Shown here: piece after piece, positions 1 to 64,000 of the stretch | Layout of the letters: each line of letters opens with the position of its first letter | Position numbering within the stretch: the first letter of the stretch is position 1 | Origin: Candidatus Amesbacteria bacterium GW2011_GWC2_45_19 | GTDB taxonomy: Bacteria; Patescibacteriota; Microgenomatia; CAZETR01; Amesbacteraceae | Length of the DNA: 64,000 bases | Direction of reading: 5' to 3' | Assembly (NCBI GenBank): GCA_001001555.1 | Contig: LCKS01000002.1 | Coordinates: 7,074 to 71,073, forward strand | Program-made: the position numbers and the translations under genes | The notes under the pieces: generated by a model | Told to the model about the DNA's origin: nothing | Seen by the model: only the letters and a program-made list of their open reading frames with translations | The model's database searches: none

Positions 1-143
1 CTTAAGTCATATAAAACAGTAGAGGAAATCAGATTCTATTACGGAACCGATAACAATTCTAAATCGAAGACGTTCATGAAAAAAATGTCCCCCAGGTTTC
101 CCCAGGGGCGTGATTAATTGCTATTATATACCAGCCTACTTAA

Positions 144-1238
144 TTGTCAATGCTCATCGGAATTGATGCCAACGAGGCCAATTTAACCCCCAACTTAGTG
201 GGCATAAATGAGTATGCTTTTAATTTGCTATGGGCGATTAGCAATTTGCAAACAGAACATAAGTTTGTAATTTATCTGAAAACTCCGCCTCGGAAAACGC
301 TCCCACCTGAAAGGTGGGATTGGAAATACCGGGTCATTCCGGCTCCCTTATTTTGGACCCAAACCAGATTGCCGTTTGATCTATTTTTCCACCAACCCCG
401 CCCCGATGTCTTCTTCAGCATGACCCACTACGCACCACGTTTTTCACCCATCCCCACGGTCGTGGCCATTATGGATTTGGGATTCCTGCGGACTCCGGAA
501 CAATTTACTCCCAAAGACTTTAATCAATTAAAGAGCTGGACCGGATACTCCGTCAAGAACGCCGCCAAAATAATCGCCATTTCCCAATACACAAAGCAGG
601 ATATTATCAAGAATTATCACCGTAATCCAAAAGACATCATAGTTACTCTTCTGGGTTACAACACCAAGCTCTTTAAGCTAGCTCACAAGCCCCCTAAGCC
701 TTATATACTATTTTTAAGCAGTCTCAAACCGAGCAAAAATGTGGAGGGCCTCATTCGCGCTTTCCATCAACTTGGTACTCAGCACTTAGCACTTAGCACT
801 AAACTGGTCATCGCCGGCAAAAAGGCCTGGCTGTACGGCCAAATATTTGCTTTAGTTAAACGGCTGGGTCTGGAGGACAGGGTTAAATTTACCGGCTTCG
901 TGGACGAAGCCGCTAAAGTGACTCTCATGCAGGAAGCTAGCGCCTATGTCCTGCCTAGTTTTCATGAAGGATTTGGCATTCCGGTATTGGAAGCCATGGC
1001 TTGTGGTACACCTGTCGTTATTTCCCAAGTGGCTAGCCTACCGGAAGTTGCCGGCAATGCCGGAATCTATGTCGATCCTTATTCTCCGGCCAGTATCGCG
1101 GATGGAATAAAAACGGCCATCGGACCAAAACGGGAAGAATTTGTGCACGCAGGCCTAAAGAGAGTAAAATTATTCAGCTGGGCCAAATGCGCCCAACTCA
1201 CCCTAACATGTTTAGAGACCGCAACGGCAGACCGTTAA
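144..1238 (+). CDS. glycosyltransferase family 1 (GT4)
   Basis: 364-aa ORF; C-terminal EGFGIPVLEAMACGTPVV motif typical of GT4 retaining glycosyltransferases. Confidence 0.8.
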   Translation: MSMLIGIDANEANLTPNLVGINEYAFNLLWAISNLQTEHKFVIYLKTPPRKTLPPERWDWKYRVIPAPLFWTQTRLPFDLFFHQPRPDVFFSMTHYAPRFSPIPTVVAIMDLGFLRTPEQFTPKDFNQLKSWTGYSVKNAAKIIAISQYTKQDIIKNYHRNPKDIIVTLLGYNTKLFKLAHKPPKPYILFLSSLKPSKNVEGLIRAFHQLGTQHLALSTKLVIAGKKAWLYGQIFALVKRLGLEDRVKFTGFVDEAAKVTLMQEASAYVLPSFHEGFGIPVLEAMACGTPVVISQVASLPEVAGNAGIYVDPYSPASIADGIKTAIGPKREEFVHAGLKRVKLFSWAKCAQLTLTCLETATADR

Positions 1239-1798
1239 CTATCCTACAAGTTTTACACAAGGGGATCGCCAGAATCTTCAATATTTTCCTGGACCTCGAG
1301 CTGTACTTGCTTTATCTGGTAGGCCTGGTTCCCTCGCATCTTTTCCGCAAATTTGCCTACCAACTCTGTGGGATGAAATTAAAAGGCACAATTCACATGT
1401 GGGCCAGGTTTTATAACCCAGCTAATATCGAGATTGGGGAGGGCACCATAGTCGGAGATCACGCTTTTCTTGACGGACGGGCCAAACTGAAAATCGGCAG
1501 TCACGTGGATATCGCTTCCGAAGTCATGATTTACAACTCTGAACATGATTTGACCGCAGAAGACTTTATGGCCACTGTTGCCCCGGTGGAAATCAGTGAC
1601 TATGTCTTTATCGGCCCCCGGGCCATTATTTTGCCGGGAGTTAAAATAGGCCGCGGAGCCGCAGTTGCGGCTGGAGCCGTAGTCACCAAAGATGTACCGG
1701 ATTTTAACGTTGTCGGCGGCGTCCCCGCTAAGATAATAGGGGAGAGAAGTAATAAAAATTTAAAGTATCGACTAGGACGGGCCAGACTATTTCAATGA
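1187..1798 (+). CDS. hexapeptide-repeat (LbH) O-acetyltransferase, WcaF/maltose-acetyltransferase-like
   Basis: Left-handed beta-helix repeats (IGEGTIVGDHAFLDG..., FIGPRAIILPGVKIGRGAAVAAGAVV, VVGGVPAKIIGER). The ATG at 1187 overlaps the upstream gene; the true start may be internal (e.g. ATG near 1373). Confidence 0.75.
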   Translation: MRPTHPNMFRDRNGRPLTILQVLHKGIARIFNIFLDLELYLLYLVGLVPSHLFRKFAYQLCGMKLKGTIHMWARFYNPANIEIGEGTIVGDHAFLDGRAKLKIGSHVDIASEVMIYNSEHDLTAEDFMATVAPVEISDYVFIGPRAIILPGVKIGRGAAVAAGAVVTKDVPDFNVVGGVPAKIIGERSNKNLKYRLGRARLFQ

Positions 1799-2271
1799 AG
1801 ATAATTATAGCTATACTTATAGGCATTTATTTGATGTTGCCTTCTCCCAAATTTCCTGACGTGCCTCCCGGCTCACTTCAATCAAATGAACCGGCAGACA
1901 CCGAAAGCGTTTACCGTCAGGCTTATTACACCAATCTTGCCCGTCCGGAAATAATGGATTATTACGACCGGGCCTTCCGCGGCCCCATCCAATACCGTTT
2001 AAATCTGCCTCCTGAAGACGCTTATTCTGTCATCCGTGACCAGACCAGAAGCAGTTTTTTGGAGCAGATAGTCCATCCCGGGCGGGAGTCGTTGTATATT
2101 AATGCCTTCGTGCCCACCAAGCCTACCGAACAGATCAATATCAACGGTGTTCATTACCTGAACAAAGTCACTATCCGTTATCTGCCCTCTCATCCCATCT
2201 CCCGTCTGACTGTCCTGGCCCTGTCTAGCCTGTTATTCCTGTGGCTGGTTAAAGAATATTCCCATGTCTAA
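1795..2271 (+). CDS. hypothetical small membrane protein
   Basis: 158-aa ORF with hydrophobic N- and C-termini, overlaps neighbours by 4 nt (operon context). Confidence 0.4.
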   Translation: MKIIIAILIGIYLMLPSPKFPDVPPGSLQSNEPADTESVYRQAYYTNLARPEIMDYYDRAFRGPIQYRLNLPPEDAYSVIRDQTRSSFLEQIVHPGRESLYINAFVPTKPTEQININGVHYLNKVTIRYLPSHPISRLTVLALSSLLFLWLVKEYSHV

Positions 2272-3511
2272 ATACTTATTAGCTTTAATATTAATTTTTG
2301 CAGCCCTTTACCCTAAGTTTCCCCTGTTGGGAGTATCCGGCACTTTCGTGGCCGTCCGCCTGGAAGATTTTGTCATCGCCGCGGCCATTGCCTTTTGGGG
2401 ACTGACCGCTATGCGTCAAAAATACCTGCCTGTCCACCGCTCGATTCTCCTATATCTGGCGGTAGGTTTCGTCTCCGTTTTTTCCGCCGTTTTTGTTACC
2501 AAAACGGCTGGTCTTAATCTGGGCTTTCTGCACGCCCTCCGCCGGGTAGAATACATGGCTCTTTTTGCCGTGGGTTTCCACTTCCTGCAAAACCGGGATC
2601 AATTGCATTTTCTCATCCGCACTTTTCTGATAATTTCTCTGCTGGTGTCTATTTTTGGTCTGGGTCAGCAATTTTTGGGCTGGCCGGTCATCTCCACCAC
2701 CAATAGTGAATTTGCCAAAGGCCTGGCCCTGACCTTGGGAGAAGGGGCCCGCATTAATTCTACTTTTGCCGGTCATTACGACCTGGCCGCCTTTTCCATT
2801 TTTCCCTTGTTTCTGGTCATCGCCCTGCTGACCCTGCCCCGGATTCGACACAAATGGGTTTTAGTGGGCATTGGTTCTTTGGCTTATTGGACCATGCTTC
2901 TGTCCGCTTCCCGGGTCACCTTCGCCGCTTTTTACGTCACCGCCGCCCTCTTTTTGCTGCTCATTCATAAGAGGCTTTGGCTCATACCCCTGATGGCCTT
3001 AGCCATTTTCAGCATTTTGATCTCTCCCCAGCTGCTGGGCCGGTACCGCGAGCTTTTAATCAACCACGTCTATGCCGCCGAGACAGCGGCTGACGAAGAA
3101 GTGCCCGATGCTCTCAAACCCCCGGCTGTTCCCGAAGACCGCTCATTCAATATCCGCCTCCAGGCCGAATGGCCCCGGGCCCTGCGGGCTTTTTATCAAA
3201 ACCCGGTTTTGGGCACCGGTTTTTCTTCCGTCGGCCTGGCGGTGGACAACGATTATCTGCGCCTGCTGGCCGAAACCGGCCTGTTGGGATTTTTGGCCTT
3301 CGGTCTGATCATGCTGCGCATCTTTAAGTCCGCCCGGCCTTATTTGCGCGCTCCCAATTCTCCCCCGGAGGCCTTTATCGTCGCCGTAACTCTGGGATTG
3401 GTGGGCCTGCTGCTTAACGCCGCTTTTATCGATGTTTTTGAAGCTTCAAAAATTGCCGTTATTGCCTGGACCTTGCTTGGAGTAGCTGAAAAGGCCAAAA
3501 TATTGGTATGA
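2264..3511 (+). CDS. O-antigen ligase/polymerase-like membrane protein (Wzy_C family)
   Basis: Polytopic membrane protein; periplasmic loop with RxxxW...NPVLGTGFSSVG pattern typical of Wzy_C/O-antigen ligase family. Confidence 0.6.
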   Translation: MSKYLLALILIFAALYPKFPLLGVSGTFVAVRLEDFVIAAAIAFWGLTAMRQKYLPVHRSILLYLAVGFVSVFSAVFVTKTAGLNLGFLHALRRVEYMALFAVGFHFLQNRDQLHFLIRTFLIISLLVSIFGLGQQFLGWPVISTTNSEFAKGLALTLGEGARINSTFAGHYDLAAFSIFPLFLVIALLTLPRIRHKWVLVGIGSLAYWTMLLSASRVTFAAFYVTAALFLLLIHKRLWLIPLMALAIFSILISPQLLGRYRELLINHVYAAETAADEEVPDALKPPAVPEDRSFNIRLQAEWPRALRAFYQNPVLGTGFSSVGLAVDNDYLRLLAETGLLGFLAFGLIMLRIFKSARPYLRAPNSPPEAFIVAVTLGLVGLLLNAAFIDVFEASKIAVIAWTLLGVAEKAKILV

Positions 3512-4851
3512 TCCGCCGTTTTCAATATCTTTTCCTTGGCTTGCTCCTGGTCTTGGGGTTTGTAGTCCGCCTTTACAAAATCACCAACCCCATTGCCGAT
3601 TGGCAGTCCTGGCGCCAGGCAGATACCTCCGCCGTCACCCGCAACTGGGTGAAAAACGGCGTAGACGTTCTCACTCCCCGTTACGATGATTTTTCCGACG
3701 TCTCCGGCCGTGGTCTATTTAACCCCAACGGTTACCGTTTCACCGAATTCCCCCTCTTTAATCTAATCCATTATTTCCTCTATTCTCTATTATCTAATTT
3801 CTATTCTCTAGAACTAGTGGGTCGTTTGACCTCTATTCTGGCCACGCTCGTCTCCGCCGCTCTCCTTTTCTTTTTGGCTCGCCGCCATTCCACCTCGGAG
3901 GTGGCCTGGCTAACTACGGCCATCTTTCTCTTTCTGCCCTACAACATTTATTTTACCCGCGTTATCTTACCAGATCCTCTGATGGTCACCTTGGTTTTGG
4001 CGGCTCTTTTAGCCCAACCTTCTTCGCGCTTGCTGACTTGGATCTTTGGTTCTCTGGCCGTCCTGGTTAAACCCACCGCCATTTTTTTCCTCTTGCCCTT
4101 GCTCAAAGACTTTTGGCTTTTTGCCAGCCTGCTTTTACCCTTTGGCCTGTGGCGCATTTGGGAGCACCGTTCTCCCGAGGGCATTCCCGCCAGCCTGTGG
4201 CTGTTAAACGGCAATGGCATCCGCTTCCGCCCCGCCTGGTTTAGATGGCTGTTTGGCGAGAGGCTGGGGGATATGATTCTGGGTCAGTGGGGGATTTTTC
4301 CCTTCTTACTGGGGCTTTTTCAGGCCAATTCCTATTGGCTCACCTGGGCCGCCGGGGCTCTGCTGTACTTAATCGTTTTTGCCACCGGCAACATCCAGCA
4401 TGATTATTACCAACTCCCTCTTATTCCTATAGTTTCCGTTTTGGTGGCCCTGGGGGCAATTCACTTCAGTACCACCCTGGCCAAAAAAGCCGTCATGGCT
4501 TTCTGCGTCCTGCTGATGCTCGGCTTGGCTTGGTATGACATCAAAGGGGATTATCAGGTTAACAATTGGCCCATCGTCCGCGCCGGCCTGGCCGCGGATA
4601 AACTTTTGCCCAAAAATGCCATCGTCGTCGCCCCTTACAACGGAGACACCGCTTTCCTGTACCAGACCAACCGCCGGGGATTTCCTAATTTGTCCTTACC
4701 CATCAAGGATTTGCGCGACCGCTTCGGCGCCCAGTATTATGTTTCGGTCAATTATGATGATCAAACCAATGCCATTATGAAAAAATATACAGTTCTTGCG
4801 CAGACTCCCGAATATGTCATCATTCAGCTCGTTGAGCCGATCCGCCCATGA
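3508..4851 (+). CDS. ArnT/PMT-like (GT83/GT39) membrane glycosyltransferase
   Basis: N-terminal region (VVRLYKITNPIADWQSWRQADTSAVTRNW) plus many TM segments resembles 4-amino-arabinose/dolichyl-phosphate-mannose transferase family; C-terminal soluble domain. Confidence 0.55.
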   Translation: MIRRFQYLFLGLLLVLGFVVRLYKITNPIADWQSWRQADTSAVTRNWVKNGVDVLTPRYDDFSDVSGRGLFNPNGYRFTEFPLFNLIHYFLYSLLSNFYSLELVGRLTSILATLVSAALLFFLARRHSTSEVAWLTTAIFLFLPYNIYFTRVILPDPLMVTLVLAALLAQPSSRLLTWIFGSLAVLVKPTAIFFLLPLLKDFWLFASLLLPFGLWRIWEHRSPEGIPASLWLLNGNGIRFRPAWFRWLFGERLGDMILGQWGIFPFLLGLFQANSYWLTWAAGALLYLIVFATGNIQHDYYQLPLIPIVSVLVALGAIHFSTTLAKKAVMAFCVLLMLGLAWYDIKGDYQVNNWPIVRAGLAADKLLPKNAIVVAPYNGDTAFLYQTNRRGFPNLSLPIKDLRDRFGAQYYVSVNYDDQTNAIMKKYTVLAQTPEYVIIQLVEPIRP

Positions 4852-6047
4852 AGATCCTGATGCTCCTGCCGTATTTGCCTTACCCTCCGTCAGAGGGCGG
4901 TCAAGTCCGTTCCTACAAACTCATTAAGTTGTTGTCTAGAAAGCACACCATTACTTTAGTTTGTTTTTCCCGCCAGCATAATACTCAAGACCAAATCAGT
5001 CATATGAAACAATTTTGCCGTAAAGTCATAGTTATTGAACGGGGAAAGACTTGGACTCTGGCAAATATCTTGCGCACCGGTTTTTCTCCCTATCCTTTTC
5101 TCGTCTCCATTTATTATTCTCCCCAAATTAAACAGGTCCTCCAGGAAGAGCTGCAAAGCGGCCAATACGATTTAATTCACGCGGAAATGTCATATACCCT
5201 GCCGTACCTCCCTCCTCATAACCTGCCCATTATTTTGGTCGAGCAGACTATCATGTCCCGGATATTTGGCCACCAGGCCAACACCGACAAGCGCTTGTGG
5301 TTCAGGCCGTTTATGTGGATCGACGTAGCCAAAATGCGTTTTTGGGAACAATACTTTTGGAGGAGAGTCAGCCGGGTAGTTACGGTTTCCGCCGAAGACG
5401 CCAAAGTTATCCAAAAGATAATCCCGGGCTTAAGAGTCGACGTAGTGCCTAATGGAGTAGGGGAGGATGTCAGCAATTTGCCCAAAAAACCTCATTATAA
5501 TCACCGCATTTTATATATGGGTAATTATAAATGGATTCAAAATTGGGAAGCGGCAGAACTGCTGGCCAAAAAGGTTTTTCCTCTGATTAAAAAAGCTATC
5601 CCCACCGCCAGGCTGATCATCGCCGGCCAATTCCCTACTTCTGAAGTCAAAGCCCTCAAAACTTCAGGAGTGGAAATTCTGGAACTCAAGGATTCCGACA
5701 CGCAGGGAGTGGTCAACGCCTATCTTGACTCCGGTCTGTTTGTGGCTCCCATGTATGCCCCGGGCGGCACCAGGCTGAAAATACTGGCAGCTATGGCAGC
5801 CATGATCCCGGTTGTCACCACCCCGGTTGGGGCCGAAGGATATGGAGCGGTTGACGGCGGATCAATTATTATCGGCACCACCCCGGAAGACATTGCCAAT
5901 AAATCCATCCAGGTTTTACAGAATAAAAAGATGTATACCCAGATCGCCAATAAAGCCAGACACCTAGTGGATACCAAATTCTCCTGGGAGCCGATTGCCC
6001 AAAAGCTGGAAAGCATATATGAAGACCTTGTCCATCATCATTCTTAG
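4848..6047 (+). CDS. glycosyltransferase family 1 (GT4)
   Basis: 399-aa ORF; GT4-like C-terminal domain (FVAPMYAPGGTRLKILAAMAAMIPVVTT). Confidence 0.7.
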   Translation: MKILMLLPYLPYPPSEGGQVRSYKLIKLLSRKHTITLVCFSRQHNTQDQISHMKQFCRKVIVIERGKTWTLANILRTGFSPYPFLVSIYYSPQIKQVLQEELQSGQYDLIHAEMSYTLPYLPPHNLPIILVEQTIMSRIFGHQANTDKRLWFRPFMWIDVAKMRFWEQYFWRRVSRVVTVSAEDAKVIQKIIPGLRVDVVPNGVGEDVSNLPKKPHYNHRILYMGNYKWIQNWEAAELLAKKVFPLIKKAIPTARLIIAGQFPTSEVKALKTSGVEILELKDSDTQGVVNAYLDSGLFVAPMYAPGGTRLKILAAMAAMIPVVTTPVGAEGYGAVDGGSIIIGTTPEDIANKSIQVLQNKKMYTQIANKARHLVDTKFSWEPIAQKLESIYEDLVHHHS

Positions 6048-6852
6048 CTACAACGTCAAGAAACTGCTTCTTGACTGTTTAGCTTCTATCCCAAAACATC
6101 TGGATTGGGAAGTCATCGTTGTGGACAACGCCTCAAGCGATGACTCTGGCACCGCGGTTAAACACCATTTTCCATTTGTCGCGGTCGCGCAAAACGACAA
6201 AAACTTAGGTTTTGCTGCTGGCAACAACGTTGGCATTAAAAAATCTGTCGGCCAATATATTCTTTTATTAAACCCCGATACTATCGTTTACCCCAACACT
6301 ATAGAAACCGTTCTCAAATATATGCAATCTCATCCTAAAGTTGGCGCGGCTACCTGCCGGGTAGAACTCCCAGACGGTTCTCTCGATTATTCCTGCCATC
6401 GCCATTTTCCCGATCCCATCGGTTCTTTTTTACACCTGATCGGTCTGCGTCACCTTTCTAAATATTCCTCAACCCACGTTCCAAACGCTATTCATGAAAT
6501 CGACGCTCTCGTTGGCGCCTTTGCCATGATCAGAAGAACTGCCGGCGATCAGGTTAGTTGGCTGGACGAGGATTATAAATTTAACGGCGAAGACATCGAT
6601 TTTTGTTACAAATTAAAAGAAAAAGGCTGGAAAGTGATGTATATTCCGGACGTCAAAACTACTCATTTCAAGGGCTCATCTGTCCGGGCTATCCCAGCCG
6701 GCCGCCGCTGTTGGGCTGTCAACTCGACAGACGCCATGCGTCTTTTCTACAGCAAACACCTGGCCGCAAAATACCCCTTCTTTGTAAACTGGGCTGTTTA
6801 CCTGGGTATCAAAGTTCTTGAGATTTTTAGAACGATGGGAGCTTATTTTTAA
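6028..6852 (+). CDS. glycosyltransferase family 2
   Basis: LSIIILSYNVKK...VIVVDNASSDDS...GNNVGIKK...LLNPDT signature of GT2. ORF begins at 5995 but ATG at 6028 (MKTLSII) is the likely start. Confidence 0.8.
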   Translation: MSIIILSYNVKKLLLDCLASIPKHLDWEVIVVDNASSDDSGTAVKHHFPFVAVAQNDKNLGFAAGNNVGIKKSVGQYILLLNPDTIVYPNTIETVLKYMQSHPKVGAATCRVELPDGSLDYSCHRHFPDPIGSFLHLIGLRHLSKYSSTHVPNAIHEIDALVGAFAMIRRTAGDQVSWLDEDYKFNGEDIDFCYKLKEKGWKVMYIPDVKTTHFKGSSVRAIPAGRRCWAVNSTDAMRLFYSKHLAAKYPFFVNWAVYLGIKVLEIFRTMGAYF

Positions 6853-6854
6853 GT

Positions 6855-6915
6855 ACCTCACCCCAGCCCTCTCCTAATTTAGGAGAGGGGGATCCGCCGC
6901 AGTGGAGGGTGAGGT
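6855..6915. repeat. nested palindromic element (ACCTCACCC..CCCTCTCCTAA-TTT-AGGAGAGGG..GGGTGAGGT), intergenic copy of the CCCTCTCC hairpin family
   Basis: Perfect about 10-bp inner stem and 9-bp outer stem read directly from the sequence; related copies at 36106-36170, 42968-42990, 61479-61533. Confidence 0.8.
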
Positions 6916-6926
6916 ATAATTTAAGC

Positions 6927-7994
6927 ATGGGTCGGATTATTTGTATTGACGCCAGGTTGTGGGGAATTAGGCACACCGGAATAGGCCGCTATGTAGAGAA
7001 TCTTATTGATAATTTACCTGGCGAAGTAATACTTATCGTTCCGCCCGATCTGAAAAACGAGCCCAAGTTGGCCAAATTTACCAAATATTACGCCCGTTTT
7101 CACCCCTACTCTTTCTTAGCCCAGCTGGAAATGCTGTGGATTCTGTCTTTTATCAGGCCAGATTTACTGCACGTTCCCCACTTTACGATTCTCGTCCTTT
7201 GGCCCGGCAGAATGGTCGTTACCATTCACGATTTAATTAAACACATTTCCAAAGGCCATGACACCACCACCCGCCATCCCCTTCTTTACTGGCTAAAGTA
7301 TTTTGGATATTTAATTATTGTCTGGCTGGCCGTGCACCGGGCCAGCCATATTATTGTCCCGGCCAAATACTGGCGGGACATCTTAATCAAAAAATACGGT
7401 CTAAATCCAGCCGAAATCTCTGTCATCTACGAAGGAGTAGCTCAAACATTTTTGGGTGACTCTTTAAAGGAGACTCCTTTCAAGAGTATCCCAAGGCCGT
7501 TTGTGGTTTATACGGGAAATTTGTATCCTCACAAAAACATTCTGGTTCTTATCCGAGCCGTAGAACTAGCTAAAGTAAACCTGGCCATCGTCTGCGCCCG
7601 CTCGGTTTTTGCCGACCGCCTTCCCACTTCGCCCCGGGTGTTTTACTTAGGTCAACTAAGTGATGAACAGCTGGTAGGTCTTTATCAGCAGGCTGCAGCT
7701 TTCACTTTCCCCTCATTAATAGAAGGATTCGGTTTGCCGGGCCTGGAAGCTATGGCGGTGGGTTTACCGGTCATTGCCGCCCGGGCCTCCTGTTTGCCGG
7801 AAATTTACGGAGACGCGGCTTTGTTTTTTAGTCCTCACGATCCCGTAGATCTGGCCGATAAAATTCAAAGCCTGCTCATCGACAAAAAACTGCGCGAAAT
7901 GCTAATTGCTAAAGGCCAAATGCAAGTTAAAAAATACTCCTGGGCCACTATGGCCGCCCAAACATGGGAGATTTACCAAGCCGCATCGCGTTAG
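6927..7994 (+). CDS. glycosyltransferase family 1 (GT4)
   Basis: EGFGLPGLEAMAVGLPVIA motif. ORF extends to 6909 (GTG) but that lies inside the palindromic element; ATG at 6927 preferred. Confidence 0.8.
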   Translation: MGRIICIDARLWGIRHTGIGRYVENLIDNLPGEVILIVPPDLKNEPKLAKFTKYYARFHPYSFLAQLEMLWILSFIRPDLLHVPHFTILVLWPGRMVVTIHDLIKHISKGHDTTTRHPLLYWLKYFGYLIIVWLAVHRASHIIVPAKYWRDILIKKYGLNPAEISVIYEGVAQTFLGDSLKETPFKSIPRPFVVYTGNLYPHKNILVLIRAVELAKVNLAIVCARSVFADRLPTSPRVFYLGQLSDEQLVGLYQQAAAFTFPSLIEGFGLPGLEAMAVGLPVIAARASCLPEIYGDAALFFSPHDPVDLADKIQSLLIDKKLREMLIAKGQMQVKKYSWATMAAQTWEIYQAASR

Positions 7995-9121
7995 TTTACG
8001 ACCGGGTGAATAAGTGGGGCGGGGCGGAGAGAGTACTATTGGCTCTTCATGAAATGTTTCCCGGCGCTCCCCTCTACACCGCCGTCTATAACCCCGCAAC
8101 TGCAGGATGGGCTAAAGTTTTTTCTCAAGTTATTCCTACTTTCTTACAAAAATTTCCTTTTGCCAAATCCAATCATGAACTCTACCCCTGGCTTACCCTC
8201 ATCGCCTTTGAAACTCTGAAATTTGACGATTATGACATAGTTATTTCTGTCACTTCTGCCGATGCTAAGGGAATTATTACCAAACCCGGAACCTTTCATC
8301 TATGTTATTGTCTCACTCCCACCCGTTACTTATGGAGTCATAGTGAGTCGTACCGTAATGAGTTGGGAGTAGTGGGGAAAGTATTAACCACTCCATTGTT
8401 TAATTATTTAAAGTCCTGGGATTTAATCGCTTCCCGCCGCCCCGACGCATATGTCGCTATTTCAAAAACAGTCCAATCGCGGATCAAAAAATATTACCGC
8501 CTGGATTCGCAAGTAGTATACCCACCCGTAGACGTCGAACTTTTTAGTCAACCAATTACTATGAACCATGAACTAATAACTAACAACTTCTTCTTGTATG
8601 TGGGCAGATTAGTGGCTTACAAACAAGCCCAGCTCTTAGTTGAAACTTTTAATGATCTGAAATTGCCGTTGGCTATTATCGGGACAGGATCACTTGAATC
8701 AAAACTCAAAGCCATGGCCGCTCCCAACATTCGCTTTCTTGGGCAAGTGGCTGAAACCGAATTGCTTGTCTATTATCAGCATGCGCGGGCGGTTTTGTTT
8801 ATTCACGAGGAGGATTTTGGCCTGGTGCCGGTCGAAGCCCAGGCTGCCGGCACCCCGGTTATCGCCTTAAACCGCGGCGGGGCCAGTGAGACGGTGATTC
8901 ACGGGCAGACAGGTTTGCTGCTTGATAGCGTGTTAGATCTTAAAAATGCTATTCTTAACTTTGACCCTACTCAATTTGACCGGGAGTTTATTAAATCCCA
9001 TGCCCAAAAATTTGCCAAAGACAGATTCAAAAGAGAATTTGAGAGAGCACTTGTACGTGCTTATTCTGGCCGGCGGCGGCGGCACCCGGCTGTGGCCCCT
9101 TTCCCGCGAAAATTCTCCTAA
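7964..9121 (+). CDS. glycosyltransferase family 1 (GT4)
   Basis: N-terminal GGAERV and C-terminal EEDFGLVPVEAQAAGTPVIALNRGGASETV motifs; 3' end overlaps manC in another frame. Confidence 0.8.
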   Translation: MGDLPSRIALVYDRVNKWGGAERVLLALHEMFPGAPLYTAVYNPATAGWAKVFSQVIPTFLQKFPFAKSNHELYPWLTLIAFETLKFDDYDIVISVTSADAKGIITKPGTFHLCYCLTPTRYLWSHSESYRNELGVVGKVLTTPLFNYLKSWDLIASRRPDAYVAISKTVQSRIKKYYRLDSQVVYPPVDVELFSQPITMNHELITNNFFLYVGRLVAYKQAQLLVETFNDLKLPLAIIGTGSLESKLKAMAAPNIRFLGQVAETELLVYYQHARAVLFIHEEDFGLVPVEAQAAGTPVIALNRGGASETVIHGQTGLLLDSVLDLKNAILNFDPTQFDREFIKSHAQKFAKDRFKREFERALVRAYSGRRRRHPAVAPFPRKFS

Positions 9122-10103
9122 ACAATTTATCAAGCTTTTTGACGGCAAATCTTTACTGCAGCTGACGGTCGGGCGGGCCGTCGAGCTAGCTCCTCCAGAC
9201 CGGATATACGTCTCCACTTCCGCGAAATATGTCTCTGAAATAAAAAAACAGTGTCCCAGAATAAAGAACGAGAACATCATTGCCGAACCTCAACGTAAAG
9301 ATACCGCTATTGCCCACGGCCTCGGGGCCGCCTATATTTATCACCAGAACCCTGAAGCCATAATTATTAATTTAGCCTCCGACCATCTAATTTCACCCGT
9401 CTCCGGTTTTGTTAAAGATATTCTAACCGCTGTTGAATTTGCAGACCAAAATAAATTCGTCACCGTCGGTATTAAGCCCAAGTTTCCCCATACCGGCATG
9501 GGTCACATCAAATTTAAAGGTCATGTAGGCCTCAAATTTGTTGAGAAACCCCCCCTCGATCTGGCTAAAAAATTCACAGCCTCCGGAAATTATTTATGGA
9601 ATGCTAACCTGTATGTCTGGAAAGCCAAGTTATATCTGGATCTCCTCAAAAAACACGCTCCCAAAACTTATTCTTTTTTCCCCAGAATCATAAATAGCAT
9701 TGGTACCGACAAAGAAAAAGAGATAATTCAACTGGCTTTTCAAATGGCTCCCAGTATTTCGGTAGATTATGCGGTTTCGGAAAAGGTCACCAATTTTGTT
9801 TGTATCACCGGACATTTTAACTGGTCAGATGTGGGAGATTGGAACGTGGTTTGGCAAAACCTGCCCCAAGACGCCGCCGGCAACGCTGTCGCGGGCAGCC
9901 GGGGGAGAGGCGAGTTAGTCGGCCTCAATTCCCAAAACAATCTATTTATTTTAGACAAACAGCTCATCACATTGGTCGGGCTTTCGGATATGGTAGTTGT
10001 AGATACGCCGGACGCTATCCTCATTTGCCCCAAAGACAACGCCCAGGCCGTCAAACAGCTGCATCAAATACTTAAGGAGCAAAAACTGCTAAAATACTTG
10101 TAA
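9000..10103 (+). CDS. manC: mannose-1-phosphate guanylyltransferase (GDP-mannose pyrophosphorylase)
   Basis: LILAGGGGTRLWPLSRENSPKQF nucleotidyltransferase signature plus C-terminal cupin-less ManC-like domain. Start uncertain (ATG 9000, TTG 9051 or GTG 9057; ORF opens at 8946). Confidence 0.8.
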   Translation: MPKNLPKTDSKENLREHLYVLILAGGGGTRLWPLSRENSPKQFIKLFDGKSLLQLTVGRAVELAPPDRIYVSTSAKYVSEIKKQCPRIKNENIIAEPQRKDTAIAHGLGAAYIYHQNPEAIIINLASDHLISPVSGFVKDILTAVEFADQNKFVTVGIKPKFPHTGMGHIKFKGHVGLKFVEKPPLDLAKKFTASGNYLWNANLYVWKAKLYLDLLKKHAPKTYSFFPRIINSIGTDKEKEIIQLAFQMAPSISVDYAVSEKVTNFVCITGHFNWSDVGDWNVVWQNLPQDAAGNAVAGSRGRGELVGLNSQNNLFILDKQLITLVGLSDMVVVDTPDAILICPKDNAQAVKQLHQILKEQKLLKYL

Positions 10104-10106
10104 TTC

Positions 10107-10739
10107 ATGAAGTACGAACGTCTCAAACGCATCATGGATATTTTTTTGGCCCTCTTTTTGGGAATCGTCTTCTTCCCCGTAAGCCTCCTAGTTGCTCTGG
10201 CCATCAAATTGGAATCTCCGGATGGCCCGATTTTTGCCGATACTCCCAATAGAGTGGGTAAGAACGGCAGACTCTTTCACACCTATAAATTTAGATCCAT
10301 GATTCCTGACGCGGTTAAATATCTCAAATCTAACCCGGGTCTTTTGGAAAAATACAAAAAAAGCAGTTTTAAACTCTACGACGATCCCCGGGTAACAAAA
10401 GTGGGTAAATTCATCCGCAAATATTCCTTAGACGAAGTGCCCCAATTTATTAATATTCTCAAAGGAGAGATGAGCCTGATTGGGCCCCGGCCGTATTATT
10501 CGGACGAGTTGGAAGAACAACAGGCAAAATATCCTCAAACCCAAGACCTGGTGAAAAAGGCCTTATCCGTCCGTCCCGGCGTCACCGGTATCTGGCAGGT
10601 TTCCGGAAGAAGCGACATTAATTTTGACAAACGCATCGAGATGGATTCGCACTACGCCGAGAACATGAACCTATGGTATGATTTAAAGATACTGTTAAAA
10701 ACCCCTTTTGTGATGTTGTCCGGCAAGGGGGCCCTGTAA
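10107..10739 (+). CDS. initiating sugar-phosphate transferase (bacterial sugar transferase family, WbaP/PglC-like)
   Basis: Single N-terminal TM, RLFHTYKFRSM and DEVPQFINILKGEMSLIGPRP motifs of polyprenyl-phosphate hexose-1-P transferases. Confidence 0.85.
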   Translation: MKYERLKRIMDIFLALFLGIVFFPVSLLVALAIKLESPDGPIFADTPNRVGKNGRLFHTYKFRSMIPDAVKYLKSNPGLLEKYKKSSFKLYDDPRVTKVGKFIRKYSLDEVPQFINILKGEMSLIGPRPYYSDELEEQQAKYPQTQDLVKKALSVRPGVTGIWQVSGRSDINFDKRIEMDSHYAENMNLWYDLKILLKTPFVMLSGKGAL

Positions 10740-10748
10740 GATCCTGCT

Positions 10749-12662
10749 ATGCCCGAAGAAACTTTAGTCCATCCCCTCGAAATTCAAATCCGCCGCTTTC
10801 CTCCGGTTCTCAAAATTATTTTGATCGTCCTGGCAGTTCTCTTGGGATTAACAGCCATGCTGGCAGTTTTGCTTGTCCCTCAAGTCAAAAAACTTCTGAC
10901 CTCGGTTGACCGGTTAAAAGCTTCCGGTGCTAGTGTAGTGGCTGCAGCCAAAGCCCAAGACCTCAAAGCCATTGATTCACAATTGGATGTAGTCGAAAAA
11001 GATCTGGCCCAACTCTCCAAAGATTATTCACAACTATCTTGGCTTAGAATCGTTCCCATTGCTAGCTTATACTACGCCGACGGTCAGCACGGCCTGAAAG
11101 CAGGTTCCGAAATTTTAGACGCCGCTAAAATTACCGTCGCAGCCATTGCCCCTTACGCTGATTTAGTTGGCCTCAAAGGACTGGCTACGTCAGGCGATGG
11201 TATGAAAACCGCTCAAGACAGAGTTAATTTCGTAGTTGAGACCTTGGATAAAGTCCGGCCCCGGCTAACGCAAATTGGGGAGAAACTGGCCGTGGCCCGG
11301 TCTGAAGCGGACAAAATTAAACCGTCCCGTTATCCCAAATACAGCTCCCAATTGACGTCTGGAATAGCTCTCATCGATCAAGCCGCCAGCCTGGTCAACG
11401 ACGCCAAACCGCTTTTAGAATCTGCCCCTTATATTTTGGGTAAAGATAATCCCCGTAAATATTTGGTTCTCTTTCAAAATGACGCCGAGCTCCGCCCCAC
11501 CGGCGGCTTCATGACCGCCTATGCGGTGATTGAAGTCAGTAAAGGTAAAATTAACATCGTTCAGTCCAACGATATTTATACTCTGGATGATAAATTCCCC
11601 AAGAAACTGCCCGCCCCCGAGCCCATCAAAAAATATCTGCCCAACGTTCCTTACTGGTATCTGCGCGACCAAAACCTGTCCCCTGATTTCAAAGTTTCCA
11701 TGGATACTTTTTACCCCAATTACCTGCTCACCAAATCTCCCGCCGTTGACGGTATTATTGCCGTGGATACCCAATTGCTGGTAGACCTGCTCAAAGTCAC
11801 CGGCCCCATCGGCGTTTCCGGTTTTGGCAACTACAGCGCCGAAATCGACAAACGCTGCAACTGCCCCCAGGTTTTTTATGAACTGGAAAAATTTGCAGAT
11901 ATAGAGGGCCCGGTAGTCTGGGATTCGGTCTCCGGAAAAATCGTTTTTCAACCCCGGAACTATGGAGACCGCAAGTCTTTTATTGGTCCCATGATGCACT
12001 CGGTTATGACCAACGTTTTTGCCCAGCCCAAGAAAAAAATGTCTGAATTATTCAACACCGCTCTGGACGCCATTAATGGCAAGCATGTCCAGTTTTACTT
12101 TATCAATCCCGACATTCAGCGCGCCGTCGAAAGTTTTAATCTAGCCGGGCGGGTTCGGGAGTACAGTGAGGATTATTTAATGGTGGTGGACACTAATTTC
12201 GCCGGGGCTAAAACCAACGCTTGGGTGACTTACGCTGCCGATCAAAAAATCGATGTGGCCGGTGACGGGACAGTTACCAAAATCCTGACCTTAACATATA
12301 AAAACCCCCAGCAATATTTCGTGGAAAAGGGCACCAATCTCAAGCTCAACGGCGTGTTCCGTGATTGGCTGCGGGTCTATGTGCCCCAAGGCAGCCAGCT
12401 TTTGGAAGCTAAAGGCTTTGAAACCGGCCAAAAAACTTCCGAGGATTTGGGCAAGACCGTCTTTGAGGGATTCTTTACGGTCACTCCGCTCAACGTCCGC
12501 ACCATTACTCTCAAATATAAACTGCCCATAAAGATCAAGTCTCCCTACAAACTACTCGTGCAAAAACAGGGGGGAGCCAAAAACTTCAATTACACTTTCA
12601 AAGTCAACGACAAAGCGTATCCTGAATTTCTGCTGACCGCCGATCATGAATTCGTATTCTGA
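10749..12662 (+). CDS. membrane-anchored DUF4012-like protein
   Basis: N-terminal TM then large extracytoplasmic domain; LRPTGGFMTAYAVIEVSKGKI motif recalled from the DUF4012 family found in cell-wall polysaccharide loci. Confidence 0.45.
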   Translation: MPEETLVHPLEIQIRRFPPVLKIILIVLAVLLGLTAMLAVLLVPQVKKLLTSVDRLKASGASVVAAAKAQDLKAIDSQLDVVEKDLAQLSKDYSQLSWLRIVPIASLYYADGQHGLKAGSEILDAAKITVAAIAPYADLVGLKGLATSGDGMKTAQDRVNFVVETLDKVRPRLTQIGEKLAVARSEADKIKPSRYPKYSSQLTSGIALIDQAASLVNDAKPLLESAPYILGKDNPRKYLVLFQNDAELRPTGGFMTAYAVIEVSKGKINIVQSNDIYTLDDKFPKKLPAPEPIKKYLPNVPYWYLRDQNLSPDFKVSMDTFYPNYLLTKSPAVDGIIAVDTQLLVDLLKVTGPIGVSGFGNYSAEIDKRCNCPQVFYELEKFADIEGPVVWDSVSGKIVFQPRNYGDRKSFIGPMMHSVMTNVFAQPKKKMSELFNTALDAINGKHVQFYFINPDIQRAVESFNLAGRVREYSEDYLMVVDTNFAGAKTNAWVTYAADQKIDVAGDGTVTKILTLTYKNPQQYFVEKGTNLKLNGVFRDWLRVYVPQGSQLLEAKGFETGQKTSEDLGKTVFEGFFTVTPLNVRTITLKYKLPIKIKSPYKLLVQKQGGAKNFNYTFKVNDKAYPEFLLTADHEFVF

Positions 12663-13191
12663 CCTTGGCATTGTCCTCAAAAGGTCAAACCTGGGCGAAG
12701 CGGATAAGCTGATCACCCTCTATACCCAACGTCATGGCAAAGTGACCGCCATTGCCCGGGGATTGCGCAAACCCAACTCCAAGCGGGCCGGATCCCTGGA
12801 GTTATTCAATGTGATTAAGTCCTCTTTCATCAAGGGAAAGGGGGGTTTAGATACCCTGGCCGAGGTGCAAATCCTGGCTTCGTTTCCTGCCTGGCGCCAG
12901 TATCTGGGCCGGGTTAACCTGGCTTATCAGTTGGCGGAAGTAGTGGACAAACTTACTCCAGACCATCAGCCTCACCCGGAAATCTTTGAAATTCTTTCTT
13001 TAGCCTTATCCCAAATCTCCAGTCTCGGTTCAGATTGGGAATTAAAAATTAAAAACTTAAAACTAAAAATTTTGGTGGAACTGGGCTACTGGCCAAGGAC
13101 CAAGGAATTCATTGGAGAGATTGATCAATTTATCGAAGGGCTAATCAACCGCCCCCTCAATTCCTCCAAGCTCCTAGAAAAACTAAGATAA
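12646..13191 (+). CDS. recO: DNA repair protein RecO (short form)
   Basis: N-terminal OB-fold region GIVLKRSNLGEADKLITLYTQRHGKVTAIARGLRKPNSKRAGSLELFN is RecO-like; 181 aa. Confidence 0.7.
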   Translation: MNSYSDLGIVLKRSNLGEADKLITLYTQRHGKVTAIARGLRKPNSKRAGSLELFNVIKSSFIKGKGGLDTLAEVQILASFPAWRQYLGRVNLAYQLAEVVDKLTPDHQPHPEIFEILSLALSQISSLGSDWELKIKNLKLKILVELGYWPRTKEFIGEIDQFIEGLINRPLNSSKLLEKLR

Positions 13192-13258
13192 TAATTATTT
13201 GTTAAATACAACGGTCGTGAAATTTGACAAATAATAATGAAAAGAAAATAATAAATCA

Positions 13259-13804
13259 GTGAATAAAAGAAAAGTAACTGTTGGAGGAATTCTAAAGTTG
13301 ATAAACGACGCTGGAGAAATCTTTTTACCTCTGACCAGGAAAGGAACATATAGACAATTGTACTCACCTCGGATCTTGAGTCTGGAGGATTATTTTCCAT
13401 CTGAAATAAAAAGAGTGGCCAGCAGATTAATCCGTAAGGGACATGTGCAAAAAGAAGAAACTTCCGATGGTTGGATAATAAAAATTACTAATAAAGGAAA
13501 GAACGAGATATTAAAATTCAGACTGGAAGAATTTAAACCCAAAAAAGATAAATGGGACGGATTATGGCGACTGGTATTTTTTGACATAGAAGAGGTCAAT
13601 AGGAAGAAAAGAGACATGCTACGGAAATATTTAAAGAAACTGGGACTCAAACAAATGCAGGAAAGTGTATGGGTTGGCCCATTTGATGTAAGTTCTGAAG
13701 TCAAATACTTACGCGAGGTATTGGACGTTCCTCACGAGGTAAAAATTGGGGTGATGAAAGAGTTGGAAAACGCCGAAGATTTAAAAGGATGGTTTGAACT
13801 ATGA
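13259..13804 (+). CDS. hypothetical regulator-like protein with Cas2/PaaX-C-like ferredoxin-fold C-terminal domain
   Basis: WDGLWRLVFFDIEE...KYLKKLGLKQMQESVWVGPFD matches the VapD/Cas2/PaaX-C type fold pattern. Flanked by 45-bp direct repeats (see findings). Confidence 0.35.
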   Translation: MNKRKVTVGGILKLINDAGEIFLPLTRKGTYRQLYSPRILSLEDYFPSEIKRVASRLIRKGHVQKEETSDGWIIKITNKGKNEILKFRLEEFKPKKDKWDGLWRLVFFDIEEVNRKKRDMLRKYLKKLGLKQMQESVWVGPFDVSSEVKYLREVLDVPHEVKIGVMKELENAEDLKGWFEL

Positions 13805-13879
13805 TATTTGTTAAATTCAACGGTCGTGATGAATGACAAATATTATGTGAGATGGAGTTTTTGTAGTAAACTTAAAGTC

Positions 13880-15151
13880 ATGGATCTGATGGAAAAAATC
13901 GTCAGCCTGTGCAAGAGAAGGGGATTTGTATTTCCCGGAAGTGAAATTTATGGCGGGATGGCTAACTCTTGGGATTTTGGCCCGGTTGGCGCCCAACTCA
14001 AAAAAAATATCAAGGATCTGTGGTGGAAAACTTTTGTGGAAAGCCGGGATGACGTTGTGGGTTTGGATGCCACCATAATCATGAACCCCAAAGTTTGGGA
14101 AGCCTCGGGTCACATAGAAGGGTTTTCCGATCCATTAGTCGAATGTAAGTCTTGCCACAACCGCTTTCGGGCCGACCAAATTGACATTAAAGATGTCTGC
14201 TCCGATTGCGGTAAAAAAGACTGGAGTCCGGTAAAAAATTTCAATCTCATGTTAAAAACTTTCCTCGGCCCAGCAGAAGATTCCGCCCACGCAGCTTATC
14301 TGCGCCCCGAAACCGCCCAGGCCATGTTTGTGGATTTCAAAAATGTTCTTTCCTCTAACCCAAAAAAGTTGCCATTTGGTATAGCTCAAATGGGAAAAGC
14401 TTTCAGGAACGAAATTACTACGGGAAACTTTTTGTTTAGATTGCGCGAGTTTGAAATGATGGAGATTGAGTACTTCGTTCACGAAAAAGATTGGAAAGAA
14501 GCGTTTGAGATGTGGCGGAAAGAAATGTGGAATTGGTTTGAATTAATGGGTATCGATAAAACCAAAATTCACGAACACGAAATTCCTGACGGGGAAAGAG
14601 CGCATTATTCCCAAAGAACTATAGACTTTGAGTTTGAGTATCCCTTTGGACAAAAAGAACTATACGGCTTGGCTTATCGCACCGATTATGACTTGAAGAG
14701 GCAGCAAGAGTTTTCAGGGCAAGATTTATCATACGCAGGTATAATGCCCCATGTCATAGAACCAACTTGGGGAGTAGATAGAACATTTTTAGCCGTTATG
14801 CTTTCTGCCTATCATGAAGACGAAAAGAGAGTTATTCTTAAACTTCATCCCAAACTCGCTCCATATAAAGTTGCCGTTTTTCCGCTGGTGGCCAATAAGG
14901 AGAACATCGTTAAAAAAGCCCGGGAAGTTTACCAGTTACTGAAACCAGTTACAGTTACTACATGGGATGACCGCGGCAACATCGGCAAAAGATATTACGC
15001 CCAGGACGAAATCGGTACTCCCTGGTGTGTAACTATCGATTATCAGACTTTGAAAGATGATACTGTCACCGTGCGCGACCGGGACACCGCCCAACAAGTG
15101 CGCGTGGCAGTTTCTGAACTTGACAGTTATTTCCCAGAAAAGTTAAAGTGA
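13880..15151 (+). CDS. glyQS: glycine--tRNA ligase, dimeric alpha2 type
   Basis: GFVFPGSEIYGGMANSWDFGPVGAQLKKN..., class II aaRS motifs and C-terminal anticodon-binding domain. ORF opens at 13808; ATG 13880 or 13889 likely. Confidence 0.9.
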   Translation: MDLMEKIVSLCKRRGFVFPGSEIYGGMANSWDFGPVGAQLKKNIKDLWWKTFVESRDDVVGLDATIIMNPKVWEASGHIEGFSDPLVECKSCHNRFRADQIDIKDVCSDCGKKDWSPVKNFNLMLKTFLGPAEDSAHAAYLRPETAQAMFVDFKNVLSSNPKKLPFGIAQMGKAFRNEITTGNFLFRLREFEMMEIEYFVHEKDWKEAFEMWRKEMWNWFELMGIDKTKIHEHEIPDGERAHYSQRTIDFEFEYPFGQKELYGLAYRTDYDLKRQQEFSGQDLSYAGIMPHVIEPTWGVDRTFLAVMLSAYHEDEKRVILKLHPKLAPYKVAVFPLVANKENIVKKAREVYQLLKPVTVTTWDDRGNIGKRYYAQDEIGTPWCVTIDYQTLKDDTVTVRDRDTAQQVRVAVSELDSYFPEKLK

Positions 15152-15155
15152 ACTT

Positions 15156-15641
15156 GTGAACAAGTGGCTGCCCATTGTAGGTGCGATAGGAACCTTGGGA
15201 CTTAGTGCCGGGGTGCTTTTGTATTTCAAAGGCCAACCCAATTCTCCCTTACCCACCCCAACTCCCACCCTCGAAGTAGCTGTCCAGCTCACGGCAAACA
15301 AGCAACCTCAAATTGAACTTAAATTCAGCTCCGATGGCCATTACGTCACCGTCTCCTTATCTAATCTCTATGCCGACCAATTGGAATACAATCTCATCTA
15401 TGACGCTTCCGTCAAAGGCAGTAAACTTCAGACCGGTGTCAATTCCACGGCCAGCATTACTGGCAAAACGACATTTTCTCAAAAACAGCTATTAGGTTCC
15501 GAATCCTCCGGCAAATTCACCTATCACGAAAAAATTGCCAATGCGGTGATGGAGCTCACCCTGCGCGACGTCTCCGGCCGGTCCATCTTTACTTCTACGT
15601 ATCCCTTCACCGTCACCCCCGGCTCCTCCGCGAAACTTTAA
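15156..15641 (+). CDS. hypothetical secreted/membrane-anchored protein
   Basis: N-terminal hydrophobic segment, no recognisable domain. Confidence 0.4.
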   Translation: MNKWLPIVGAIGTLGLSAGVLLYFKGQPNSPLPTPTPTLEVAVQLTANKQPQIELKFSSDGHYVTVSLSNLYADQLEYNLIYDASVKGSKLQTGVNSTASITGKTTFSQKQLLGSESSGKFTYHEKIANAVMELTLRDVSGRSIFTSTYPFTVTPGSSAKL

Positions 15642-15668
15642 CGCACAAGGCTTCGGCTTTTATTAGTC

Positions 15669-15724
15669 TTGACACCGTGTGAAAATGGGGTCATAGTGGT
15701 AGGAAGTGGTAAAAAGTGGTAAAA
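15669..15724 (+). promoter_or_regulatory. dcw promoter (TTGACA-17-CATAGT) with three direct AGTGG-taa repeats (MraZ-box-like)
   Basis: TTGACA at 15669, candidate -10 at 15692; three 10-bp-phased boxes cATAGTGGtag gAAGTGGtaa aAAGTGGtaa immediately upstream of mraZ. Confidence 0.55.
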
Positions 15725-15731
15725 CAATGAC

Positions 15732-16157
15732 ATGTTTATCGGACAATATGAACATTCTCTCGAAGCCAAAGGCCGCCTCTCCGTCCCCAGCAAATTCCGT
15801 TCTCAATTGGCCGATGGGGCCGTCCTGTCCCAGGGACTAGACGGCTGTTTATTTTTATATCCCCAGGCCGTCTGGGATTCGCTCATTACCAAGTTATCCC
15901 AATTACCCTTAACCAAACAGACTGCCCGTAGTTTTACGCGCAGCCTGTCCTACGGCGCCACAGAGGTAGAGATTGATTCTCTGGGGCGGATCTTGGTTCC
16001 GGACTATCTGCGCGGGTTTGCCGGCCTCAAAACCGCTTGCATTATCGCCGGAGCCGTAGACAGGGTGGAAATTTGGGATAAATCCAAATTTGTCAGCTAT
16101 ACGCAAACCATTAATTCACACCGGGAAGAGATAGCTGAAAAACTTGAGATTTCATAA
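15732..16157 (+). CDS. mraZ: transcriptional regulator MraZ
   Basis: MFIGQYEHSLEAKGRLSVPSKFR and second MraZ repeat (SLGRILVPDYLRGFAGL). Confidence 0.9.
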   Translation: MFIGQYEHSLEAKGRLSVPSKFRSQLADGAVLSQGLDGCLFLYPQAVWDSLITKLSQLPLTKQTARSFTRSLSYGATEVEIDSLGRILVPDYLRGFAGLKTACIIAGAVDRVEIWDKSKFVSYTQTINSHREEIAEKLEIS

Positions 16158-16950
16158 ATCCGTACTTTTACAACCAGCTTGTCACTTTTTAGCCGTAAAA
16201 TCAGGCGGTCACTATGTAGACTGCACATTAGGCGGCGGGGGACACGCGGCCGAAATCTTACGCCAGGGAGGAAAAGTTTTAGGGTTGGACCAGGATCCAG
16301 ATGCTATTTCTGCCTGCCTTGCCCTTCCGAAGCCGTTAGGCGAAGGAGGGCCTGATCTGATTTTAGTCCAATCTAATTTTATTCACCTGGCGGAGGTCGT
16401 CTCTGCACATCATTGGCAGCCGGTGTTAGGGGTATTGCTTGATTTGGGCGTCTCCGAACACCAAATTAATACTCCCGGCCGCGGCTTTTCTTTCCAAGAG
16501 TCGGGACTGCTAGATATGCGCATGGATCCCAACTTGCCCAATACTGCGGCCACGCTAGTTAACCAGTTATCAGTTAACCAGTTAACCAGTTTACTGCGCG
16601 ACTTCGGTGAAATACCTGTAGCCAAACTACTGGCCGTCAAGATCATCGCTGCCAGGCCGCTGACCACAACTGATCAACTGGCAGCCATTACTGGTAAGTG
16701 GTCCCGCCAGGCCTTTCAAGCGCTGCGTATCGCCGTCAACGACGAACTGGGGGCGCTTAAGGAAATTTTGTCCCAGGCCCAGCAAATTCTGGCTCCCGGC
16801 GGCCGGCTGGTAGTTATCAGTTTTCATTCCCTGGAGGATAGGATTGTCAAACACACGCTGAAAAACATGCCGTCTTTAACTCCCAAGCCGGTCATAGGCG
16901 AAAAAGGTGCCAAGCTGAGAGCATATGTTAAAACTATTAATCATTATTAA
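16144..16950 (+). CDS. rsmH: 16S rRNA (cytosine1402-N4)-methyltransferase RsmH/MraW
   Basis: YVDCTLGGGGHA SAM-binding motif, dcw position after mraZ. Contains an in-frame CAGTTAAC tandem microrepeat at 16558-16595. Confidence 0.9.
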   Translation: MRFHKSVLLQPACHFLAVKSGGHYVDCTLGGGGHAAEILRQGGKVLGLDQDPDAISACLALPKPLGEGGPDLILVQSNFIHLAEVVSAHHWQPVLGVLLDLGVSEHQINTPGRGFSFQESGLLDMRMDPNLPNTAATLVNQLSVNQLTSLLRDFGEIPVAKLLAVKIIAARPLTTTDQLAAITGKWSRQAFQALRIAVNDELGALKEILSQAQQILAPGGRLVVISFHSLEDRIVKHTLKNMPSLTPKPVIGEKGAKLRAYVKTINHY

Positions 16951-17128
16951 TCTTCTCCTGCTTTCCGGGCAGGTAGTTTTGTCGTTTGGCAGGGCTACCC
17001 AAGGGAGCGAATTGGGCCGCTTGCAAAATCAGGCGCAGACTTTGGCCGCACAGAATCAACGTCTCCGCGAGGCTATCTATTCTTCGTCCTCCCTGTCTCA
17101 CATTTGGACTCTGGCCCAAAAACCATGA
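16925..17128 (+). CDS. ftsL: cell division protein FtsL-like (small bitopic coiled-coil protein)
   Basis: 67 aa, one TM then coiled coil, located between rsmH and ftsI as in canonical dcw clusters. Confidence 0.5.
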   Translation: MLKLLIIINLLLLSGQVVLSFGRATQGSELGRLQNQAQTLAAQNQRLREAIYSSSSLSHIWTLAQKP

Positions 17129-18762
17129 ACCGGCGCCTTTCTGTAATTCAGGCAATTTTTATTCTTTTTTCTTTGGGTATTGTCCTGCGTTTGGGCTATT
17201 GGCAAATTGTCAAAGCGGCAGATCTAGCCGCCGAGGCAGCTTGGCAAAGACAAAGTTTTCTGGAAATTCCCAGTCCCCGGGGAGCCATTTTGAGTTCGGA
17301 CGGTTTTCCTCTGGTCACCAATCAGGAAGCCTACTTATTTTATGTTAATCCCCGGCAGTTTATTTTTTCCGAAAAGCTAAGCCAATTGTTACCTGCTTCC
17401 GCCAGTGCCCGGCTGGCCAATATTCCTGCTAATTTGGGTTGGTTTCTCATCGCCCGTCACTTACCGGTTTCTCTCCGCGATCAAATCCAAAGCTTGAAGT
17501 TGGACGCTATCGGTTTTGAACCCGATCCCAGCCGTCTCTATCCCGAAGCCAGCTCCAGCGCCCACCTCCTGGGATTTGTGGGTCAGGATTCCGCCGGCCG
17601 TCCTCAAGGCTACTTTGGTCTGGAAGGATATTATAATCGGCAACTCACCGGCCTTCCCGGTAAATTAGTTCAGGAAAAAGACGCTCTCAACCGGCCAATT
17701 TTAATCGGTACTTCAAACTTACTGCCTCCCCAGCCCGGCAGCGCCTTAACGACCTCGATCAACCGCACTCTGCAGTTTATTGCATATCAAAAACTGGCGG
17801 CTGCCCTGACCAGATACGGCGCTGTCTCTGGTACAGTTTCAATTATGGAACCATCTACCGGCCGGATTTTGGCCATGGTCAGCTTGCCTAACTACGACCC
17901 TTCTGATTTTGGCAGGTTCGATCAACAAATTTACAAAAACCCCATTATTTCCGACGCCTACGAACCGGGATCAATTTTTAAAACTGTGGTCATGGCGGCG
18001 GCCCTGGACGCCCAAGCCGTCCAGCCGGACACAGTATGCGATATCTGTACCGGCCCGGTAGCCGTCTCCGACTACGTTATTAAAACCTGGAACGACAAGT
18101 ACTATCCTAAAAGCACCATGACCGAGGTCATCCAACATTCAGACAACGTAGGCATGGTTTTTGTCAGCCGCCGCCTGGGAAAGCGCAAACTGATTAGCTA
18201 CTTGAAAAAATTCGGAGTTGGGCAACTGACCGGTGTGGATTTGCAGGAAGAAAGTTCACCCCAACTCCGGCCCGAATCGGCCTGGATGGATATTGATCCG
18301 GCTACGGCATCATTCGGTCAGGGCATTGCCGTCACTCCTTTGCAGATGCTGCGGGCTGTCTCCGTTATAGCTAACCGTGGACTTTTGCCCAAACCTCAAG
18401 TTGTGGACAAAATTAATAATAAAGCGATCCTTCCCTCGCCGCCGACCCAGGTCATTTCCTCAATGGCTGCCGCCCAAATGGCCTTGATGATGGTTAACGC
18501 CGTGGATCTTGGAGAAGCCAAATGGGCCAAGCCAAAGGGGTTCAGTATCGCCGGAAAAACCGGTACCGCCCAAATCCCGGTTTCCGGTCACTATGACGCA
18601 GATAAAACCATCGCCTCGTTTGTGGGTTTTGCTCCGGCAGATCAGCCTAAGTTTGCCATGCTGATTACTTTGCGCGAGCCCAAATCTTCCCCTTGGGGAA
18701 GTGAAACCGCCGCCCCTTTGTGGTTTGATATCGCTCGTGAGGTATTCCGTTTGCTAAAATGA
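17104..18762 (+). CDS. ftsI: peptidoglycan D,D-transpeptidase FtsI (class B PBP)
   Basis: SxxK (GSIFKT), SxN (HSDNVG) and KTGT motifs; N-terminal TM and dimerisation domain. Confidence 0.9.
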   Translation: MDSGPKTMNRRLSVIQAIFILFSLGIVLRLGYWQIVKAADLAAEAAWQRQSFLEIPSPRGAILSSDGFPLVTNQEAYLFYVNPRQFIFSEKLSQLLPASASARLANIPANLGWFLIARHLPVSLRDQIQSLKLDAIGFEPDPSRLYPEASSSAHLLGFVGQDSAGRPQGYFGLEGYYNRQLTGLPGKLVQEKDALNRPILIGTSNLLPPQPGSALTTSINRTLQFIAYQKLAAALTRYGAVSGTVSIMEPSTGRILAMVSLPNYDPSDFGRFDQQIYKNPIISDAYEPGSIFKTVVMAAALDAQAVQPDTVCDICTGPVAVSDYVIKTWNDKYYPKSTMTEVIQHSDNVGMVFVSRRLGKRKLISYLKKFGVGQLTGVDLQEESSPQLRPESAWMDIDPATASFGQGIAVTPLQMLRAVSVIANRGLLPKPQVVDKINNKAILPSPPTQVISSMAAAQMALMMVNAVDLGEAKWAKPKGFSIAGKTGTAQIPVSGHYDADKTIASFVGFAPADQPKFAMLITLREPKSSPWGSETAAPLWFDIAREVFRLLK

Positions 18763-18850
18763 AACCAATGTCCCGTTTCCACACTATCTCTTTCCGCCAT
18801 GCTTGGATAAGTACTGTCATTATTGCTGTTATTATCTTCATCCCTAAAAT

Positions 18851-19888
18851 ATGGCGCTTTATTTAGGCATTTTAATTTTTTCGTTTATTGTTACCAGTAT
18901 TGCCATCGTCCCTTTCATTGATTATCTCTATCGTCTGCGTTTCACCAGGAGAGACGAACGGGCGGACATAACAGCCACTGATACCCCGGAATTCCGCAAA
19001 TTACACCAACTACATAGCAAAAAAGTCGGCACTCCCATCGGCGGGGGAGTACTTATTATCACTCTCGTTACTCTTCTTTACGCCTTACTTTTTCCCATTA
19101 TTAGCCGCCTGGGAGTGTATATCACCTCGGCTTTTCCCATTAAAGAGGAACTAAATATTATTTTCTTCACTTTTATATCTTTCGGCCTGCTGGGCCTCTA
19201 CGACGACATTATGAAAATATTCGGCTTTGCCAAAACCGGTTTTTTTGGCTTGCGGGTCAGACACAAACTGATTATTCAAATTCTTCTTTCCGTCACTATC
19301 GCCAGCATGCTCTTTTTTAACCTGCGTGTTCAAATTGTCAACATCCCCAACATTGGCATCTTAAATTTGGGATGGCTGTATATCCCCCTGGCCGCCTTTT
19401 TAATCACTGCTTTTACTAACTCCTTTGACTTCACTGACGGGTTGGACGGCCTGTCCTGCGGCGCCCTCCTGATCTGTCTGCTGGCCTTTTGGGCTCTAGC
19501 CGTGGCCTCTTTGGACACGCCGCTCTCAATTTTTATCGCCCTCTGGATTGGCGGTTTGATTGCCTTTTTGTACTTTAATGTCTACCCGGCCCGTATTTGG
19601 CTGGGTAATGCCGGGGGGCTGGCTTTTGGCGCTACCCTGGCAGTGGTAGGGTTGCTTTTGGGGAAAATAGTCGCCTTACTGGTCATCGGGGGCATATTTA
19701 TAGTTGAAGGTGGTAGCAGTTTTTTGCAAATTATGTCCCGTAAGCTGTTCAACCGCCGTGTCTTTCCCATTGCCCCTATCCATCACCTGTTGCAGGTCCG
19801 GGGTTGGGAAGAACCCAAAATTGTCATGCGGGCCTGGTTGGCCGGTATTATGTTAGCCATTTTTGGCCTGTGGCTCGCTCAGCTTTAA
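18851..19888 (+). CDS. mraY: phospho-N-acetylmuramoyl-pentapeptide transferase MraY
   Basis: NSFDFTDGLDGL motif and 10-TM topology. Confidence 0.9.
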   Translation: MALYLGILIFSFIVTSIAIVPFIDYLYRLRFTRRDERADITATDTPEFRKLHQLHSKKVGTPIGGGVLIITLVTLLYALLFPIISRLGVYITSAFPIKEELNIIFFTFISFGLLGLYDDIMKIFGFAKTGFFGLRVRHKLIIQILLSVTIASMLFFNLRVQIVNIPNIGILNLGWLYIPLAAFLITAFTNSFDFTDGLDGLSCGALLICLLAFWALAVASLDTPLSIFIALWIGGLIAFLYFNVYPARIWLGNAGGLAFGATLAVVGLLLGKIVALLVIGGIFIVEGGSSFLQIMSRKLFNRRVFPIAPIHHLLQVRGWEEPKIVMRAWLAGIMLAIFGLWLAQL

Positions 19889-20928
19889 CCATCACTCTCC
19901 TGGGTTTAGGACTCACCATCTTTGGTCTGCTGATGGTCGGCAGTTCATCGGTGGTAGATGCCGCCCGGGATTTTGGCGACAAGTGGTATTACCTCAAACT
20001 CCAATCCGGCTGGGCGGTCATGGGACTAGCCGGATTTTTTTTAATCTCCCGTTGGCCATATCAGAAACTGGAAAAACTCTCCGTCTCTTTATTGCTTATT
20101 ACTTTATTACTTCTTGTTCTCGTTCTCATCCCCGGTCTGGGATCCAAACTTCTGGGAGCGCGCCGCTGGTTAAGTTTAGGCTTTTTCAGTTTTCAACCCG
20201 CAGAGCTGGCTAAATTAACCCTGGCCATTTATTTTTCCAGTTTATTGAAAAAAGCCACCCGTTTCCGGCCGTTTATTATAGTTTTGGGGTTAACCGGCCT
20301 TTTAATTATGTTGGAACCGGATTTGGGCACAACTTTGATTTTGACCGGCAGCAGCTTACTCACCTATTTTGGCAGCGGAGGCCAACTGCGCTATCTGGGT
20401 CTGATAATTCCAGTTTTTATCATTGCCGCGGCCGCTCTCGTCTTTTTTTCTCCATACCGCCTTGACCGCCTGAAAACCTTTTTTGATTATTCCCGTGATC
20501 CCCTGGGGTCTTCTTATCACATCCGCCAGGTTCTCTTGAGCCTGGGATCGGGCGGCGTGTTTGGAGTGGGCTTAGGCCAATCCAAGCAAAAATATGAATT
20601 CCTGCCGGAAGCCACTACCGACTCCATTTTTGCCGTCATTGGTGAGGAACTGGGGTTGGTAGGGGGGTTGGTCGTCATCGCCGCGTTTCTGGTCTTTATG
20701 CGCCAAGGCTTCTTGATTGCTGCCTCCGCCCCCGATCAATTCGGGGCCAACCTGGTTCTGGCCCTGACCTCCTGGATTTCTCTGCAGGCCCTGGTTAATT
20801 TAGGCGCCATGGTAGCTATCATCCCCTTAACCGGCGTCCCCCTGCCCTTCATCTCCTACGGCGGCTCCTCCCTGGTCCTGGTTTTGCTGGCATCAGGTAT
20901 ACTAGTTAATATTGCCAAACAGAAGTGA
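19804..20928 (+). CDS. ftsW: SEDS-family peptidoglycan glycosyltransferase FtsW
   Basis: LEPDLGTTLIL and PLTGVPLPFISYGGSSL motifs, dcw position. ATG 19804 overlaps mraY by 85 nt (no alternative ATG before the first TM). Confidence 0.85.
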   Translation: MGRTQNCHAGLVGRYYVSHFWPVARSALTITLLGLGLTIFGLLMVGSSSVVDAARDFGDKWYYLKLQSGWAVMGLAGFFLISRWPYQKLEKLSVSLLLITLLLLVLVLIPGLGSKLLGARRWLSLGFFSFQPAELAKLTLAIYFSSLLKKATRFRPFIIVLGLTGLLIMLEPDLGTTLILTGSSLLTYFGSGGQLRYLGLIIPVFIIAAAALVFFSPYRLDRLKTFFDYSRDPLGSSYHIRQVLLSLGSGGVFGVGLGQSKQKYEFLPEATTDSIFAVIGEELGLVGGLVVIAAFLVFMRQGFLIAASAPDQFGANLVLALTSWISLQALVNLGAMVAIIPLTGVPLPFISYGGSSLVLVLLASGILVNIAKQK

Positions 20929-20946
20929 TATAATAAGTGCATTATT

Positions 20947-21186
20947 ATGAAAGTCAAGAAACTCGATTATCTTATTGAGTTAGTCTACGATAAAGCCTAT
21001 AAGGGTTATGTCGCTGAAGTAGTTAATCTCTATGGTTGTATGTCTCAGGGTAAAACTAAAAAGGAAGCATTAACAAACGTCGACAAAGCCATTAAAGCTT
21101 ATATGGAAGCATTAACCAAAGCTGATAAGGATACGGAATTTGTTCAACGAAGAGTCAACACTCCCGTTCCTCTGGCTTATGCCTAA
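20947..21186 (+). CDS. hicB: HicB-family antitoxin
   Basis: GYVAEVVNLYGCMSQGKTKKEALTNVDKAIKAYMEAL matches the HicB/UPF0150 RNase-H-like fold antitoxin family. Confidence 0.75.
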   Translation: MKVKKLDYLIELVYDKAYKGYVAEVVNLYGCMSQGKTKKEALTNVDKAIKAYMEALTKADKDTEFVQRRVNTPVPLAYA

Positions 21187-21400
21187 GCTGACGAATATTT
21201 CAGGCAGGAATGCAGTTAAAGCTTTTATCAAATTTGGTTACTTGCATGTACACACTTCTGGCGACCATGCAATCCTGCAAAAATCCGGATCTCCTAGCTT
21301 ATCTATACCTTTACACAGGGAAGTGGCTCCATTTCTCTTAAAATCTCAGGTCAAAAAAGCAGGTATTTCAATTGATGATTTCATTAAGGAGTTGAAGTAA
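21179..21400 (+). CDS. hicA: HicA-family mRNA interferase toxin
   Basis: AVKAFIKFGYLHVHTSGDHAILQKSG...IPLHREV...QVKKAGISIDDFIKEL is a YcfA/HicA-like dsRBD toxin. ORF opens at 21140; ATG 21179 overlaps hicB stop by 8 nt. Confidence 0.75.
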   Translation: MPKLTNISGRNAVKAFIKFGYLHVHTSGDHAILQKSGSPSLSIPLHREVAPFLLKSQVKKAGISIDDFIKELK

Positions 21401-21408
21401 AAGAATCG

Positions 21409-21472
21409 GTTCCTCCCTGGTCCTGATCCTCCTGGCCTCCGGCATTCTCGTCAACACCGCCCGCTGCTCATA
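21409..21472 (+). repeat. relic duplicate of the ftsW 3' end (in-frame ...SSLVLILLASGILVNTARCS*)
   Basis: 15-nt identical core TCCTCCCTGGTCCTG and amino-acid-level colinearity with ftsW 20863-20928; lies immediately after the hicBA insert. Confidence 0.7.
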
Positions 21473-21476
21473 GAAA

Positions 21477-21513
21477 ATTGACAAATAAAATGCGACCGCA
21501 TTATTTTTGTCAA
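21477..21513. terminator. 17-bp-arm inverted repeat TTGACAAATAAAATGCG-ac-CGCATTATTTTTGTCAA (terminator and/or operator upstream of murG)
   Basis: Near-perfect palindrome seen in the sequence, followed by a TGnTACAAT-like -10 before the murG GTG start. Confidence 0.5.
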
Positions 21514-21550
21514 ATAAAAGCATCATGGTCAATAATGTTACAATGAACTT

Positions 21551-22615
21551 GTGAAAACGTTGGTGTTTACCGGGGGGCATCATACGAGCGCTTTGGAAGT
21601 GGCCAAGGCGCTGAAAGACAAAGGATGGCAGATAGTTTGGTTCGGCCACCGCCACTCCATGTGGGAAGACAAGTTAGATTCTGCCGAATATCATGAAGTA
21701 ACAACCGCAGATATTAAATTTATTGATCTGAAAGCCGGCAAATTCTACCGGACTTTTAACCCTCTCAAACTCATCTCTATCCCATACGGCTTTTTTCAGG
21801 CCCTGTTACAGTTACTGTTACTGCGCCCAAACGGCATCGTCTCCTTCGGCGGCTACCTGGCCGTCCCTACCATTCTGGCCGGCTGGCTGCTGGGAATCCC
21901 GTCCATTACCCATGAGCAAACGGTTGTCTCCGGCTGGGCCAATAAATTTATTTCTCTCTTTGTTAAGAAAATAGCTCTGGCCTGGCCAGACAGCACCCGG
22001 CGCTACCCGCGCAGTAAATCCGTGGTTATCGGCCTGCCTCTCCGCGACGAAATAATCAGAATTAAAAAATATAATAGCTTCGCTGGAAAATTAAAAATTA
22101 AAAATTTGGTCTATATCACAGGAGGAAAACAAGGATCACAAACTATTAATAAGGCAGTTTTTGCCGCGCTTCCTAAATTGCTGGCCAGTTATCAGGTTGT
22201 ACATCAAACCGGAAATTTAGATTATTCCCCGGCCCGGTCCCATATTAAGGATGGATATGAGTGTTTCGCCTTTGACTCGGCTAAAGCCATATCTGCTCTG
22301 GCTCAAGCCGCGGTGGTCGTCAGCCGGGCCGGCGCCCACATTGTTTACGAATTGGGATATCTGGGAATTCCGTGTGTGTTAATTCCCATTCCGTGGGCCT
22401 CCCACAACGAACAACTCCTCAATGCCCAGATACTGGAGGGCAATCACCAAGCCGTTATTTTACCGGAATCTCAATTAACCCCCCAATCACTGATTTCTTC
22501 AATTAAACAAGCCATGCACTTAAAACCCCGCTCCCTGGATCTGCCCACTGACGCTGCCGAAAAACTGGTTCAAATTACAGCTAGCCTCTTTACAACCGCT
22601 GACCGTCAGAAGTAG
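21551..22615 (+). CDS. murG: undecaprenyldiphospho-muramoylpentapeptide beta-N-acetylglucosaminyltransferase MurG
   Basis: N-terminal LVFTGGHHTSALEVAKAL and GT28 C-terminal domain (ITGGKQGSQ); GTG start. Confidence 0.85.
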   Translation: MKTLVFTGGHHTSALEVAKALKDKGWQIVWFGHRHSMWEDKLDSAEYHEVTTADIKFIDLKAGKFYRTFNPLKLISIPYGFFQALLQLLLLRPNGIVSFGGYLAVPTILAGWLLGIPSITHEQTVVSGWANKFISLFVKKIALAWPDSTRRYPRSKSVVIGLPLRDEIIRIKKYNSFAGKLKIKNLVYITGGKQGSQTINKAVFAALPKLLASYQVVHQTGNLDYSPARSHIKDGYECFAFDSAKAISALAQAAVVVSRAGAHIVYELGYLGIPCVLIPIPWASHNEQLLNAQILEGNHQAVILPESQLTPQSLISSIKQAMHLKPRSLDLPTDAAEKLVQITASLFTTADRQK

Positions 22616-22631
22616 AATCCCATTATCAAGC

Positions 22632-23873
22632 ATGGCCAAGAGCAAACAAATAAGCTCTATCGACATTGGTAGCACCAAAATAACTACTTTGGTGGCCCAG
22701 ATCCGCGAAGAAGACTCGTCTAAAATTCACATTGTGGGAGCGGCCACCTCTCCGTCCAGAGGGATCCGTAAAGGTCAAATTGTTAATATCGACGAGGCAG
22801 TCGAAAGCATCGTTGAGTCGGTAGAATCGGCCGAACGCATGGCGGGTTATAATGTGGCCCGGGCCTGGGTCTCGGTAGACGGTACCCATATCGCCTCTCA
22901 AAATAGCCAAGGAGTGGTGGCCATTTCCGATCCTCACGGAGAAATATCCGGCGAGGATGTGCGTAGGGTTCTGGAAGCCGCCCGGGCTATTTCCCTGCCC
23001 ACTTCTTCTGAGATCCTCCACGTCATACCTCGTTCTTTTTCGGTGGATAGTCAGCAGGGGGTAAGGGATCCCATCGGCATGACCGGAGTTCGCCTGGAGG
23101 TGGAAACCCATATCGTTACCAGCTCGACTACTGCCCTTAAAAATTTGAGCAAATGTGTCGGTGAAGTGGGATGTGATGTTTCCGGATTGGCTTTCGGAGG
23201 CTTGGTTTCCAGCCTGGCGGTCCTCACCGACACCGAAAAGGAATTGGGGGTAGTATGTGTGGATATCGGCGGAGGTACCACCGATATCGTCATTTATGTT
23301 GACGGAGCTCTTTCCTATTCATCGGTTCTTCCCGTGGGCGCGCGAAACGTGACCAATGACCTAGCTATTGGACTGCGCATCTCTTTGGAAAGTGCCGAAA
23401 AAATAAAAGTCTTTATTAGCCAGAGCCGTAAAGACAAAGAAGACGAAATAGACCTTTCCCCCCTGGCTCTTCCCGAAGAATTGAAAACTATTTCCTACAA
23501 AACGTTGGTGGAGGGAATTATCCGCCCCCGTCTTAATGAGTTGTTTCAGATGATTTCTTCCGAGATAAAAAAAAGTAATTTGGCCGGGCTGACACCGGCG
23601 GGCCTGGTGATTTGCGGTGGTGGAGCCCTAACAGTGGGATTGGTTGATTCAGCCAAAAGGATTCTTAGCATGCCCGTGAGAATCGGCTGGCCTACCGGTT
23701 TAACCGGTTTAATTGACGAAATTGAGAGCCCGGCTTTTGCCGCATCTGTAGGACTTCTCAAGCATTCTTTGGACAATGCAGAAGAAGCCGGTTTGGGGAA
23801 TTTCCTGGACAAAATCCCGCTCACCGGATTGATGGGCAAAATCAGTAGTGCTCTTAAGTCTTTACTACCTTGA
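22632..23873 (+). CDS. ftsA: cell division protein FtsA
   Basis: Actin-like ATPase, IDIGSTKITTLVAQ and DIGGGTTDIVIY motifs; precedes ftsZ. Confidence 0.9.
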   Translation: MAKSKQISSIDIGSTKITTLVAQIREEDSSKIHIVGAATSPSRGIRKGQIVNIDEAVESIVESVESAERMAGYNVARAWVSVDGTHIASQNSQGVVAISDPHGEISGEDVRRVLEAARAISLPTSSEILHVIPRSFSVDSQQGVRDPIGMTGVRLEVETHIVTSSTTALKNLSKCVGEVGCDVSGLAFGGLVSSLAVLTDTEKELGVVCVDIGGGTTDIVIYVDGALSYSSVLPVGARNVTNDLAIGLRISLESAEKIKVFISQSRKDKEDEIDLSPLALPEELKTISYKTLVEGIIRPRLNELFQMISSEIKKSNLAGLTPAGLVICGGGALTVGLVDSAKRILSMPVRIGWPTGLTGLIDEIESPAFAASVGLLKHSLDNAEEAGLGNFLDKIPLTGLMGKISSALKSLLP

Positions 23874-23913
23874 GTTGCCCTGATACAATCAGACCCACTC
23901 CTGCCCGCTATGT

Positions 23914-25056
23914 ATGGCTTTAGTCAAACCTGACGTTGGCCGCTACGCCAAGATAAAAGTTTGTGGAATTGGTGGAGGAGGGGGGAACGCGCTTAACTCC
24001 ATGATTTCTTCGGGAACGATTAACGGAGTTGATTTTATTGCTGTTAATACTGACGCCCAAGTTCTTCTGACTAATCAAGCCAATCTCAAACTGCAAATTG
24101 GGGAAAATCTCACCCGGGGCTTGGGTGCCGGCGGGGACCCGGAGATTGGCCGCCAGGCTGCCGAAGAGTCCCGCGAAAAGATCAAGGAATATCTTATCGA
24201 TTCGGATATGGTTTTTATTACTGCCGGCATGGGAGGCGGAACCGGCTCCGGAGCCGCTCCGACAATCGCCGAAGTCGCCCGCGAAATTGGCGCTCTGACC
24301 GTGGGGATTGTCACCAAACCCTTCGCTTTTGAAGGTACTCGGCGCATGGTCAACGCTGAAGAGGGTATCGAGCAACTTAAAAACAAGGTTGACACTTTGA
24401 TCATTATCCCCAACCAGCGCCTCTTGGACGTCATTGACCGTAAAATGACTCTTTTAGAAGCTTTCCGGGTAGTGGATTCAGTTCTATCTCAAGGAGTACA
24501 AGGTATTTCGGATATTATTACCGTCCCTGGCCTTATTAACGTCGATTTCGCCGACGTCAAAACCATTATGAAAAATGCCGGATCTGCCCTGATGGGTATT
24601 GGGACCGGAGTGGGGGACAACCGGGCCCAGATGGCTGCCCGGGCTGCCGTTTCCTCCCCACTTCTGGAAATTTCCATCGAAGGCGCCAAGGGTATTCTCT
24701 TCAACATCACCGGGGGTCCGGATATGACCATGGCCGAAGTGGACGAGGCCGCCCGGATAATTTCCGAGGCCGCCGACGCTGACGCCAATATCATCTTCGG
24801 CTCTACTCTGGACGAAAAACTTATCGACCAGATGAAAATTACCGTCATTGCTACCGGCTTTGATGAGGCCCGGGTCCGTCTGGCCAACATGGTGACCCGT
24901 TCCCGCCCTGTGGCCGCCTCCGGCATGATCGGAATCGTTTCCGAAAAGCCCAAAGTCGAACCTGAACCCGAGCCTGAATCTTTCACTCCCCCGGACCTGG
25001 CCGAACCCATGGCCGACGATTGGGACATCCCAGCGTTTTTGAGGCAAGGGAGATGA
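23914..25056 (+). CDS. ftsZ: cell division GTPase FtsZ
   Basis: GGGTGSGAAP tubulin signature and C-terminal DIPAFLR peptide. Confidence 0.95.
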   Translation: MALVKPDVGRYAKIKVCGIGGGGGNALNSMISSGTINGVDFIAVNTDAQVLLTNQANLKLQIGENLTRGLGAGGDPEIGRQAAEESREKIKEYLIDSDMVFITAGMGGGTGSGAAPTIAEVAREIGALTVGIVTKPFAFEGTRRMVNAEEGIEQLKNKVDTLIIIPNQRLLDVIDRKMTLLEAFRVVDSVLSQGVQGISDIITVPGLINVDFADVKTIMKNAGSALMGIGTGVGDNRAQMAARAAVSSPLLEISIEGAKGILFNITGGPDMTMAEVDEAARIISEAADADANIIFGSTLDEKLIDQMKITVIATGFDEARVRLANMVTRSRPVAASGMIGIVSEKPKVEPEPEPESFTPPDLAEPMADDWDIPAFLRQGR

Positions 25057-25063
25057 CAGAATT

Positions 25064-25306
25064 ATGGTGAAAGAACTTATTTCCGGATTTTTTCATAAGC
25101 CAGATGGATCTGACGCGGACATTTTAGCCGCAAGCGCCCGTCGGAGCTTGTACTTATTAGCGTTCTCCATATCGATCCCAGCAATGTTCGTCGCAATGGT
25201 TGCCAAACCAGAGGCAGCGGCATTTTTAGTCAGATCTGAAGGTGTTTTTGCTATTGCTTTAAGCTTTGCATATATGATAGTCAGGCCTGGCAAACCAAGT
25301 TCATGA
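25064..25306 (+). CDS. hypothetical small membrane protein
   Basis: 80-aa ORF with two hydrophobic segments; followed by a 10-bp-stem hairpin (25325-25362). Confidence 0.25.
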   Translation: MVKELISGFFHKPDGSDADILAASARRSLYLLAFSISIPAMFVAMVAKPEAAAFLVRSEGVFAIALSFAYMIVRPGKPSS

Positions 25307-25349
25307 TATTTCTTTTAAAGAAGGGACACTCCTTTAAGGTTAGTCCTTT

Positions 25350-25601
25350 TTGGAGTGTCCCGAAAGTATTTACAAATTAAAGCGGTCGTATAAAAGAGAA
25401 CTTTATGCATGGGGTTTCGCTCTGGTTATAATCGCCACACCATTTATCTTAATAGCTAGGCCTGAAATATCAGGCTACACGCTTCAAAGAGATATTATAG
25501 CCATGATTGTCTTAGGACTTTTGTACCATCATCCGGGTTCTCAATTTGAGGAATGGGAAAGACTTGTCGTGAACAAAATTCAAGGTAAAAAACCTGTGTA
25601 A
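25350..25601 (+). CDS. hypothetical small membrane protein
   Basis: 83-aa ORF, two predicted TM helices. Confidence 0.25.
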   Translation: MECPESIYKLKRSYKRELYAWGFALVIIATPFILIARPEISGYTLQRDIIAMIVLGLLYHHPGSQFEEWERLVVNKIQGKKPV

Positions 25602-25646
25602 AGACGGACAAATACATTCGGGTTAGAATTTTGATAAAATCACTTC

Positions 25647-28472
25647 ATGGCTTTTAAACCGGTTACTCCTCAAGTTGATTTTGTGGTTTTGGAAAAAGAG
25701 CTGCTCAAAGAGTGGTATGAGAAAGGGATAGTCGATAAATATTTGCACAAGAACGATAACGCAAAAAAGAGATTCAGTTTTTTAGATGGGCCCATCACCG
25801 CCAACAATCCCATGGGCGTCCAGCACGGTCAAGGTCGCACTCTCAAAGATCTTTTTCAGCGTTACAAAAACGCCCGCGGTTTTAAGCAGCGTTTCCAGAA
25901 TGGTTTCGACTGCCAGGGACTTTGGCTGGAAGTTCAAGAAGAAAAAGACCTCGGGTTAAATAGCAAAAGAGACATTGAGACATTTGGGATCGAGAAATTC
26001 TGCACCAGGTGTCGTCAGAGAGTAGAAAAGTTTTCCCAGATTCAAACTGAGCAGTCAAAACGTTTAGGCATGTTTATGGACTGGGATAACTCTTACTACA
26101 CCATGTCCGAGACAAATAACCTTTACATTTGGTATTTTCTCAAAAAATGTCATGAGAAAGGATGGTTGTATGAAGGCGTGGATTCTATGCCGTGGTGTCC
26201 CCGTTGCGGTACAGCCATTAGCCAACACGAACTGTCTGATGATGGCTACAAGACAGTCGAACACATGTCAGTTTACGTCAAGTTCAAGCTCAAAAATGAG
26301 CCTCGAACTTCACTTCTGATTTGGACTACTACTCCGTGGACCTTGGCTGTCAATGTTGCAGTAGCCGTCCATCTCCAAAAAGACTATGTCAAAATCAAGC
26401 TTAACAGCACCAATGAATTTCTTATTCTCGCCGCTAGCCGCCTTTCGGTAATTGCCGAAAAATACGCGGTAGTTGAAAAATTTCAGGGTAAAAAACTCTT
26501 AAATGTCGAATATTTGGGCCCTTTTGACGAATTACCCGCTGTCAGTGGAACCACACATACCATCATCGAATGGAAAGAAGTCTCTGATGCTGAAGGCAGC
26601 GGCCTGGTGCACATTGCCCCGGGTGCGGGGGAAGAAGACTTTAGACTCGGCAAACAGTTTGGCTTGCGTGTGTTGGCCCCTTTAGATGAGTTTGGAATAT
26701 ACTCTGATGGTTATGGCTTTCTCACTGGCAAATTTGCCCTAGACGTTCGGAGTGAAATCTTCGCCAAACTCAAAGAAAAAAACCTCTTCTACAAACAAGA
26801 ATCGATCACCCATTCCTATCCCCATTGCTGGAGATGTAAACAGGAACTAGTTTTTCGGGCTACTTCCGAATGGTTTATTAGTGCTCAAGAAATTCGGCCA
26901 TTGATGAAAAAAGCCGCTAAAAAAGCCAATTGGCTGCCACCGTCCGCCCAAAAACGTATGCAGGACTGGTTAAACAACATGGGCGATTGGCCAATATCCC
27001 GTCGGCGATATTGGGGTCTCGCACTACCCTTTTATCAGTGTCAGGACAACCATGTCACAGTCGTTGGTTCTAAAACAGAGCTTCGGAGTTTGGCTATCAA
27101 CCCAAATTTGGTAGATAAACTGCCCGAACTCCACCGACCTTGGATTGACTCTATCAAAATCAGATGCCCCCAATGCAGTCAAGAGGCGGCTAGAACCAAA
27201 GAAGTGGGGGATTGCTGGCTAGACGCCGGAATCGTGCCATTTTCTACTTTGAAATATCTTGAAGATAAAAATTATTGGCGGGAGTGGTTTCCTACTGAAT
27301 TTATTACTGAATACATCGGCCAAATTAAACTCTGGTTTTACTCCACTCTCTTTATGTCAGTTGCTTTGGAAAATACTGTCCCTTGGAAAAATGTTTTGGC
27401 CACAGGATACATCATTGACGAAAAAGGTGAACCTATGCACAAGACCAAGGGCAATTATATTCCATTTGACGATGCCGCAGAAAAGATGGGGGTTGATGTA
27501 ATGCGCTGGATTTATGTTTCCAACAACCCCATCGAAAATATCAAGTTCGGCTACAAAATGGGCGACGAAATCCGCCGCCGCTTTCATCTCATTCTCTGGA
27601 ATGTCTACAACTTCTTCGTCACCTATGCCAATCTGGACCGATTTGATCCAAAATTAAAAATAACTATACCTTCGGATAAAAATTTTAAATTAAAAATTCT
27701 TGACGAGTGGATTCTGGCCCGATTAAATCAAACCATCACCATTGTAACCATAGGTTTAAATTCATACGATCCCTATTCTTCCAGTCACGCCATAGAAGAA
27801 TTATTAAGCGATATTTCTTTGTGGTATGTCCGCCGCAGCCGCGACCGCGTCGGTCCCACGGCCACTGATCAAAGCGATAAACTTGCGTGTCATTCCACTC
27901 TCTACTCTCTACTTTCTACTTTCTCCCAACTATTAGCTCCGTTCAATCCTTATATTTCAGATAGTATTTACAAAAATCTAACCGGGGTTGAATCAGTTCA
28001 CCTGTCAAACTGGCCCAAAGCCAGGAAATTGAGTAAAGCAGATATTCAGTTAACCGAAGATATGAAACTTGTGCGCAAAATAGTGGAAATGGGCCTATCT
28101 GAACGCAAAACAGCCGGGATGAAAGTCCGCCAGCCCCTGCGCGCTTTGCGCGTAAACGCCCAACGCTCAACGTTCAACGCTCAACTACTTCAACTCATCA
28201 AGGACGAACTGAACATTAAAGAAATAACCTGGCGTGAAGGTGAGTTGTCAGTAGATCTAGACTTGAAGCTGGATCCCGAATTATTAGCTGAAGGCCGGCT
28301 CCGCGGCCTCATCCGTCAGGTTCAGGAGAAACGCAAGGAGCTGGGCGCCCGTCTGGATCAAAAAATCCGTGTCACCCTACCCGAGCTTCCTATAGATCTG
28401 GCAGAATTTCAGCGTCAAACATTAGCCAGAGATGTAAAATCAGGACATGAGTTTCAAATCGAACTACTTTGA
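25647..28472 (+). CDS. ileS: isoleucine--tRNA ligase (class I aaRS, type-2-like)
   Basis: Class I HIGH-region (PITANNPMGVQHGQG), zinc knuckle WCPRCGT, DWPISRRRYWGLALP and KMSKS-like HKTKGNY motifs; 941 aa. Ile vs Val assignment is by motif resemblance only. Confidence 0.6.
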   Translation: MAFKPVTPQVDFVVLEKELLKEWYEKGIVDKYLHKNDNAKKRFSFLDGPITANNPMGVQHGQGRTLKDLFQRYKNARGFKQRFQNGFDCQGLWLEVQEEKDLGLNSKRDIETFGIEKFCTRCRQRVEKFSQIQTEQSKRLGMFMDWDNSYYTMSETNNLYIWYFLKKCHEKGWLYEGVDSMPWCPRCGTAISQHELSDDGYKTVEHMSVYVKFKLKNEPRTSLLIWTTTPWTLAVNVAVAVHLQKDYVKIKLNSTNEFLILAASRLSVIAEKYAVVEKFQGKKLLNVEYLGPFDELPAVSGTTHTIIEWKEVSDAEGSGLVHIAPGAGEEDFRLGKQFGLRVLAPLDEFGIYSDGYGFLTGKFALDVRSEIFAKLKEKNLFYKQESITHSYPHCWRCKQELVFRATSEWFISAQEIRPLMKKAAKKANWLPPSAQKRMQDWLNNMGDWPISRRRYWGLALPFYQCQDNHVTVVGSKTELRSLAINPNLVDKLPELHRPWIDSIKIRCPQCSQEAARTKEVGDCWLDAGIVPFSTLKYLEDKNYWREWFPTEFITEYIGQIKLWFYSTLFMSVALENTVPWKNVLATGYIIDEKGEPMHKTKGNYIPFDDAAEKMGVDVMRWIYVSNNPIENIKFGYKMGDEIRRRFHLILWNVYNFFVTYANLDRFDPKLKITIPSDKNFKLKILDEWILARLNQTITIVTIGLNSYDPYSSSHAIEELLSDISLWYVRRSRDRVGPTATDQSDKLACHSTLYSLLSTFSQLLAPFNPYISDSIYKNLTGVESVHLSNWPKARKLSKADIQLTEDMKLVRKIVEMGLSERKTAGMKVRQPLRALRVNAQRSTFNAQLLQLIKDELNIKEITWREGELSVDLDLKLDPELLAEGRLRGLIRQVQEKRKELGARLDQKIRVTLPELPIDLAEFQRQTLARDVKSGHEFQIELL

Positions 28473-29493
28473 TTGGTGGCTGATTTTACCCGCAGTTCTG
28501 CTGGTTATTCTGGGACTGGCTATTATCCGCAGCGTTTTTCCGGTTCTTGTGCCATTTCAGTTAGCCTTCGCCATTGCGGCCGCAGTAGCCTTTATATTGA
28601 CAGCCCTGGTCGACTATAAAATATTTCAAGCTCTGCACCTGCCGATTTACATCAGCTCGTTAGTTTTTTTAATTACCCCTTTCATTTTCGGCTTGCACAG
28701 CCGTGGGGCCCTGCGCTGGCTGCAATTTGGCCAGATTTCTATCCAGCCATCCGAACTGATTAGACCTTTCCTTCTTTTGGCTTTCGTCACGATGTCTACG
28801 AGATGGCGGATTATTGCGTTTATCATTCCCGCTCTTATCATTTTTTTTCAACCCGACCTGGGTACGACTCTAGTTCTCACCGTTGGCTGGTTGACAGTTT
28901 TTCTGTCAAATTTTTCATTTCGCCACACTATGTTAACCGGGCTAGCAGTTTTTTTCTTAGCCGCGCCGTTACTTTGGTTCATAATCAAACCTTACCAGAG
29001 AGACAGGATCCTGACGTTTGTTAACCCTTACTCGGACCCCCTGGACCGGGGATACCAAGTGATTCAGTCGGTTATCACTGTGGGATCCGGCCAATTCTGG
29101 GGCCGAGGCCTAGGTCAGGGAACCCAGTCCCAACTGCGCTTTCTTCCGGAGAGGCATACCGATTTTATTTTTGCCTCCCTGAGTGAAGAATTGGGATTTG
29201 TCGGAGCCGCATTTACTTTGATCCTTTTCCTGATCATTATGTGGCGTATTTACCTGCTTTCCCAATATGCAACCAATCCCGTAGTCACTCTTTATGCATT
29301 GGGGACTTTAACCATGCTTTCTTTCCAAATCTGGGTCAATATAGGTATGAACCTCGGCCTGGCCCCCATAACTGGAATTACTCTTCCTTTCGTCTCATAC
29401 GGCGGATCATCCCTGGTTTCCCTGGGATTAACTTTGGGAATCCTTACCTCCATGAACCGGCAAACATCTCCTTCCTCCTTTCAAATTAAGTGA
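28447..29493 (+). CDS. rodA: SEDS-family peptidoglycan glycosyltransferase RodA/FtsW paralogue
   Basis: FQPDLGTTLVL and PFVSYGGSSLV motifs; second SEDS copy outside the dcw cluster. Confidence 0.75.
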   Translation: MSFKSNYFDWWLILPAVLLVILGLAIIRSVFPVLVPFQLAFAIAAAVAFILTALVDYKIFQALHLPIYISSLVFLITPFIFGLHSRGALRWLQFGQISIQPSELIRPFLLLAFVTMSTRWRIIAFIIPALIIFFQPDLGTTLVLTVGWLTVFLSNFSFRHTMLTGLAVFFLAAPLLWFIIKPYQRDRILTFVNPYSDPLDRGYQVIQSVITVGSGQFWGRGLGQGTQSQLRFLPERHTDFIFASLSEELGFVGAAFTLILFLIIMWRIYLLSQYATNPVVTLYALGTLTMLSFQIWVNIGMNLGLAPITGITLPFVSYGGSSLVSLGLTLGILTSMNRQTSPSSFQIK

Positions 29494-29496
29494 TTT

Positions 29497-29784
29497 TTGG
29501 GTATAATTTCCCCCATGCAGGCCATAATCAAAATTGGTTCCTCGCAATATCTAGTCGAGCCCGGGCAAGAGTTTCTAGCCGATCGCGGCCAGATTGATGC
29601 AGTTCTTTTTCCCGATGGGGCCAAAGTTGCCATTAAGGATTTGGGTCAAGTCAAGGGCCGAAAAATTCGGGTGGCCAAATACAAAGCCAAAAGCCGTTAT
29701 CGCAAAGTCCGGGGATTTAAACCTGTTTATCATAAAATAAAAATCGAGAAAATTACTGTTGACAGCCGTGAAAAAAGAGTATAG
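29497..29784 (+). CDS. rplU: 50S ribosomal protein L21
   Basis: MQAIIKIGSSQYLVEPGQEF... bL21 signature. Confidence 0.9.
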   Translation: MGIISPMQAIIKIGSSQYLVEPGQEFLADRGQIDAVLFPDGAKVAIKDLGQVKGRKIRVAKYKAKSRYRKVRGFKPVYHKIKIEKITVDSREKRV

Positions 29785-29793
29785 GATGACACC

Positions 29794-30039
29794 GTGGCGC
29801 ACACCAAAACTGGGGGTTCTACCAGACAAAAAGGAAACCGCAGAGGGAAACGCTTGGGCGTTAAAATTTTTGGCGGTCAAAAGGTTTCTGCCGGAAACAT
29901 TTTAGTTCGCCAAAACGGCACCCGCTTTCACCCGGGTGACGGGGTTCAAGTAGGCCGTGATTTCACTCTAACTGCGTTAAAAGCTGGAGTATTGCGTTTC
30001 TATAAAAGATTCAGTAAGCAATATATTTCTGTACAATAA
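29794..30039 (+). CDS. rpmA: 50S ribosomal protein L27
   Basis: [28 protein letters not shown] bL27 signature. Confidence 0.9.
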
Positions 30040-30043
30040 AATA

Positions 30044-30868
30044 ATGAATCAGCAAGTCATTGACCTAGACATCGATTCTTTGCAGGCTAATCCTCTGCAG
30101 CCCAGAGGCATTATTACCCCGGAATCTTTAGTCGACTTGGTCGATTCGGTACGGGAGCACGGTATTTTAGAGCCGTTAGTCGCGGCCAAAACTCCGGCCG
30201 GATACCAGATTATTGCCGGGGAGCGGAGATGGAGAGCTGCCAAATTAGCCGGCCTGAAAACCGTTCCGGTGATCATCAAAGAGACTACCCCCCAAGGAAT
30301 GTTGGAAATGGCCATTGTCGAGAACGTCCAGCGCACTGACCTAAACGCCATTGACCGGGCCAAAGCCTTTGAAAGACTAATTAGTGAATTCGGCCTAGGT
30401 AACAGTGAAATAGCCCAACGGATTGGTAAAAGTCCATCCTATGTCAGTAATTCTCTGCGCCTTCTCACTCTCCCCGACGCCCTGAAAGATGGTCTGCTGA
30501 CCGGGCTGATATCCGAAGGCCATGCTAGGGCTTTGGCTGCCATTGACGACAATCGTTTGATAGTCGAAGCCTACAAGATTATTCTGCGCGAATCCGGTTC
30601 AGTCCGCCGGGCAGAAGAGCTGGCCCGTAGAATGCGGATTCAAGCCGGCCACAAGCCCAGCGGGAAAGCGGCTAAGGCTCCACACGAGGTCAGCGAGGAA
30701 ATAGATCGCCTGCGCGATGAAATCCAAGAGGTGCTGGGCGGAAGACCCGCCAACATCGTCCGCCTTTCCCGCTCCCGGGCTGAAACCAGACTGACCATCA
30801 TTCTCAAAGGCACGTTACCAGAAACTGAAGACCGTCTGCAAAAAATTTACAAAGGTATCAAAAGTTAA
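30044..30868 (+). CDS. parB: chromosome partitioning protein ParB (no adjacent parA)
   Basis: ParB-box GERRWRAAKLAGL and HTH (SEIAQRIGKSPSYVSN). Confidence 0.85.
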   Translation: MNQQVIDLDIDSLQANPLQPRGIITPESLVDLVDSVREHGILEPLVAAKTPAGYQIIAGERRWRAAKLAGLKTVPVIIKETTPQGMLEMAIVENVQRTDLNAIDRAKAFERLISEFGLGNSEIAQRIGKSPSYVSNSLRLLTLPDALKDGLLTGLISEGHARALAAIDDNRLIVEAYKIILRESGSVRRAEELARRMRIQAGHKPSGKAAKAPHEVSEEIDRLRDEIQEVLGGRPANIVRLSRSRAETRLTIILKGTLPETEDRLQKIYKGIKS

Positions 30869-31367
30869 GCGGCCAATACTTAATCCAGAACTTCCCCACA
30901 ATTGCCTTTTTGGAAATAGGTCCAAACTCCCGGGAATCCGAACTGTAATTCCGGTTATCTCCGAATATCATGTAATATCCGGCCGGGATCTGATACGGAA
31001 CGCCTTCACGCAGAAAAGATTTTTCTAAAGTTTGGTATGTGGCTGGCAAATATGCTTCCGGCAGCCGCTGCCCGTTAATAAAAACATATCCATTCTTAAC
31101 CACAATCGTCTCTCCGGGTAAACCAATTACTCTTTTAATATAGTCGCTGTTGGCCGGCGGAGGAGCCCGAAACACCACCACGTCACCCCGTTGCGGGTCG
31201 CCTTTTCTGTAACTGACTTTATCCGTCAATATATATTCCTTATCATGAAAGTTGGGATACATCGAATTTCCGTCCACCTTGTGCGGCTGAAGCAGGAACA
31301 GATAGATCATCATGAAGACGGCAAATGCCATCACCACCGGCTGCAAACCGTCCAGGAGCTTCTTCAT
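30858..31367 (-). CDS. lepB: signal peptidase I
   Basis: GNSMYPNF (catalytic Ser box), KRVIGLPGE and GDNRNYSSDSREFG boxes. Confidence 0.9.
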   Translation of the reverse strand: MKKLLDGLQPVVMAFAVFMMIYLFLLQPHKVDGNSMYPNFHDKEYILTDKVSYRKGDPQRGDVVVFRAPPPANSDYIKRVIGLPGETIVVKNGYVFINGQRLPEAYLPATYQTLEKSFLREGVPYQIPAGYYMIFGDNRNYSSDSREFGPISKKAIVGKFWIKYWPLNF

Positions 31368-31397
31368 AGATTCATTATGGAGTCCGTGTTAAAATTT

Positions 31398-31474
31398 GTC
31401 TACGGGGACTCGTGGCGCAGCTGGTCAGCGCGTTTCGTTGACATCGAAAAGGTCAGAGGTTCGAATCCTCTCGA
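31398..31474 (+). tRNA. tRNA-Val (anticodon GAC), CCA encoded
   Basis: Hand-folded cloverleaf: acceptor GGACTCG/CGAGTCC, D-arm GCGC-AGCTGGTCA-GCGC, anticodon loop TTGACAT, T-arm AGAGG-TTCGAAT-CCTCT. Confidence 0.85.
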
Positions 31475-31486
31475 GTCCACCAAAAT

Positions 31487-31822
31487 TCACCAACAAAAGA
31501 TCCAGAAACAGCGCCTTTGCTTTGAGGCGCCTAAGACTTCGGGAACATTAATTTCCCAGTGTTCCGGCTCGGACCAATATTTTCCCTTCCCGTATTTAAG
31601 ATGCACGTATTGCCGGCCGGGAGCCACATTTCGGAAGACATAAAAATTATTATAGGTATCCACCAGTGAGTCGGGTTTACTGAATTCATAATCATTCAGC
31701 GCTAAACTAAATCCCGTGTTGGGAAAGCTATCCCAGAACATATACACTGTATCAGATCCATAGCTAAAAGTTACTTGGGGACGAGCAAGTACCGGAGAAG
31801 CTAAGGCTAAACCAATCAACAA
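31487..31822 (-). CDS. hypothetical secreted protein
   Basis: 111-aa ORF with N-terminal signal-like segment MLIGLALASPVLA. Confidence 0.35.
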   Translation of the reverse strand: MLIGLALASPVLARPQVTFSYGSDTVYMFWDSFPNTGFSLALNDYEFSKPDSLVDTYNNFYVFRNVAPGRQYVHLKYGKGKYWSEPEHWEINVPEVLGASKQRRCFWIFCW

Positions 31823-31879
31823 ACACGCAAAAAGAAAAACTATCTTTTTCGTATACCCCCGTTTATACTCCCTTCAATT

Positions 31880-34165
31880 TTAATTTGCAAATTGGTCTGC
31901 TCTTTGTTGATACACATCTTGTTTAACTAGCCGTAGCCCTTCTTTAATCTGTTGCCGTAAGTCCGCGGCCATGTCCGCCCACGGACCCCGACCCGTCTTG
32001 GCCACCAGCGCGTCAATGGTCCGGTACAGCCGATTCATCCGGGCGTCAAATTTGGCCGCCGTATTCACTTTGGTCTGGCCGATATCTGCCACATAGCTTT
32101 TAATCCGGGCCAAATCCTGCAGCAGAATTCTTCTGGCCGGCAATTTAAGGGCGCTGGCGCCAACCGCCGTCTTTAATGTTTCCAGCCTGGCCTGGGCGTT
32201 GTCCAGCGGGGTATCCCCCAAATTGGCCTGACTTAATTGCACTCCAAATTGATGTTGGTCTGTCTGTCCGCTGGCTACGCTGTCACTCACTTCCTGCCAG
32301 GCTTCGTCGTCGCCTTTGATCCGGCCGAAATACAGAGTGTAATTTCCTCCCCCGCCGGCGGGCGAGACGGTAACTTGATAATCGCCATCGGCCGGATTAC
32401 TAATGACCACAATTCCGTCTTCCGGCAAAAAAGTCCCCCCGGGTCCGCTGACTTGGAAATCAACCGGGGAGGCAGTAGTGACTATAATAGCACTGTCGTA
32501 GTTCGGCTGATTAACATCTTGACCGCTGGCCGGCAAGCCCAACATCTCCAGAATTTTCTTTTGGGAAATCTCTTTGGAAATAATTTCAGTATGATTTTTG
32601 CCAGATAGTTCATCGTTTACAGGTGCTCCGCTAATCTGACTGCTGGATAACAATACCGCCCCGTCTCCATTGTCATATTCTTTCTGGCCGGTAGGTTTGC
32701 CGTCCACCCATCTACCCGTCAATATATCAGCCAGGCTTCTAGGCTCGACCTGAATAAACTTTACTGTATTTCCCCAATTGCTGGATAAAGTCTGCAATTT
32801 AGCCAAAATACTTCCCAGTTGGGAATCTAAACCGGGAAGGAAATTGTTTGTCCAAGTTAGCCCCGCAATTGGCTTTATTGACCCATCCCGATTTTTCAAA
32901 AATTCATAGATTGGTAGGACATTTCTTAAAGCAGGAAATAAAGCTTGTACCTCGGCCACTTCCGTATCATATTGATCTCTGTTTACGCGCAACAGCAGTT
33001 TCATGGCCAGTTTTTGCCACCCCGTAAACCCTTGCGGGTTTGCTCCCTCCCACAAGTAAAAAGCTTCGCCCACTCCCCGGTGCGGACTGCCCACAGTTAA
33101 TAATTTATCAATCTTTTCGGGATTAGATTGGGCATAGGCGCGGGCCACCAGACCTCCCAGGCTATGCCCTACCAAATTAACTTGGCCAGAGGATATACGG
33201 TCGGAAATAAACTGGGCTAAATTATTTGCCGTGTCTGACGCATTTCGTCGCCAATCATATGCGTACACCCATAAATTTGTATTTTGGATATAACCGGCCG
33301 CCTCCAACGCCGAAATTAATCCGTTATAGACTTTCACATAGGGGGCAATTTTCCAATCCGTATCCGGTACATTTACTCCGTGCACTAACGCCTCATAATT
33401 CCAGCCAGCCCCCATCCCAGGAATTAAAATAATAGGAGTTAAAGGAGTAGGAGTGGGGGTGGGAGTGGGCACCGGGTCCAAACTCCTTACCACCACATTA
33501 TCAAACCAAACTTCAGAATCTGGATCAGTCCCCACACTGGCTTGAAAACCGATGGTACCGCCACCAAAGTAAGGAGGTGAGTCTGCTAATTCCCAAACTT
33601 GAATATCGTTAATGAATATCTTGATTACAATATTAGAAAATTCTATTCGAAAATGATATGTTTGGTTATCCTGAAAGGAATACGAGGATTTTTCTAACCT
33701 ATAATAACCGTCAACAACTTTTTGAAACCACATATCAGAACCATAAAATTTCAAATCATACCAATTCGAAGGGTTTAAATACTTAAAAATTATGTTTCTG
33801 TCGGCAATAACAGTATTTGTAAATTCCATATCAAAACTATAGGAGTATCCCATCCCTTCAGTAAAATTAAAATTATTAGGAATAAGCTCAGTCACACATC
33901 CGGGACCATCTATTTTAATACCCACTCTACCATTTTCCGCTTTCCAAGTAGTTGGATTACTTTGATATAAGCAAGGCAAACTTGGGGCTGACCATTGCAT
34001 ATTACGAGCGACCGTCCAGTCAGATATATCGTTATCATTAAAATTGTCTTGGAAGTAAATGATGCTTGCGTTGATACTCTTTGGAAAAACAAAGGCGAAA
34101 GAAATACTCACTAAAACGACAACCCCAACTCTGACCATCCTACTATACAACGACCAAACTTCCAC
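31880..34165 (-). CDS. secreted multidomain lipase/esterase (LamG/DUF1080-like N-domain, TP-linker, alpha/beta-hydrolase with GHSLGG, PPC-like C-domain)
   Basis: Signal/TM N-terminus; ConA-like domain ending FDNVVV; TPTPTPTP linker; nucleophile elbow VNLVGHSLGGLVARAY; C-terminal beta-rich then coiled-coil tail. Confidence 0.6.
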   Translation of the reverse strand: MEVWSLYSRMVRVGVVVLVSISFAFVFPKSINASIIYFQDNFNDNDISDWTVARNMQWSAPSLPCLYQSNPTTWKAENGRVGIKIDGPGCVTELIPNNFNFTEGMGYSYSFDMEFTNTVIADRNIIFKYLNPSNWYDLKFYGSDMWFQKVVDGYYRLEKSSYSFQDNQTYHFRIEFSNIVIKIFINDIQVWELADSPPYFGGGTIGFQASVGTDPDSEVWFDNVVVRSLDPVPTPTPTPTPLTPIILIPGMGAGWNYEALVHGVNVPDTDWKIAPYVKVYNGLISALEAAGYIQNTNLWVYAYDWRRNASDTANNLAQFISDRISSGQVNLVGHSLGGLVARAYAQSNPEKIDKLLTVGSPHRGVGEAFYLWEGANPQGFTGWQKLAMKLLLRVNRDQYDTEVAEVQALFPALRNVLPIYEFLKNRDGSIKPIAGLTWTNNFLPGLDSQLGSILAKLQTLSSNWGNTVKFIQVEPRSLADILTGRWVDGKPTGQKEYDNGDGAVLLSSSQISGAPVNDELSGKNHTEIISKEISQKKILEMLGLPASGQDVNQPNYDSAIIVTTASPVDFQVSGPGGTFLPEDGIVVISNPADGDYQVTVSPAGGGGNYTLYFGRIKGDDEAWQEVSDSVASGQTDQHQFGVQLSQANLGDTPLDNAQARLETLKTAVGASALKLPARRILLQDLARIKSYVADIGQTKVNTAAKFDARMNRLYRTIDALVAKTGRGPWADMAADLRQQIKEGLRLVKQDVYQQRADQFAN

Positions 34166-34203
34166 AACTGCACTATACCTTATAGGGCCTTACTCGTGTC
34201 AAG

Positions 34204-34971
34204 ATGGTAAAATTACGATTGATGGATAAACAATATAATGAGTTTCACAAAAAATCCAAGATTCAGAAAAAACCGATCAAGAGAAATAACTTTACGTACA
34301 GGCTAATCATTAGAGAAGTAGAAAAGATATTGCTTAAGATAAAGAGGAATAATGTCATAATTTTGGATTACGGATGTGGTATAGGAACTTTGGCTTTTTA
34401 CCTTGCTTCAAAAGGATACAATATTACCGGTGTTGACGTATCTCCCCTGTCAATCAGATTGTGTAATAAAAGTGCTAAAGAGATGAATCTAAGTGGTCTG
34501 GCTAAATTTAACTTAAATAAGGATTTTTTGAAGAAGTTAAAAAAAACAAGCGGTAAATTTGACTTAATAATTTGTTCCGAAGTAATTGAACACGTTCAAA
34601 ATGATATCAAGTTACTGAAAAAATTATCAGGAATTCTGAATAAAGGAGGATATTTTCTTTTGACAACTCCTAGCAAAAACGCCCCATTGTTTAAAATGGG
34701 ACTTGCTAAATTGTTTGACATAAGAGTGGGACATTTACGGCGATATACAGAAAAAGACCTGACCAAGAAAGTCGAAAAAGCAAGTTTCAAAATAATCAAA
34801 GTTATAAAGACCGAGGGAATTATTAGGAATTCATTATTTTTGTTCCCCATATTTGGGAATTTAGTCCGATTTATAAAAGGACCAATCTCAGATATAGTAA
34901 CTTTTGTTGATAAAATATCTTTAAAATTGTTTGGAGAATCGGATATTTATGTTGTATGTCAGAAGCCATGA
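34204..34971 (+). CDS. class I SAM-dependent methyltransferase
   Basis: ILDYGCGIGTLAFYLASKGYNITGVDVS motif I; AT-rich gene. Confidence 0.75.
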   Translation: MVKLRLMDKQYNEFHKKSKIQKKPIKRNNFTYRLIIREVEKILLKIKRNNVIILDYGCGIGTLAFYLASKGYNITGVDVSPLSIRLCNKSAKEMNLSGLAKFNLNKDFLKKLKKTSGKFDLIICSEVIEHVQNDIKLLKKLSGILNKGGYFLLTTPSKNAPLFKMGLAKLFDIRVGHLRRYTEKDLTKKVEKASFKIIKVIKTEGIIRNSLFLFPIFGNLVRFIKGPISDIVTFVDKISLKLFGESDIYVVCQKP

Positions 34972-35773
34972 AGGTATTGATGATGACCAGGTTGTATTGG
35001 CCCCATGTAGGTGGAGTAGAGAAGCATGTGGAGAAAATAACTGAAATTTTGAAAAAGAAGCACCAAATAACTATTGTTTGTGAAAAACACGATCCCAAAC
35101 TGCCAGATTATGAAAATGATAGGGGAGTGATAATTTACAGAATTGGGGGATCGGACAAATGGGCCATTTGGAAATGGTGGTTTAGGCATTTGAACCTCAT
35201 AAATGACGCAGATATTATTCACATTCACGACGTTTTCTTCTGGTTTTTACCATTTAGACTCCCCTACTGGTTCAAAAAAGTTTTTATCACTTTCCACGGC
35301 TGGGAAGGCATATACCCCCTGCCCCGGAAAAACATAATTGTTCGTAAATTCAGCGAATGGATGGCCAATGGCAATATCTGCGTAGGTGAATTTATCAAAA
35401 AATATTATGGCACCAAATCCGATTATGTCATCTATGGAGCGGCAGAAAAAATCAAATACCCAAAAGTAAAAAGGCAAGGGGCAATTTTTGTGGGCCATCC
35501 GGACGCGGATCAAGGGCTGGATTATTACTAAAATTGGATATATTCACCGACGATCCCGATGCCGGCAAATATTTTTATAAATACAAATACGCTTTTGTCT
35601 CCGGTTATTTATCTATTCTTGAAGCTATGGCTCAAAATACGCCGGTTTTTACCCATTATGACAATCCGCTAAAATACGACTATCTAAATATGACACCGTT
35701 TAAAGACAAAAATTTTAAAATACCCGGCTGGTTAGAAGTAGCCGATATTTACGAAAAACTATGGCAAAAATGA
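34956..35773 (+). pseudogene. disrupted GT4 glycosyltransferase (N-terminal Glyco_trans_4 fragment 34956-35531 plus frameshifted C-terminal fragment 35534-35773, middle missing)
   Basis: YWPHVGGVEKHV N-domain motif in the first ORF, SGYLSILEAMAQNTPVF C-domain motif in the second ORF in a different frame; combined 270 aa vs about 370 expected. Confidence 0.5.
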
Positions 35774-36738
35774 CCGAACGCACAAGGAGAGACCTTGTGC
35801 GCGTGACGGTGGTGGTTACGGTTTTGAATGAAGAAGCCACAATCAAGTTTCTTTTGGATGCTTTGATTAGACAAACCAGAAAGTCCGATGAAATTATTAT
35901 CGTCGACGGCGGGTCAACAGATCGCACCGTGGAAAAGATTAAGAAATATAAAGAGATTAAGTTACTAAGAAAATCTGGAAATAGGTCGGTAGGCAGAAAT
36001 TACGGCATGAGCCAGTCTAAGGGCAACATCATCGCCTTTACCGACGCTGGTTGCATCCCCGAACTAAATTGGCTCGCAGAACTAATTAAACCTTTTTATA
36101 AAAAACTCCCCTCTCCTGGCCAACGGCCCGAGCGAAGCGAGAATTTAGGAGAGGGGCAGGGGGTGAGGTACGGGAGAGTGGAGGTTGTTTCTGGCTACTA
36201 CAAAGGTCTTTCTCAAAATATTTTTGAGAAATGTTTGGTCCCTTATGTCTTGGTCATGCCGGATAAAATCCCGGCTGAATTTTCCCCTTCCACCCGCTCC
36301 ATGGCCATGCGCAAAGGAGTGGGACTCTTCGATGAAAAGCTAAGCCATAACGAAGACTATGCTTTTGCCGTGGCGTTGAGAAAAAAAGGCCTGGAATTTT
36401 ATTTCGCCCCCAAAGCAATGGTGGGCTGGATGCCGTGTAAAAATTTGCGCCAGGCGGCCTGGATGTGGTTGCGCTTTGCCATAGGCGACGCCCAGGCCGG
36501 AATTTTGCGCCCCAAAGTCAAACTCTTATTCCTGCGCTATTATGTATTTTTCTTCCTCTTTTTCCTTAATCACTTATTTATCTTAATCTCTTTTCCCTAC
36601 TTGCTTTGGGCCGTGGCTAAAAATTACCGCTACGTCAAAGATCTGCGGGCGTTTTTCTGGCTGCCCGTACTGCAGCTGACTACGGATATGTGCGTCATAT
36701 TTGGTACTATTATGGGAGTCTTGTCCCGATCTAAATGA
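35761..36738 (+). CDS. glycosyltransferase family 2 (carrying an in-frame palindromic-element insertion)
   Basis: VTVVVTVLNEEATIKFLLDAL...IIIVDGGSTDRT...FTDAGC GT2 motifs; 36106-36170 element encodes LPSPGQRPERSENLGEGQGVRYG. Confidence 0.75.
   Translation: MAKMTERTRRDLVRVTVVVTVLNEEATIKFLLDALIRQTRKSDEIIIVDGGSTDRTVEKIKKYKEIKLLRKSGNRSVGRNYGMSQSKGNIIAFTDAGCIPELNWLAELIKPFYKKLPSPGQRPERSENLGEGQGVRYGRVEVVSGYYKGLSQNIFEKCLVPYVLVMPDKIPAEFSPSTRSMAMRKGVGLFDEKLSHNEDYAFAVALRKKGLEFYFAPKAMVGWMPCKNLRQAAWMWLRFAIGDAQAGILRPKVKLLFLRYYVFFFLFFLNHLFILISFPYLLWAVAKNYRYVKDLRAFFWLPVLQLTTDMCVIFGTIMGVLSRSK
36106..36170. repeat. CCCTCTCC hairpin-family element inserted in frame in a GT2 gene
   Basis: CTCCCCTCTCCT ... AATTTAGGAGAGGGG ... 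GGGTGAGGTA shares the AATTTAGGAGAGGG and GGGTGAGGTA blocks with the 6855-6915 copy. Confidence 0.7.
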
Positions 36739-37949
36739 ACTACTTAAAAAAAGCTGTTTCAGGCATTTATTGGACCGGCGCTCTTCGCGCTTGTTTACGC
36801 GGCTTCACCATCATTCGAACAGTCATTCTCGCCCGTCTCCTCGTCCCAGCCCAATTCGGCATTTATGGAGTCGCCTCACTTGCCCTGGCAATGCTTGAGA
36901 CCCTAACAGAAACCGGCATCAACGTCTTTTTAATCCAGGAAAAAGACAGCGATAGTTACATCGACACGGCCTGGCTGGTTTCAATCGCTAGAGGGGCCAT
37001 CATTTCTCTCATCCTCATCCTCTCGGGTCATTTTGTTACCTCTTTTTTCAAATCGCCCTCTTCTCTTACCCCCTTACTTTTAATTAGTCTAGTCGCCTTT
37101 ATTCGCGGATTTATCAACCCATCCGTCGTCACTTTCCAAAAAAATCTCACATTCAACAAAGAGTTTCAATTTAGATCGGTGCTTTTTTTAATCGAAGCCT
37201 CTGTAACAGTGGTATCAGCGTTTATAACCAGGTCTGCATCCAGTTTCGTCCATGGGCTTTTAGCTAGTTCAATCTGCGAAGTCGTTTTCTCTTTGATTTA
37301 TATAAAACCCCGCCCTCACTTCAATTTTATTCCGGAAAAACTGCGTCTTATTCTCCATCGCGGCAAATGGCTCACCGCCGCCGGTATTTTTAATTATCTT
37401 TATCACAATCTCGACAATATCGTTGTTGGCCGTCTGCTAGGAGTAGCCCCGCTTGGCCTATACGACACCTCTTATAAAATTTCCAGCCTCCCAATCACTG
37501 AAGTTTCTGAAGTTTTTTCCAAAGTCACCTTTCCTATTTTTTCCCAGATTCAAAACGATACCACTCGGCTATCGCGGGCATACTTCAAATCCACCCTCAC
37601 TTTGTCAGCCTTAGTCATCCCCTTTGGTTTATTGTTGTTTTTCTTTCCTCAAATTATTGTCATTCTCCTCGGTCCCAACTGGCTTCCGGCTGTCCCAGTC
37701 TTGAGACTACTTTCCGTTTACGGCGTAATTAGGTCCATTTCCGGCGCCTCTTCCGCTCTGTTTTTGGCAGTTCACAAGACCAACTATGTTACTTATCTCA
37801 CCTTAGCCAGCATCTTAGGTTTGGGAATATCTATTGTCCCCCTGGTCACGCGTTTTGGCCTTGTTGGGGCCGCCATTTCCGCCATCATCGGCTCATTGGC
37901 CGCCCTTCCCGTCATCTTCTACTGTCTGCGCTTGATCCTTAAATCATGA
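36735..37949 (+). CDS. polysaccharide flippase-like (MOP/Wzx family) membrane protein
   Basis: 404 aa, about 12 TM segments, positioned among GT genes; family assignment from topology and context only. Confidence 0.5.
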   Translation: MNYLKKAVSGIYWTGALRACLRGFTIIRTVILARLLVPAQFGIYGVASLALAMLETLTETGINVFLIQEKDSDSYIDTAWLVSIARGAIISLILILSGHFVTSFFKSPSSLTPLLLISLVAFIRGFINPSVVTFQKNLTFNKEFQFRSVLFLIEASVTVVSAFITRSASSFVHGLLASSICEVVFSLIYIKPRPHFNFIPEKLRLILHRGKWLTAAGIFNYLYHNLDNIVVGRLLGVAPLGLYDTSYKISSLPITEVSEVFSKVTFPIFSQIQNDTTRLSRAYFKSTLTLSALVIPFGLLLFFFPQIIVILLGPNWLPAVPVLRLLSVYGVIRSISGASSALFLAVHKTNYVTYLTLASILGLGISIVPLVTRFGLVGAAISAIIGSLAALPVIFYCLRLILKS

Positions 37950-38683
37950 ACATTTTAGGTAGGTTTTTACCGGACCTGTGGTATAGCCCCGCAGACGTCC
38001 TCCTTCGCGCTTCGGAGGTTTTTATTTGGCAGCGGGTCTTGCTAGTTTCGCCCAGCCTGGATATTGGTTGCGGCGACGGCGATATCAGTAAGCGAACCTT
38101 TTCTTTTCCAGATCAAATTGACGTAGGTATTGACCTCCGGCCGGTGGCAACTAGCAATCTTTATCACCAAATGCTCCAGGCAGACGCCACAAAACATCCG
38201 TTTAAAAATTCCAGTTTTCAAACAGTCATAAGTAACAGTACTTTCGAGCATATTAAAGCCGATACCAAAGCTGTTTCAGAAGTCGCCAGAATCCTAAAAC
38301 CCGGCGGCAAATTTTATCTAACCGTCCCCACTCCCCGCCTGCGCCCGTTTCTAAGCAACCAGATTAACGCCCGGGTGGCGCATCTTCATTACCGGTCCGC
38401 CACAGACTGGCAAAAATTATTAGCCAAAAATAATTTGGTCTTAAAAAAGGTCGAGTATTATTTTCCTCCCGCATCCGTTTCCGCTTGGCTTCTGCTCTTC
38501 AAGCTTGCCACCTTCAAAATTTATCATCGCGAACTTTGGTCTTATCTCAAAGATTCTCCATACAGCAGGCTCTTCCCTTCCAGATTTATATCGCAAGTCT
38601 TGAAAATTTATTTATCCAGATATATAGCCACAGATTTTTCGGAAGATGGAACTTGGCAGTTTATTACCGCGGTTAAAAAATGA
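37946..38683 (+). CDS. class I SAM-dependent methyltransferase (Methyltransf_11-like)
   Basis: LDIGCGDGDIS motif I and LKPGGKFYLTVP post-I motif. Confidence 0.7.
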   Translation: MNILGRFLPDLWYSPADVLLRASEVFIWQRVLLVSPSLDIGCGDGDISKRTFSFPDQIDVGIDLRPVATSNLYHQMLQADATKHPFKNSSFQTVISNSTFEHIKADTKAVSEVARILKPGGKFYLTVPTPRLRPFLSNQINARVAHLHYRSATDWQKLLAKNNLVLKKVEYYFPPASVSAWLLLFKLATFKIYHRELWSYLKDSPYSRLFPSRFISQVLKIYLSRYIATDFSEDGTWQFITAVKK

Positions 38684-39768
38684 AAATCGCTCTATTTCAT
38701 AATCTTCCACCGGGTGGGGCCAAACGCACAGTCTATGAACAAGTTAAGCATTTAAGTCAAAAACACGAGCTGCGTCTTTTTCAATTATCCAATACCAACG
38801 AGGATTTTTTGTCGCTGTACCCCTTCGTAAAATCAAAAAAAACTTATCCTTTCTCCCTTTCGTCGAACCGTTTACGAGCCGACTATCAGAAATTTTTTGT
38901 CCTGCCCCAAATCCATCGTCGCATGGCTCAAGATACCGAAGGTGCCGACGTCGCCCTCATCCACGCCGACCTCTATACCCAGGCTCCGCACATCTTATGT
39001 TTTCTGAAAATCCCCAGTTTGTATTTTTGCCAGGAAATGCTGCGCATTGCCTACGAACCGGAATTGGCCTTTACCGACCGCGTCTCATTTCCCAAAAGAT
39101 ATTACGAAGTTTTAACGCGCCAAATCAGAAAATTCGTAGACAGGTCAAATGCCCAATCCGCCTCCATGATTTTAACCAACTCCGGTTTTACGGGGGCAAA
39201 AGTGCAAAAAGAATTTAATAGACCGGCCCTTACCTGTCATCTGGGTGTCGATCCCCAGGTTTTTTACCCCCAAGACCTGCCCAAAAAAACCCAGGTTCTC
39301 TTCATCGATCAAAAAGACAAAATTTCCGGTTACGATTTTGTTCTCCAGGTCCTAAACTTAATCCCCCCTCAAAATCGGCCAAAATTAAGGATCCTAAGTT
39401 TTTCCAAAGGCGCGCCGGCCGTTTTGCCCCAAAACATGGCCAAATATTACTCCGAGTCGCTGGCCACCCTCTGTACCAGTTACAACGAACCGTTCGGACT
39501 GGCTCCCATCGAGTCCATGGCCTGCGGAACTCCGGTTTTGGCCGTTAACGATGGCGGATACCAGGAGACGGTTTTAGACGGCCTCACCGGTTGGCTGCTT
39601 CCGCGAGATCCAAAAGCTTTTACCAAAAAAATCGCTTTTTTACATCGTCATCCTCAAAAAGCTCATCAAATGGGTCTTGCCGGTCGAAAACATGTGATCA
39701 AAAACTTTACTTGGGCCAAACATAACTCCATCGTCGAATCAGCCCTATGCCATCTCGCGTCTCGATAA
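38680..39768 (+). CDS. glycosyltransferase family 1 (GT4)
   Basis: EPFGLAPIESMACGTPVLAVNDGGYQETV motif. Confidence 0.8.
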   Translation: MKIALFHNLPPGGAKRTVYEQVKHLSQKHELRLFQLSNTNEDFLSLYPFVKSKKTYPFSLSSNRLRADYQKFFVLPQIHRRMAQDTEGADVALIHADLYTQAPHILCFLKIPSLYFCQEMLRIAYEPELAFTDRVSFPKRYYEVLTRQIRKFVDRSNAQSASMILTNSGFTGAKVQKEFNRPALTCHLGVDPQVFYPQDLPKKTQVLFIDQKDKISGYDFVLQVLNLIPPQNRPKLRILSFSKGAPAVLPQNMAKYYSESLATLCTSYNEPFGLAPIESMACGTPVLAVNDGGYQETVLDGLTGWLLPRDPKAFTKKIAFLHRHPQKAHQMGLAGRKHVIKNFTWAKHNSIVESALCHLASR

Positions 39769-41447
39769 TTATCGTCAAATACCGGGCGGCCGCAGAATTA
39801 GCTGCTTGTTTACCCAGTCTGAAAAAATATCATGTCATCATCGTCGACAACGACAAAATAAACCGGGGTTATGCCGCCGGCAACAATCTGGGGGCTAAAA
39901 GTGCCAAAGGGGAATACTTGCTCATTCTCAATCCGGACACGGTCGTTTCCCCCGGCGCCATCGAATTATTAGCCACTTTTCTGGACACTCATCCCCAAGC
40001 CGGAATTGTCGCTCCGTTTCTTCTTGACCCAGCCGGCCGGCCCTATCCTTTGCAAGGCACCCGGGAGCTCACGCCCCTCACTGGTCTGGTCGCTCTCTCG
40101 TTTCTGAACCAGATTCCTAATCCCATTTCCCGCCATTACTGGCTGGCCGATTGGGACAAACGCCAGCCGCGCCAAGTAGACGTCGTCCCCGGCACAGCTT
40201 TTCTTATTCGCAAGCAAATTTATGACCAACTCGGCGGATTCGATGAAAACTTCTTCCTCTATTTTGAAGAAGCCGATCTCTGCCGCCGTGTCCGGCATGC
40301 GGGCTGGGAAATTTACATGTATCCGCCGGCCAAAATTATGCATTACTGGGGCGCCAGTACCCCAAAATCTGCCCGTATCCAGGCCATTTTCTCCGCTTCC
40401 CGTTTTTACTACTTTCGCAAGCATTTCGGCCTGCTTTGGGCCATCGTAGTCCATCTCGTTTGTTCTTTTTCTCTCCTCTGGCTGGCGGTTATTTTAGGAG
40501 CCGCCCTGCGTTTCTACCGGTTTCCTGGCCTTATGCCCTTTATCGGCGACCAGGCCTGGTACTATTTGGCCGCCCGCGACGCTCTTCTGGGCGGGAGATT
40601 GCCCTTGTTGGGCATCACCGCCAGCATCACCTGGCTACATCAAGGCCCACTTTGGACTTATCTCCTGGTTCCCTTGATTGCCCACCCCGTCCTCCCAGCC
40701 ATCCTGACCTCAATCATGGGCGTGGTCTCCGTTTATTTAATTTACTTCCTAGGTGGCTGGCCAGCCTCTCTGCTATTAGCCGTTCTGCCATTAGCCGTTC
40801 TCCAATCCCGCATGCCCTACCACACATCTCTCATTCCTCTATTTTCTATTCTCTTTCTCCTATTTTTACGTCGTCATAAAGATTTCCTCGCCGGCCTCTT
40901 CCTCGGCTTCCTCTATCAATTGCACCTGCTCACATTCATCTTCTGGCCAATTATGTTTTGGCGCCGCCGCCTCATCCCCGGTTTTATTCTGGGGATTCTC
41001 CCTTTTTTACTAGTGGGACCAGTCCAAACATTTGGAATTCTCGCCTGGATCGCCAAGCATTCTCTCGCCGGTTTCGGCGGCTCCACCATCTCCACAGCCT
41101 ACCTCGTCGTCCTCCTCGTCCCCGCCATCCTCGTTGTCTCTTGGTTTCTCAATCGCCTTCCAAAGTTTATCGGGATTTTGATAATTGTGATTTATTTGGG
41201 ATTTAGTTATTCGAATTTAGATATTGGTTCATCTTTATCTAGCAGAATCGTTCTATCTAAAGCAATTTTGAGGGAGAGCGGCACTGACGCTCCGGAAATT
41301 GTCATGTCCGGTCCCGGTTCCAAATTTCGCTCCTACTCCATGCCCTACGAATACCTCGTCTGGTGGCTGTCCCGTTCCACCTCTCCAGAGGGCTCTCACA
41401 CAAAATTCCTTATCCATGAGTCCTCTCAAACTTTCGAACAGCTTTGA
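39747..41447 (+). CDS. GT2 glycosyltransferase fused to a C-terminal polytopic membrane domain
   Basis: N-terminal VSIIIVKY...DNDKINRGYAAGNNLG...LLILNPDTVV GT2 core then about 300 aa hydrophobic domain. Confidence 0.7.
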   Translation: MPSRVSIIIVKYRAAAELAACLPSLKKYHVIIVDNDKINRGYAAGNNLGAKSAKGEYLLILNPDTVVSPGAIELLATFLDTHPQAGIVAPFLLDPAGRPYPLQGTRELTPLTGLVALSFLNQIPNPISRHYWLADWDKRQPRQVDVVPGTAFLIRKQIYDQLGGFDENFFLYFEEADLCRRVRHAGWEIYMYPPAKIMHYWGASTPKSARIQAIFSASRFYYFRKHFGLLWAIVVHLVCSFSLLWLAVILGAALRFYRFPGLMPFIGDQAWYYLAARDALLGGRLPLLGITASITWLHQGPLWTYLLVPLIAHPVLPAILTSIMGVVSVYLIYFLGGWPASLLLAVLPLAVLQSRMPYHTSLIPLFSILFLLFLRRHKDFLAGLFLGFLYQLHLLTFIFWPIMFWRRRLIPGFILGILPFLLVGPVQTFGILAWIAKHSLAGFGGSTISTAYLVVLLVPAILVVSWFLNRLPKFIGILIIVIYLGFSYSNLDIGSSLSSRIVLSKAILRESGTDAPEIVMSGPGSKFRSYSMPYEYLVWWLSRSTSPEGSHTKFLIHESSQTFEQL

Positions 41448-41465
41448 AGGGCCACGCCTTTTTGA
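41446..41465. repeat. REP-like palindrome (left flank of RAYT): GAAGGGCCACGCCTTTTTGA
   Basis: Inverted copy of 42168-42200; core AAGGGC-CAC-GCCTTT hairpin. Confidence 0.75.
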
Positions 41466-41477
41466 TATAGTTAGACC

Positions 41478-42167
41478 ATGCCAGCCAAAAATACCAGAAA
41501 ACAATTCATAGAAAACTCTTATTATCATATTTACAACAGAGGAGTCGAAAAACGGCAAATATTCATGGACGATATGGATTATTCAGTATTCATTTCATAC
41601 TTAAAAAGTTACTTGCTGCCCAAAAGCGAAGAGTTTTTGCACGGCATATTTTCAAATGAAAGTTCGACACCCAAGCAAAAGGCCGACGCCCTCAAACTAT
41701 TAAGGCTTAATAATTTCTCTGAGACAATTTCACTCACTGCCTACTGCCTGATGGGTAACCATTTCCATTTTTTGGTTAAACAAACTATGGCAGACGGTAT
41801 TGATAAATTCATGAATTCGTTGATGACTAGGTACACCATGTATTTCAATCGCAGACACAAGCGGGTCGGCCATTTGTTCCAAGGAAATTACAAAGCAGTA
41901 TTGGTCGAGACTGAAGCGCAGTTACTGCACCTCACCCGCTATATCCATCAAAATCCAGCCTCGAAAGGCCACGCCTTTCAAACTCATCCATACTCATCCT
42001 ATCAACAATATGTTTCGTCAGCACGCCTCGAATGGATAAAACCAGATGAAGTTCTCAACTATTTTTCCAAGCAAGGCTTTAATTCATACGCAGCTTTCGT
42101 TGGAGATACTCATATTTACGATTCTTTGATGATCATCTCCGGATTAACTTTAAGTGAATCAGACTAG
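41478..42167 (+). mobile_element. REP-associated tyrosine transposase (RAYT, IS200/IS605 TnpA-like HUH Y1 enzyme)
   Basis: YHIYNRGVEKRQIF, HUH motif YCLMGNHFHFLV and catalytic-Tyr region RYIHQNP; flanked by inverted REP hairpins; contains one REP copy internally (41963-41983). Confidence 0.8.
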
Positions 42168-42200
42168 ATCAAAAAGGCGTGGCCTTTCAAACCTTTCAAA
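42168..42200. repeat. REP-like palindrome (right flank of RAYT, inverted orientation): ATCAAAAAGGCGTGGCCTTTCAAACCTTTCAAA
   Basis: Reverse complement matches 41446-41465 with one mismatch; AAAGGC-GTG-GCCTTT hairpin. Confidence 0.75.
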
Positions 42201-42225
42201 CTTTCAGAAGTGTTAAAATGATTGT

Positions 42226-42978
42226 ATGTTAACTGGGATTGTGCTCACTCATAACGAAGAGAAGAATATTGCCCGGTGTTTGGAATCCTTAAAATTTTGC
42301 GACGCGGTTTTAGTGGTTGACAGCGGTTCAACAGATAAAACCATGTCTTTGGCCAAAAAAGCCGGAGCCACAGTTGTTAACCATCCTCTGGATGGCAACT
42401 ATGCTGCCCAGCGCAATTGGGCTCTCTCCCAAGCCAAAACTCCCTGGGTGTTATTTGTGGACGCCGACGAAATGGTTTCCGTCAAATTGGGCGAAGAGAT
42501 CACATCCGCCGTCAAAAAAATCGAATACAAAGGGTTTTTAATCCCCCGGATAGATTACATGTGGGGCAAGAAGCTGTCCCACGGAGACGTGGGCGGAGCT
42601 AGATTCTTGCGTCTAGCCCGCCGCGGAGCCGGCGAGTGGCACGGCGCGGTTCATGAAACCTGGGCCATCGAGGGCAACATAGGGACACTCAAGCACCCCA
42701 TCTTTCACTATCCTCACCCTACTCTAGTTGAGTTCTTGCAAGAGATTAACCGCTACTCTTCCATCCGGGCCCAAGAACTCCACCGCGCTGGCCAGCGGGC
42801 CAATTTATTCCAAATCATTCTTTACCCATCGGCCAAATTTTTGTGGCTTTGGATTTGGAAATTGGGATTTGCGGATGGTACCACCGGTTTTGTCCACGCC
42901 ATGACCATGGCCTTCTACAGTTTCCTGGTTAGGGGTAAACTATGGTTATTTCAAAAAGGAGTAACGTCCCCCTCTTAA
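42226..42978 (+). CDS. glycosyltransferase family 2
   Basis: IVLTHNEEKNIARCLESL...VVDSGSTDKT...FVDADE GT2 motifs. Confidence 0.8.
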   Translation: MLTGIVLTHNEEKNIARCLESLKFCDAVLVVDSGSTDKTMSLAKKAGATVVNHPLDGNYAAQRNWALSQAKTPWVLFVDADEMVSVKLGEEITSAVKKIEYKGFLIPRIDYMWGKKLSHGDVGGARFLRLARRGAGEWHGAVHETWAIEGNIGTLKHPIFHYPHPTLVEFLQEINRYSSIRAQELHRAGQRANLFQIILYPSAKFLWLWIWKLGFADGTTGFVHAMTMAFYSFLVRGKLWLFQKGVTSPS

Positions 42979-42990
42979 GGTAAGAGGGGG
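42968..42990. repeat. perfect hairpin CCCCCTCTTA-agg-TAAGAGGGGG overlapping the GT2 stop codon (CCCTCTCC family variant / terminator-like)
   Basis: 10-bp perfect stem, 3-nt loop read from sequence, followed by GGGGGTG as in other family members. Confidence 0.7.
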
Positions 42991-43005
42991 ATCAGAGGGG
43001 GTGTT

Positions 43006-44148
43006 ATGAGCGGTTGGATTGCAATTTTGCTGGCTTTGGGTTTTGCTTTCGGCAACCTGTATAAATTTTCATTCTTTTCAGCCGAGGTGCGTATTTCAGC
43101 CCTGGATATCGTGGTTTTTACTCTCACTCTTCTGGCATTACCTGTAAATCTCAAAAAATACCGGTATTTGGTCATCCCCATCACCGTTTTTTTCACAGTC
43201 GGTTTAGTAAGTCTGATTTTTGCCCTTCCCGCCTACGGTTGGCAGGCAATTTTCGTCGGATCCATGTATTTAACCCGTTGGACTGTCTACAGCCTATTTT
43301 TTGCTTCAATAATTCAATTAATTAAATCGTCCAAGATCGTTCACTTATTGTACTCGTTAGGCATAATCACGGCTATTTTGGGATTGGCCCAATATTTGGT
43401 TTTCCCGGATGTCCGGGCTCTAGCTGTAGCCGAATGGGACCCCCATTATTTCCGGGTGGTCGGTACCTTCCTCGATCCCGGTTTCACAGGTTTAATTTTG
43501 GTTTTCACTCTCATTTTTTTAACACTGAATCCGCTCAAAAATCGCTTAATTAACTTAATTTCTTGGTCTGCTTCATATCTTGCGTTTGCCCTGACCTACT
43601 CCCGCAGCAGCTACGCCGCTTTCCTGGTTTCCATGACCTATATCGCTTGGCGCCGCAAGTCGCTTAAATTTTTTTTATTTATAATTATTCTGTTCCTCAC
43701 CACTGTCTACGCACTACCCCGTTCACCGGGTGGGGAGGGCGTAGATTTAGAGCGCACCAGCTCCATCCAGGCTAGAATTGACAGCTGGACCACCGCCTGG
43801 AGGATTTTTACCCGGCATCCCGTTTTGGGAGTGGGTTTCAACACCTACCGCTATGCCCAGGGAGCCAGCCTCACATCCCACGCCGGAGCCGGCGCCGACT
43901 CCTCGCTACTCTTTGTAGCCGCCACCACCGGCCTGGCGGGCCTGCTGGCCTATCTCTGGTATATTAAACGGCTTTTTTCCTTAATTCCTAACTCCTATCT
44001 CCTGGCTCTTCTGGTCCACTCTATATTTTTAAACTCCCTCTTTTATCCCGCCGTTATGGTCTGGATAGCTCTACTTCTTTCCGTGTCTGATTCCCCGCCC
44101 GGTCAACCGTCACCAGCACCAGCACTTTCTCGTCGGGATTCAAATTGA
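43006..44148 (+). CDS. O-antigen ligase/polymerase-like membrane protein (Wzy_C family)
   Basis: Polytopic; loop motif RIDSWTTAWRIFTRHPVLGVGFNTYRY typical of Wzy_C. Confidence 0.6.
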   Translation: MSGWIAILLALGFAFGNLYKFSFFSAEVRISALDIVVFTLTLLALPVNLKKYRYLVIPITVFFTVGLVSLIFALPAYGWQAIFVGSMYLTRWTVYSLFFASIIQLIKSSKIVHLLYSLGIITAILGLAQYLVFPDVRALAVAEWDPHYFRVVGTFLDPGFTGLILVFTLIFLTLNPLKNRLINLISWSASYLAFALTYSRSSYAAFLVSMTYIAWRRKSLKFFLFIIILFLTTVYALPRSPGGEGVDLERTSSIQARIDSWTTAWRIFTRHPVLGVGFNTYRYAQGASLTSHAGAGADSSLLFVAATTGLAGLLAYLWYIKRLFSLIPNSYLLALLVHSIFLNSLFYPAVMVWIALLLSVSDSPPGQPSPAPALSRRDSN

Positions 44149-44737
44149 TAGTCGTGGCAAATTTTCCCCCTTGCCCGATAATAATCAGCCGATCGTTGGC
44201 CGTCAATCTCACCCCGCTGGTCGTCCCCTTTATCTCCACTTTATTATCAGCCACCATCGACGTCTCCACCGTCAATTCCGGAGGTTTGTTGGAGTAATAC
44301 ACGTCTACCTCGGTCGAAGCATTGCCCTTGTTTCCCACCTGGTCTATAGCCACTGCGATGAGCGTGTTGTCCCCGTCTTTCAGGTTGATATTTCCCAGAG
44401 TAAATATTCCGTCGTCCTTAGCCACCACATTTCCCACACTTTCCCCATTTAAAGTCAGGTACACCGTTGACCCCGCCTCGGAACTACCGGAAATTGTCTG
44501 TCTGGCGCTGTTAGTAGCATCATAAGGTAAAGAAAAACTGGGCGGGGGCGGGGGAATCAGATCGGTTTTATCTACCGGCATTTTAGAGGACTTCAAATCT
44601 CCCAAAAACACCGCCATTTTTACCAGGACCGGAATTCCCCCAAAAACCGCCAACGCCAATAAAACTATCGTTCCCAAAACCAGCAGCACCGCCTTTCTCG
44701 AGTTCCGCCTGTCCTCCAATCGGCTCAACCTGCTCAT
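44054..44737 (-). CDS. hypothetical membrane-anchored secreted protein (beta-rich, Ig-like?)
   Basis: N-terminal TM (AVLLVLGTIVLLALAVFGG) followed by T/V/N-rich beta-strand region; no known motif. Confidence 0.4.
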   Translation of the reverse strand: MSRLSRLEDRRNSRKAVLLVLGTIVLLALAVFGGIPVLVKMAVFLGDLKSSKMPVDKTDLIPPPPPSFSLPYDATNSARQTISGSSEAGSTVYLTLNGESVGNVVAKDDGIFTLGNINLKDGDNTLIAVAIDQVGNKGNASTEVDVYYSNKPPELTVETSMVADNKVEIKGTTSGVRLTANDRLIIIGQGGKFATTINLNPDEKVLVLVTVDRAGNQTRKEVELSRP

Positions 44738-44756
44738 GCTAAAATTATACCACCGT

Positions 44757-44827
44757 GCCTCCTTAGCTTAGTGGTAAAGCGGCGGTATCGTAAACCGCGG
44801 ACGCTAGTCCGATTCTAGCAGGAGGCT
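44757..44827 (+). tRNA. tRNA-Thr (anticodon CGU), no encoded CCA
   Basis: Hand-folded: acceptor GCCTCCT/AGGAGGC, D-arm GCTT-AGTGGTA-AAGC, anticodon stem GCGGT/ACCGC loop ATCGTAA, T-arm GCTAG-TCCGATT-CTAGC (unusual C at position 55). Confidence 0.65.
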
Positions 44828-45095
44828 CTGCGCCTCGTCCTCGCAGAGCGAGAGACGGGCGGCACAAACTTATGTATACCGTCTACGTTTTAAAAAGTCT
44901 GAAAGATGGAAGGAAAATATTAGAAGAACCAAACAATTCTATATCAGTCGATGATTATATAGCCGCCAGATGGGGAGAAAAAAAGCATGTAGGTCAGTCT
45001 ACCCCCACTGGGTTGAAGTAGACACACCAAACAAAATTATCATTGTCACCCGCATCAAGCACTGTAAAGACGTGTACAGATAGCACAGATAGCAG

Positions 45096-45120
45096 CTTTG
45101 AAAGGCCACGCCTTTCAAAG
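45096..45120. repeat. REP-like palindrome CTTTGAAAGGC-CAC-GCCTTTCAAAG
   Basis: Perfect 11-bp arms; same family as RAYT flanks; overlaps the stop region of the 45115-46248 gene. Confidence 0.8.
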
Positions 45121-46248
45121 CCCCTCCACCTCCGGAAGCTCCAGGGGTTTGATCTCTTGAAGTTCTCTCCCTGTTACGGCCTGCAATTCACCATACATCC
45201 CGTGAGTGTTGTCGATAATCTTGCGCAATTCCTTTTCCTGCCTCGCCCATTTCAGATTAAACCAGCGTTTTTCTTTCTCTATATCTCCCTGCAAATTATT
45301 AAAAGCCTCGACAATGGCTTCAATCCTGTGAGTAAACTCCACACTCCTTAGATATTGGTACAGCACCTCCATTTTTTCATTTTTTCCCACATTAGCCAAT
45401 TTTTCAAAATGGATATGGATTAAATCAAACCGCAGAGCCATCGCCAACCCCCTGGCGGATTTTAAGGTTGTTACCCAAACATTTTCTCTGTAAACAAACG
45501 TCTCGATGTCTTCGGGAGGATTAGCTACCACCAAAACTGCCAGTTGCGCCCCGGCTGCTCTTTGATCTTCCCTTAATTTCTTCAGCCACCCGTCGCTCCA
45601 TTGCGCGTTTTTAGACTCCCATAAGATCATTCCGCATTCACGGCCCAGCTTATCAACCACCGTTTGGGAAATATCTGCGCCCCGTTCTCCTTTCTTAATT
45701 TCGGCTATCCTGTCTTCGGGAAACTCTCTCCTCAAGGTTTGTTCCAGCCCCAATTCCATCACTTCTCCTTGGCCTTGTTGGGATCCCTGCTCTAATTTGC
45801 GCTTCAGCTCATCGTTCATTTTTAATGCATCTTGCAGTTTCTTGTCTTTTTCAGCGTCTTTTAATTGATGCTCTTCATCGGCTTTTTTCCTGGCCTCTTG
45901 CCGTATTTTATCTTCCTCTTCGGCTAGTTTTTTCTGCATTTCCAGCTTCGCGTCATCTTTTTCCTGCCTGGCTTTGCGCAGTTCTTTCGTTAAATCTCCC
46001 AATTGCTCCTGCAGCTTTTTATTTCTTTCCTTCTCATCCACCTCCGCCTCCTGCAACCGTTTGATAGCCGACTCAAAATCAGCCTTGACCTTTGCGGCGG
46101 TCGTTTCTTCGGCTTGCCGGCGGGCGGCTTCTAAATCCTTTTGGTGTTTAACTCTTTCAGTTTGCAGAACCTGTTCGGAAATTTGATGTTCCAAAGCCTC
46201 GGAAATTTCAATCTCCTGCCCGCAATTTTTACATTTAATAGTGCTCAT
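45115..46248 (-). CDS. Zn-ribbon / coiled-coil / C-terminal PD-(D/E)xK-like nuclease-fold protein (DUF2130-like)
   Basis: N-terminal CxxC...(KCKNCGQ), long E/K-rich coiled coil, C-terminal GADISQ...ILWESKNAQ resembling D...ExK restriction-endonuclease-like motif. Confidence 0.4.
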   Translation of the reverse strand: MSTIKCKNCGQEIEISEALEHQISEQVLQTERVKHQKDLEAARRQAEETTAAKVKADFESAIKRLQEAEVDEKERNKKLQEQLGDLTKELRKARQEKDDAKLEMQKKLAEEEDKIRQEARKKADEEHQLKDAEKDKKLQDALKMNDELKRKLEQGSQQGQGEVMELGLEQTLRREFPEDRIAEIKKGERGADISQTVVDKLGRECGMILWESKNAQWSDGWLKKLREDQRAAGAQLAVLVVANPPEDIETFVYRENVWVTTLKSARGLAMALRFDLIHIHFEKLANVGKNEKMEVLYQYLRSVEFTHRIEAIVEAFNNLQGDIEKEKRWFNLKWARQEKELRKIIDNTHGMYGELQAVTGRELQEIKPLELPEVEGL

Positions 46249-46249
46249 A

Positions 46250-46903
46250 TCAAGGCACTTCCACTACTCCCTCCAGCCCCACGGGCAGATCTTTTAGCTC
46301 ATCAGCCGTTAAATCCACTACCCAGTCTCCACCGGCCAGCATTTTCGGCAAGCTCGCCTGGCCAAAGATCTTTTTGCCCAATTTTGGTAAATCAACCGGC
46401 AACTTCACCGGGTTGGCAAATCTCCGGCATTCATGAGGCTCAATTTTGATCCGGAAAATCACAGACACCGTGTCCAAAATTATCACCGAGTTAGCCGCCG
46501 GAGCAACATTCAGTCCCACCGCGCACCCGCCCATATCCAAAATCACTCCCGCCACCGGCGAAGTCAAATCGGCCTGATCCAGGCGGTATTTGGCCTGCTC
46601 CACTTCTTTAACCGAGGCGTCTAAGCTCGCCTGTTGGCTGGATTTATTGTACCGGGTAATGTCATCCCCGGGATTTTTAAAGCGGATGTTAAATATCTCA
46701 AAATCCGCCCGCACCTGCTGGTTTTGGGCCAATTGCCGGTCCAAATCCGCCTGCAGTATCTGCCGGTCCAGCGAGGCGATAATCTCGCCCTTGCTCACGC
46801 TGTCGCCCGCGTTTTTGCGCAAACTCACCAGTTTTCCGGAGAAGGCAAATCTGGTTTCCACGTTCCGCCCCCACACCTGTCCGGAAAATTTATTACTGGC
46901 CAT
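46250..46903 (-). CDS. truncated HlyD/RND membrane-fusion-protein-like periplasmic adaptor (no N-terminal TM)
   Basis: Biotinyl-lipoyl-like halves (GKLVSLRKNAGDSVSKGEIIASLD; LTSPVAGVILD) and beta-barrel segment; only 217 aa. Confidence 0.5.
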   Translation of the reverse strand: MASNKFSGQVWGRNVETRFAFSGKLVSLRKNAGDSVSKGEIIASLDRQILQADLDRQLAQNQQVRADFEIFNIRFKNPGDDITRYNKSSQQASLDASVKEVEQAKYRLDQADLTSPVAGVILDMGGCAVGLNVAPAANSVIILDTVSVIFRIKIEPHECRRFANPVKLPVDLPKLGKKIFGQASLPKMLAGGDWVVDLTADELKDLPVGLEGVVEVP

Positions 46904-46915
46904 AAAATTACTATA

Positions 46916-47554
46916 TCATGGTTTACAATCTGATCCTTTGACAAATCCGGCTGCCCGCGCTTCTTTTTCGTTGCAAAACCACCCATCGCCTAAATATAAC
47001 TGCACGACGGTATTACCGTATTGTCCGCAACCAGGGTAGCGGTAAAACTTGGTCTCTTTTCCCTGCTGACCAATATTACCTTTGATATTGCACTTGGGTT
47101 GAATAGGATTTACATCTTGGGTACAGCCGGCGCCAAATATTCCTAAGGTACCGGCTCGGGCTTTCTCTCCTGCCTTCAGTAATTCATCTGCGTTAGAATC
47201 CGTGCCTCTGGCAAAATACGCCCAACCCTGCTCCAACATCTTTTTATTGACATAAATATTTCCCGCATATACTTGGCTGACCAGGCGTTTAAATTTATCA
47301 TTAAACACCACTTTTATTTGCAGCCGCTTCCCCAAAATCAACTTCTCCAGAGCTTGTTTGGCTTCGGTGCCGCCGCAATATTTCAACTCCGGGGCATCTA
47401 CACCGGCCAGGCGGACAACCTGTTTTTCCTTGGTTTCAAAAGTGTCCCCGTCTATCACTCGGGCAACCTGATATGTGGTTTTCAAATACACCGCTGCGGC
47501 TAAAACCACCGTCCCTACCACCCCCGCCATTATCTTCCCTTTCATTTTTCCCAC
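46916..47554 (-). CDS. membrane-anchored thermonuclease (SNase family) with Cys-rich C-terminal domain
   Basis: N-terminal TM; VIDGDTF...VRLAGVDAPEL SNase motif; C-terminal CNIKGNI...YRYPGCGQY...WFCNEKEARAAGF domain. Confidence 0.75.
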   Translation of the reverse strand: MGKMKGKIMAGVVGTVVLAAAVYLKTTYQVARVIDGDTFETKEKQVVRLAGVDAPELKYCGGTEAKQALEKLILGKRLQIKVVFNDKFKRLVSQVYAGNIYVNKKMLEQGWAYFARGTDSNADELLKAGEKARAGTLGIFGAGCTQDVNPIQPKCNIKGNIGQQGKETKFYRYPGCGQYGNTVVQLYLGDGWFCNEKEARAAGFVKGSDCKP

Positions 47555-47577
47555 CCTTCTAGTCTAGCACACAACCG

Positions 47578-48276
47578 ATGTATACTATCAAACAGGGAAA
47601 TGCAAACTTTATGAATAAAGAAGTTACCAAGATAACTAAAATCGCGATCTTCCAAAACAGGAAAATCCGTAAAACCATTTATCAGAATGAATGGTGGTTT
47701 GTGATCGAGGATGTAGTTTTAGCACTAATTGATTCAAATGACTCAAAGCAATATATTCAGCGCATGAGACTTCGTGACCCTGAGCTTTCCAAAGGGTGGG
47801 TACAAATCGTACATACCCTTTTAATGGAAACCAGTGGTGGTAAGCAGAAAATGAATTGTGCTGATACTGAGGGTGTTTTTAGGATTATCCAATCAATCCC
47901 TTCTCCTAAAGCAGAACCTTTTAAAAGATGGTTGGCCAGAGTTGGATATGAAAGGGTACAGGAGATAGAAGATCCGGAGCTTGCCCAAAAAAGGGTCACA
48001 TCTGAATATAAGAAAATAAAAGGACTCAAGCGTCAAAACCTGCGTGACCATATGAATGATTTGGAGCTGCTATTTTCTCAGCTTGGTGAAGCAGCAACCA
48101 CAGAGATTACCAAAACAGATCATCCTCAAGGGTTTAAGAAAAATAAGCAAGTCTCAAAACGTGGAGGTAAAATTGCCGGAGACGCCAGATCCAATCTTGA
48201 ACGCGAAACTGGAAGAAAAGTAATTACCTCGCAAAATTATTTACTTAAGAGACAGAATAAGAAACTTTTAAAATGA
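47578..48276 (+). CDS. Bro-N domain protein (DinD/antirepressor-like)
   Basis: IAIFQNRKIRKTIYQNEWWFVIEDVVLAL resembles Bro-N; AT-rich gene. Confidence 0.45.
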   Translation: MYTIKQGNANFMNKEVTKITKIAIFQNRKIRKTIYQNEWWFVIEDVVLALIDSNDSKQYIQRMRLRDPELSKGWVQIVHTLLMETSGGKQKMNCADTEGVFRIIQSIPSPKAEPFKRWLARVGYERVQEIEDPELAQKRVTSEYKKIKGLKRQNLRDHMNDLELLFSQLGEAATTEITKTDHPQGFKKNKQVSKRGGKIAGDARSNLERETGRKVITSQNYLLKRQNKKLLK

Positions 48277-48977
48277 ACAAATTTTATTTAGAAATTTTAG
48301 AAGCAATTAAACAAAAGGCTAAAAAAACAAAGCAAACCTCGGAGACATCCGGATATTTGGGACATAGGCATTTCCATTATGGATTAAGTGTTCCCCAGAG
48401 AAGGGTAATAGCTAACGCATGGATTAAAAATAATAATGCTATTTCTCTAACAAAATTTATAACTCTGTTAGACCTTCTTTATCGAGGAGACTCTTACGAA
48501 GAAAAATCTATGGCCGGATTGCTTCTGGGATATTTACCAAAACTTAGAAGACAATTGAATCCTAAATTATTGGATAACTGGCTTAGTTACTTGGAAGGTT
48601 GGGCTGAAATAGATTCTACTTGTCAGTCCAATTTCACGGCAGATGAAATCCTACTTAAGTGGAATGATTGGGAAAAATTAATTAAGAGTTTTGCTGACAA
48701 TAAAAGCGTTAGTAAGAGAAGAGCGAGCTTAGTATTATTAACAGGAGTTGTTAATAACTCGAATGATAAAAGACTTATCGGTTTGGCTTTTGAAGTTATA
48801 GATAAACTAAAATCTGAGAGAGATATTTTAATTACAAAAGCCGTCTCTTGGCTTCTAAGAAATTTAATCAGACACAATAAAATCAGAGTTGAAAAGTATC
48901 TCGACGAAAATTTAGACTACTTACCCATTATAGCAATAAGAGAAACTAAAAATAAACTTAGAACTGGCAAAAAATAG
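48273..48977 (+). CDS. DNA alkylation repair protein (AlkD/AlkC-like HEAT-repeat glycosylase family)
   Basis: C-terminal KAVSWLLRNLIRHNKIRVEKYLDEN resembles the DNA_alkylation family signature; overlaps upstream gene by 4 nt. Confidence 0.5.
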   Translation: MNKFYLEILEAIKQKAKKTKQTSETSGYLGHRHFHYGLSVPQRRVIANAWIKNNNAISLTKFITLLDLLYRGDSYEEKSMAGLLLGYLPKLRRQLNPKLLDNWLSYLEGWAEIDSTCQSNFTADEILLKWNDWEKLIKSFADNKSVSKRRASLVLLTGVVNNSNDKRLIGLAFEVIDKLKSERDILITKAVSWLLRNLIRHNKIRVEKYLDENLDYLPIIAIRETKNKLRTGKK

Positions 48978-49244
48978 ATAAAAGATTCAATAATTCTATT
49001 ATTCTACTGGCGGGGTACTTTTAACGCTAAAATAATAAGATGATACAGTTTTATAGCACAGTTAAAAGTTAGTTCGACCCCCGTCAGGGTATAAGGTTAT
49101 GGGATTAAATTTTGGCAAACTTTAGAAACTTTCCGAAGCTAAAATCCACGAGTTCGATAAAATTTCTATGGAGCTAGTTTTTGAAAAAGTTCGCACTGAT
49201 TTTCGAGATTCTCCGTGATGCTGCTGGCTCCCGCCTTCGCTGCC

Positions 49245-49295
49245 AGCTTCGGCCGTGCAGGCCGGCTCGGCTGCGGCCTCGCCTCCGCTTATTTT
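49245..49295. repeat. GC-rich structured element A (GCTTCGGCCGTGCAGGCCGGCTCGG...) in AT-rich island
   Basis: CGGCC-loop-GGCCG hairpin; related copy at 53121-53185; sharp GC spike in a ~35% GC background. Confidence 0.55.
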
Positions 49296-49493
49296 TTGCG
49301 CCCGAGATTATGCTCGCTAACGCGAGCATATTTTACTAAAATTTCCATTGGAATGGAAACTTTTGGCTTTGCCCCACCCACCCGTGCGTGCCAACGTAAA
49401 ATACATTGATAAGACTCCCTCTCCAGCCTTACTATTGACAGGAATTATTTTTTATGTTAAATATAGTTAAATCTGACTTAACTAAAATATACA

Positions 49494-51239
49494 ATGAAAA
49501 AAGTTAACAATACTAAAATTTTATCGACTGCAGAGGCTAGTCGTTTATTGGGGCTAACCCGGCAAACGTTATATAAACTCGCGGAAAAAGGTGAACTACC
49601 GGGGAAAAAGATCGGCAGAAATTATAAGTTCTTCGAGCAAGATATTTTAAGCTATATTCGCCTCCATAAAAAGCTTCCGAAATATAAAGAGTGGGAATTA
49701 AGAGCAGATTTTGCTACTGAAGGGATTAAGAAAATGGCAAAACGTACTTTTCAAGGTCTTTCATCAAATATTGAAGAGCTAATTGCAAATTCATATGATG
49801 CTGATGCAACTTCCGTAAGGATTGTCATTAATAACGACAAAGGAACGTTGAGCATAATTGACAATGGTTCAGGGATGGATGAATCTGCGCTTGCTTCTTT
49901 TGTGAAGTATGGGAAGAGTGATAAGGACTCAGATTACCGTTCTCCAAAATTTGGACGGTCTCCGATTGGCGAATACGGAATGGGCGGAAAGCTGGCAATA
50001 ACTAATATTTCTAGACGTTGCAAGATAATTACAAGAAGAAACGGTTATGAGCACATATTTAACATGAATCGTGCAGACCTCGATAAGGCTAAGTATATAA
50101 GTGATGTCAAAAGTAGGGTGCTGACCAAAAAATGCAGTAAGAAATACCACGGTACTGAAATATACATGGAAGATTTGTTTACGAAAACTATCGACAGTGA
50201 AAGGTTGCAGGAGAGATTTTCTACAAAAATGCCATTAAGTCAGAATTTTCAAATCGTTATGGTCGTCATTCGAAATAATGAAAAAAAGGAACAGACAGTA
50301 AGCGAACCTATTTTTGAATATGAACGAAAATTCGACTTTAGTGACGATCTTCCAAAAATAGGGAATGTTAAGATGTCTATTTATTTCACTAAAGAGCCTA
50401 TAGCGGCTACAAAACAAGGTGTATGGACAAAGGTAAATGGGAGAATAGTTAACGAAAAAGCTGAGTGGTTTGATTTGTTTCGAGCAACCTCCGGTACGAG
50501 ATATAGATATAGGTTATTCGGGTATGGTGAGGCTGATGGTCTGAAAGACTATGTGACTTTTTCTAAAAACGATTTTATCGACTGTCCCGAATACAATGAG
50601 TATTGGGAATTTGGTCACAAAAATATCTTAAAGGTACAAAATACCCTTCTTCGTGATGACGAGAACATTAAAAAGGAGCAAGATAGAAACCTAGTGAAAG
50701 ATGTTGAGAAAGAAGTGAACGATATTGTCTCGAAATTAGATGACCCCGCCACATTAGGTGTTCTTGAGGCGAAAATAAAGAAGGAGTTTACGAAGGAAAA
50801 GGAAAGTGCTCCTGAAGCTCCTTATCCAAATATAGATGTTATTGAAAAAGAGGCAGAAAAAGTTGTTTCCGTAGTCAAAAGAGGAAAAGATAAAAGAGAA
50901 AGGCGAAACCAGTCCATAGCCCCTAGTGAAAGAGTGTCATACTCAGGTAGAAATTATGTAATAACACCAGTCGATCTTTCTGAAACAGGGGACATTGTCA
51001 AATTTACTAAAGAAATGAACTTAATAGAAATTAACGAGAAGCATCCCTTGTACGTTAAAGCATCTAGAAACAGCTCATTAGATGATTTAGTTAGAAGTCT
51101 CGCATTTACAGAAATTGCTTACGACTACAGCGAAGGGGACTTTGTTAGTTTTGACGCTGTATTTAATGAATTAGCTAGAATTGCGTCAAGGCGGGTTAAA
51201 TTAATTGGTATGGAAGATCTAACAGCTAGTAGCGGGTAA
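49494..51239 (+). CDS. HTH (excisionase/MerR-like) fused to GHKL/MORC-like ATPase (HATPase_c_3) protein
   Basis: N-terminal HTH (STAEASRLLGLTRQTLYKLAEKGELPG); Bergerat-fold boxes ELIANSYDADA (N-box), IIDNGSGMD (G1), GEYGMGGK (G2); 581 aa. Confidence 0.6.
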   Translation: MKKVNNTKILSTAEASRLLGLTRQTLYKLAEKGELPGKKIGRNYKFFEQDILSYIRLHKKLPKYKEWELRADFATEGIKKMAKRTFQGLSSNIEELIANSYDADATSVRIVINNDKGTLSIIDNGSGMDESALASFVKYGKSDKDSDYRSPKFGRSPIGEYGMGGKLAITNISRRCKIITRRNGYEHIFNMNRADLDKAKYISDVKSRVLTKKCSKKYHGTEIYMEDLFTKTIDSERLQERFSTKMPLSQNFQIVMVVIRNNEKKEQTVSEPIFEYERKFDFSDDLPKIGNVKMSIYFTKEPIAATKQGVWTKVNGRIVNEKAEWFDLFRATSGTRYRYRLFGYGEADGLKDYVTFSKNDFIDCPEYNEYWEFGHKNILKVQNTLLRDDENIKKEQDRNLVKDVEKEVNDIVSKLDDPATLGVLEAKIKKEFTKEKESAPEAPYPNIDVIEKEAEKVVSVVKRGKDKRERRNQSIAPSERVSYSGRNYVITPVDLSETGDIVKFTKEMNLIEINEKHPLYVKASRNSSLDDLVRSLAFTEIAYDYSEGDFVSFDAVFNELARIASRRVKLIGMEDLTASSG

Positions 51240-51297
51240 ATACCAGACAGTTATTAGTTATATTTTCGTAACAAAATAGAAACTAGTTAAAAAGATA

Positions 51298-52413
51298 ATG
51301 ATCAAAGGCATTTTTCCAAACGAAAAAATTTTGACAAGGGGCCGTCTTCATGATGACGATTCGATAGATGTACTTAACTTTCCAACTCGCGTACTAAACA
51401 CCTTAGTAATGCACGACTATGAGACCGTTGGACATTTTTATCGCGTGTCGATGGCTGATTTGGGAAGGATAAGAAATATTGGAACTAAGACATTAAAGTA
51501 CTTTGGAGAAGTCAAAGCAGCAATAAAAGAACATCGAAAAGAGCCTGATCTGCCGCCACTAGAAACCGCGAAGTCAAAGGAAGCAAAGCCTTCAAGTTTT
51601 GTGCCTTATTTGACAGAAACTGAAAAAGAAAGAATGAAGTTGGTTAAGAGACTCTATGACGAGTATGGCACTCTAGAAAAAGTGGGAAGCCTGCTGAGAC
51701 TGTCAAGAGAAAGAGTTAGACAAATATTAAATAAAGGTCAAAAATATGGCCTTTTCACTTACCAGTTAACCCGAGATAGAAAATTTGATGAAGTGCTAAA
51801 CAAGATAGATGGGGAACGGCTAAGGGTATTACTTAGTACTACCAAAAATCAATTTGATGTTTGTTCGAATTTGGGGATAGATATAAGTACTCTTCAAAGG
51901 TTGATTAAATATTATAACATTGATCTCGTGTCCTATAAACAGGATGCTAGATATAAGAGATACTTAGTAGAATACTCCGAGATGGTTCGCGTACTTGGAT
52001 ATCATCCATCTACCACCATTATGCAGCGCCGCAAGGAATGGAGGAAAATATGGGCGGGTATTGTTAGGCTGTGGGGAAGTTTTGATCGATTTAGAGCAGA
52101 GTTTGGTATCGAAAAACCTAAACACTCTATGCACCCTAACACCTTAAAAGCTTGGCAACGAGCAAAGGAAAGAAGAATGGCGCATAAAAAGGAAAAAGTC
52201 GAAAACGTATACAAAATCATCGCTGAGCATGGTCCTTTAACTTGCAAAAAAATTTCCTACCTGGCAGGGTATAGTGATCAAATTGTCTATCAATATGTAA
52301 AAGATATGGTTAAAAAAAATAAGATTAAAAAATTAGGCAAAGGAAATAGAATTAAGTACGGATTAAATATTCAAAAAAATTATATTAAGCAATCAAAAAA
52401 CTATGCACACTAA
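51298..52413 (+). CDS. DNA-binding protein with RNAP alpha-CTD-like HhH and sigma70-region-4-like HTH
   Basis: LNFPTRVLNTLVMHDYETVGHFYRVSMADLGRIRNIGTKTLKYF (alpha-CTD-like); LSRERVRQILNKG (sigma70 r4-like); 371 aa. Confidence 0.4.
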   Translation: MIKGIFPNEKILTRGRLHDDDSIDVLNFPTRVLNTLVMHDYETVGHFYRVSMADLGRIRNIGTKTLKYFGEVKAAIKEHRKEPDLPPLETAKSKEAKPSSFVPYLTETEKERMKLVKRLYDEYGTLEKVGSLLRLSRERVRQILNKGQKYGLFTYQLTRDRKFDEVLNKIDGERLRVLLSTTKNQFDVCSNLGIDISTLQRLIKYYNIDLVSYKQDARYKRYLVEYSEMVRVLGYHPSTTIMQRRKEWRKIWAGIVRLWGSFDRFRAEFGIEKPKHSMHPNTLKAWQRAKERRMAHKKEKVENVYKIIAEHGPLTCKKISYLAGYSDQIVYQYVKDMVKKNKIKKLGKGNRIKYGLNIQKNYIKQSKNYAH

Positions 52414-53059
52414 TGACGAAATTAAAGAAACTATTTTAAAATGTCTATATGAGCATGTTCAAAAATCTAAAGGACCTTCCGGTATTCCGATGGGGATACG
52501 AGATTTAACCTCGGCAGTCAAATCCAAAATTGACGTTAAGCAACAGGTAGTTAGTTCTAACCTACATTCATTAATAAAAAACGGGTTTGTGGATGAGAAG
52601 GAGGTTCAAAATCCTTACGCTGCCGCTAAGTTTAACAGCAAGCCCGCTGTTAAATATGAACTCTCGAGAGCCGGAATTAGTTATTTTGATCAAGGTTCAA
52701 AGTTTGATCTGGCAGATAGAAACACAGGTATAAACATTCAAATGTTAAACAGCGCTGTGGTTATCGGAAATCAAAACATAGTCAAGAATATTGTGAGGGA
52801 GGAATATAAAGAGGGTTACTTGAAACTTGAGGAACTTGGGAAAAGAGTCAACTTATCTTCTGATATAAAAAATGAAGACAAAGTGAATTTGCAAGCTGAC
52901 ATTGAAACCATTAAAAACCAACTTGCGAAAGTTTCTCCAAACCACAATATTGTAAAAGCAGCTTTAGCAAGCCTATCAGGATTAGCTGATATATCTCAGT
53001 TATCTTCTCATTATGAAAGCGTCAAGAATTGGATTCTTTCCATCTTGGGCTTTAGTTAA
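52403..53059 (+). CDS. hypothetical protein (possible wHTH N-terminus)
   Basis: 218-aa ORF overlapping upstream gene by 11 nt; no recognised motif. Confidence 0.35.
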   Translation: MHTNDEIKETILKCLYEHVQKSKGPSGIPMGIRDLTSAVKSKIDVKQQVVSSNLHSLIKNGFVDEKEVQNPYAAAKFNSKPAVKYELSRAGISYFDQGSKFDLADRNTGINIQMLNSAVVIGNQNIVKNIVREEYKEGYLKLEELGKRVNLSSDIKNEDKVNLQADIETIKNQLAKVSPNHNIVKAALASLSGLADISQLSSHYESVKNWILSILGFS

Positions 53060-53120
53060 AAATTTTTGCATTTTCTCGTTTGAACACAAGGGAAAACACA
53101 GTTTGAGCCGATGTTTGCGG

Positions 53121-53185
53121 AGGCTTCGGCCGTTAGGCCGAGCCGGAGCCTGGGTGCGAGGCCGCGAGGCAGCCGAGCTTGATCA
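53121..53185. repeat. GC-rich structured element B (GCTTCGGCCGTTAGGCCGAGCCGG...)
   Basis: Shares GCTTCGGCCGT-N-AGGCCG-N-CGG core with element A. Confidence 0.55.
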
Positions 53186-53279
53186 CAGGGAATTTTCCCG
53201 AAAATCAGTTCGAACTTTTTCAAAAATCAGCTCAAAAGTCCTAAATTTTGAGTTGGTAACGATTAAAAGGTAAGTAGTT

Positions 53280-54167
53280 TCAAGATATGTTTCTTGTAAT
53301 TGTTTTCATTTTAAACATTTTTGTATCTATCAAAAACTCATACCCCGTTAATTTTAGCCATAGGTTAATGTTTTCTGTCAGTTGATACATTGGTACACCC
53401 AGATGACTAACCAGACTCCGATTAATCTTATAGGTTTTAAGTGCTTCAGCCTCATGATATTTAGGAATGTCTGGAAAATCTAAAACTTGATATTTATCGT
53501 CTTTCACTCTCCTTAAGAGTAAAAACCTGTCAGGATAATTTTTGTTCTCCTTGTTAACCTCACTACCCCTAACTAACCTGTATTTATTTTTAACATCTTT
53601 ATCTTCAGAAGGGAGAAAGATATTTTCAATTTTCTGCACGTCACTCACATCTCTAAGTCTTTTCAATAATTCAATAACTGCAATGATTTGATCATTTTCA
53701 AATTTTTCTGTGATAAGGGGGTTTTTCAAAATATTTTCGAGGTTCGATTCGTACGCCTCCCAAGTTCTGAATATTTGAAATCCAAAAAAGGTATTTGTTT
53801 CCAATAATTTGTTTATATCTTTTAAGCTTATAGATAAAAATTTGGACACACTACTTTGGCTATAATCTAACTCTTCCAGTGGATAAAAGAATTTCATGAG
53901 TTGATATACTATTCCCAAAACCTCTCTATCAATCTGCATTTTTCCGTACTCAAATATTTCTTGATTTAGTTTTCTGTTGGAAACACTCTTTATCAGTTCA
54001 TAAGAAATTAGGATTGCCGTAATAGCAATTAACGAAGCAGAAATATTAATTAAAAGATCTCTAATGTTTCCATTAACATATTTGCTTAGGCAATATATGA
54101 AAATGCCTGTTAGAAAAGATACAAAATAGGGCAACATAGTATAGAAAAAGCTTTTTGGAAATTTCAT
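53280..54167 (-). CDS. hypothetical membrane protein (2 N-terminal TM + cytoplasmic domain)
   Basis: 295-aa ORF, AT-rich, no known motif. Confidence 0.4.
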   Translation of the reverse strand: MKFPKSFFYTMLPYFVSFLTGIFIYCLSKYVNGNIRDLLINISASLIAITAILISYELIKSVSNRKLNQEIFEYGKMQIDREVLGIVYQLMKFFYPLEELDYSQSSVSKFLSISLKDINKLLETNTFFGFQIFRTWEAYESNLENILKNPLITEKFENDQIIAVIELLKRLRDVSDVQKIENIFLPSEDKDVKNKYRLVRGSEVNKENKNYPDRFLLLRRVKDDKYQVLDFPDIPKYHEAEALKTYKINRSLVSHLGVPMYQLTENINLWLKLTGYEFLIDTKMFKMKTITRNIS

Positions 54168-54313
54168 ACCCTAATTATAAATCAAGTTGTGTTGGTGTTA
54201 TACTCGGATTACCGAATGACCTCTGTGGTGAAGGTATCTTACTTTTAGAGAACTGATGGCACGAAAGTGATCCATCTTAGCCACAGAGATCGCATACAAA
54301 TAGGTATCAAAAT

Positions 54314-55129
54314 ATGAACGGGAATGATAAAGCATTGGTAACGCAGAGGATTGGTCAGTTAAAAAAATCGGCTGGAGAGTTAGCTGAGAATGTCACAGTA
54401 AATAATAAAAAAGAGTTTGTAAGTGTGGTGGGTTTATTACTTCACAACCTTGCCTCAGTCGTCGTTCCTGGATATGCCGTTGGTGCGGGGACTATAAAAG
54501 ATTATTATGATCAAAAGGTTAATAAGAAAAGACAACAAGAGATTGATTCTCTCCTGGGCAATTTAAATAGACGTTTGTCTTCAGTTGAGATAAAGCAAGA
54601 AGCGGTCGATTATTTTGAAAACACAATTGTGTTTCAGCTCGAAGAAATAACTCGGAAATTATTAACAAATCCCGGCAGAGGCTTTGGTGAAGTAATAGCT
54701 GAATTTGTCGCTAGCGCATTAGAAAACATGGATCTTCACCCCAAAACTAAAGATCTTGTACTATCTACGCTCCTAAGCTTGGACAGCGTAGATCTTTTGG
54801 TGCTTAAAACTATGGACAAGCATTTTCTTTCAAATTTACCTCAAAATGGAGGAAATGGGGCTAGGGGCGTAACCAGAGATTCTATTTGTACCTTACTTAA
54901 GGACCGCAATATGGACGAAGCTGTTATTGATCGATCTCTCCAGCGACTACAGTCAGAATCACTTATTCAACCCATGAAAGTTAGTGCTCCCGCTATTACT
55001 GAAGCTCCGACTGCGGATGAGTTGTATAAAGGAAAACGACCTGACCAATTCGATGCTCCCGGAGGATTTATTAACACAGGTTTCGGTAGAATATTTATTA
55101 ATTTTCTTAAACTGAATGACGACAAATGA
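54314..55129 (+). CDS. hypothetical protein
   Basis: 271-aa ORF, 4-nt ATGA overlap with next gene (translational coupling). Confidence 0.4.
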   Translation: MNGNDKALVTQRIGQLKKSAGELAENVTVNNKKEFVSVVGLLLHNLASVVVPGYAVGAGTIKDYYDQKVNKKRQQEIDSLLGNLNRRLSSVEIKQEAVDYFENTIVFQLEEITRKLLTNPGRGFGEVIAEFVASALENMDLHPKTKDLVLSTLLSLDSVDLLVLKTMDKHFLSNLPQNGGNGARGVTRDSICTLLKDRNMDEAVIDRSLQRLQSESLIQPMKVSAPAITEAPTADELYKGKRPDQFDAPGGFINTGFGRIFINFLKLNDDK

Positions 55130-55950
55130 ATATCAAAAATGATATTGATGTAATAATTCAGAACCTTAAATCATCGTTAGATTCAACTTCTGAGTCAAAA
55201 AAGCAATTGAGCGGATACACAATTCAGCTAGGGAAACAAGAAGAGCAAATTGAATCGGCAATTAACTTATGGGAAGAAATGAAAGGACAGAATGTCACGC
55301 CTCCTCAACCAATCACCGCCTCTGGAGTTGCACTAACTTATACTCTCCAACAATCATCACAAGATTTAAAGACATACGTCTCGAATCAAAGTTGGACAAA
55401 TCAGCTACAAGCTTTGGGGACAACTGCTCTAACAATAAATTCTGTTGCTGCTTCTGGAGCCTCGCTCTCATACCCACCAGGATATCGTTCGCAAGCCCTT
55501 GTTCAAGTAAATCTAATTGAAGAGAGGTATAGTCAAAGATCTGCGATCTCGCAGAAACTTTATGCAATTGATCAGTCATTAGGCCAAGAGTATGATAACG
55601 CTTGGCAAACATTACATCAGGCCACTCAAGATCCTACCCGTTCACCAATGTTTCTAATGAGGGAGGTGGAACGCAGATTGCTTGATTATTTTGCTCCAGA
55701 GATCGAACTTAGAAAGTATCATTCATTAGTTCCTAGCGACAAAATAACAGGCAGGCATAAAGTAGATTACTTGAAATCAATAATCAAACCATCTGCACAA
55801 ACCGCTTTTCTTGCCCAAGAACAGGCGTTAAATAACATTTATGCTTTATTGAGTAAGGCACATTCACCAGGCCAATTAGACATCGAGAAAACTAAAGCAT
55901 TTTTATACCAAGCTGATGCTCTGATTCAATTACTATTAGATTCTTTTTAG
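55126..55950 (+). CDS. hypothetical protein
   Basis: 274-aa ORF coupled to upstream ORF. Confidence 0.4.
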   Translation: MNIKNDIDVIIQNLKSSLDSTSESKKQLSGYTIQLGKQEEQIESAINLWEEMKGQNVTPPQPITASGVALTYTLQQSSQDLKTYVSNQSWTNQLQALGTTALTINSVAASGASLSYPPGYRSQALVQVNLIEERYSQRSAISQKLYAIDQSLGQEYDNAWQTLHQATQDPTRSPMFLMREVERRLLDYFAPEIELRKYHSLVPSDKITGRHKVDYLKSIIKPSAQTAFLAQEQALNNIYALLSKAHSPGQLDIEKTKAFLYQADALIQLLLDSF

Positions 55951-56065
55951 GTCCGACTCCGGTATCGGGTATTCAAAACTTCCAGGCTAACTCAAAAAAG
56001 CAAAAAAACCTGGCTCGAACCAGGTTTCTAGGCTAAATTTGCTAAAATTTCAATTCATTACGGTA

Positions 56066-56139
56066 TGGAGCGGGATACGGGAATCGAACCCGCTTCTTCT
56101 GCTTGGGAAGCAGATATACTACCGGTGTACTAATCCCGC
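56066..56139 (-). tRNA. tRNA-Gly (anticodon CCC), CCA encoded
   Basis: Reverse-complement fold: acceptor GCGGGAT/ATCCCGC, D-arm GTAC-ACCGGTA-GTAT, anticodon stem TCTGC/GCAGA loop TTCCCAA, T-arm GCGGG-TTCGATT-CCCGT. Confidence 0.8.
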
Positions 56140-56379
56140 ATTTAGTAGTTTTTTCAAAGCCTCGCCACCTTTGTAGGATTTTATCATCTTTTCTCTGGCT
56201 AAAGCTTCACTATATGTCTCATACTGCTCAGAATAAATTAATTTCCAATTTCCTTTAGCATAACGAGTTGAAGTAGTTTTTCCCCGATTGTGTTCAGCCA
56301 GTCGTTTTTCCAAGTCAGAAGTACAACCGATATATCTCCGGTTTGAAAGTATATTTTGGATAATATAGGTCCAAAACAT
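56119..56379 (-). CDS. small GIY-YIG nuclease (stand-alone catalytic domain)
   Basis: MFWTYIIQNILSNRRYIGCTSDLEKRLAEHNRG...KGNWKLIY...E motif set of GIY-YIG domain. ORF extends to 56412 through a hairpin; 3' end overlaps tRNA-Gly by 21 nt. Confidence 0.7.
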   Translation of the reverse strand: MFWTYIIQNILSNRRYIGCTSDLEKRLAEHNRGKTTSTRYAKGNWKLIYSEQYETYSEALAREKMIKSYKGGEALKKLLNAGLVHR

Positions 56380-56409
56380 CTGAACCCCCTTCTCCCCGCC
56401 TTGGCGGGG

Positions 56410-56434
56410 CATACTACCGGTGTACTAATCCCGC
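56410..56434. repeat. 25-bp perfect direct repeat of the tRNA-Gly 5' portion (other copy 56116-56140)
   Basis: ATACTACCGGTGTACTAATCCCGCA occurs twice, bracketing the GIY-YIG ORF. Confidence 0.9.
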
Positions 56435-56469
56435 ACTTCGACTCCGCTCAGTGTAAACTATTTTACAAC

Positions 56470-56976
56470 TTAGTTACAGATAATTTTGAGCGTTTGGCCC
56501 ACGTACAGCAGATTAGGGTTGGCCAATTTGTTTTCATTGGCTGTTTTCACCCAGGCGTACCCGTTTTGGCAAATTTTCACCGAGATGTTCCACAGATTGT
56601 CGCCTGCCTCCACGGTGTAGCTAACCGGCTGTTTGACTTCCACTTCGGGCAAAGTCAGTTTGGTGCCGACGTACAGCAAGTCCGGATGATTAGCCAAAAC
56701 TTCTTTATTGGCCTGATATACGTCCGTCCAGTTGTAGCCGGATCCGTAAGCTGCCTCGGAAATAGTCCATAGGCTATCGCCCGCCACTACGGTGTATTCA
56801 TTTCCCGCCACCGGTTCTTCGACCTTAACGGTGGATGTGGATGTAGTCTCGCCCTTTTTGTTTACCGATTTAAAGTAGTTGTACAGCAGCCCCACGACCA
56901 GAAGTACCACTACTAATCCCAATCCCATGCTGATATTTTGCTCGTTCAGTTTCAGTTTTTTCAATAAATCTTTCAT
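56470..56976 (-). CDS. LysM-domain peptidoglycan-binding protein (two LysM repeats, N-terminal TM)
   Basis: YTVVAGDSLWTISEAAYGSGYNW...LLYVGTKLTLP and YTVEAGDNLWNISVKICQNGYAW...LLYVGQTLKI. Confidence 0.8.
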   Translation of the reverse strand: MKDLLKKLKLNEQNISMGLGLVVVLLVVGLLYNYFKSVNKKGETTSTSTVKVEEPVAGNEYTVVAGDSLWTISEAAYGSGYNWTDVYQANKEVLANHPDLLYVGTKLTLPEVEVKQPVSYTVEAGDNLWNISVKICQNGYAWVKTANENKLANPNLLYVGQTLKIICN

Positions 56977-57039
56977 CGTTCCTCCTTCCCGGGCAGAGAT
57001 ATGGTTAGGCCAAGAATATACCCTGAACGCATTATCAAA

Positions 57040-58542
57040 TCAATGGGTATTCATTTGAAAACGGCCCGAACCGGTCAGGAGGCGCAGTGGGGAAGGATTG
57101 ATGGCTTGCAGTTGGGATACACTCTTGGCTCCTCTAAATACCATGGCCAGAATCGCGTCTTCGGTCAGCATATGCAAATTGTATGTCAGGGTCGGTAAAA
57201 CGTTTTTTACATAGCTCATTTCAGCCTTGGTTGTTTCTCCTTCCACAAACGAAGGAATAGTGAATGGCAGCAATTTGCCGTCTAAAAATTTGGTTCTGGC
57301 CGACGCCTCTCCCCCGTAAGGCTTAAACAATCTGCCTTTCTCGTCAGAACAAAACAGCATTCCCCCCGGGGATTCGATGGTTCCTCCCGCCACCACCCGG
57401 GAAACGCTGATCCCGGAAGCTCCCAGCAGTAAACTGGTGGCTACATGGTCTGATGCGCCTCCCTCGACAATAATGGGAATTAGCAGCTCGCCCCGCAGTC
57501 CCCATACCAGTTCCGGCCAATCAATGACCGATCCGCTTCTTACTCCCGTGACGCATCTGCCTCCGCCGCCGACGCCCACAAATAATCCGTCGGCCCCCGC
57601 TTCCTGCACCCGCTTGGCCTGGTCGACGTCTACCACTTGGCCTGAAAACATTTCCACCTTTTGTCCAAATTCCTTTCTCAGAGCCATAGTTGTCCGTTCC
57701 AAATTCAGCCCCGGTTCCGGAGAATACACCCTAAATGATCTTACTCCGGCTTTATACAGCGAATTGGCTCTTTCCAAAGCTGTGATAGGATTAGTTTCCA
57801 GAGTTCCCACCACATTGTTTTTCCACCACCCGGAAACCCCTCTTCTGTCAGCCCGTTTGGCCAGTATCAGCTCTTCCAGCTCGTCCAATCTCTCGAATAC
57901 TTCTCTGGCCAAATCGGCTTGCCGGACAATTTTCGACAGCACGCCATTTCTGGGAATTCCAGCCAAACTGTGGCTGGCAGCCATGGTGGCTACCGCCAGC
58001 GAACTGTTCCATACATCAGGAGAGGCAGATCCTACAAATAGGTTTCTACCCTGGCGGCCCAGTTTGACAAAAGGGCCTTGGGCATATCTTTCTGTCCGGC
58101 TGATTCTGTCCCGGTCCGAACCCGTAACGCTGGCTCCCAAGTCTCCAATCGACAGGCTCATTCCCGTTTTGGCCACGTAGTCAAAAGCCCCGCATTCAAT
58201 TTTTGCCGGGGGTAGAAACTTGCTCCCTGTTACGGATTTTAAGTAGCCCATTCTGTGAGGATGATTGAACAGTTCCAAGAAAAACAGCCGCATCCTCAAA
58301 GTTTCGATCATTTTTTCCTGGGGCAGCATCTGCAGCGAAGCCACCGGCAAAGCGTCAAAAGGAGTCAACAACAACCCTTGGCTAGGATACACATCATCAT
58401 GGTTTTTACTCACTTTCAACCATGGCTCTAAATATCGGCTAATGTTTTTTTCATAAGGGAGCAGTTTGTCTAAGACTTTCTTTTCTCCAAAATCTTTTTC
58501 CCGGAATTTATTAAAATCGTTTCTTAACTGAGCGTTTGACAC
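57040..58542 (-). CDS. IMP dehydrogenase/GMP reductase-family TIM-barrel protein with novel N-terminal extension
   Basis: GVGGGGRCVTGVRSG and IIVEGGASDHVATSLLLGASGISV resemble IMPDH catalytic loop and phosphate-binding regions; about 170 aa N-terminal region without match. Confidence 0.45.
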   Translation of the reverse strand: MSNAQLRNDFNKFREKDFGEKKVLDKLLPYEKNISRYLEPWLKVSKNHDDVYPSQGLLLTPFDALPVASLQMLPQEKMIETLRMRLFFLELFNHPHRMGYLKSVTGSKFLPPAKIECGAFDYVAKTGMSLSIGDLGASVTGSDRDRISRTERYAQGPFVKLGRQGRNLFVGSASPDVWNSSLAVATMAASHSLAGIPRNGVLSKIVRQADLAREVFERLDELEELILAKRADRRGVSGWWKNNVVGTLETNPITALERANSLYKAGVRSFRVYSPEPGLNLERTTMALRKEFGQKVEMFSGQVVDVDQAKRVQEAGADGLFVGVGGGGRCVTGVRSGSVIDWPELVWGLRGELLIPIIVEGGASDHVATSLLLGASGISVSRVVAGGTIESPGGMLFCSDEKGRLFKPYGGEASARTKFLDGKLLPFTIPSFVEGETTKAEMSYVKNVLPTLTYNLHMLTEDAILAMVFRGAKSVSQLQAINPSPLRLLTGSGRFQMNTH

Positions 58543-58570
58543 AGTTGCAAGTATACCGCAAAATCCATTT

Positions 58571-59134
58571 ATGCAAATTAAAACTATTTATTTTGCCACC
58601 GCCAACGAAGGAAAACTCAAAGAAGCTTCGGCGATTTTAGGTATAGAAGTCTTAGGATGCGGGTTGGATATTGCCGAAATTCAATCCTTAGACCCCATCA
58701 AAGTCGCAGTTCAAAAAGCCAAAGATTACTATCTCAAATTACAAAAACCCATTTTGGTAGAAGATGTGTCTTTAGCGTTTGCAGCCTTAAATGGTTTACC
58801 TGGACCATATATTAATGATTTTTCCAAAGCTCTGGGAAACACCGGCTTATTAGAATTATTAGTGTCCAAATCAGTTAGGTCAGCTACTGCCCAGACCACC
58901 CTAGTCTTCATAGATGCCTCACAACAGGAACACGTTTTTATGGGTAAGATAAAAGGGACGATTGCTCCAGCCCCCACCGGAGACAATGGTTTTGGCTGGG
59001 ACCCTATTTTCATTCCTCAAGGGCATACCAAAACTTTTGCTCAAATGACTGACGCCGAGAAAAATACCTGTTCCATGCGGGCTCTGGCTTTCCAAGAATT
59101 CAAAACCTGGATCAATCTTAGCAACTTCTGGTAA
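58571..59134 (+). CDS. rdgB: non-canonical purine NTP pyrophosphatase (RdgB/HAM1 family)
   Basis: IYFATANEGKLKEA, ILVEDVSL, GLPGPYINDF motifs. Confidence 0.85.
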   Translation: MQIKTIYFATANEGKLKEASAILGIEVLGCGLDIAEIQSLDPIKVAVQKAKDYYLKLQKPILVEDVSLAFAALNGLPGPYINDFSKALGNTGLLELLVSKSVRSATAQTTLVFIDASQQEHVFMGKIKGTIAPAPTGDNGFGWDPIFIPQGHTKTFAQMTDAEKNTCSMRALAFQEFKTWINLSNFW

Positions 59135-59147
59135 AATGACCTCGTCT

Positions 59148-59225
59148 GGGCTCGTGGTGTAGCTTGGTTAACACGTGTCCCTGTCAAGGACAAGATCGCC
59201 GGTTCGAATCCGGTCGGGCCCGCCA
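59148..59225 (+). tRNA. tRNA-Asp (anticodon GUC), CCA encoded
   Basis: Acceptor GGGCTCG/CGGGCCC (one G-U), anticodon stem TGTCC/GGACA loop CTGTCAA, T-arm GCCGG-TTCGAAT-CCGGT. Confidence 0.8.
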
Positions 59226-59291
59226 GACATAATTAGAGCGGTCCGATGTGACATCGGACAGGTCGGGGGTTCGAGTCCCCTCGGTCCCGCA
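59226..59291 (+). other. degenerate tRNA 3'-half-like remnant (T-arm GGGGG-TTCGAGT-CCCCT + CGGTCCCG) preceded by an 8-bp hairpin
   Basis: Resembles 3' half of adjacent tRNA-Asp (GGTTCGA.TCC...CGG.CCCGC) but no matching 5' acceptor strand or D-arm could be folded. Confidence 0.4.
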
Positions 59292-59415
59292 AATGTGGTA
59301 TAATGCATTCACAGGTTTGAACCGACAAATCTGTTTAAATCTGATTTGTATTTAAAGCAGGCAAGATAGTTTTTTCTTCTGATTTTGATACACGCTCTTA
59401 TTTAGGCAGTTTTGT

Positions 59416-60546
59416 ATGTTCAAAACACGACATAGGATCAAATCTTTTGACCCTTCGCTTCTGGTGAGAAACTCTCCGGCTCAACTTGCCCAAACTCCGG
59501 AAGCATATTTACCCAAACACACTTTTTCAGACTTCGGTTTTCCTCCCCAGCTAGTAAACAACATTGCCGGGCGCAACTACTCCACCCTCACTCCTATTCA
59601 GGATCAGGTAATCCCCCTGCTGTTGGAAGGCAAAGACGTAGTTGGTCTAGCCAACACCGGAACCGGCAAAACTGCTTCTTTCTTGCTTCCTTTTATCAAG
59701 AAAGTAGACGCCGACAGATCCCAAAAAGTGCTGATTATGGCCCCCACCCGGGAACTGGCTGTGCAAATAGAGGAGGAACTTAAAAATTTCTCCCGCCAAA
59801 TGAAAATATTTAGCGCTTTATGTATTGGTGGAGTGAGTATGCAAGGGCAAATCCGCAGCCTCTACCCTAATCCCAATTTTGTAATTGGTACCCCCGGCCG
59901 TTTAAAAGACTTGAGCTTGCGTCACAAAATTGTCTTTTCCTCTTTCAACACTGTGGTCTTAGACGAAGTAGACCGCATGCTGGATATGGGATTTATTCAC
60001 AATATGACCGATATCCTTTCGGCTTTGCCCAAACTGCGCCAATCAGCATTTTTCTCCGCCACCATGACCCCGCAAGTGCAAAAAGTCATGAACACTTTCC
60101 TAAAAAACCCCATCACTATATCTATAAAAACCCACACGGTAATCAGCAACATAGCCCAAGATGTAATCAAAACCAACGGTAAACCCAAAATTGACGTCTT
60201 GCACAATCTGCTGATTCAAGACGGTTTTGACAAGGTTCTGGTTTTTGGCAGAACCAAGTGGGGGCTGGAAAGATTAGCCACCGATTTAGCCAGAAGGGGA
60301 TTTGCCGTAGTCGCTATCCATGGAAACAAAAGCCAGGGCCAGCGTCAGCGCTCTTTGGCTGAATTTAAAAATAATAGGGTCAAGGTCCTTCTGGCTACCG
60401 ACGTGGCTTCCCGGGGATTAGATATCGACGACGTTACCCACGTCATCAACTTTGATCTGCCCGAATCTTACGAAGACTATATCCACCGCATCGGCAGAAC
60501 CGGCCGGGCCAGCAAAACCGGCATCGCCCTCACCCTCGTTCCCTAA
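59416..60546 (+). CDS. DEAD-box ATP-dependent RNA helicase
   Basis: Q-motif region, Walker A TGTGKTASF, DEVD (DEAD variant), SAT-like, HRIGRTGRA motif VI. Confidence 0.9.
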   Translation: MFKTRHRIKSFDPSLLVRNSPAQLAQTPEAYLPKHTFSDFGFPPQLVNNIAGRNYSTLTPIQDQVIPLLLEGKDVVGLANTGTGKTASFLLPFIKKVDADRSQKVLIMAPTRELAVQIEEELKNFSRQMKIFSALCIGGVSMQGQIRSLYPNPNFVIGTPGRLKDLSLRHKIVFSSFNTVVLDEVDRMLDMGFIHNMTDILSALPKLRQSAFFSATMTPQVQKVMNTFLKNPITISIKTHTVISNIAQDVIKTNGKPKIDVLHNLLIQDGFDKVLVFGRTKWGLERLATDLARRGFAVVAIHGNKSQGQRQRSLAEFKNNRVKVLLATDVASRGLDIDDVTHVINFDLPESYEDYIHRIGRTGRASKTGIALTLVP

Positions 60547-60561
60547 TATGTCAAACTAGGT

Positions 60562-60584
60562 CAAAAAGGCCACGCCTTTCAAAA
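60562..60584. repeat. REP-like palindrome CAAAAAGGCCACGCCTTTCAAAA
   Basis: Same GGCCACGCCTTTCAAA core as RAYT flanks; intergenic between helicase and polX. Confidence 0.75.
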
Positions 60585-60609
60585 TGTTGAAACTTGGTAT
60601 ACTGGACAT

Positions 60610-62388
60610 GTGATGGACACCAGCCGCCACATGACCAATTTGCAGGTTGCCAAGCTGCTGCGAGCCGTTGCTGCCGCAATAGAATTGTCGAGCGGAGACA
60701 ACAGATTCAGAATCGTGGCGTATCAGCGGGCAGCAGATGCCATCGAACATTCCAGCAGCGAAGTTAAAGACCTGTGGGACGACGGCAATCTTAAGGAGTT
60801 GGCGGGCGTGGGTGAAGCCATCGCCGGACATCTGGATGAATTGTTCAAGACGGGCAAAGTTAAACATTTCGAAGCTATTCTCAAACCATTTCCTCCAGCT
60901 TTGTTTGAGCTAATGGAGGTACCAGGAATAGGTCCCAAGACCGCCCTTAAGTTCAGTAAAGAACTCGGTATCACCCGCGCCCACTCCGCCATACCAGAAC
61001 TCCTCAAAGCCGCTAAAAAAGGCCGTATCGATGAACGGTTTATAAAGGCCATCGAGGAATATCAGGGCCGCTCCAGACGCTTGCTTCTGGATGTAGCCCA
61101 AACTATTGCCGATTCAATTGTAGGCTGGATGCGCAAAAATCCTCACGTGCGGGAGGCAAACACCCTGGGCAGTCTGCGCCGCCAGGCATCTACCGTAGGA
61201 GATATCGATATCGCCGTCGCTTCTGATCATGCCAAAGAAGTTATCGAACATTTCACTAAATATCCCCATAAATCCCGCGTTCTTGAAGCAGGTGTTCATA
61301 CTGCCTCCCTCATCCTCCCGAACGAATACCAAGTCGACCTCATGGTCCAGCCTCCGGCCGCCTATGGGGCTCTCCTGCAGCACTTCACCGGTTCCAAACA
61401 CCACAACATCAAACTTCGTGAATACGCCCTCAAAAAAGGCTACTCGCTCTCTGAATACGGTATCACCCCCCGTCCCAGTACCTCACTCTCTAATCCCTCT
61501 CCTATAATAGGAGAGGGACGAAAGGGAGAGGTATTATCATTTCCTACGGAAGAAAAATTCTACAACTTTCTCGGTTTAGACTGGATTCCCCCCGAACTGC
61601 GCGAAGGAGAAAATGAAATCGAATTAGCCAAATTACACCAACTACCCAAATTGGTTGAGCTTTCTGACATCAGGGGTGATTTACAAATGCACAGCGACTT
61701 TAACATTGAGCCGTCTCATGATTTAGGGTTAAGTAGTGTGGATGAGTTGTGTGATAAGGCTAGGGAGTTGGGATATGAGTATATAGGAATCACCGACCAC
61801 AACCCGGCTGTTTCCGGTCATACCCAGGCTCAAATTCTGGATTTAATCAAAAAGAGGACAGAAGTTATTCAATTTCAAAAACGAGCAATTCATGTATTCA
61901 ATAGCCTGGAAATTGATATTCAACCCATCGGCAAGCGGGCCCTACCTGACGCAGCGCTAGAACTACTTGATTATGCTTGCATAGCTATCCATAGCAGCTT
62001 TCGTCTGTCTCGAAAAGCTATGACCGACCGGGTTTTATCCGCCCTGGACCACCCCAAAGTAAAATTTTTCGCCCATCCTACAGCCAGGCTTCTGGGTCAG
62101 CGCGAAGGGGTGGAATTAGATTGGGACCGGATTTTCGACTTCTGCGTCCGGAATCATAAATGGCTGGAGATTGACGGTTGGCCAAATAGATTGGACCTGC
62201 CGGATGTAGTGGCCAAAGACGCCATTAAATACGGAGTTAAATTAGTGGTCGATACCGACTCTCACGCCGCCGGGCAATTAGTTTATATGCGCTACGGCGT
62301 TTCCGTTGCCCGCCGCGCCGGAGCCGCTAAATATGATATTATTAACACAGGTTCTCTGAAGGAGGTGATTTCATGTCTTACCAAATAA
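60610..62388 (+). CDS. polX: family X DNA polymerase (PolX: pol-beta-like core + C-terminal PHP domain) carrying an in-frame palindromic-element insertion
   Basis: HhH GIGPKTALKF, catalytic GDIDIAV, PHP histidines (GDLQMHSDFN, ITDHNP...); 61479-61533 element encodes ...SLSNPSPIIGEGRKGEV... in the interdomain linker. Confidence 0.8.
   Translation: MMDTSRHMTNLQVAKLLRAVAAAIELSSGDNRFRIVAYQRAADAIEHSSSEVKDLWDDGNLKELAGVGEAIAGHLDELFKTGKVKHFEAILKPFPPALFELMEVPGIGPKTALKFSKELGITRAHSAIPELLKAAKKGRIDERFIKAIEEYQGRSRRLLLDVAQTIADSIVGWMRKNPHVREANTLGSLRRQASTVGDIDIAVASDHAKEVIEHFTKYPHKSRVLEAGVHTASLILPNEYQVDLMVQPPAAYGALLQHFTGSKHHNIKLREYALKKGYSLSEYGITPRPSTSLSNPSPIIGEGRKGEVLSFPTEEKFYNFLGLDWIPPELREGENEIELAKLHQLPKLVELSDIRGDLQMHSDFNIEPSHDLGLSSVDELCDKARELGYEYIGITDHNPAVSGHTQAQILDLIKKRTEVIQFQKRAIHVFNSLEIDIQPIGKRALPDAALELLDYACIAIHSSFRLSRKAMTDRVLSALDHPKVKFFAHPTARLLGQREGVELDWDRIFDFCVRNHKWLEIDGWPNRLDLPDVVAKDAIKYGVKLVVDTDSHAAGQLVYMRYGVSVARRAGAAKYDIINTGSLKEVISCLTK
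61479..61533. repeat. CCCTCTCC hairpin-family element (ACCTCAC..CCCTCTCCTAT-a-ATAGGAGAGGG..GGGAGAGGTA) inside polX
   Basis: Block-by-block match to the intergenic 6855-6915 copy. Confidence 0.75.
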
Positions 62389-62906
62389 TTTTTTTTGCTA
62401 TTGCCGCAGGTTTAGTTTTATACGTTGTGGGAGTTTATAACGGTCTGGTTTCTCTGCGGACCCGCATCAAAGCTGCAGTTCAGGAAATCGGCAACCAGCT
62501 CAAGCGCCAGTTTGAGTTGATTCCCAATCTGGAAGCCTCGGTCAAAGGATATCTGGCTCACGAAAAAAGTATCTTAGAAATGCTGGCCGACGCCAGAAAA
62601 ATGGTAGCCAAAGGCCAGGACGCCTCAGCCAAAGTCGCCGAACTGCTGCCCAAATTACAGATAGTCGTGGAAAGCAATCCCCAGCTCAAGGGGTCTGACG
62701 TGGTAGGTAAATTAATGGAGGAACTGCGCGATACATCGGACAAAATTATGTATTCCCGCCGCACCATGATCGACTTGTCTGCCGACTATAATATCCGGCT
62801 GGTCACTTTCCCCAGTTCCGTTATCGCCAACGCTTTTGGCTTTAAACCTGAAAAAGGCTTGGAAGTGCCCGAAAGTGAACTGCAAACACCACAGGTGTCC
62901 ATATGA
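62373..62906 (+). CDS. lemA: LemA family protein
   Basis: N-terminal TM then LemA-like helical domain (VGVYNGLVSLR...); paired with htpX as commonly observed. Confidence 0.8.
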   Translation: MSYQIIFFAIAAGLVLYVVGVYNGLVSLRTRIKAAVQEIGNQLKRQFELIPNLEASVKGYLAHEKSILEMLADARKMVAKGQDASAKVAELLPKLQIVVESNPQLKGSDVVGKLMEELRDTSDKIMYSRRTMIDLSADYNIRLVTFPSSVIANAFGFKPEKGLEVPESELQTPQVSI

Positions 62907-63829
62907 TTAACGTTTACGAAGCAGTTGATGCCAACAAGCGTAAAAGTTGGCTGGTGATCGCCGGTTTTGTGGCTTTTGTCTTTGTGGCCGCCGTCTTCAT
63001 TTCCAAAGGCTTGGCTGCTTATTACGGTTACCAATCTACCGGTTTGGAATTGACCGGTATCGCATTGGTCATTTCCGGAGTCATGAGTCTGGCCGGCTAT
63101 TATTGGAGTGACTCGATTATTTTAGGCCTGTCTGGCGCTCGATTGGCAGACAAGCGCCGTGATTTTATGTTTTACACCGTGGCCGAAAATTTATGTTTGG
63201 CTGCCGGTTTGCCTCTACCCAAGCTGTACGTCATCGACGATACGGCCATGAACGCCTTTGCCACCGGCCGCGATCCCGCTCACGCCGCCATCTGTGCCAC
63301 CACCGGCCTGCTGGCCAAACTTAACCGCACCGAGCTGGAAGGGGTTATCGGCCATGAACTTTCTCACATTGGCAATTACGATACCCGCCTCATGGCCATC
63401 GTCACTATTTTGGTGGGGCTAATCACCCTGTTGGGAGATTGGCTGCTGCGGGCTAGCTGGTTTGGAGGCCGCAGCCGTAACAGCGAAGACAGGGGATCGG
63501 GAGCTATTTTTCTGATTTTAGGTCTTGTTTTGGCCCTGCTTTCGCCCGTCATCGCCCAAGTAATTCAATTGGCCATCTCCCGCCGGCGGGAATTTCTAGC
63601 CGACGCGTCGTCAGTCAAATTAACCCGTCAGCCATCGGGACTAATTTCGGCTCTCAAGAAATTAGGAGCAGACAAAGAGCCTTTAGAAGCGGCCAACAAA
63701 GCCACCGCCCATTTGTATATTACAAATCCGTTAAAAAATAGGCATGACGCCCGCGGCTGGTTTGCAAATATGTTTAATACTCATCCTCCTCTCTCCGACC
63801 GCATCAAAGTCCTTGAACAAATGTCTTAA
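62903..63829 (+). CDS. htpX: zinc metalloprotease HtpX (M48 family)
   Basis: HELSHIGNYD zinc-binding motif, 4 TM, EFLAD motif. Confidence 0.85.
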   Translation: MINVYEAVDANKRKSWLVIAGFVAFVFVAAVFISKGLAAYYGYQSTGLELTGIALVISGVMSLAGYYWSDSIILGLSGARLADKRRDFMFYTVAENLCLAAGLPLPKLYVIDDTAMNAFATGRDPAHAAICATTGLLAKLNRTELEGVIGHELSHIGNYDTRLMAIVTILVGLITLLGDWLLRASWFGGRSRNSEDRGSGAIFLILGLVLALLSPVIAQVIQLAISRRREFLADASSVKLTRQPSGLISALKKLGADKEPLEAANKATAHLYITNPLKNRHDARGWFANMFNTHPPLSDRIKVLEQMS

Positions 63830-63835
63830 CTCTTG

Positions 63836-63890
63836 ACACGCCACCCACGATATATTATTCTGTACAAATATGTACAGGATAACAGAACTT
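63836..63890 (+). promoter_or_regulatory. promoter-like TTGACA-N17-TATATT followed by perfect palindrome CTGTACA-aata-TGTACAG
   Basis: Sequence read directly; CTGT...ACAG arms resemble LexA-type SOS boxes but the spacing is N10 rather than N8. Confidence 0.35.
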
Positions 63891-64000
63891 ACCAGGAGTG
63901 GAAGAGAACTGTTCCATACCGGAGATCTGGCTGTAATTTGGGGCGTTGAGAATAAAAATACCCTGTATACGGCCATTAAGAGGCTGGTGAGCAAAGGGGA

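Follow-up and report, generated by a model that had tools for sequence, protein, structure and literature searches.

Three genes stacked almost end to end on the minus strand of an ultra-small CPR/Microgenomates groundwater bacterium raise the question of whether a staphylococcal-type nuclease (SNase; g1), a protein resembling the core of an efflux adaptor (g2) and a DUF2130 protein (g3) work together. An earlier sequence-only reading of this DNA had treated them as one functional unit. Our analysis points to two units, with a probability of about 0.6: a scavenging nuclease accompanied by g2 as a recurrent accessory, and an unrelated DUF2130 gene juxtaposed with them at a tRNA-flanked rearrangement hotspot.

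Layout and boundaries of the locus

The window, by which we mean the whole 64,000-nucleotide stretch of DNA that was analysed, contains the three ORFs in the tight stack that the sequence-only reading had described, with gaps of 12 nt between g1 and g2 and 1 nt between g2 and g3. The main features are as follows.

46916..47554, minus strand: g1, SNase-family nuclease predicted to be exported, its C-terminal part a Cys-rich sunset domain; 212 aa counted from a GTG
46250..46903, minus strand: g2, 217 aa, modelled as an anchorless membrane-fusion-protein core
45115..46248, minus strand: g3, 377 aa, DUF2130/COG4487 protein in which a CxxC/His finger and a long helix precede a PD-(D/E)XK-like domain
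45093..45121, no strand assigned: REP-like perfect 12-bp hairpin (27-nt palindromic repeat) overlapping the stop codon of g3
44757..44828, plus strand: tRNA-Thr(cgt), identified with ARAGORN; conserved boundary of a variable slot

All three are genuine genes of a CPR bacterium from the Microgenomates group; they are probably co-transcribed. The hairpin at the g3 stop likely marks the 3' end of the transcription unit, and its position and that of the tRNA-Thr gene bear out the boundaries originally given for the locus. According to ARAGORN analysis of relatives, the tRNA-Thr gene is flanked by g2 or DUF2130 on one side and by Big-Wzy_C on the other. The 27-nt repeat is present in four copies within the window, the one at g3 spanning 45093-45119 and the others lying at 41439, 41956 and 60557; a Y1/HUH transposase-like ORF (41478-42167) lies beside or over two copies.

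The true start of g1 is more likely the ATG at 47545, which yields 209 aa, than the GTG, because the gene is so called on identical public contigs, which carry the identical 209-aa protein (P0154). For g2, the GTG of public gene calls (203 aa) was rejected and the ATG at 46903 retained, since the upstream N-terminal motif MxNKFxGxxWGR is conserved across the family. We also rejected a read-through fusion of g1 and g2: the two are in frame across a TGA in the window, but the corresponding genes of locus L097 share an out-of-frame ATGA overlap, and gene order and orientation differ elsewhere. No second SNase paralogue was found in the window.

Architecture of the three proteins

The first gene encodes a clear SNase homologue (Pfam PF00565, 58 bits against a cut-off of 21, 1.4e-15) with three recognisable segments.

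47483..47533, minus strand: g1 residues 8-24, N-terminal hydrophobic segment preceded by K3, K5 and K7
47132..47467, minus strand: g1 residues 30-141, SNase catalytic domain with D37, R48, D53, E56 and R90
46937..47086, minus strand: g1 residues 157-206, Cys-rich sunset domain with the motif CxIKGN...PGC...WFC...AG

A phmmer alignment to PDB thermonuclease structures equates D21, R35, D40, E43 and R87 of the Staphylococcus aureus nuclease with D37, R48, D53, E56 and R90 of g1. The protein thus keeps the catalytic domain of staphylococcal nuclease and YncB-type thermonucleases with all key Ca2+-binding and catalytic residues, and it shares with them an N-terminal export or anchor segment. It differs from them in its shorter core (about 110 aa) and in an added C-terminal six-Cys domain, which matches the NCBIfam sunset model NF051437 over residues 157-206 at a borderline 27.1 bits (cut-off 27). 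The hydrophobic stretch I8-L24, with a Kyte-Doolittle 19-residue maximum of 1.85 at residues 6-26, may be either a signal anchor or a signal peptide with an AAA motif at residues 19-21; taken with the six cysteines, it suggests export. An equivalent segment is present in all SNase neighbours of g2 homologues, nearly all of which also keep the sunset motif. The earlier description of an extracytoplasmic SNase with an extra Cys-rich domain therefore agrees with the Pfam and sunset matches and the hydrophobic N-terminus. The combination of an export or anchor segment with an SNase domain is shared by hundreds of Patescibacteria proteins that carry the annotation thermonuclease or YncB. In the literature searched, neither the sunset domain nor CPR thermonucleases were the subject of any paper.

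CPR/Patescibacteria are unable to make nucleotides, and surface nucleases are for this reason thought central to their scavenging lifestyle. We infer that g1 would be a homologue of staphylococcal nuclease, of the Ca2+ type, that is either exported or anchored in the membrane and whose C-terminal sunset domain is rich in disulfides. At the cell surface it would most likely degrade extracellular DNA and RNA, and the digestion would feed nucleotides to an organism that cannot synthesise them. DNA scavenging is a reasonable role to assign to it on these grounds.

Sequence models alone place g2 poorly. All curated adaptor models scored below cut-off (best, TIGR01730, 47.7 bits against 94.9), as did Pfam Biotin_lipoyl_2 (19.9 against 29.8). 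Its AlphaFold (AF2) model (pLDDT 89, pTM 0.73), however, superposes in Foldseek on the cores of MexA, AcrA, MacA and Spr0693 (E 1e-13), with TM-scores of 0.78-0.82 to MexA and AcrA, the highest to the MexA crystal core. The protein models as the β-barrel, lipoyl/BSH and short α-hairpin core of membrane-fusion proteins, with one feature that could be placed directly from the AF2 secondary structure.

46577..46765, minus strand: g2 residues 47-109, α-hairpin of helices 47-74 and 81-109

This three-domain core resembles that of the adaptors MacA (E. coli), YknX (B. subtilis) and Spr0693 (S. pneumoniae) of MacB-type ABC pumps and of the RND adaptors MexA and AcrA. The sequence-only reading was right about a lipoyl and β-barrel core without a transmembrane (TM) helix; it also noted the lack of a long hairpin, but g2 does have an α-hairpin, which is the most conserved part of the family (invariant columns Q51, L54, D55, R65, Q91, A92, L94, V98, V101, E102, K105 and D109). 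Unlike canonical adaptors, g2 has no TM helix and no lipobox, and no hydrophobic segment occurs in any of 29 aligned family members; the membrane-proximal domain is missing as well, the protein ending with the β-barrel. The recurrent partner of g2 is, moreover, a nuclease gene and not a pump.

The family is discrete, CPR-restricted and small (33 to about 55 clusters). It comprises about 55 representatives of 200-225 aa at E<1e-29, beyond which there is an abrupt jump to the nearest outside relatives, adaptors of 335-370 aa that are matched from about residue 55 to about 280. Outside the matched region, these canonical adaptors have about 55 further residues on the N-terminal side and 60-70 on the C-terminal side. 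The g2 family would accordingly have kept the β-barrel, lipoyl domain and hairpin of YknX/MacA-type membrane-fusion proteins and would have lost the anchor and the transporter-binding domain. Neither in the window nor in 38 of the 39 lineages does g2 adjoin an ABC, RND or MFS transporter gene; the sole exception is L003, where a distant g2 member follows a YknX-like/ABC/MacB operon.

The third gene encodes a full-length, high-scoring DUF2130 protein (PF09903, 188.4 bits against 26.7, 1.9e-55, profile positions 2-253 of 255). Its AF2 model (pLDDT 82) divides into three parts.

46186..46242, minus strand: g3 residues 3-21, β-hairpin bearing the invariant C6 and C9, then a helix on which H21 lies
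45790..46206, minus strand: g3 residues 15-153, single long charged helix of ~140 residues (DSSP on the model)
45394..45780, minus strand: g3 residues 157-285, α-β-β-β-α-β core with D192 at the start of β2 and E211-x-K213 in β3

An N-terminal Zn-ribbon had been proposed for this protein. Two knuckles were not found in g3: there is a single CxxC (C6-x2-C9), joined by the conserved H21 and H35. In the model, strands 3-5 and 12-14 precede the helix, and the N-terminus gives a weak zf_UBZ match, so that the fold would be a C2H2/UBZ-like finger on a β-β-α unit. The long helix is presumed to form a coiled-coil stalk.

The proposal of a DUF2130-like, D...ExK nuclease-like C-terminus fared better. D192, E211 and K213 are invariant across 36 sequences, and the model places the first at the start of strand 193-198 and the other two within strand 204-216. 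The Foldseek matches in the PDB are weak (E 0.02-0.5) and mostly PD-(D/E)XK or restriction-endonuclease-fold proteins, among them the SPARDA nuclease, MspJI, HindIII, McrC, Bax1, Hjc and BamHI, and the region looks like a putative PD-(D/E)XK nuclease domain. Searching PDB sequences with the DUF2130 profile gave nothing beyond coiled-coil and zinc-finger noise. DUF2130 has been placed in the PD-(D/E)XK superfamily (Steczkiewicz et al, 2012; PMC3424549). RmuC, described in the same paper, combines a coiled coil with a PD-(D/E)XK domain and is implicated in limiting recombination. In g3, as in RmuC (PF02646), a long helical region at the N-terminus leads into a PD-(D/E)XK-like domain. An identification with RmuC was nevertheless rejected, as there is no Pfam RmuC match and hhalign against E. 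coli RmuC gives a probability of 0.5%. We know of no feature in RmuC comparable to the N-terminal CxxC/His finger of g3.

Nothing sets g3 apart from the rest of DUF2130/COG4487, for which the literature searched yielded catalogue-style lists and no characterised member. It has more than 2000 homologues at 56-91% identity, and the family occupies 552 loci in species genomes. A hydrophobic N-terminal anchor is absent from g3, as it is from g2. The protein would be an ordinary member of a widespread single-copy family, a cytoplasmic finger-coiled-coil-PD-(D/E)XK protein that would presumably act on intracellular DNA.

Nuclease-adaptor pairing across lineages

The pairing of g1 and g2 recurs across lineages above background, and we regard the link as real. 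Dereplication of g2 at 90% identity left 39 lineages, and 15 of them had an SNase/sunset gene no more than 1 kb from g2; 0.43 were expected from the background rate in 646 kb of other CPR flanks. This is a roughly 35-fold excess over the local background, with a Poisson P of about 2e-18 that treats the 39 lineages as independent and overstates the case, because they are not phylogenetically independent. SNase is the most frequent neighbour family of g2 (16 lineages), followed by GIY-YIG (7), LysM (6) and NUDIX (6). Thus, of the functional unit originally proposed, it is the nuclease-adaptor pair that persists, and the trio that does not.

The pair occurs in four configurations (SNase>g2>, g2>SNase>, g2>SNase< and SNase<g2>); as these include convergent and divergent arrangements, the two genes are often not co-transcribed. 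The window SNase is 43% identical to the g2-adjacent SNases of L097 and L007, whereas g2 itself is 85% and 79% identical, indicating that the SNase was replaced at the same site. Adjacency survives this replacement, inversions and one insertion, and it lasts to about 40% g2 identity, where the remaining neighbourhood is unrecognisable.

Part of the adjacency could be inherited synteny. Taken further, this becomes a reading in which no functional link exists, the SNase-g2 pair included, and synteny is combined with accessory genes accumulating at tRNA-flanked hotspots. The cargo of the tRNA-Gly/tRNA-Thr slot indeed differs in each relative, SNase/g2 orientation is not conserved, the closest g1 orthologues sit in a different context, and many g2 loci have no SNase: none was seen in the available flanks, many of them short, of more than half of the g2 lineages. 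Against this stand the size of the enrichment, which no other neighbour family approaches, and the persistence of adjacency through rearrangement and divergence. We consider the absence of any link unlikely.

Since g2 is encoded next to SNase/sunset nucleases far above chance, it would most likely act as an accessory partner of the nuclease, putatively as a regulator, inhibitor or scaffold. The interaction would take place in the cytoplasm, or through an unrecognised export route, because g2 carries no export signal. The nuclease does not need g2, as shown by five other SNase/sunset genes examined, all of which lack it.

One specific form of partnership would be a toxin-immunity pair, in which the SNase is an effector aimed at other bacteria or at a host, and g2 confers immunity to it in the cytoplasm; barnase-barstar, colicin DNase-Im and B. 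subtilis NucA-Nin would be the analogies. NucA is a membrane DNA-entry nuclease with the gene of its inhibitor, Nin, adjacent. As there, a surface nuclease gene would stand beside a gene for a small signal-less protein; unlike there, the nuclease comes from an unrelated family and its partner has an unrelated fold, and the likeness is one of gene arrangement alone. An export signal on the nuclease and none on g2 would suit such a pair, as would the order in the window clade, where g2 directly follows the SNase on the same strand (with a 4-nt overlap in L097), and the exchange of the SNase at the site for a divergent one. Yet g2 holds at 85% while the SNase falls to 43%, the opposite of what co-diversifying pairs show, and in most other lineages g2 precedes the SNase, or the two genes converge or diverge. 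Nucleases of the staphylococcal type depend on millimolar Ca2+ and normally do no harm inside the cytoplasm. With a pI of 6.6, g2 is not acidic; most SNase/sunset genes occur without it, and we know of no inhibitor precedent for the adaptor fold. Immunity is a very improbable function for g2.

A bolder version of the accessory reading, which we entertain tentatively as the less probable one, makes the g2 family a new class of nuclease accessory: an anchorless efflux-adaptor core recruited in CPR as a dedicated SNase/sunset partner that may gate, inhibit or scaffold the enzyme supplying these auxotrophs with nucleotides, and that in some lineages might join the DUF2130 nuclease in a DNA acquisition or processing module. 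Should a signal-less efflux-adaptor core indeed cooperate with nucleases of the SNase type, a very well-studied fold would have acquired a new use. SNase-g2 is a concrete, testable pair that would overturn no established idea.

The DUF2130 gene and the tRNA-flanked slot

The remaining question is whether g3 belongs with the pair. As one three-component system, SNase, adaptor-like protein and DUF2130 would serve DNA acquisition, processing or defence, and the operon-like spacing of 12 nt and 1 nt with a single REP hairpin after g3 favours this. However, outside the window the trio was seen only on contigs of its own Rifle-groundwater population and is split in its closest relatives, which have tRNA-Gly-SNase-g2-tRNA-Thr without DUF2130. 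Specifically, L097 shows tRNA-Gly-SNase-g2-tRNA-Thr-Big-Wzy_C, and in L007 an aldo-keto reductase separates SNase from g2 and DUF2130 is absent from the site. Conversely, DUF2130 orthologues at 89-91% identity (L008, L100) adjoin NlpC/P60 or a serine hydrolase, with neither SNase nor g2.

The sequence-only reading had pointed to co-occurrence of SNase and DUF2130 genes as the comparison to make. Among 80 DUF2130 loci from distinct other species, an SNase lies within 5 kb in 3, a fourth shows a sunset-domain match alone, and none has a g2 homologue nearby; an adjacent convergent SNase at L031 (1/80) favours a shared system. Neighbour clustering across 83 DUF2130 loci revealed no conserved partner, no neighbour family exceeding 17 loci and none being SNase or adaptor. 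The disparity between the huge DUF2130 family and the tiny g2 family also weighs against a joint system.

A second, distant g2 clade (L115, L116, L139; g2 about 49% identical) provides a counterpoint, as DUF2130 lies immediately upstream of g2 and an SNase two genes downstream. Judging from overlapping contigs (L113 and L116, 94% identical in DNA), this is the only further lineage in which the three genes probably occur together, arranged differently and spread over 3-5.5 kb. Two independent DUF2130-g2 adjacencies, against roughly 0.1-0.2 expected under a random model, lead us to retain a three-way link as a possibility; on the other hand, DUF2130 is missing from the same slot in the sister contigs L114 and L118.

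Defence, the other role suggested for the locus, was rejected. In PADLOC-DB, g3 matched nothing, while g1 (3e-6, generic SNc) and g2 (6e-4) matched only weakly; PHROGs returned nothing meaningful for g1-g3, and among 2.9 million viral contigs g2 homologues were absent and DUF2130 occurred in 2. Taken together, a single three-component system is quite improbable. The DUF2130 gene at this locus is ordinary: a common stand-alone gene that landed beside SNase-g2, so that the trio is not one conserved system and the three-gene arrangement is mostly an accident of local rearrangement. Under the two-unit reading, the position of g3 behind g2 would be a lineage-specific juxtaposition in the tRNA-Gly/tRNA-Thr-flanked slot.

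That slot is rearranged in every related species examined, with an aldo-keto reductase, DUF2130, NlpC/P60 or a low-GC island of ~8.5 kb as cargo in different relatives. In the window, the spacer between DUF2130 and tRNA-Thr contains one further feature.

44872..45021, plus strand: 49-codon ORF whose translation begins MYTVYVLKSLKDG...

Judged by eye from its resemblance, this ORF is probably a GIY-YIG remnant; intact GIY-YIG genes are present in the equivalent regions of L001, L007 and L010.

Composition of the locus

The components of the trio belong to known families. Their reading frames were confirmed to be tightly stacked on the minus strand (45115–47554, gaps of 12 and 1 nt), as the sequence-only reading had observed; its interpretation of the locus is supported in part. 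The GC content of the trio, 0.47, equals the genome level. The window comes from a CPR bacterium of the Microgenomates group. Identical copies of the locus were found on Rifle-aquifer groundwater contigs, and the names borne by homologues include Amesbacteria, Gottesmanbacteria and Microgenomates.

46916–47554, minus strand: gene 1 (g1), SNase/sunset nuclease (Pfam SNase, 58 bits; NCBIfam "sunset" domain at threshold)
46250–46903, minus strand: gene 2 (g2), anchorless adaptor-like protein (sequence matches to adaptor families all sub-threshold)
45115–46248, minus strand: gene 3 (g3), full-length DUF2130/COG4487 protein (188 bits)

Gene 1 more likely starts at the ATG at 47545. Residues I8–L24, preceded by three lysines, form the sole TM-like segment among the three proteins, and an export signal is predicted on g1 alone. 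The Ca2+-binding and catalytic residues of the S. aureus nuclease are all retained (D37, R48, D53, E56 and R90), and there are six cysteines, of which the sunset domain or its immediate flank holds five, consistent with an extracytoplasmic protein. This architecture is common to more than 200 Patescibacteria proteins. We predict that g1 would break down extracellular nucleic acid for salvage.

The AlphaFold model of g2 (pLDDT 89, pTM 0.73) comprises a β-barrel, a lipoyl-type barrel-sandwich and a two-helix hairpin, and superposes on the cores of the membrane-fusion/adaptor proteins MexA, AcrA, MacA and Spr0693 (E ~1e-13, TM up to 0.82). No hydrophobic segment was found in g2, and its conserved N-terminus indicates that the reading frame is complete. 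A profile was searched exhaustively against 1.84 billion representatives and recovered ~55 proteins of 200–225 aa (E<1e-29), beyond which the matches jumped to adaptors of 335–370 aa, aligned from residue ~55 to ~280; this sharp switch defines a discrete and rare family. Its members have lost the anchor as well as the membrane-proximal domain. The hairpin is their best-conserved part.

The model of g3 (pLDDT 82) opens with a β-hairpin carrying the invariant C6 and C9, followed by an uninterrupted helix spanning residues 15–153 and a C-terminal α-β-β-β-α-β part in which D192 opens β2 and E211-x-K213 lies within β3. Foldseek matches were weak (E 0.02–0.5) and mostly to restriction-endonuclease-fold proteins. 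DUF2130 has already been placed in the PD-(D/E)XK superfamily, with unknown function (Steczkiewicz et al, 2012, PMC3424549), and the outcome that would have refuted the sequence-only reading, a C-terminus without a nuclease fold, thus did not arise. Profile comparison did not demonstrate a relationship between RmuC and g3.

The trio in related genomes

The sequence-only reading had treated the three genes as one system; outside the source population, however, the trio is not a unit. It is split in four related loci on other contigs.

Gene order in loci related to the window
L097 (g2 85% identical): tRNA-Gly, SNase, g2 (4-nt overlap), tRNA-Thr, Big, Wzy_C
L007 (g2 79% identical): as L097, except that an aldo-keto reductase separates SNase from g2
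L100 (DUF2130 89% identical): NlpC/P60, DUF2130, 172-aa gene, tRNA-Thr, Big, Wzy_C
L008 (DUF2130 91% identical): serine hydrolase, DUF2130, cold-shock protein

Compared with L097, the window has additional elements at two places: DUF2130, the REP hairpin and what is probably a remnant of a GIY-YIG gene lie between g2 and tRNA-Thr, and a low-GC island of ~8.5 kb separates tRNA-Gly from SNase. Among 80 DUF2130 loci from different species, none had a g2 homolog within ±5 kb and 3 had an SNase; the commonest DUF2130 neighbor family reached no more than 17 of 83 loci. We predict that g3 would target DNA inside the cell and function independently of g1 and g2.

A three-way link that includes DUF2130 is retained as a minority possibility, since two independent DUF2130–g2 juxtapositions exceed the roughly 0.1–0.2 naively expected. 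In a second g2 clade (L115, L116 and L139), DUF2130 lies directly upstream of g2, and in L113, a contig 94% identical in DNA to L116, an SNase gene lies two genes downstream of g2. In the sister contigs L114 and L118, DUF2130 is missing from its slot.

Many DUF2130-bearing, Patescibacteria-like contigs (L011–L090) are titled "uncultured Gammaproteobacteria bacterium" (binchicken/SRP co-assembly MAGs), labels that look unreliable.

Pairing of SNase genes with the adaptor family

What is new is a family of adaptors without an anchor, together with the repeated association of its genes with those of secreted nucleases; neither is described in the literature we searched. Pooling 45 g2 loci from metagenomes with the earlier set, followed by dereplication at 90% identity, yielded 39 lineages. 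In 15 of these, g2 had an SNase/sunset gene no more than 1 kb away, against 0.43 expected given how densely SNase genes occur across 646 kb of other CPR flanks; as these lineages lack independence, the P value should be taken only as a guide. SNase was by far the top neighbor family (16 lineages), followed by families in 7, 6 and 6.

Four arrangements of the pair were seen: SNase>g2>, g2>SNase>, g2>SNase< and SNase<g2>. At least three SNase clades are represented among these neighbors of g2. The SNase of the window is only 43% identical to that of L097, though the g2 proteins share 85%, indicating replacement at the same site. Adjacency that outlasts inversions, insertions and SNase replacement argues for a functional tie, in which g2 may serve as an accessory of the nuclease, in the cytoplasm or at the surface via an unrecognized route. 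A classical toxin–immunity pair fits poorly, as g2 is conserved whereas the SNase is swapped, and their orientation varies. No defense-system or phage signal emerged from PADLOC and PHROGs for g1–g3, or from viral contigs for g2 and DUF2130. The dependence is one-way: no g2 was found beside SNases near DUF2130 or beside the closest g1 relatives (59–63% identical).

Those relatives (L146:1356-3801 and L147:4609-7054) share another conserved context, comprising a convergent 175-aa zinc-ribbon protein, a β-CASP/RNase J-like metallo-β-lactamase and an RNase_H_2-like protein, which suggests a nucleic-acid-processing neighborhood different from that of the window.

In two second-clade loci (L122:3307-3885 and L128:2736-3308), a ~190-aa NYN/LabA-like ORF (…YAFIDSQNLNLG…) directly upstream of g2 shares its first ~12 residues with g2 (MAQRIFKGE.K / MTQKVFKGEVKGK) and looks like a cassette inserted in the g2 5′ end with target duplication. 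In this clade, g2 is often followed by TA-like small ORFs and RadC-like, DUF3800-like and type I restriction-modification subunit genes (L117:4708-7547, L114:4033-7274, L125:5384-8534); these neighbors, judged by eye from N-terminal sequences only, would place g2 at the edge of a variable defense island.

Surroundings of the locus

41439–41465, 41956–41982, 45093–45119, 60557–60583: four copies of a 27-nt palindromic element (…GAAAGGCCACGCCTTTCAAA)
41478–42167, plus strand: Y1/HUH transposase-like ORF, 229 aa
44757–44828: tRNA-Thr(cgt)
44872–45021, plus strand: 49-codon ORF (MYTVYVLKSLKDGRK...) adjoining tRNA-Thr
47578–48276, plus strand: Bro-N domain protein, divergent from SNase
48000–56140: low-GC island
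48273–48977: DNA_alkylation-repair-like gene
49494–51239: HTH+HATPase protein similar to BbrUII/HgiDII restriction enzymes
56066–56139: tRNA-Gly(ccc)

The g3 stop codon is overlapped by a perfect 12-bp hairpin belonging to the 27-nt family, two other copies of which lie just upstream of and inside the Y1/HUH ORF. The earlier label of a REP copy at this boundary is thus reasonable. The ORF is IS200-like and possibly REP-associated, and the arrangement points to a system of the REP/RAYT type in this CPR genome. The first 15 residues of the 49-codon ORF resemble the starts of small GIY-YIG proteins, which are common in related loci, and it is probably a decayed remnant of such a gene.

The island (GC 0.35–0.38, unlike the 0.47 of the trio) has the SNase/Bro-N genes on one side and tRNA-Gly on the other, and includes the DNA_alkylation-repair-like and HTH+HATPase genes. 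It looks like an integrated element, since tRNA-Gly is directly upstream of SNase in L097 and L007. Part of tRNA-Gly is repeated directly over 28 nt (56116–56143 and 56411–56438). The Bro-N protein matches the PADLOC candidate defense family PDC-S13 (E 2.4e-77) and an uncharacterized PHROG (5e-53). Its start lies only ~24–33 nt from that of the SNase gene, so the promoter of each must lie within the other gene.

What the first reader, a model, noticed from the sequence alone, without database searches (positions are those of the whole stretch)
48980..56139. AT-rich (~35% GC) genomic island abutting the 3' end of tRNA-Gly
From about 47.6 kb, and clearly from 49.0 kb, to the 3' end of the minus-strand tRNA-Gly at 56066 the composition drops well below the about 50-55% GC of flanking housekeeping genes. 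The island content is: Bro-N/DinD-like and AlkD-like genes, an HTH-GHKL ATPase, a putative DNA-binding protein, and five ORFs with no recognisable domains. Islands integrated at tRNA 3' ends are classical, but no integrase is visible, so this may be a decayed or non-canonical element. The unknown genes are candidates for a defence or anti-defence cargo.
Basis: partly seen in the sequence, partly recalled or inferred. Interest (0 to 1): 0.65.

Follow-up and report, generated by a model that had tools for sequence, protein, structure and literature searches.

The report
Integrase-less mosaic island beside tRNA-Gly
An 8.5-kb AT-rich block next to a glycine tRNA gene in an uncultivated groundwater bacterium is foreign DNA: a patchwork of gene modules that elsewhere ride on small tRNA-targeting mobile elements, here without the recombinase, and its cargo looks like, but is not shown to be, anti-phage/conflict genes.

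Summary
Window 47578-56065 is 36.8% GC against 47.1% for the rest. Its eight genes have GC3 of 0.27-0.35 against 0.51±0.06 (p=2e-8). The drop starts at 47.6 kb, not 49.0 kb. The block ends about 60-115 nt from the 3' end of tRNA-Gly(CCC).

The genome is a Rifle-aquifer Candidatus Amesbacteria (CPR). The closest relatives found (L010, L015) lack the block at this tRNA. A more distant, low-GC relative (L026) has a 4-kb version at the same site, sharing only the GHKL gene pair.

The island is a mosaic of four modules:
- Bro-N (PADLOC PDC-S13) plus an AlkD-like glycosylase.
- An HTH-MORC-like GHKL ATPase plus a sigma-region-4/alpha-CTD multi-HTH partner, plus p218, bracketed by ~120-nt inverted repeats.
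- A 2TM protein whose C-terminal domain is fused elsewhere to Mrr or TIR-like heads.
- p271 plus a pP_pnuc_1 protein.

Three of these modules recur elsewhere beside a large serine recombinase gene that overlaps the 3' end of a tRNA. The window has no recombinase, no recombinase remnant and no att repeat.

Verdict: a decayed, fixed, horizontally acquired island with conflict-type cargo. It is a new member of a known kind. The GHKL pair is a plausible undescribed two-gene system. Defence function is inferred, not shown.

The parts
47578..48276 (+). Bro-N domain protein of 232 aa (public gene calls start at 47611, giving 221 aa). First low-GC gene; divergent from the SNase gene at 46916-47554.
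   Evidence: Pfam Bro-N 1.3e-13. PADLOC candidate PDC-S13 2.4e-77. phrog_15286 4.9e-53. GC3 0.35.
48273..48977 (+). AlkD-like HEAT-repeat DNA glycosylase family protein of 234 aa. Overlaps the Bro-N gene by 4 nt, so the two likely form an operon.
   Evidence: Pfam DNA_alkylation 3.4e-24. GC3 0.27.
49170..49290 (+). Left inverted-repeat arm (IR_A). Starts sharply at GAGCTAGTTTTTGAAAAAGTTCGCACTGATTTTCGAGATTCTCCGTGAT, followed by GC-rich hairpins. Causes the local GC bump.
   Evidence: No Rfam match. No covariation support for an RNA structure.
49435..49493 (+). Promoter/operator of the GHKL operon: TTGACA followed by repeated (T)GTTAA(A) motifs.
   Evidence: The same TTGACA plus GTTAA-repeat layout lies upstream of the GHKL gene in L026, L027, L028 and L037. 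DNA homology to L026 starts at 49450.
49494..51239 (+). HTH_17 (MerR/excisionase-type) plus MORC-like GHKL ATPase plus S5-like transducer plus long coiled coil plus small C-terminal domain; 581 aa.
   Evidence: Pfam HATPase_c_3 1.7e-20 and HTH_17 6.9e-12. Invariant Bergerat-fold motifs in 28 homologues. PDB profile hits to MORC3, MORC2 and MutL. AF2 model pLDDT 76; Foldseek MORC3 5ix1 at E 1e-13 over 383 columns, rmsd 4.7.
51298..52413 (+). Partner protein of 371 aa: RpoA alpha-CTD-like HhH, a sigma-70 region-4 HTH, a second HTH, an HNH_repeat-like motif and a C-terminal winged HTH.
   Evidence: Pfam RNA_pol_A_CTD 1.2e-8 and Sigma70_r4 3.3e-6. Follows the GHKL gene in all six loci examined. 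Alignment A4 and its profile hit sigma-A region 4.
52403..53059 (+). p218: probable N-terminal wHTH. Its C-terminal ~100 aa is weakly like PADLOC PDC-M14B. Overlaps the partner gene by 11 nt. Not conserved with the GHKL pair elsewhere.
   Evidence: PADLOC PDC-M14B 3.8e-6. No Pfam hit. No tblastn hit in the other GHKL loci.
53110..53238 (-). Right inverted-repeat arm (IR_B). 86% complementary to IR_A over the first 43 nt, with a different inner continuation.
   Evidence: The same A/B pairing and polarity appear in L033 next to an LSR and tRNA-Gly(tcc).
53280..54167 (-). p295: two predicted N-terminal transmembrane helices (read from the sequence, not tested with a tool) plus a ~230-aa conserved soluble domain.
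   Evidence: 274 family representatives at E<1e-3. In longer members the same domain follows an Mrr_cat head (P0252, 6e-7) or a weak CAP12/Pycsar-TIR-like head (6 of 10 members, E~1e-3, below Pfam cut-off). No PDB relative.
54314..55129 (+). p271: no known domain. Overlaps p274 by 4 nt.
   Evidence: 23 homologues, none with a Pfam domain. 71% identical in a Nomurabacteria LSR element at tRNA-Ser.
55126..55950 (+). p274: pP_pnuc_1 family (Pfam 'predicted pPIWI-associating nuclease'), all-alpha.
   Evidence: PF18165 5.5e-5, 23.3 bits against a cut-off of 26.3. 23 of the 24 listed homologues carry PF18165; the one identical to the window protein has no precomputed domain. AF2 pLDDT 89 with 12 helices; no PDB or BFVD fold match. 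DNA homology to L029 is confined to 55094-55950.
56004..56029 (-). Terminator-like hairpin downstream of tRNA-Gly. Marks the right edge of the island as lying between 55951 and ~56003.
   Evidence: sequence.
56066..56139 (-). tRNA-Gly(ccc), intact.
   Evidence: ARAGORN. Rfam tRNA 63.2 bits.
56119..56412 (-). Small GIY-YIG ORF lying between an exact 25-nt duplicate of the tRNA-Gly 5' end (56411-56435) and the tRNA itself (56116-56140). Its last 8 codons (LNAGLVHR) overlap the 5' end of the tRNA gene, the last 7 lying wholly within it. This is a separate small insertion, not part of the AT-rich block proper.
   Evidence: Pfam GIY-YIG 1e-16. Repeat found; sequence. L010 has LysM followed by 13 nt and then tRNA-Gly, with no insert.

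Best explanation
Window ~47.58-56.0 kb is a horizontally acquired accessory island. It is now immobile and fixed in the population. It lies between a housekeeping SNase gene and the 3' end of tRNA-Gly(CCC) in a Candidatus Amesbacteria genome.

It is a mosaic of at least four separately transferable modules, not one element:
1. Bro-N/PDC-S13 plus an AlkD-like glycosylase.
2. A self-contained operon bracketed by ~120-nt inverted repeats. It encodes an HTH-MORC-like GHKL ATPase, a multi-HTH partner (sigma region 4, alpha-CTD and wHTH) and p218.
3. p295, a 2TM protein whose C-terminal domain is a swappable partner of effector-type heads.
4. p271 plus a pP_pnuc_1 protein.

Most likely origin (inferred). 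One or more small integrative elements were driven by a large serine recombinase (LSR) that targets tRNA 3' ends. They landed at tRNA-Gly(CCC). The recombinase was later lost and cargo was exchanged module by module.

Most likely function of the cargo (inferred from domains and contexts only): inter-genomic conflict, meaning defence against phages or other mobile DNA, or element self-protection.
- The GHKL protein would act as an ATP-driven dimeric DNA clamp, brought to DNA by its own HTH and by the partner's DNA-binding modules. It would be autoregulated through GTTAA repeats at its promoter.
- p295 would act as a membrane effector coupled to a sensor domain.
- p274 would act as a nuclease, as Pfam predicts.

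Shown: the composition, the anatomy, absence from the nearest relatives, the cross-phylum distribution, co-occurrence with LSR/tRNA junctions elsewhere, and the lack of any recombinase here.
Inferred: the integration route, the loss of the recombinase, and every biochemical function.
For: - Composition: 36.8% against 47.1% GC; GC3 0.27-0.35 against 0.51±0.06, p=1.7e-8.
- Relatives: L010 (79% IMPDH identity) has tRNA-Gly(ccc) 12 nt from Ham1. L015 has tRNA-Gly, then 560 bp, then tRNA-Thr. No island protein gives a tblastn hit in 16 relatives' loci, except Bro-N in L020.
- L026, a low-GC relative, has only the GHKL pair plus two other genes between an SNase remnant and tRNA-Gly(ccc). GHKL is 79% and the partner 62% identical to the window's proteins, against 32-52% for LysM, Wzy, Big and PolX.
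- The GHKL family has >100 full-length homologues at 46-82% identity, in Omnitrophota, Margulisiibacteriota, Peregrinibacteria and Pseudomonadota. The partner gene follows directly in 6 of 6 loci. The promoter/operator layout is conserved in 5 loci.
- LSR contexts. L037: tRNA-Met, LSR, GHKL, partner, Trypsin_2. L028: LSR, HTH_17, GHKL, partner, Trypsin_2, inside a low-GC island. L031: tRNA-Asn, LSR ... p274 homologue. L029: p274 homologue next to an LSR. L039: tRNA-Ser, LSR ... p271 homologue. L033: tRNA-Gly(tcc), LSR, then the same inverted-repeat pair around other cargo. The LSR ORF overlaps the tRNA by 16-91 nt in four loci.
- DNA homology to other loci is limited to gene-sized blocks: 55094-55950 and 49450-52215.
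- Conflict-type signatures: PDC-S13 2.4e-77; MORC-like fold; p295 family with 2TM, Mrr and TIR-like heads; pP_pnuc_1.
- Fixed in the population: nine contigs are 99.9-100% identical.
Against: - No recombinase, recombinase remnant or att repeat is present in the window, so integration at this tRNA is not demonstrated.
- L026 carries the GHKL pair at the same tRNA. This could mean old vertical presence rather than repeated targeting.
- Local synteny is rearranged among relatives, so 'absent in relatives' compares different species, not an empty site in the same species.
- No complete known defence system is called by PADLOC models.
- No nuclease or other effector domain is visible in the GHKL pair.
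- In L027 the pair sits between comM-like and ruvB housekeeping genes with no recombinase.
- The TIR-like heads in the p295 family are below Pfam thresholds.
- The window p274 is itself below the PF18165 cut-off.
- None of the cargo has any experimental annotation.
Confidence: 0.62

Rival explanations
1. The 4.07-kb segment 49170-53238 (GHKL, partner, p218) is itself a still-functional, non-autonomous mobile or invertible cassette. Its ~120-nt inverted repeats would be the sites used in trans by a recombinase encoded elsewhere, for example an LSR like that of L033. On this reading the island grows by capturing such cassettes.
For: - The inverted-repeat pair is unique in the window and brackets exactly one operon.
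- In L033 the same repeat pair brackets a different 1.7-kb cargo directly next to an LSR and tRNA-Gly(tcc), with the same A/B variants and the same polarity relative to the tRNA.
- The repeat is 97% identical over 65 nt between the window and L032, a different CPR organism whose proteins are only 27-35% identical.
Against: - No target-site duplication is visible, and all nine population contigs show one orientation.
- The repeat is not associated with the GHKL pair in L026, L027 or L028.
- Solo copies sit 18-28 nt from the 5' ends of tRNA genes (L032, L034). This fits a promoter or intergenic repeat as well as it fits a recombination site.
- Only four further stretches carry the repeat in the metagenome scan.
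Confidence: 0.15
2. The block is a degraded prophage: a Bro-N anti-repressor-like gene, an excisionase-type HTH and DNA-binding regulators left over after the structural genes were lost.
For: - Bro-N matches PHROG anti-repressor families, and the HTH_17 domain matches excisionase PHROGs.
- One GHKL homologue (L036) sits in a run of small same-strand ORFs that looks phage- or plasmid-like.
- Weak Bro-N relatives (33-37% identity) occur in four unannotated gut 'Bacteriophage sp.' records.
Against: - No capsid, tail, terminase, portal or lysis gene is present.
- No relative of the GHKL family, the p274 family or Bro-N was found in 2.9 million IMG/VR viral contigs.
- The recurrent context is small LSR elements of 5-10 kb, not phage genomes.
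Confidence: 0.06
3. The region is native, vertically inherited DNA. Its low GC would reflect local constraints, such as AT-rich regulatory or accessory genes under relaxed selection, rather than transfer.
For: - The window contains other short low-GC patches inside ordinary gene clusters: 13.3-13.8 kb and 34.2-35.5 kb.
- L026 has the GHKL pair at the same tRNA.
Against: - Eight contiguous genes all lie 2.5-4 sd below the window's mean GC3.
- The block is absent from the closest relatives' loci.
- Island proteins are 62-79% identical across phyla and classes, where housekeeping proteins are only 32-52% identical.
- Homology is module-sized.
Confidence: 0.06
4. The GHKL pair and its neighbours are not defence genes. 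They would be maintenance or regulatory genes of the mobile elements themselves: control of excision or integration, or silencing of element genes.
For: - The N-terminal domain of the GHKL protein is of the excisionase/MerR type (TIGR01764 4e-10).
- The pair lies next to the LSR in L028 and L037.
- It carries a conserved autoregulatory-looking operator.
- No effector domain is seen.
Against: - The pair persists without any recombinase in the window, in L026 and in L027.
- It stays highly conserved (46-82% identity over its full length, with invariant ATPase motifs). This argues for a function that benefits the host or the genes themselves after the element has decayed.
- Prokaryotic MORC/paraMORC relatives are described in restriction-modification contexts (PMC2292703).
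Confidence: 0.2

Closest known systems
tRNA-linked genomic or defence islands (classical integrase-borne islands at tRNA 3' ends)
   Same: Compositionally deviant block abutting the 3' end of a tRNA gene. Accessory, conflict-type cargo. Absent from close relatives. Mosaic content.
   Different: No integrase of any kind and no flanking direct repeat of the tRNA 3' end. The related intact elements use large serine recombinases rather than the tyrosine integrases of classical islands; that classical islands use tyrosine integrases is my own knowledge.
Large-serine-recombinase integrative elements seen here in L028, L029, L031, L033, L037 and L039
   Same: Shared cargo (GHKL pair, p271, p274 and the inverted-repeat pair). 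Position at a tRNA 3' end. Low GC relative to the flanks in L028 and L037.
   Different: The defining recombinase gene, which in four of those loci overlaps the tRNA by 16-91 nt, is missing. In the window, p295, p271 and p274 occupy that position.
Prokaryotic MORC/paraMORC GHKL ATPases of restriction-modification systems (Iyer, Abhiman and Aravind 2008, PMC2292703)
   Same: GHKL domain plus S5-like transducer module with intact ATP-binding motifs. Sporadic, laterally mobile distribution. The best structural match is eukaryotic MORC3/MORC2.
   Different: No neighbouring methylase, helicase or nuclease. The protein has an N-terminal HTH_17, a long coiled coil and a dedicated multi-HTH partner with sigma-region-4 and alpha-CTD-like domains. 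That paper mentions no sigma-type partner in its main text (0 occurrences of 'sigma').
GHKL-containing Shedu VcSduA (type I-D Shedu; PMC12137116)
   Same: An N-terminal GHKL ATPase in an anti-phage context, predicted to form a dimeric clamp.
   Different: VcSduA carries a C-terminal DUF4263 PD-(D/E)xK nuclease. The window protein has no such domain by Pfam or by predicted structure.
PADLOC candidate PDC-S13 and Bro-N anti-repressor-like proteins
   Same: Strong full-length HMM match (2.4e-77) and a Bro-N DNA-binding domain.
   Different: PDC-S13 is only a computational candidate; no paper in the searched library mentions it. Here it is translationally coupled to an AlkD-like glycosylase, a pairing not seen at the one other Bro-N locus examined (L020).
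Pfam PF18165 pP_pnuc_1 (predicted pPIWI-associating nuclease)
   Same: The p274 family matches this model.
   Different: No PIWI/Argonaute gene is in the window or in the three homologue loci examined. Nuclease activity is only a prediction. The confident all-alpha model has no solved structural relative.

Membership tests
tRNA-associated genomic island | Base composition and codon usage deviate from the host genome | tested here: met
   36.8% against 47.1% GC; GC3 0.32 against 0.51, p=1.7e-8.
tRNA-associated genomic island | Abuts the 3' end of a tRNA gene | tested here: met
   The p274 stop codon at 55950 is 115 nt from the tRNA-Gly(ccc) 3' end at 56066, with only a terminator hairpin between them.
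tRNA-associated genomic island | Encodes an integrase or recombinase | tested here: not met
   No such domain in any island ORF. tblastn with five LSRs finds nothing in the window except an artefactual match to the tRNA itself.
tRNA-associated genomic island | Flanked by a direct repeat of the tRNA 3' end (att sites) | tested here: not met
   No second copy of the 25-nt tRNA-Gly 3' segment within 3 mismatches anywhere in the window; none in the repeat scan. Intact LSR elements also lack such repeats.
tRNA-associated genomic island | Absent from the same locus in related genomes | tested here: inconclusive
   Absent in L010 and L015. A smaller version holding the GHKL pair is present at tRNA-Gly(ccc) in L026. 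No same-species genome lacking it was available; all nine population contigs carry it.
Large-serine-recombinase integrative element | LSR gene (Resolvase + Recombinase + Zn_ribbon_recom) at the element edge, next to or overlapping the target tRNA | tested here: not met
   Present in L031, L033, L037 and L039 with 16-91 nt of overlap. Absent from the window.
Large-serine-recombinase integrative element | Cargo shared with bona fide members | tested here: met
   GHKL pair in L028 and L037. p274 homologues in L029 and L031. p271 homologue in L039. Inverted-repeat pair in L033.
MORC/paraMORC-type GHKL ATPase | Bergerat-fold ATP-binding motifs (N-box ExxxNxxD, DxGxG, G-rich lid) | tested here: met
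   E94, N99, D102, D123, G125, G127 and G159-G165 are invariant in 28 homologues. HATPase_c_3 1.7e-20.
MORC/paraMORC-type GHKL ATPase | S5-fold transducer domain following the GHKL domain | tested here: met
   The predicted structure aligns over 383 columns to the MORC3 ATPase cassette 5ix1 (E 1.3e-13, rmsd 4.7) and to MORC2. This rests on a model with pLDDT 76.
MORC/paraMORC-type GHKL ATPase | Operon association with restriction-modification components (methylase, SF2 helicase, endonuclease), as described in PMC2292703 | tested here: not met
   None in the window or in five other loci. The constant neighbour is a multi-HTH protein.
Shedu type I-D (GHKL + DUF4263) | C-terminal DUF4263 PD-(D/E)xK nuclease | tested here: not met
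   No Pfam or PADLOC Shedu hit. The C-terminal half of the model is a coiled coil plus a small alpha/beta domain.
PADLOC PDC-S13 | Match to the PDC-S13 profile | tested here: met
   2.4e-77, 258 bits.
PADLOC PDC-S13 | Demonstrated anti-phage activity | not testable with these tools
   It is a candidate family only; no paper was found.
pP_pnuc_1 (PF18165) | Score above Pfam's gathering threshold | tested here: inconclusive
   The window protein scores 23.3 bits against a cut-off of 26.3. 23 of the 24 listed homologues, those at 35-78% identity, have the precomputed PF18165 hit; the identical one has none.
pP_pnuc_1 (PF18165) | Association with a prokaryotic PIWI gene | tested here: not met
   No PIWI domain in the window ORFs or in L029-L031.
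Prophage | Virion structural, packaging or lysis genes | tested here: not met
   None by Pfam or PHROGs. No relatives in IMG/VR.

The most novel reading that the evidence does not exclude
The HTH-MORC-like GHKL ATPase and its multi-HTH partner (sigma region 4, and in some members an RNA-polymerase alpha-CTD-like domain) form an undescribed, self-regulated two-gene conflict system. It would be spread across CPR, Omnitrophota and other uncultivated phyla as core cargo of tRNA-targeting large-serine-recombinase elements. It would act without a nuclease, in one of two ways: (a) by ATP-driven clamping or compaction that silences incoming DNA; or (b) by using polymerase-like decoy domains to sense phage factors that hijack RNA polymerase. 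Alongside it, the p295 family would be a new single-gene system with swappable 2TM, Mrr and TIR heads. The ~120-nt inverted repeats would mark a cargo slot of these elements.
Probability: 0.25. Interest if true: 0.7.

Novelty: new member of a known kind. Interest (0 to 1): 0.45.

Why it matters
Accessory and defence islands are well known in cultivated bacteria. They are much less charted in CPR/Patescibacteria, whose tiny genomes have been thought poor in such systems (my own knowledge).

This locus gives a concrete example of a decayed island in a CPR genome. It also ties three families of unknown function to a recognisable class of small elements that have a large serine recombinase gene overlapping a tRNA 3' end.

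It yields testable candidates:
- A strongly conserved MORC-like ATPase with a dedicated DNA-binding partner and a conserved operator. This could inform how bacterial MORC relatives work without restriction-modification partners.
- A domain family with 2TM, Mrr and TIR-like head swapping.

If none of these prove to be conflict systems, the finding remains an ordinary horizontally acquired island.

Tried and rejected
- Rfam, at gathering and permissive thresholds, found only the tRNA in 47-57 kb. The GC-rich non-coding stretches are not a known RNA.
- I suspected a tRNA-like remnant at 49009-49090. No tRNA-model hit appears at E<=1, and the T-stem does not pair. Dropped as chance.
- A direct repeat of the tRNA-Gly 3' end: none.
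- Recombinase pseudogene remnants: tblastn with five LSRs and other element genes found none.
- RNA structure in the inverted repeat. The single-sequence fold has z = -2.3, but the alignment of six copies gives no covariation (covariation term +2.06; the invariant hairpin is uninformative). It is not supported as a structured RNA.
- The inverted repeat as part of the GHKL module: rejected, because it is absent from L026, L027 and L028.
- p271 as a conserved partner of p274. BLASTP against the genes upstream of p274 homologues shows no similarity. p271 homologues pair with a different 213-aa gene. The pairing recurs at most in close relatives.
- Viral origin: four IMG/VR scans were negative. 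INPHARED gave only weak Bro-N hits. PLSDB plasmids gave only distant GHKL-domain hits.
- Fold searches for p274 in the PDB and BFVD found nothing significant.
- The promoter/terminator scan gave counts no higher than in shuffled sequence.
- Literature searches for PDC-S13, pP_pnuc and bacterial MORC defence systems found nothing specific to this gene pair.

Full report
**Observation**

The AT-rich block is real.
- One-kb windows from 48 to 56 kb are 33-41% GC, against 44-54% for most of the window.
- At 300-nt resolution the drop starts at ~47.55 kb, exactly where the plus-strand Bro-N gene begins opposite the SNase gene. It lasts to the tRNA-Gly region.
- Region 47578-56065 is 36.8% GC against 47.1% for the rest.
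- The eight genes inside have GC3 of 0.27-0.35, against 0.51±0.06 for 51 other genes (Mann-Whitney p=1.7e-8).
- tRNA-Gly(ccc) is at 56066-56139 on the minus strand, so its 3' end faces the block.

- The flanks are ~47% GC, not 50-55%.
- The segment 49.0-49.45 kb is a GC-rich non-coding bump, not the place where the island 'clearly' starts.
- There are four, not five, further real ORFs.

The sequence is not an assembly artefact. Nine independently assembled contigs from Rifle-aquifer samples and three GenBank CPR genomes are 99.9-100% identical to it, and contigs up to 185 kb and 229 kb span both junctions. A source name for one of the proteins identifies the organism as Candidatus Amesbacteria (GW2011_GWB1_47_26).

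**Gene content**

| Coordinates | Strand | Content |
|---|---|---|
| 47578-48276 | + | Bro-N protein with a very strong match to PADLOC candidate PDC-S13 (2.4e-77) |
| 48273-48977 | + | AlkD-like DNA_alkylation protein, overlapping Bro-N by 4 nt |
| 49494-51239 | + | HTH_17 + HATPase_c_3 protein |
| 51298-52413 | + | Protein with RpoA alpha-CTD-like, sigma-70 region-4 and winged-HTH domains |
| 52403-53059 | + | p218; C-terminus weakly like PDC-M14B |
| 53280-54167 | - | p295; apparent 2TM N-terminus (read from the sequence), no domain hit |
| 54314-55129 | + | p271; no hit |
| 55126-55950 | + | p274; weak pP_pnuc_1 |

No integrase, transposase or phage structural gene is present. The nearest transposase is an IS200-like Y1_Tnp at 41478-42167, outside the block.

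**Comparison with relatives**

I used the flanking IMPDH-like protein to fetch 16 loci from species representatives. I then mapped tRNAs and window proteins onto them.
- In the closest relative (L010, also Amesbacteria, 79% identity), tRNA-Gly(ccc) follows LysM and is 12 nt from Ham1.
- In L015 the order is LysM, tRNA-Gly, 560 bp, tRNA-Thr, Big, Wzy, GT2.
- None of AlkD, GHKL, partner, p218, p295, p271, p274 or GIY-YIG has a tblastn hit in any of these loci.
- The neighbourhood is also rearranged among tRNA-bounded blocks, so these are not clean empty sites.
- L026 is a more distant relative with ~37% GC overall. It has a 4-kb insert between an SNase remnant and the 3' end of tRNA-Gly(ccc)-LysM. 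That insert contains the GHKL gene and its partner plus two unrelated small genes.
- Between L026 and the window, GHKL is 79% and the partner 62% identical. LysM, Wzy, Big, GT2 and PolX are only 32-52% identical.

The shared pair is therefore either much more constrained than housekeeping genes or was acquired separately. Either way it sits at the same tRNA in both genomes.

**The GHKL pair**

The 581-aa protein has more than 100 full-length homologues at 46-82% identity. Sources name Omnitrophota, Margulisiibacteriota, Peregrinibacteria, Pseudomonadota and others.

In all six loci examined the next gene encodes a homologue of the multi-HTH partner. The two genes usually overlap or lie within 16 nt of each other; the gap is 58 nt in the window.

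The alignment of 28 homologues keeps the Bergerat-fold motifs invariant and is conserved along the whole length. A profile search of the PDB hits only MORC3, MORC2, MutL and Hsp90 N-terminal domains.

The AlphaFold model (pLDDT 76) has this layout:
- an N-terminal HTH;
- a GHKL domain plus transducer that superposes on the MORC3 ATPase cassette (E 1e-13, 383 columns, rmsd 4.7 Å);
- a long coiled coil (residues 365-459);
- a small C-terminal domain.

No nuclease fold is seen.

The partner's conserved core is a sigma-region-4-type HTH, a second HTH, an HNH_repeat-like motif and a C-terminal winged HTH. The alpha-CTD-like domain is present in three of six members.

Upstream of the GHKL gene, five loci from different lineages share a TTGACA box followed by three or four (T)GTTAA(A) repeats. 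This suggests an autoregulated, self-contained operon.

No relatives were found in IMG/VR. Only distant GHKL-domain matches were found in plasmids.

**Link to serine-recombinase elements**

| Locus | Arrangement |
|---|---|
| L037 | tRNA-Met, large serine recombinase (ORF overlaps the tRNA 3' end by 41 nt), small ORF, DprA-like, GHKL, partner, Trypsin_2 |
| L028 (Omnitrophota, complete genome) | LSR, HTH_17, GHKL, partner, Trypsin_2, inside a 29-39% GC island in a 47-51% GC genome |
| L029 | p274 homologue (78% identical) converging on an LSR |
| L031 | p274 homologue in an element whose LSR overlaps tRNA-Asn |
| L039 | p271 homologue (71%, Nomurabacteria) in an element whose LSR overlaps tRNA-Ser |

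These elements also show no tRNA-derived direct repeats. That is expected for serine recombinases, which use very short crossover cores (my own knowledge). The absence of an att repeat in the window is therefore uninformative.

tblastn with five of these recombinases finds no remnant in the window. DNA-level homology between the window and these loci stops at gene boundaries: 55094-55950 with L029, and 49450-52215 with L026. The island is therefore a mosaic of gene-sized modules.

**The inverted repeats**

Arms at 49170-49290 (+) and ~53110-53238 (-) bracket GHKL, partner and p218. They are unique in the window.

A metagenome scan for the 28-nt core found four more stretches. In L033, from another Rifle CPR organism, the arrangement is tRNA-Gly(tcc), LSR, repeat arm, 1.7-kb cargo (an APH-like kinase plus a small ORF), and an inverted repeat arm.

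In both the window and L033, the arm nearer the tRNA has inner variant B (...CCTCCGCGAAACATCGGCTC...) and the far arm has variant A (...CCTCCGC-ATTTTTTGCGC...). In the window, p295, p271 and p274 occupy the position that the recombinase holds in L033.

Solo copies in L032 and L034 lie 18-28 nt from the 5' end of tRNA genes. The L032 copy is 97% identical to the window's over 65 nt, although the two organisms' proteins are only 27-35% identical.

The repeat is not linked to the GHKL pair in other loci. It has no Rfam match and no covariation support for an RNA structure. I cannot say whether it is a recombination site, a cargo-slot boundary or a promoter-bearing intergenic repeat. It remains unexplained.

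**Other cargo**

- p295 belongs to a family with 274 representatives at E<1e-3. Most members are ~290 aa and align to p295 over nearly its whole length, including the N-terminal stretch I read as two TM helices. In longer members the same ~230-aa C-terminal domain follows an Mrr-type restriction endonuclease head (P0252; 6e-7, above Pfam cut-off). In six of ten long members it follows a weak CAP12/Pycsar-TIR-like head (E~1e-3, below cut-off). Head-swapping of this kind is typical of conflict systems (established knowledge), but the TIR assignments are weak.
- p274 gives a confident all-alpha model (pLDDT 89) with no solved or viral structural relative. Its 'nuclease' label is Pfam's prediction only, and no PIWI gene is nearby.
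- p271 has 23 homologues and no known domain.

**Interpretation**

The best-supported reading is a horizontally acquired, now recombinase-less mosaic island at the tRNA-Gly(CCC) 3' flank. It was assembled from modules that circulate on tRNA-targeting LSR elements among CPR and other uncultivated bacteria. It is fixed in the sampled population.

The cargo has conflict-system hallmarks, but no complete known defence system is detected and nothing has been tested.

My mechanistic proposal for the GHKL pair is inference from domain content and from what is known of MORC and GHKL proteins. The protein would act as an ATP-driven MORC-like DNA clamp, targeted by its own and its partner's DNA-binding modules. 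An element-maintenance or regulatory role is a serious rival.

Prophage-remnant and native-DNA explanations are poorly supported. The idea that the repeat-bracketed cassette is still mobile in trans cannot be excluded.

**Verdict**

As an island, this is a new member of a known kind, of moderate interest. The parts that could repay follow-up are the widely transferred GHKL/multi-HTH pair, the p295 head-swapping family, the cross-species repeat element, and the small GIY-YIG insertion at the tRNA.

Noticed in passing
window 56116-56140 and 56411-56435, bracketing ORF 56119-56412 (-): An exact 25-nt duplicate of the 5' end of tRNA-Gly lies 295 nt upstream of the intact tRNA. A 97-aa GIY-YIG ORF lies between the two copies, and its last 8 codons (LNAGLVHR, then stop) overlap the 5' end of the tRNA gene, the last 7 lying wholly within it. 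It looks like a small GIY-YIG cassette inserted at tRNA position ~25 with target duplication. That would place the ORF behind the tRNA's own upstream region (motif CACTGAGCGGAGTCGAAG at 56436-56453, also seen upstream of a tRNA in L034). Relatives L010, L015 and L026 have tRNA-Gly(ccc) without it. One population contig (L008) carries a 53-bp deletion at 56358-56410.
   Followed up: partly
window 49170-49290 (+) and 53110-53238 (-); L032:731-830, L033:1748-1865 and 3360-3481, L034:1655-1830, L035:5-32: A ~120-nt repeat element with a sharp outer end (GAGCTAGTTTTTGAAAAAGTTCGCACTGATTTTCGAGATTCTCCGTGAT), a GC-rich variable middle and two alternative inner ends. It is shared at up to 97% identity between different CPR organisms of the same aquifer. 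It occurs as inverted pairs around cargo next to a tRNA-Gly, or as solo copies next to tRNA 5' ends. No Rfam hit and no covariation.
   Followed up: partly
window 49435-49493; L026:7940-8000; L027, L028 and L037, ~70 nt upstream of the GHKL start: A conserved promoter/operator layout upstream of GHKL-family genes from different phyla: TTGACA followed by 3-4 copies of (T)GTTAA(A).
   Followed up: partly
L031:1419-2991, L033:42-1739, L037:3033-4542, L039:573-2333: In four unrelated loci a large serine recombinase ORF on the opposite strand overlaps the 3' end of a tRNA gene (Asn, Gly-tcc, Met, Ser-cga) by 16-91 nt. This suggests a class of small tRNA-targeting LSR elements in which the element supplies the tRNA 3' end. 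DUF5659 and small HTH_17 genes recur in them.
   Followed up: partly
window 41439-41465, 41956-41982, 45093-45119, 60557-60583; inverted pair 41440-41471 / 42163-42194: A short hairpin-containing repeat (..GAAAGGCCACGCCTTTCAAA) flanks the IS200-like Y1_Tnp gene at 41478-42167. It also occurs in two intergenic sites, one between tRNA-Thr and DUF2130 and one between the DEAD-box helicase and PolX. It may be a REP/IS200-type element.
   Followed up: no
window 13259-13804 and 34204-35531: Two other low-GC patches. One is a 181-aa protein with a PaaX_M/Cas2-like domain (GC 37%, GC3 0.36), preceded and followed by a 41-nt direct repeat (13196 and 13805). The other is a SAM methyltransferase (GC 31%) plus a glycosyltransferase fragment inside a sugar-modification cluster.
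   Followed up: no
window 44757-59225 compared with L010, L011, L015 and L026: The blocks bounded by tRNA-Thr(cgt), tRNA-Gly(ccc) and tRNA-Asp(gtc) are permuted and inverted between related Microgenomates. For example, IMPDH is directly followed by tRNA-Thr in L010 and L011, but is 12 kb from it in the window. The tRNA genes appear to be rearrangement break-points.
   Followed up: partly
window 48850-48878 and 54466-54478: The ends of independently assembled contigs cluster at these two positions: four contigs (L006-L009) start at 48850-48878, and two (L003, L004) end at 54466-54478. This may reflect strain variation or coverage drops in very AT-rich sequence.
   Followed up: no
L020:2936-5158: In a Paceibacterota genome, a Bro-N homologue (34-57% identity, in three pieces, possibly frameshifted) lies 1.3 kb downstream of tRNA-Gly(tcc). 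It is the only island-gene hit among the 16 relatives' loci.
   Followed up: no

Follow-up and report, generated by a model that had tools for sequence, protein, structure and literature searches.

An operon in a Candidatus Amesbacteria (CPR) genome pairs ORF1, in which an HTH domain is joined to a MORC-type GHKL ATPase, with ORF2, a sigma-like DNA-binding protein. The conserved unit consists of these two genes, not of three. We favor, at a probability of roughly 0.45, the interpretation that this unit is a horizontally mobile, autoregulated, nuclease-free MORC-type conflict/defence operon that silences particular (foreign) DNA. The ORF1-ORF2 pair matches no PADLOC system and, as had been suspected from the sequence, the combination appears undescribed: NCBIfam, PHROGs, and the literature searched contain no counterpart either.

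The operon lies in the window, the stretch of 64,000 nt analyzed here. ORF1 (49494-51239; 581 aa), ORF2 (51298-52413; 371 aa), and ORF3 (52403-53059; 218 aa), all on the plus strand, are present exactly where the original prediction had placed them, and the overlap it described between ORF2 and ORF3 measures 11 nt. ORF3 occupies the third operon position, outside the conserved core, and is convergent with a 295-aa gene on the minus strand (53280-54167). The operon lies in a low-GC island (33-40% GC versus 47-50% elsewhere), with tRNA-Gly(ccc) (56066-56139) at its end. Alongside it are a homolog of PDC-S13 (2.4e-77) and a cassette that shares at least 90% identity with a Collierbacteria cassette, surroundings that fit a mobile, conflict-related setting.

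Both domains originally proposed for ORF1 were recovered. The N-terminal Xis/BldC-type HTH (about residues 10-56) matches Pfam HTH_17 over residues 10-56 (6.9e-12), and Pfam HATPase_c_3 covers residues 93-221 (1.7e-20) of a MORC-type GHKL ATPase that, together with the S5-fold transducer domain that follows it, spans about residues 65-360. The Bergerat motifs first read from the window copy are invariant in a 22-member family alignment, in which the unchanging residues are E94/E95/N99/D102/D104, D123xGxG127, and G159EYGxGGK166. Beyond the transducer are a long helical hairpin (residues 365-436), a conserved basic linker, KRGKDKRERRNQS, modelled with low pLDDT, and, at the C-terminus, a beta+alpha domain that is likewise conserved (residues 485-568). 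Structural comparison ranks MORC proteins above MutL as relatives of ORF1; the AF2 models rest on shallow alignments of 22 and 17 sequences. The HTH alone matches NF047737 (MADS, MAD1 HTH) at 32 bits against a cutoff of 80, and the genes around the pair in the window do not form a MADS operon; we therefore rejected assignment to the MADS defence system.

ORF2 is an all-helical multi-HTH protein in which every fold is of the DNA-binding type. Pfam identifies RNA_pol_A_CTD at residues 20-67 (1.2e-8, above the Pfam cutoff) and Sigma70_r4 at residues 108-147 (3.3e-6). The two domains named in the original prediction are both present in the window copy, but the alpha-CTD-like HhH (residues 20-80) is variable and occurs in only some family members. 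Shared family-wide are only the sigma70-region-4-like HTH (residues 107-149), a helical core (residues 158-270) with the motif LG(H/Y)HP(S/T)TT..W..W..I.R.WGS..FR.EFGI, and a C-terminal winged helix (residues 312-357); the N-terminus is hypervariable. In primary sigma factors, the counterpart of residues 107-149 by alignment is region 4.1-4.2, and the R-E-R-x-R-Q recognition helix of sigma70 region 4 (RERxRQ in region 4.2) is identical in ORF2 and invariant. ORF2 is neither a sigma factor of the sigma-70 family nor an alpha subunit, because Sigma70_r4 is accompanied by other HTH and wHTH folds without region 2 or 3, and the alpha N-terminal domain is missing. Domain, profile, and structure comparisons revealed no nuclease, methylase, toxin, or other recognisable effector in ORF1 or ORF2.

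In every one of the 36 retrieved loci long enough to show it (about 24 after removal of redundancy), a homolog of ORF2 directly follows ORF1, separated from it by -35 to +58 bp, and no ORF2 homolog was found on any contig other than those of the ORF1 type. The proposed linkage and synteny of ORF1 and ORF2 are thus conserved in every informative locus. The proposed three-gene module did not hold up, as ORF3 recurs in 1 of the ~24 non-redundant loci. Within the same loci ORF2 evolves much faster than ORF1 (30-45% versus 58-69% identity). The family is rare and patchily distributed: it was found in 7 of 185,579 species genomes from at least 5 phyla, at 52-78% identity. It was not found in phage, plasmid, and IMG/VR collections, so that evidence for its mobility comes only from phylogenetic patchiness and neighbouring recombinases.

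ORF3, which the original prediction had left without an identity, has no Pfam match. Its homolog occupies the same position only in locus L008 (83% identity), and the 23 members of its family sit in type I R-M operons or beside a serine recombinase, without ORF1 or ORF2. Because the family resides elsewhere in type I R-M operons, ORF3 is a lineage-specific accessory and represents swappable cargo. PADLOC model PDC-M14B matches it weakly (3.8e-6) and over only the C-terminal ~105 residues; with this partial match, and with PDC-M14A not found among the neighbours, we did not accept ORF3 as PDC-M14. About half of the loci carry an unrelated third gene (DUF3800, NYN, FRG, or, twice, Trypsin_2; ORF3-like genes are also seen there), which is co-directional with the pair and separated from it by -11 to about +140 bp. 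The third position is thus a site at which effector-like cargo is swapped. In the remaining half or so the third gene is absent and the neighbours are housekeeping genes, among them RuvB, ComM, and tRNAs, which weakens the case for an enrichment in defence islands.

Upstream of ORF1, a consensus match on the plus strand predicts a promoter at 49435-49463, composed of a -35 element TTGACA (49435-49440), a 14-nt spacer, and an extended -10 element TGT-TAAATA (49455-49463). The same TTGACA-TGTTAA arrangement, with identical spacing, precedes ORF1 in most loci. Overlapping the -10 element and the early leader are operator-like phased direct repeats (49456-49481, plus strand): GTTAA at 49456-49460, GTTAA at 49466-49470, and a degenerate CTTAA at 49477-49481. 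The 27 ORF1 upstream regions contain 61 GTTAA and 24 pairs at 10/11-bp spacing, compared with means of 12.5 and 0.10 (maxima 27 and 2) in 2000 composition-matched resamples. Spacings of 10-11 bp account for 24 of the 39 between GTTAA repeats, the density of GTTAA upstream of ORF1 is 15.1/kb versus 1.3/kb elsewhere, and no phased pair occurs in 98 other intergenic regions. Phased arrays of at least three GTTAA are found only upstream of ORF1, on the ORF1 strand, and nowhere else in ~470 kb. The array is a candidate operator, and we infer that the protein binding it would be the HTH of ORF1. TTGACA is an ordinary -35 consensus and says nothing about binding by ORF2. In one subclade the repeat becomes G(A/T)TAAA and the ORF1 recognition helix changes from RQT to (R/K)PT, with the ORF2 sigma-4 helix unchanged; this co-variation is effectively a single evolutionary event.

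Further upstream, a leader box containing TTTGCCCCACCCACCCGTGCGTGCCAACGTAAAATACATTGA (49356-49420, plus strand) precedes the -35 element; the orthologous loci L016 and L008 have an equally placed counterpart of 89-90% identity. A terminator scan identified a terminator-like hairpin, TATGCTCGC-TAAC-GCGAGCATA, with a T-rich tail (49309-49330, plus strand), which probably insulates the operon from upstream transcription. The hairpin is followed by the palindrome TTTCCATTGGAATGGAAA (49342-49359). L008 has in the same place a hairpin of other sequence (GCTGGC-TTC-GCCAG) and a different palindrome.

The layout, in which a closely spaced, effector-like gene of changing identity follows the conserved pair in the same direction, together with an operator array lying over the promoter and a partner in which every domain is DNA-binding, could also describe a pure transcription-control module, a 'controller of adjacent pathway' like CapK/CapS, CapH/CapP, or BrxR. 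The ATPase would sense a signal and switch on the third gene, and the pair would have no effector role. There is precedent for an HTH-GHKL protein and a wHTH partner regulating diverse immune operons: CapK/CapS is such a two-gene unit, located upstream of diverse exchangeable defence genes and autoregulated through its own promoter (PMC13373217). The ORF1-ORF2 unit resembles it in placing an HTH-GHKL and wHTH pair before exchangeable genes, with putative sites in its own promoter region. However, CapK is a small SpoIIAB-type kinase with STAS and CapS is STAS-wHTH, whereas Pfam found no STAS here; the GHKL domain of ORF1 is of the MORC/MutL type with S5, both proteins are much larger, and half of the loci have no downstream cargo. 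We consider this explanation unlikely.

The pair might instead control the maintenance or excision of an integrative element, with ORF1 acting as an Xis/RDF-like HTH-ATPase that remodels recombination/partition complexes. HTH_17 of ORF1 matches excisionase/RDF folds (RdfS, Pukovnik Xis, and the GIsul2 excisionase) as well as TIGR01764 'excise' (4e-10) and PHROG excisionases. BldC and lambda-type Xis/RDF proteins bind helically phased direct repeats cooperatively and head-to-tail (PMC5859096, PMC11963761). The N-terminal domain of ORF1 has the same fold, and its phased direct repeats appear to be the same type of substrate; those proteins are stand-alone and ~60-70 aa long, whereas the HTH of ORF1 is fused to a ~520-aa ATPase. 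A large serine recombinase is encoded divergently, 0.9-2.2 kb upstream, in L005, L015, L020, and L021, and the window copy lies in a tRNA-adjacent island. Nevertheless, most loci have no recombinase within 4 kb. Diverged genomes of the Amesbacteria lineage keep the pair at a single chromosomal site, flanked by tRNA-Thr and tRNA-Gly, without an integrase. The phased repeats lie on the operon's own promoter rather than at element ends, and the family's absence from the plasmids, phages, and viral contigs searched likewise argues against a role in excision, which we judge improbable.

The original prediction had bracketed the three genes with two GC-rich elements. These elements exist, but each is only part of a larger inverted repeat of ~125 nt. 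Within the left arm (49166-49290, plus strand), the AT-rich core occupies 49178-49205 and the GC-rich stretch 49215-49290. The right arm (53120-53238, minus strand) is an inverted partial copy located between ORF3 and the 295-aa gene. Identity between the arms is 96% over the 28-nt AT-rich core, 86% over 43 nt, and roughly 70% in the GC-rich part; the core has only 2 copies in the window, where 0 are expected by chance. Inverted repeats of ~125 nt flank the module only in this Ca. Amesbacteria locus, with none at L001, L003, L005, L009, and L016. The suggestion that the elements are att-like boundaries is not supported, as the repeats are inverted, not direct, and bound the module of no other locus. 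Nor is the suggestion that they are structured ncRNAs: Rfam yielded no match at E <= 5, and the left arm folds no better than shuffles (z-score -0.86; right arm, minus strand, -2.6), the homologous copies being too few for covariation.

Could the arms be the ends of a transposable or invertible cassette of ~4.07 kb? They bracket exactly the three genes, and many relatives of the module sit on contigs of 3-4.3 kb. Yet no transposase or invertase lies inside or adjoining, and the stretch from 47.5 to 56 kb of the window contains no recombinase. Good conservation between the arms is limited to 28 nt, and turning the cassette around would move the promoter together with its genes, leaving nothing switched. 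The short contigs do not end at the repeats, and that of L007 spans the left arm. Because its AT-rich core is also found upstream of ORF1 in L016 and L008, the left arm is ancestral leader sequence; both loci lack the right arm, and tRNA-Gly directly follows ORF3 in L008. A cassette of this kind is accordingly very unlikely.

Prokaryotic MORC/paraMORC GHKL+S5 ATPases are linked to R-M components, namely a methylase, an endonuclease, and an SFII helicase (Iyer, Abhiman & Aravind 2008, PMC2292703); among them are GHKL-containing type II enzymes such as BbrUII/HgiDII and the paraMORC3/Shedu type I-D protein VcSduA (PMC12137116). With this class, ORF1 shares an intact-motif GHKL domain with an S5-type transducer and a sporadic, laterally transferred distribution. 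Its best NCBIfam and PADLOC matches are GHKL-containing type II restriction enzymes, and distant relatives (25-34% identity, L050) sit in methylase-GHKL-REase (MjaV) operons. These relationships, and the classical association of paraMORCs with R-M (PMC2292703), raise the possibility of a degenerate or split BbrUII/HgiDII- or paraMORC-type restriction system whose nuclease and methylase lie elsewhere in the genome. The match to NF050001 (BbrUII/HgiDII), however, covers only the ATPase (residues 93-256; 82.9 bits versus a cutoff of 550), and the PADLOC REase_II models are matched only at profile positions ~4-149 of 611-695. No nuclease, methylase, or SFII helicase is fused to the ORF1 family, nor was any linked to it in the roughly 24 non-redundant loci, where its constant companion is a DNA-binding protein. 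Further departures from MORC/paraMORC systems are the Xis-type HTH, a C-terminal region that is conserved but distinct, an obligate partner of the sigma-4-like/wHTH kind, and a putative phased-repeat operator. We regard a split restriction system as highly improbable.

The reading of ORF1 as a housekeeping MutL-like mismatch-repair protein with unrelated neighbours, a kind of homology that the original prediction had named as counting against its module, draws on weak MutL N-terminal matches and on the GenBank and UniRef name of the identical protein, 'mismatch repair protein', but is effectively refuted by an NCBIfam MutL (TIGR00585) score of 29 bits where the cutoff is 180, from a match confined to residues 90-135, the absence of the MutL C-terminal dimerisation/endonuclease domain from an unrelated C-terminal half, the higher structural rank of MORC, and the rarity and strict ORF2 linkage of the family. 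The public name is a mis-annotation, which is corrected here.

We consider a nuclease-free conflict/defence role the most likely for the two-gene operon, because the family, taken to descend from R-M-associated paraMORC ATPases, has lost the methylase and nuclease. In the mechanism that we propose, the HTH of ORF1 would bind the 10-bp-phased GTTAA repeats head-to-tail, as BldC and Xis do. Such binding could gather several ATPase modules along a single DNA face and at the same time repress the operon. ATP-driven dimerisation of the GHKL heads might then close a DNA clamp, in the manner of MutL and eukaryotic MORC, while ORF2, with its fast evolution and variable N-terminus, may supply target or DNA specificity. 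The pair would thereby bind and silence particular (foreign) DNA without a nuclease, and at about half of loci an exchangeable effector-like gene, here ORF3, would be co-transcribed from the third position. No principle of self/non-self discrimination is evident for the pair.

Among eukaryotic proteins, MORC2 compacts DNA as an ATP-dependent clamp (PMC12216690). ORF1 differs from the gene-silencing ATPases MORC2, MORC3, and SMCHD1 in lacking CW, chromo, and hinge domains and is only ~18-20% identical to them; its targeting would be achieved by HTH domains and a partner, not by chromatin marks, and its clamping is a prediction. More speculatively, the operon might be a bacterial counterpart of eukaryotic MORC silencing. 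A clamp nucleated on phased repeats by the Xis-like HTH and directed by the RNAP-module mimics of ORF2 (sigma region 4 and, in some members, alpha-CTD) would load on the promoter-like DNA of invaders and stop transcription by occlusion or compaction, without cleavage. We think this specific version rather unlikely.

Prokaryotic MORC/paraMORC ATPases are thought to be ancestral to eukaryotic MORC silencers. To our knowledge, they have so far been known only as accessories of nuclease-based restriction systems. The phased GTTAA repeats provide a testable cis element and thus a tractable route to ask whether bacteria silence DNA by MORC-type clamps instead of cutting it. The ORF1-ORF2 operon would also contribute a system, defensive or regulatory, from CPR bacteria and further uncultivated phyla, groups that are poorly represented in current defence catalogues.

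ORF1 and ORF2 form a strictly linked, rare, and phylogenetically scattered two-gene operon. In the window, ORF1 (plus strand, 49494–51239; 581 amino acids) is followed by ORF2 (plus strand, 51298–52413; 371 amino acids) and ORF3 (plus strand, 52403–53059; 218 amino acids), which overlaps ORF2 by 11 nucleotides, exactly as the original prediction had placed them. Pfam agrees with the domains assigned there (HTH_17 and HATPase_c_3 in ORF1; RNA_pol_A_CTD and Sigma70_r4 in ORF2), adds a weak winged helix at the C-terminus of ORF2, and returns no match for ORF3, which had been called unknown. Proteins identical to those of the window have been deposited from Candidatus Amesbacteria (CPR/Patescibacteria) genomes, ORF2 under the name "hypothetical" or "sigma-70 region 4 domain-containing". 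ORF1 has about 100 close relatives (46–99% identity over the full length). Scanning located 7 loci in 185,579 species-representative genomes (a Gammaproteobacteria MAG, Omnitrophota, Peregrinibacteria, Levybacteria, Roizmanbacteria, Eubacteriales, and one unclassified bacterium) and 31 loci in metagenomes. Wherever a fetched locus included sufficient downstream sequence (36 loci, about 24 of them non-redundant), an ORF2 homolog came directly after ORF1, the gap ranging from −35 to +58 bp. ORF2 homologs recovered by an independent search fall on the same contigs as ORF1 relatives, and an exhaustive profile search places 149 representatives in the ORF2 family at E ≤ 1e-30. The combination had been put forward as one not previously described; indeed, neither PADLOC, NCBIfam, and PHROG nor the searchable literature holds a system or paper matching this architecture. 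The pair is best classed as a previously undescribed architecture within the paraMORC/MORC-type conflict ATPases.

The proposed membership of ORF3 did not survive comparison. A positional homolog is found only in L008, an orthologous locus from another genome (83% identity), and the ORF3 family (23 members) occurs without ORF1 and ORF2. The earlier interpretation as a whole is partly supported: a novel module does exist, with a core of two genes instead of three. The third position is a variable cargo slot. About half of the loci carry an unrelated third gene that is co-directional and tightly spaced, encoding DUF3800, NYN, FRG, Trypsin_2 (twice), a weak DUF5677 match, a small membrane protein, or an unknown product; in the remaining loci, a housekeeping gene or tRNA follows the pair. 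Two loci fetched with ORF3 homologs place the family elsewhere. In L047, the gene lies inside a type I restriction-modification (R-M) operon with a TIR gene, between HsdS and HsdR, and in L049 (4536–7017) it adjoins a serine recombinase and HsdM. This placement of family genes within type I R-M operons suggests that ORF3 assists R-M or defence operons as an accessory factor. The gene set of L047 (1653–9575) comprises HsdM with a MerR/HTH_17 N-terminus, a ThsB-type TIR, HsdS, a 201-amino-acid gene, the ORF3-like gene, and HsdR.

The defining cis feature of the operon, which the original prediction missed, is a family-wide array of phased GTTAA repeats, operator-like in sequence, on the operon's own promoter. 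Nearly every locus has a TTGACA consensus upstream of ORF1 and, 14 nucleotides further on, TGTTAA as an extended −10 element. More GTTAA(A/T) units follow the extended −10 at 10-bp intervals and, in some loci, also lie upstream of the −35. In the window, TTGACA (49435–49440) is followed by GTTAA at 49456–49460 and 49466–49470 and CTTAA at 49477–49481. The 27 ORF1 upstream regions contain 61 GTTAA units (15.1/kb versus 1.3/kb elsewhere), and 24 of 39 successive spacings are 10–11 bp. Composition-matched resamples (n = 2000) gave a mean of 12.5 units (maximum 27) and 0.10 phased pairs (maximum 2), and 98 other intergenic regions contained no phased pair. Arrays of at least three units were found only upstream of ORF1, invariably on the ORF1 strand, in ~470 kb scanned. 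In the most diverged subclade (loci L014, L034, and L035), the repeat shifts to G(A/T)TAAA, and the recognition helix of ORF1 changes from (T/S)RQTLYKL to S(R/K)PTLYKL. This co-change, a single evolutionary event, is suggestive of the ORF1 HTH as the reader of the repeats, since repeat and ORF1 helix change together whereas the sigma-4 helix of ORF2 is unaltered. Structural matches to this HTH are RdfS, Xis, and, best of all, the BldC-DNA complex; on direct repeats, BldC assembles cooperatively into head-to-tail multimers (PMC5859096). The Peregrinibacteria locus L027 (3760–3900; same as L042) has neither a GTTAA array nor TTGACA and carries CCCTATTTCCCTATTTCCCC-AAAATAGGAAAATAGG there. Locus L030 encodes a nearly identical ORF1 N-terminus, yet has seven GTTAA units, leaving L027 as an exception to the operator rule.

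ORF1 is a MORC-type ATPase, apparently catalytically competent, joined to an Xis-like HTH. C-terminal to the ATPase lie a long helical hairpin, then a basic linker and a beta+alpha domain, both conserved; the beta+alpha domain bears a weak likeness to mini-zincins, but HExxH is absent in all family members. Its partner ORF2, a multi-HTH protein that includes a sigma-4-like domain, evolves fast, retaining only 30–45% identity between loci in which ORF1 retains 58–69%. Its predicted model is all-helical (pLDDT 82.8). The conserved HTH aligns with the entire region 4 of primary sigma factors, and its recognition-helix R-E-R-x-R-Q, invariant across the family, is the same as in E. coli sigma70; in sigma-4/−35 complexes, these residues contact the −35. 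Other fold matches are winged-helix DNA binders, with no enzymatic fold among them. Homologs range from 264 to 553 amino acids because the N-terminus is hypervariable, and only some members contain the alpha-CTD-like domain. BLASTP gave no alignment of the ORF2 N-terminus with the E. coli alpha-CTD; in a gapless, by-eye alignment, R, N, G, and K of ORF2 presumably fall at alpha R265, N268, G296, and K298. The 551-amino-acid homolog in L011 (5338–6993) and L027 (5664–7319) has additional tandem winged-helix modules at its C-terminus, and other members have differing HTH-like N-terminal extensions; ORF2 accretes DNA-binding domains. Reading the HP(S/T)TT...WGS...F segment of ORF2 as a homing-endonuclease-associated repeat was unsupported, with no Pfam match even at E ≤ 1, and P0295, a 40-repeat match to this segment, is a low-complexity artefact.

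Both GC-rich elements reported at the edges of the module exist, but they are only part of a larger inverted repeat of ~125 nucleotides (left arm, 49166–49290, ~125 nucleotides; right arm, 53120–53238). The arms share a 28-nucleotide AT-rich core (96% identity; two copies only within the window), a 43-nucleotide stretch with 86% identity, and a GC-rich part whose identity is about 70%. Their inverted arrangement is a local peculiarity of the window locus. No bracketing repeats were found around the homologous modules at L001, L003, L005, L008, L009, and L016; with these six relatives lacking repeats and a recombinase absent, the arms were rejected as module boundaries, att sites, or TIRs in general. 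No Rfam family matches the GC-rich elements. Compared with shuffles, the left arm shows no folding advantage (z −0.86); that of the right arm on the minus strand is marginal (z −2.6). The att-like and structured-ncRNA readings thus gained no support, nor did transposon ends. The AT-rich core of the left arm and the sequence downstream of it, including a terminator-like hairpin (49309–49330), a palindrome (49342–49359), and a conserved box (49356–49420), also occur at the orthologous loci L016 and L008. This sharing, together with the lack of a right arm at both loci, marks the left arm as ancestral leader sequence and the right arm as a partial, inverted copy specific to the window. The right arm is located at the boundary with a block of additional genes (53280–55950) missing from the relatives. 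Short 3–4-kb contigs raised the idea of a discrete 4-kb element, which was rejected: the L007 contig runs across the left arm and the gene upstream, and that of L008 terminates in a tRNA rather than a repeat. GC-rich boxes also lie just upstream of the ORF1 promoter in the distant loci L015 (7600–7950), L021 (7600–7930), and L037 (7700–7900). The first two have CCTTAG(A/C)CCCCACTCT in common, and that of L037, TTTTTTGCGCGCGATTTTACTA, resembles window 49293–49340. A recurrent GC-rich leader element may accompany the operon.

The operon lies in an island of 33–40% GC (47–50% elsewhere) that extends from ~48 kb to tRNA-Gly(ccc) (56066–56139). In the window and the loci closest to it (L001, L009, L016, and L008), the pair occupies one chromosomal slot, from tRNA-Thr(cgt) to tRNA-Gly(ccc)/tRNA-Asp, with variation limited to content adjoining tRNA-Gly. 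Four other loci have a large, divergent serine recombinase 0.9–2.2 kb upstream. Phage, plasmid, and IMG/VR collections yielded no member of the family. Other neighbours are mostly housekeeping genes, and PADLOC and Pfam detected no clear defence-island enrichment among 134 neighbour proteins, a comparison of family counts only that is weak either way. The island also includes, two genes upstream of ORF1, a Bro-N protein (47578–48276) that is a very strong match to PDC-S13, a candidate single-gene defence family in PADLOC (2.4e-77); it adjoins a staphylococcal-nuclease homolog (46916–47554), likewise in the island, and a DNA-alkylation-repair protein (48273–48977). The overlapping genes of the island at 54314–55950 encode proteins of 271 and 274 amino acids, without clear function, that are at least 90% identical to Candidatus Collierbacteria proteins; the latter has a weak pPIWI-associated-nuclease-like match (5.5e-5). 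Since Collierbacteria are a different CPR lineage, the pair is a recently exchanged cassette and the island a mosaic. An 80-amino-acid GIY-YIG nuclease gene (minus strand, about 56140–56380; Pfam GIY-YIG, 5.7e-17) lies between tRNA-Gly(ccc) and a 28-nucleotide duplicate of the tRNA's 5′ part (56116–56143/56411–56438; 96% identical). This region (56066–56438) looks like a small homing-type insertion with tRNA target duplication. Low-GC patches at 13000–14000 and 34000–36000 (33–39% GC, positive GC skew) resemble the island and may be further horizontally acquired segments.

The main rival to a conflict or defence role is that the pair would act, by analogy with CapK/CapS (PMC13373217), purely as a regulator of adjacent cargo. 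Cargo is absent from half of the loci, however, and the domain set is unlike CapK/CapS: the pair has no STAS domain, and its GHKL domain is MORC-type rather than SpoIIAB-type. A role in mobile-element maintenance is less likely. Less likely still is a split R-M system; distant ORF1 relatives (25–34% identity, without the HTH) lie in methylase-GHKL-restriction-enzyme operons, the classical paraMORC setting (PMC2292703). Least likely is a MutL paralogue; ORF1 is deposited as "mismatch repair protein", whereas models of MutL, BbrUII/HgiDII, and MADS give sub-domain matches only, far below their cutoffs.

We favour a conflict or defence role without a nuclease because the lineage descends from R-M paraMORCs, yet has neither nuclease nor methylase, and because the pair behaves as a mobile accessory unit in which one partner evolves as if in an arms race. 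The HTHs of ORF1 would line up head-to-tail on the GTTAA repeats and repress their own operon; dimerisation of the ATPase heads, driven by ATP, would form a DNA clamp, as in MORC and MutL (PMC12216690), with targeting supplied by ORF2. Nuclease-free silencing by this MORC-type pair is improbable as a specific outcome. With a probability of roughly 0.45, the operon would serve its scattered hosts in conflict or defence, at times coupled to a co-transcribed effector.
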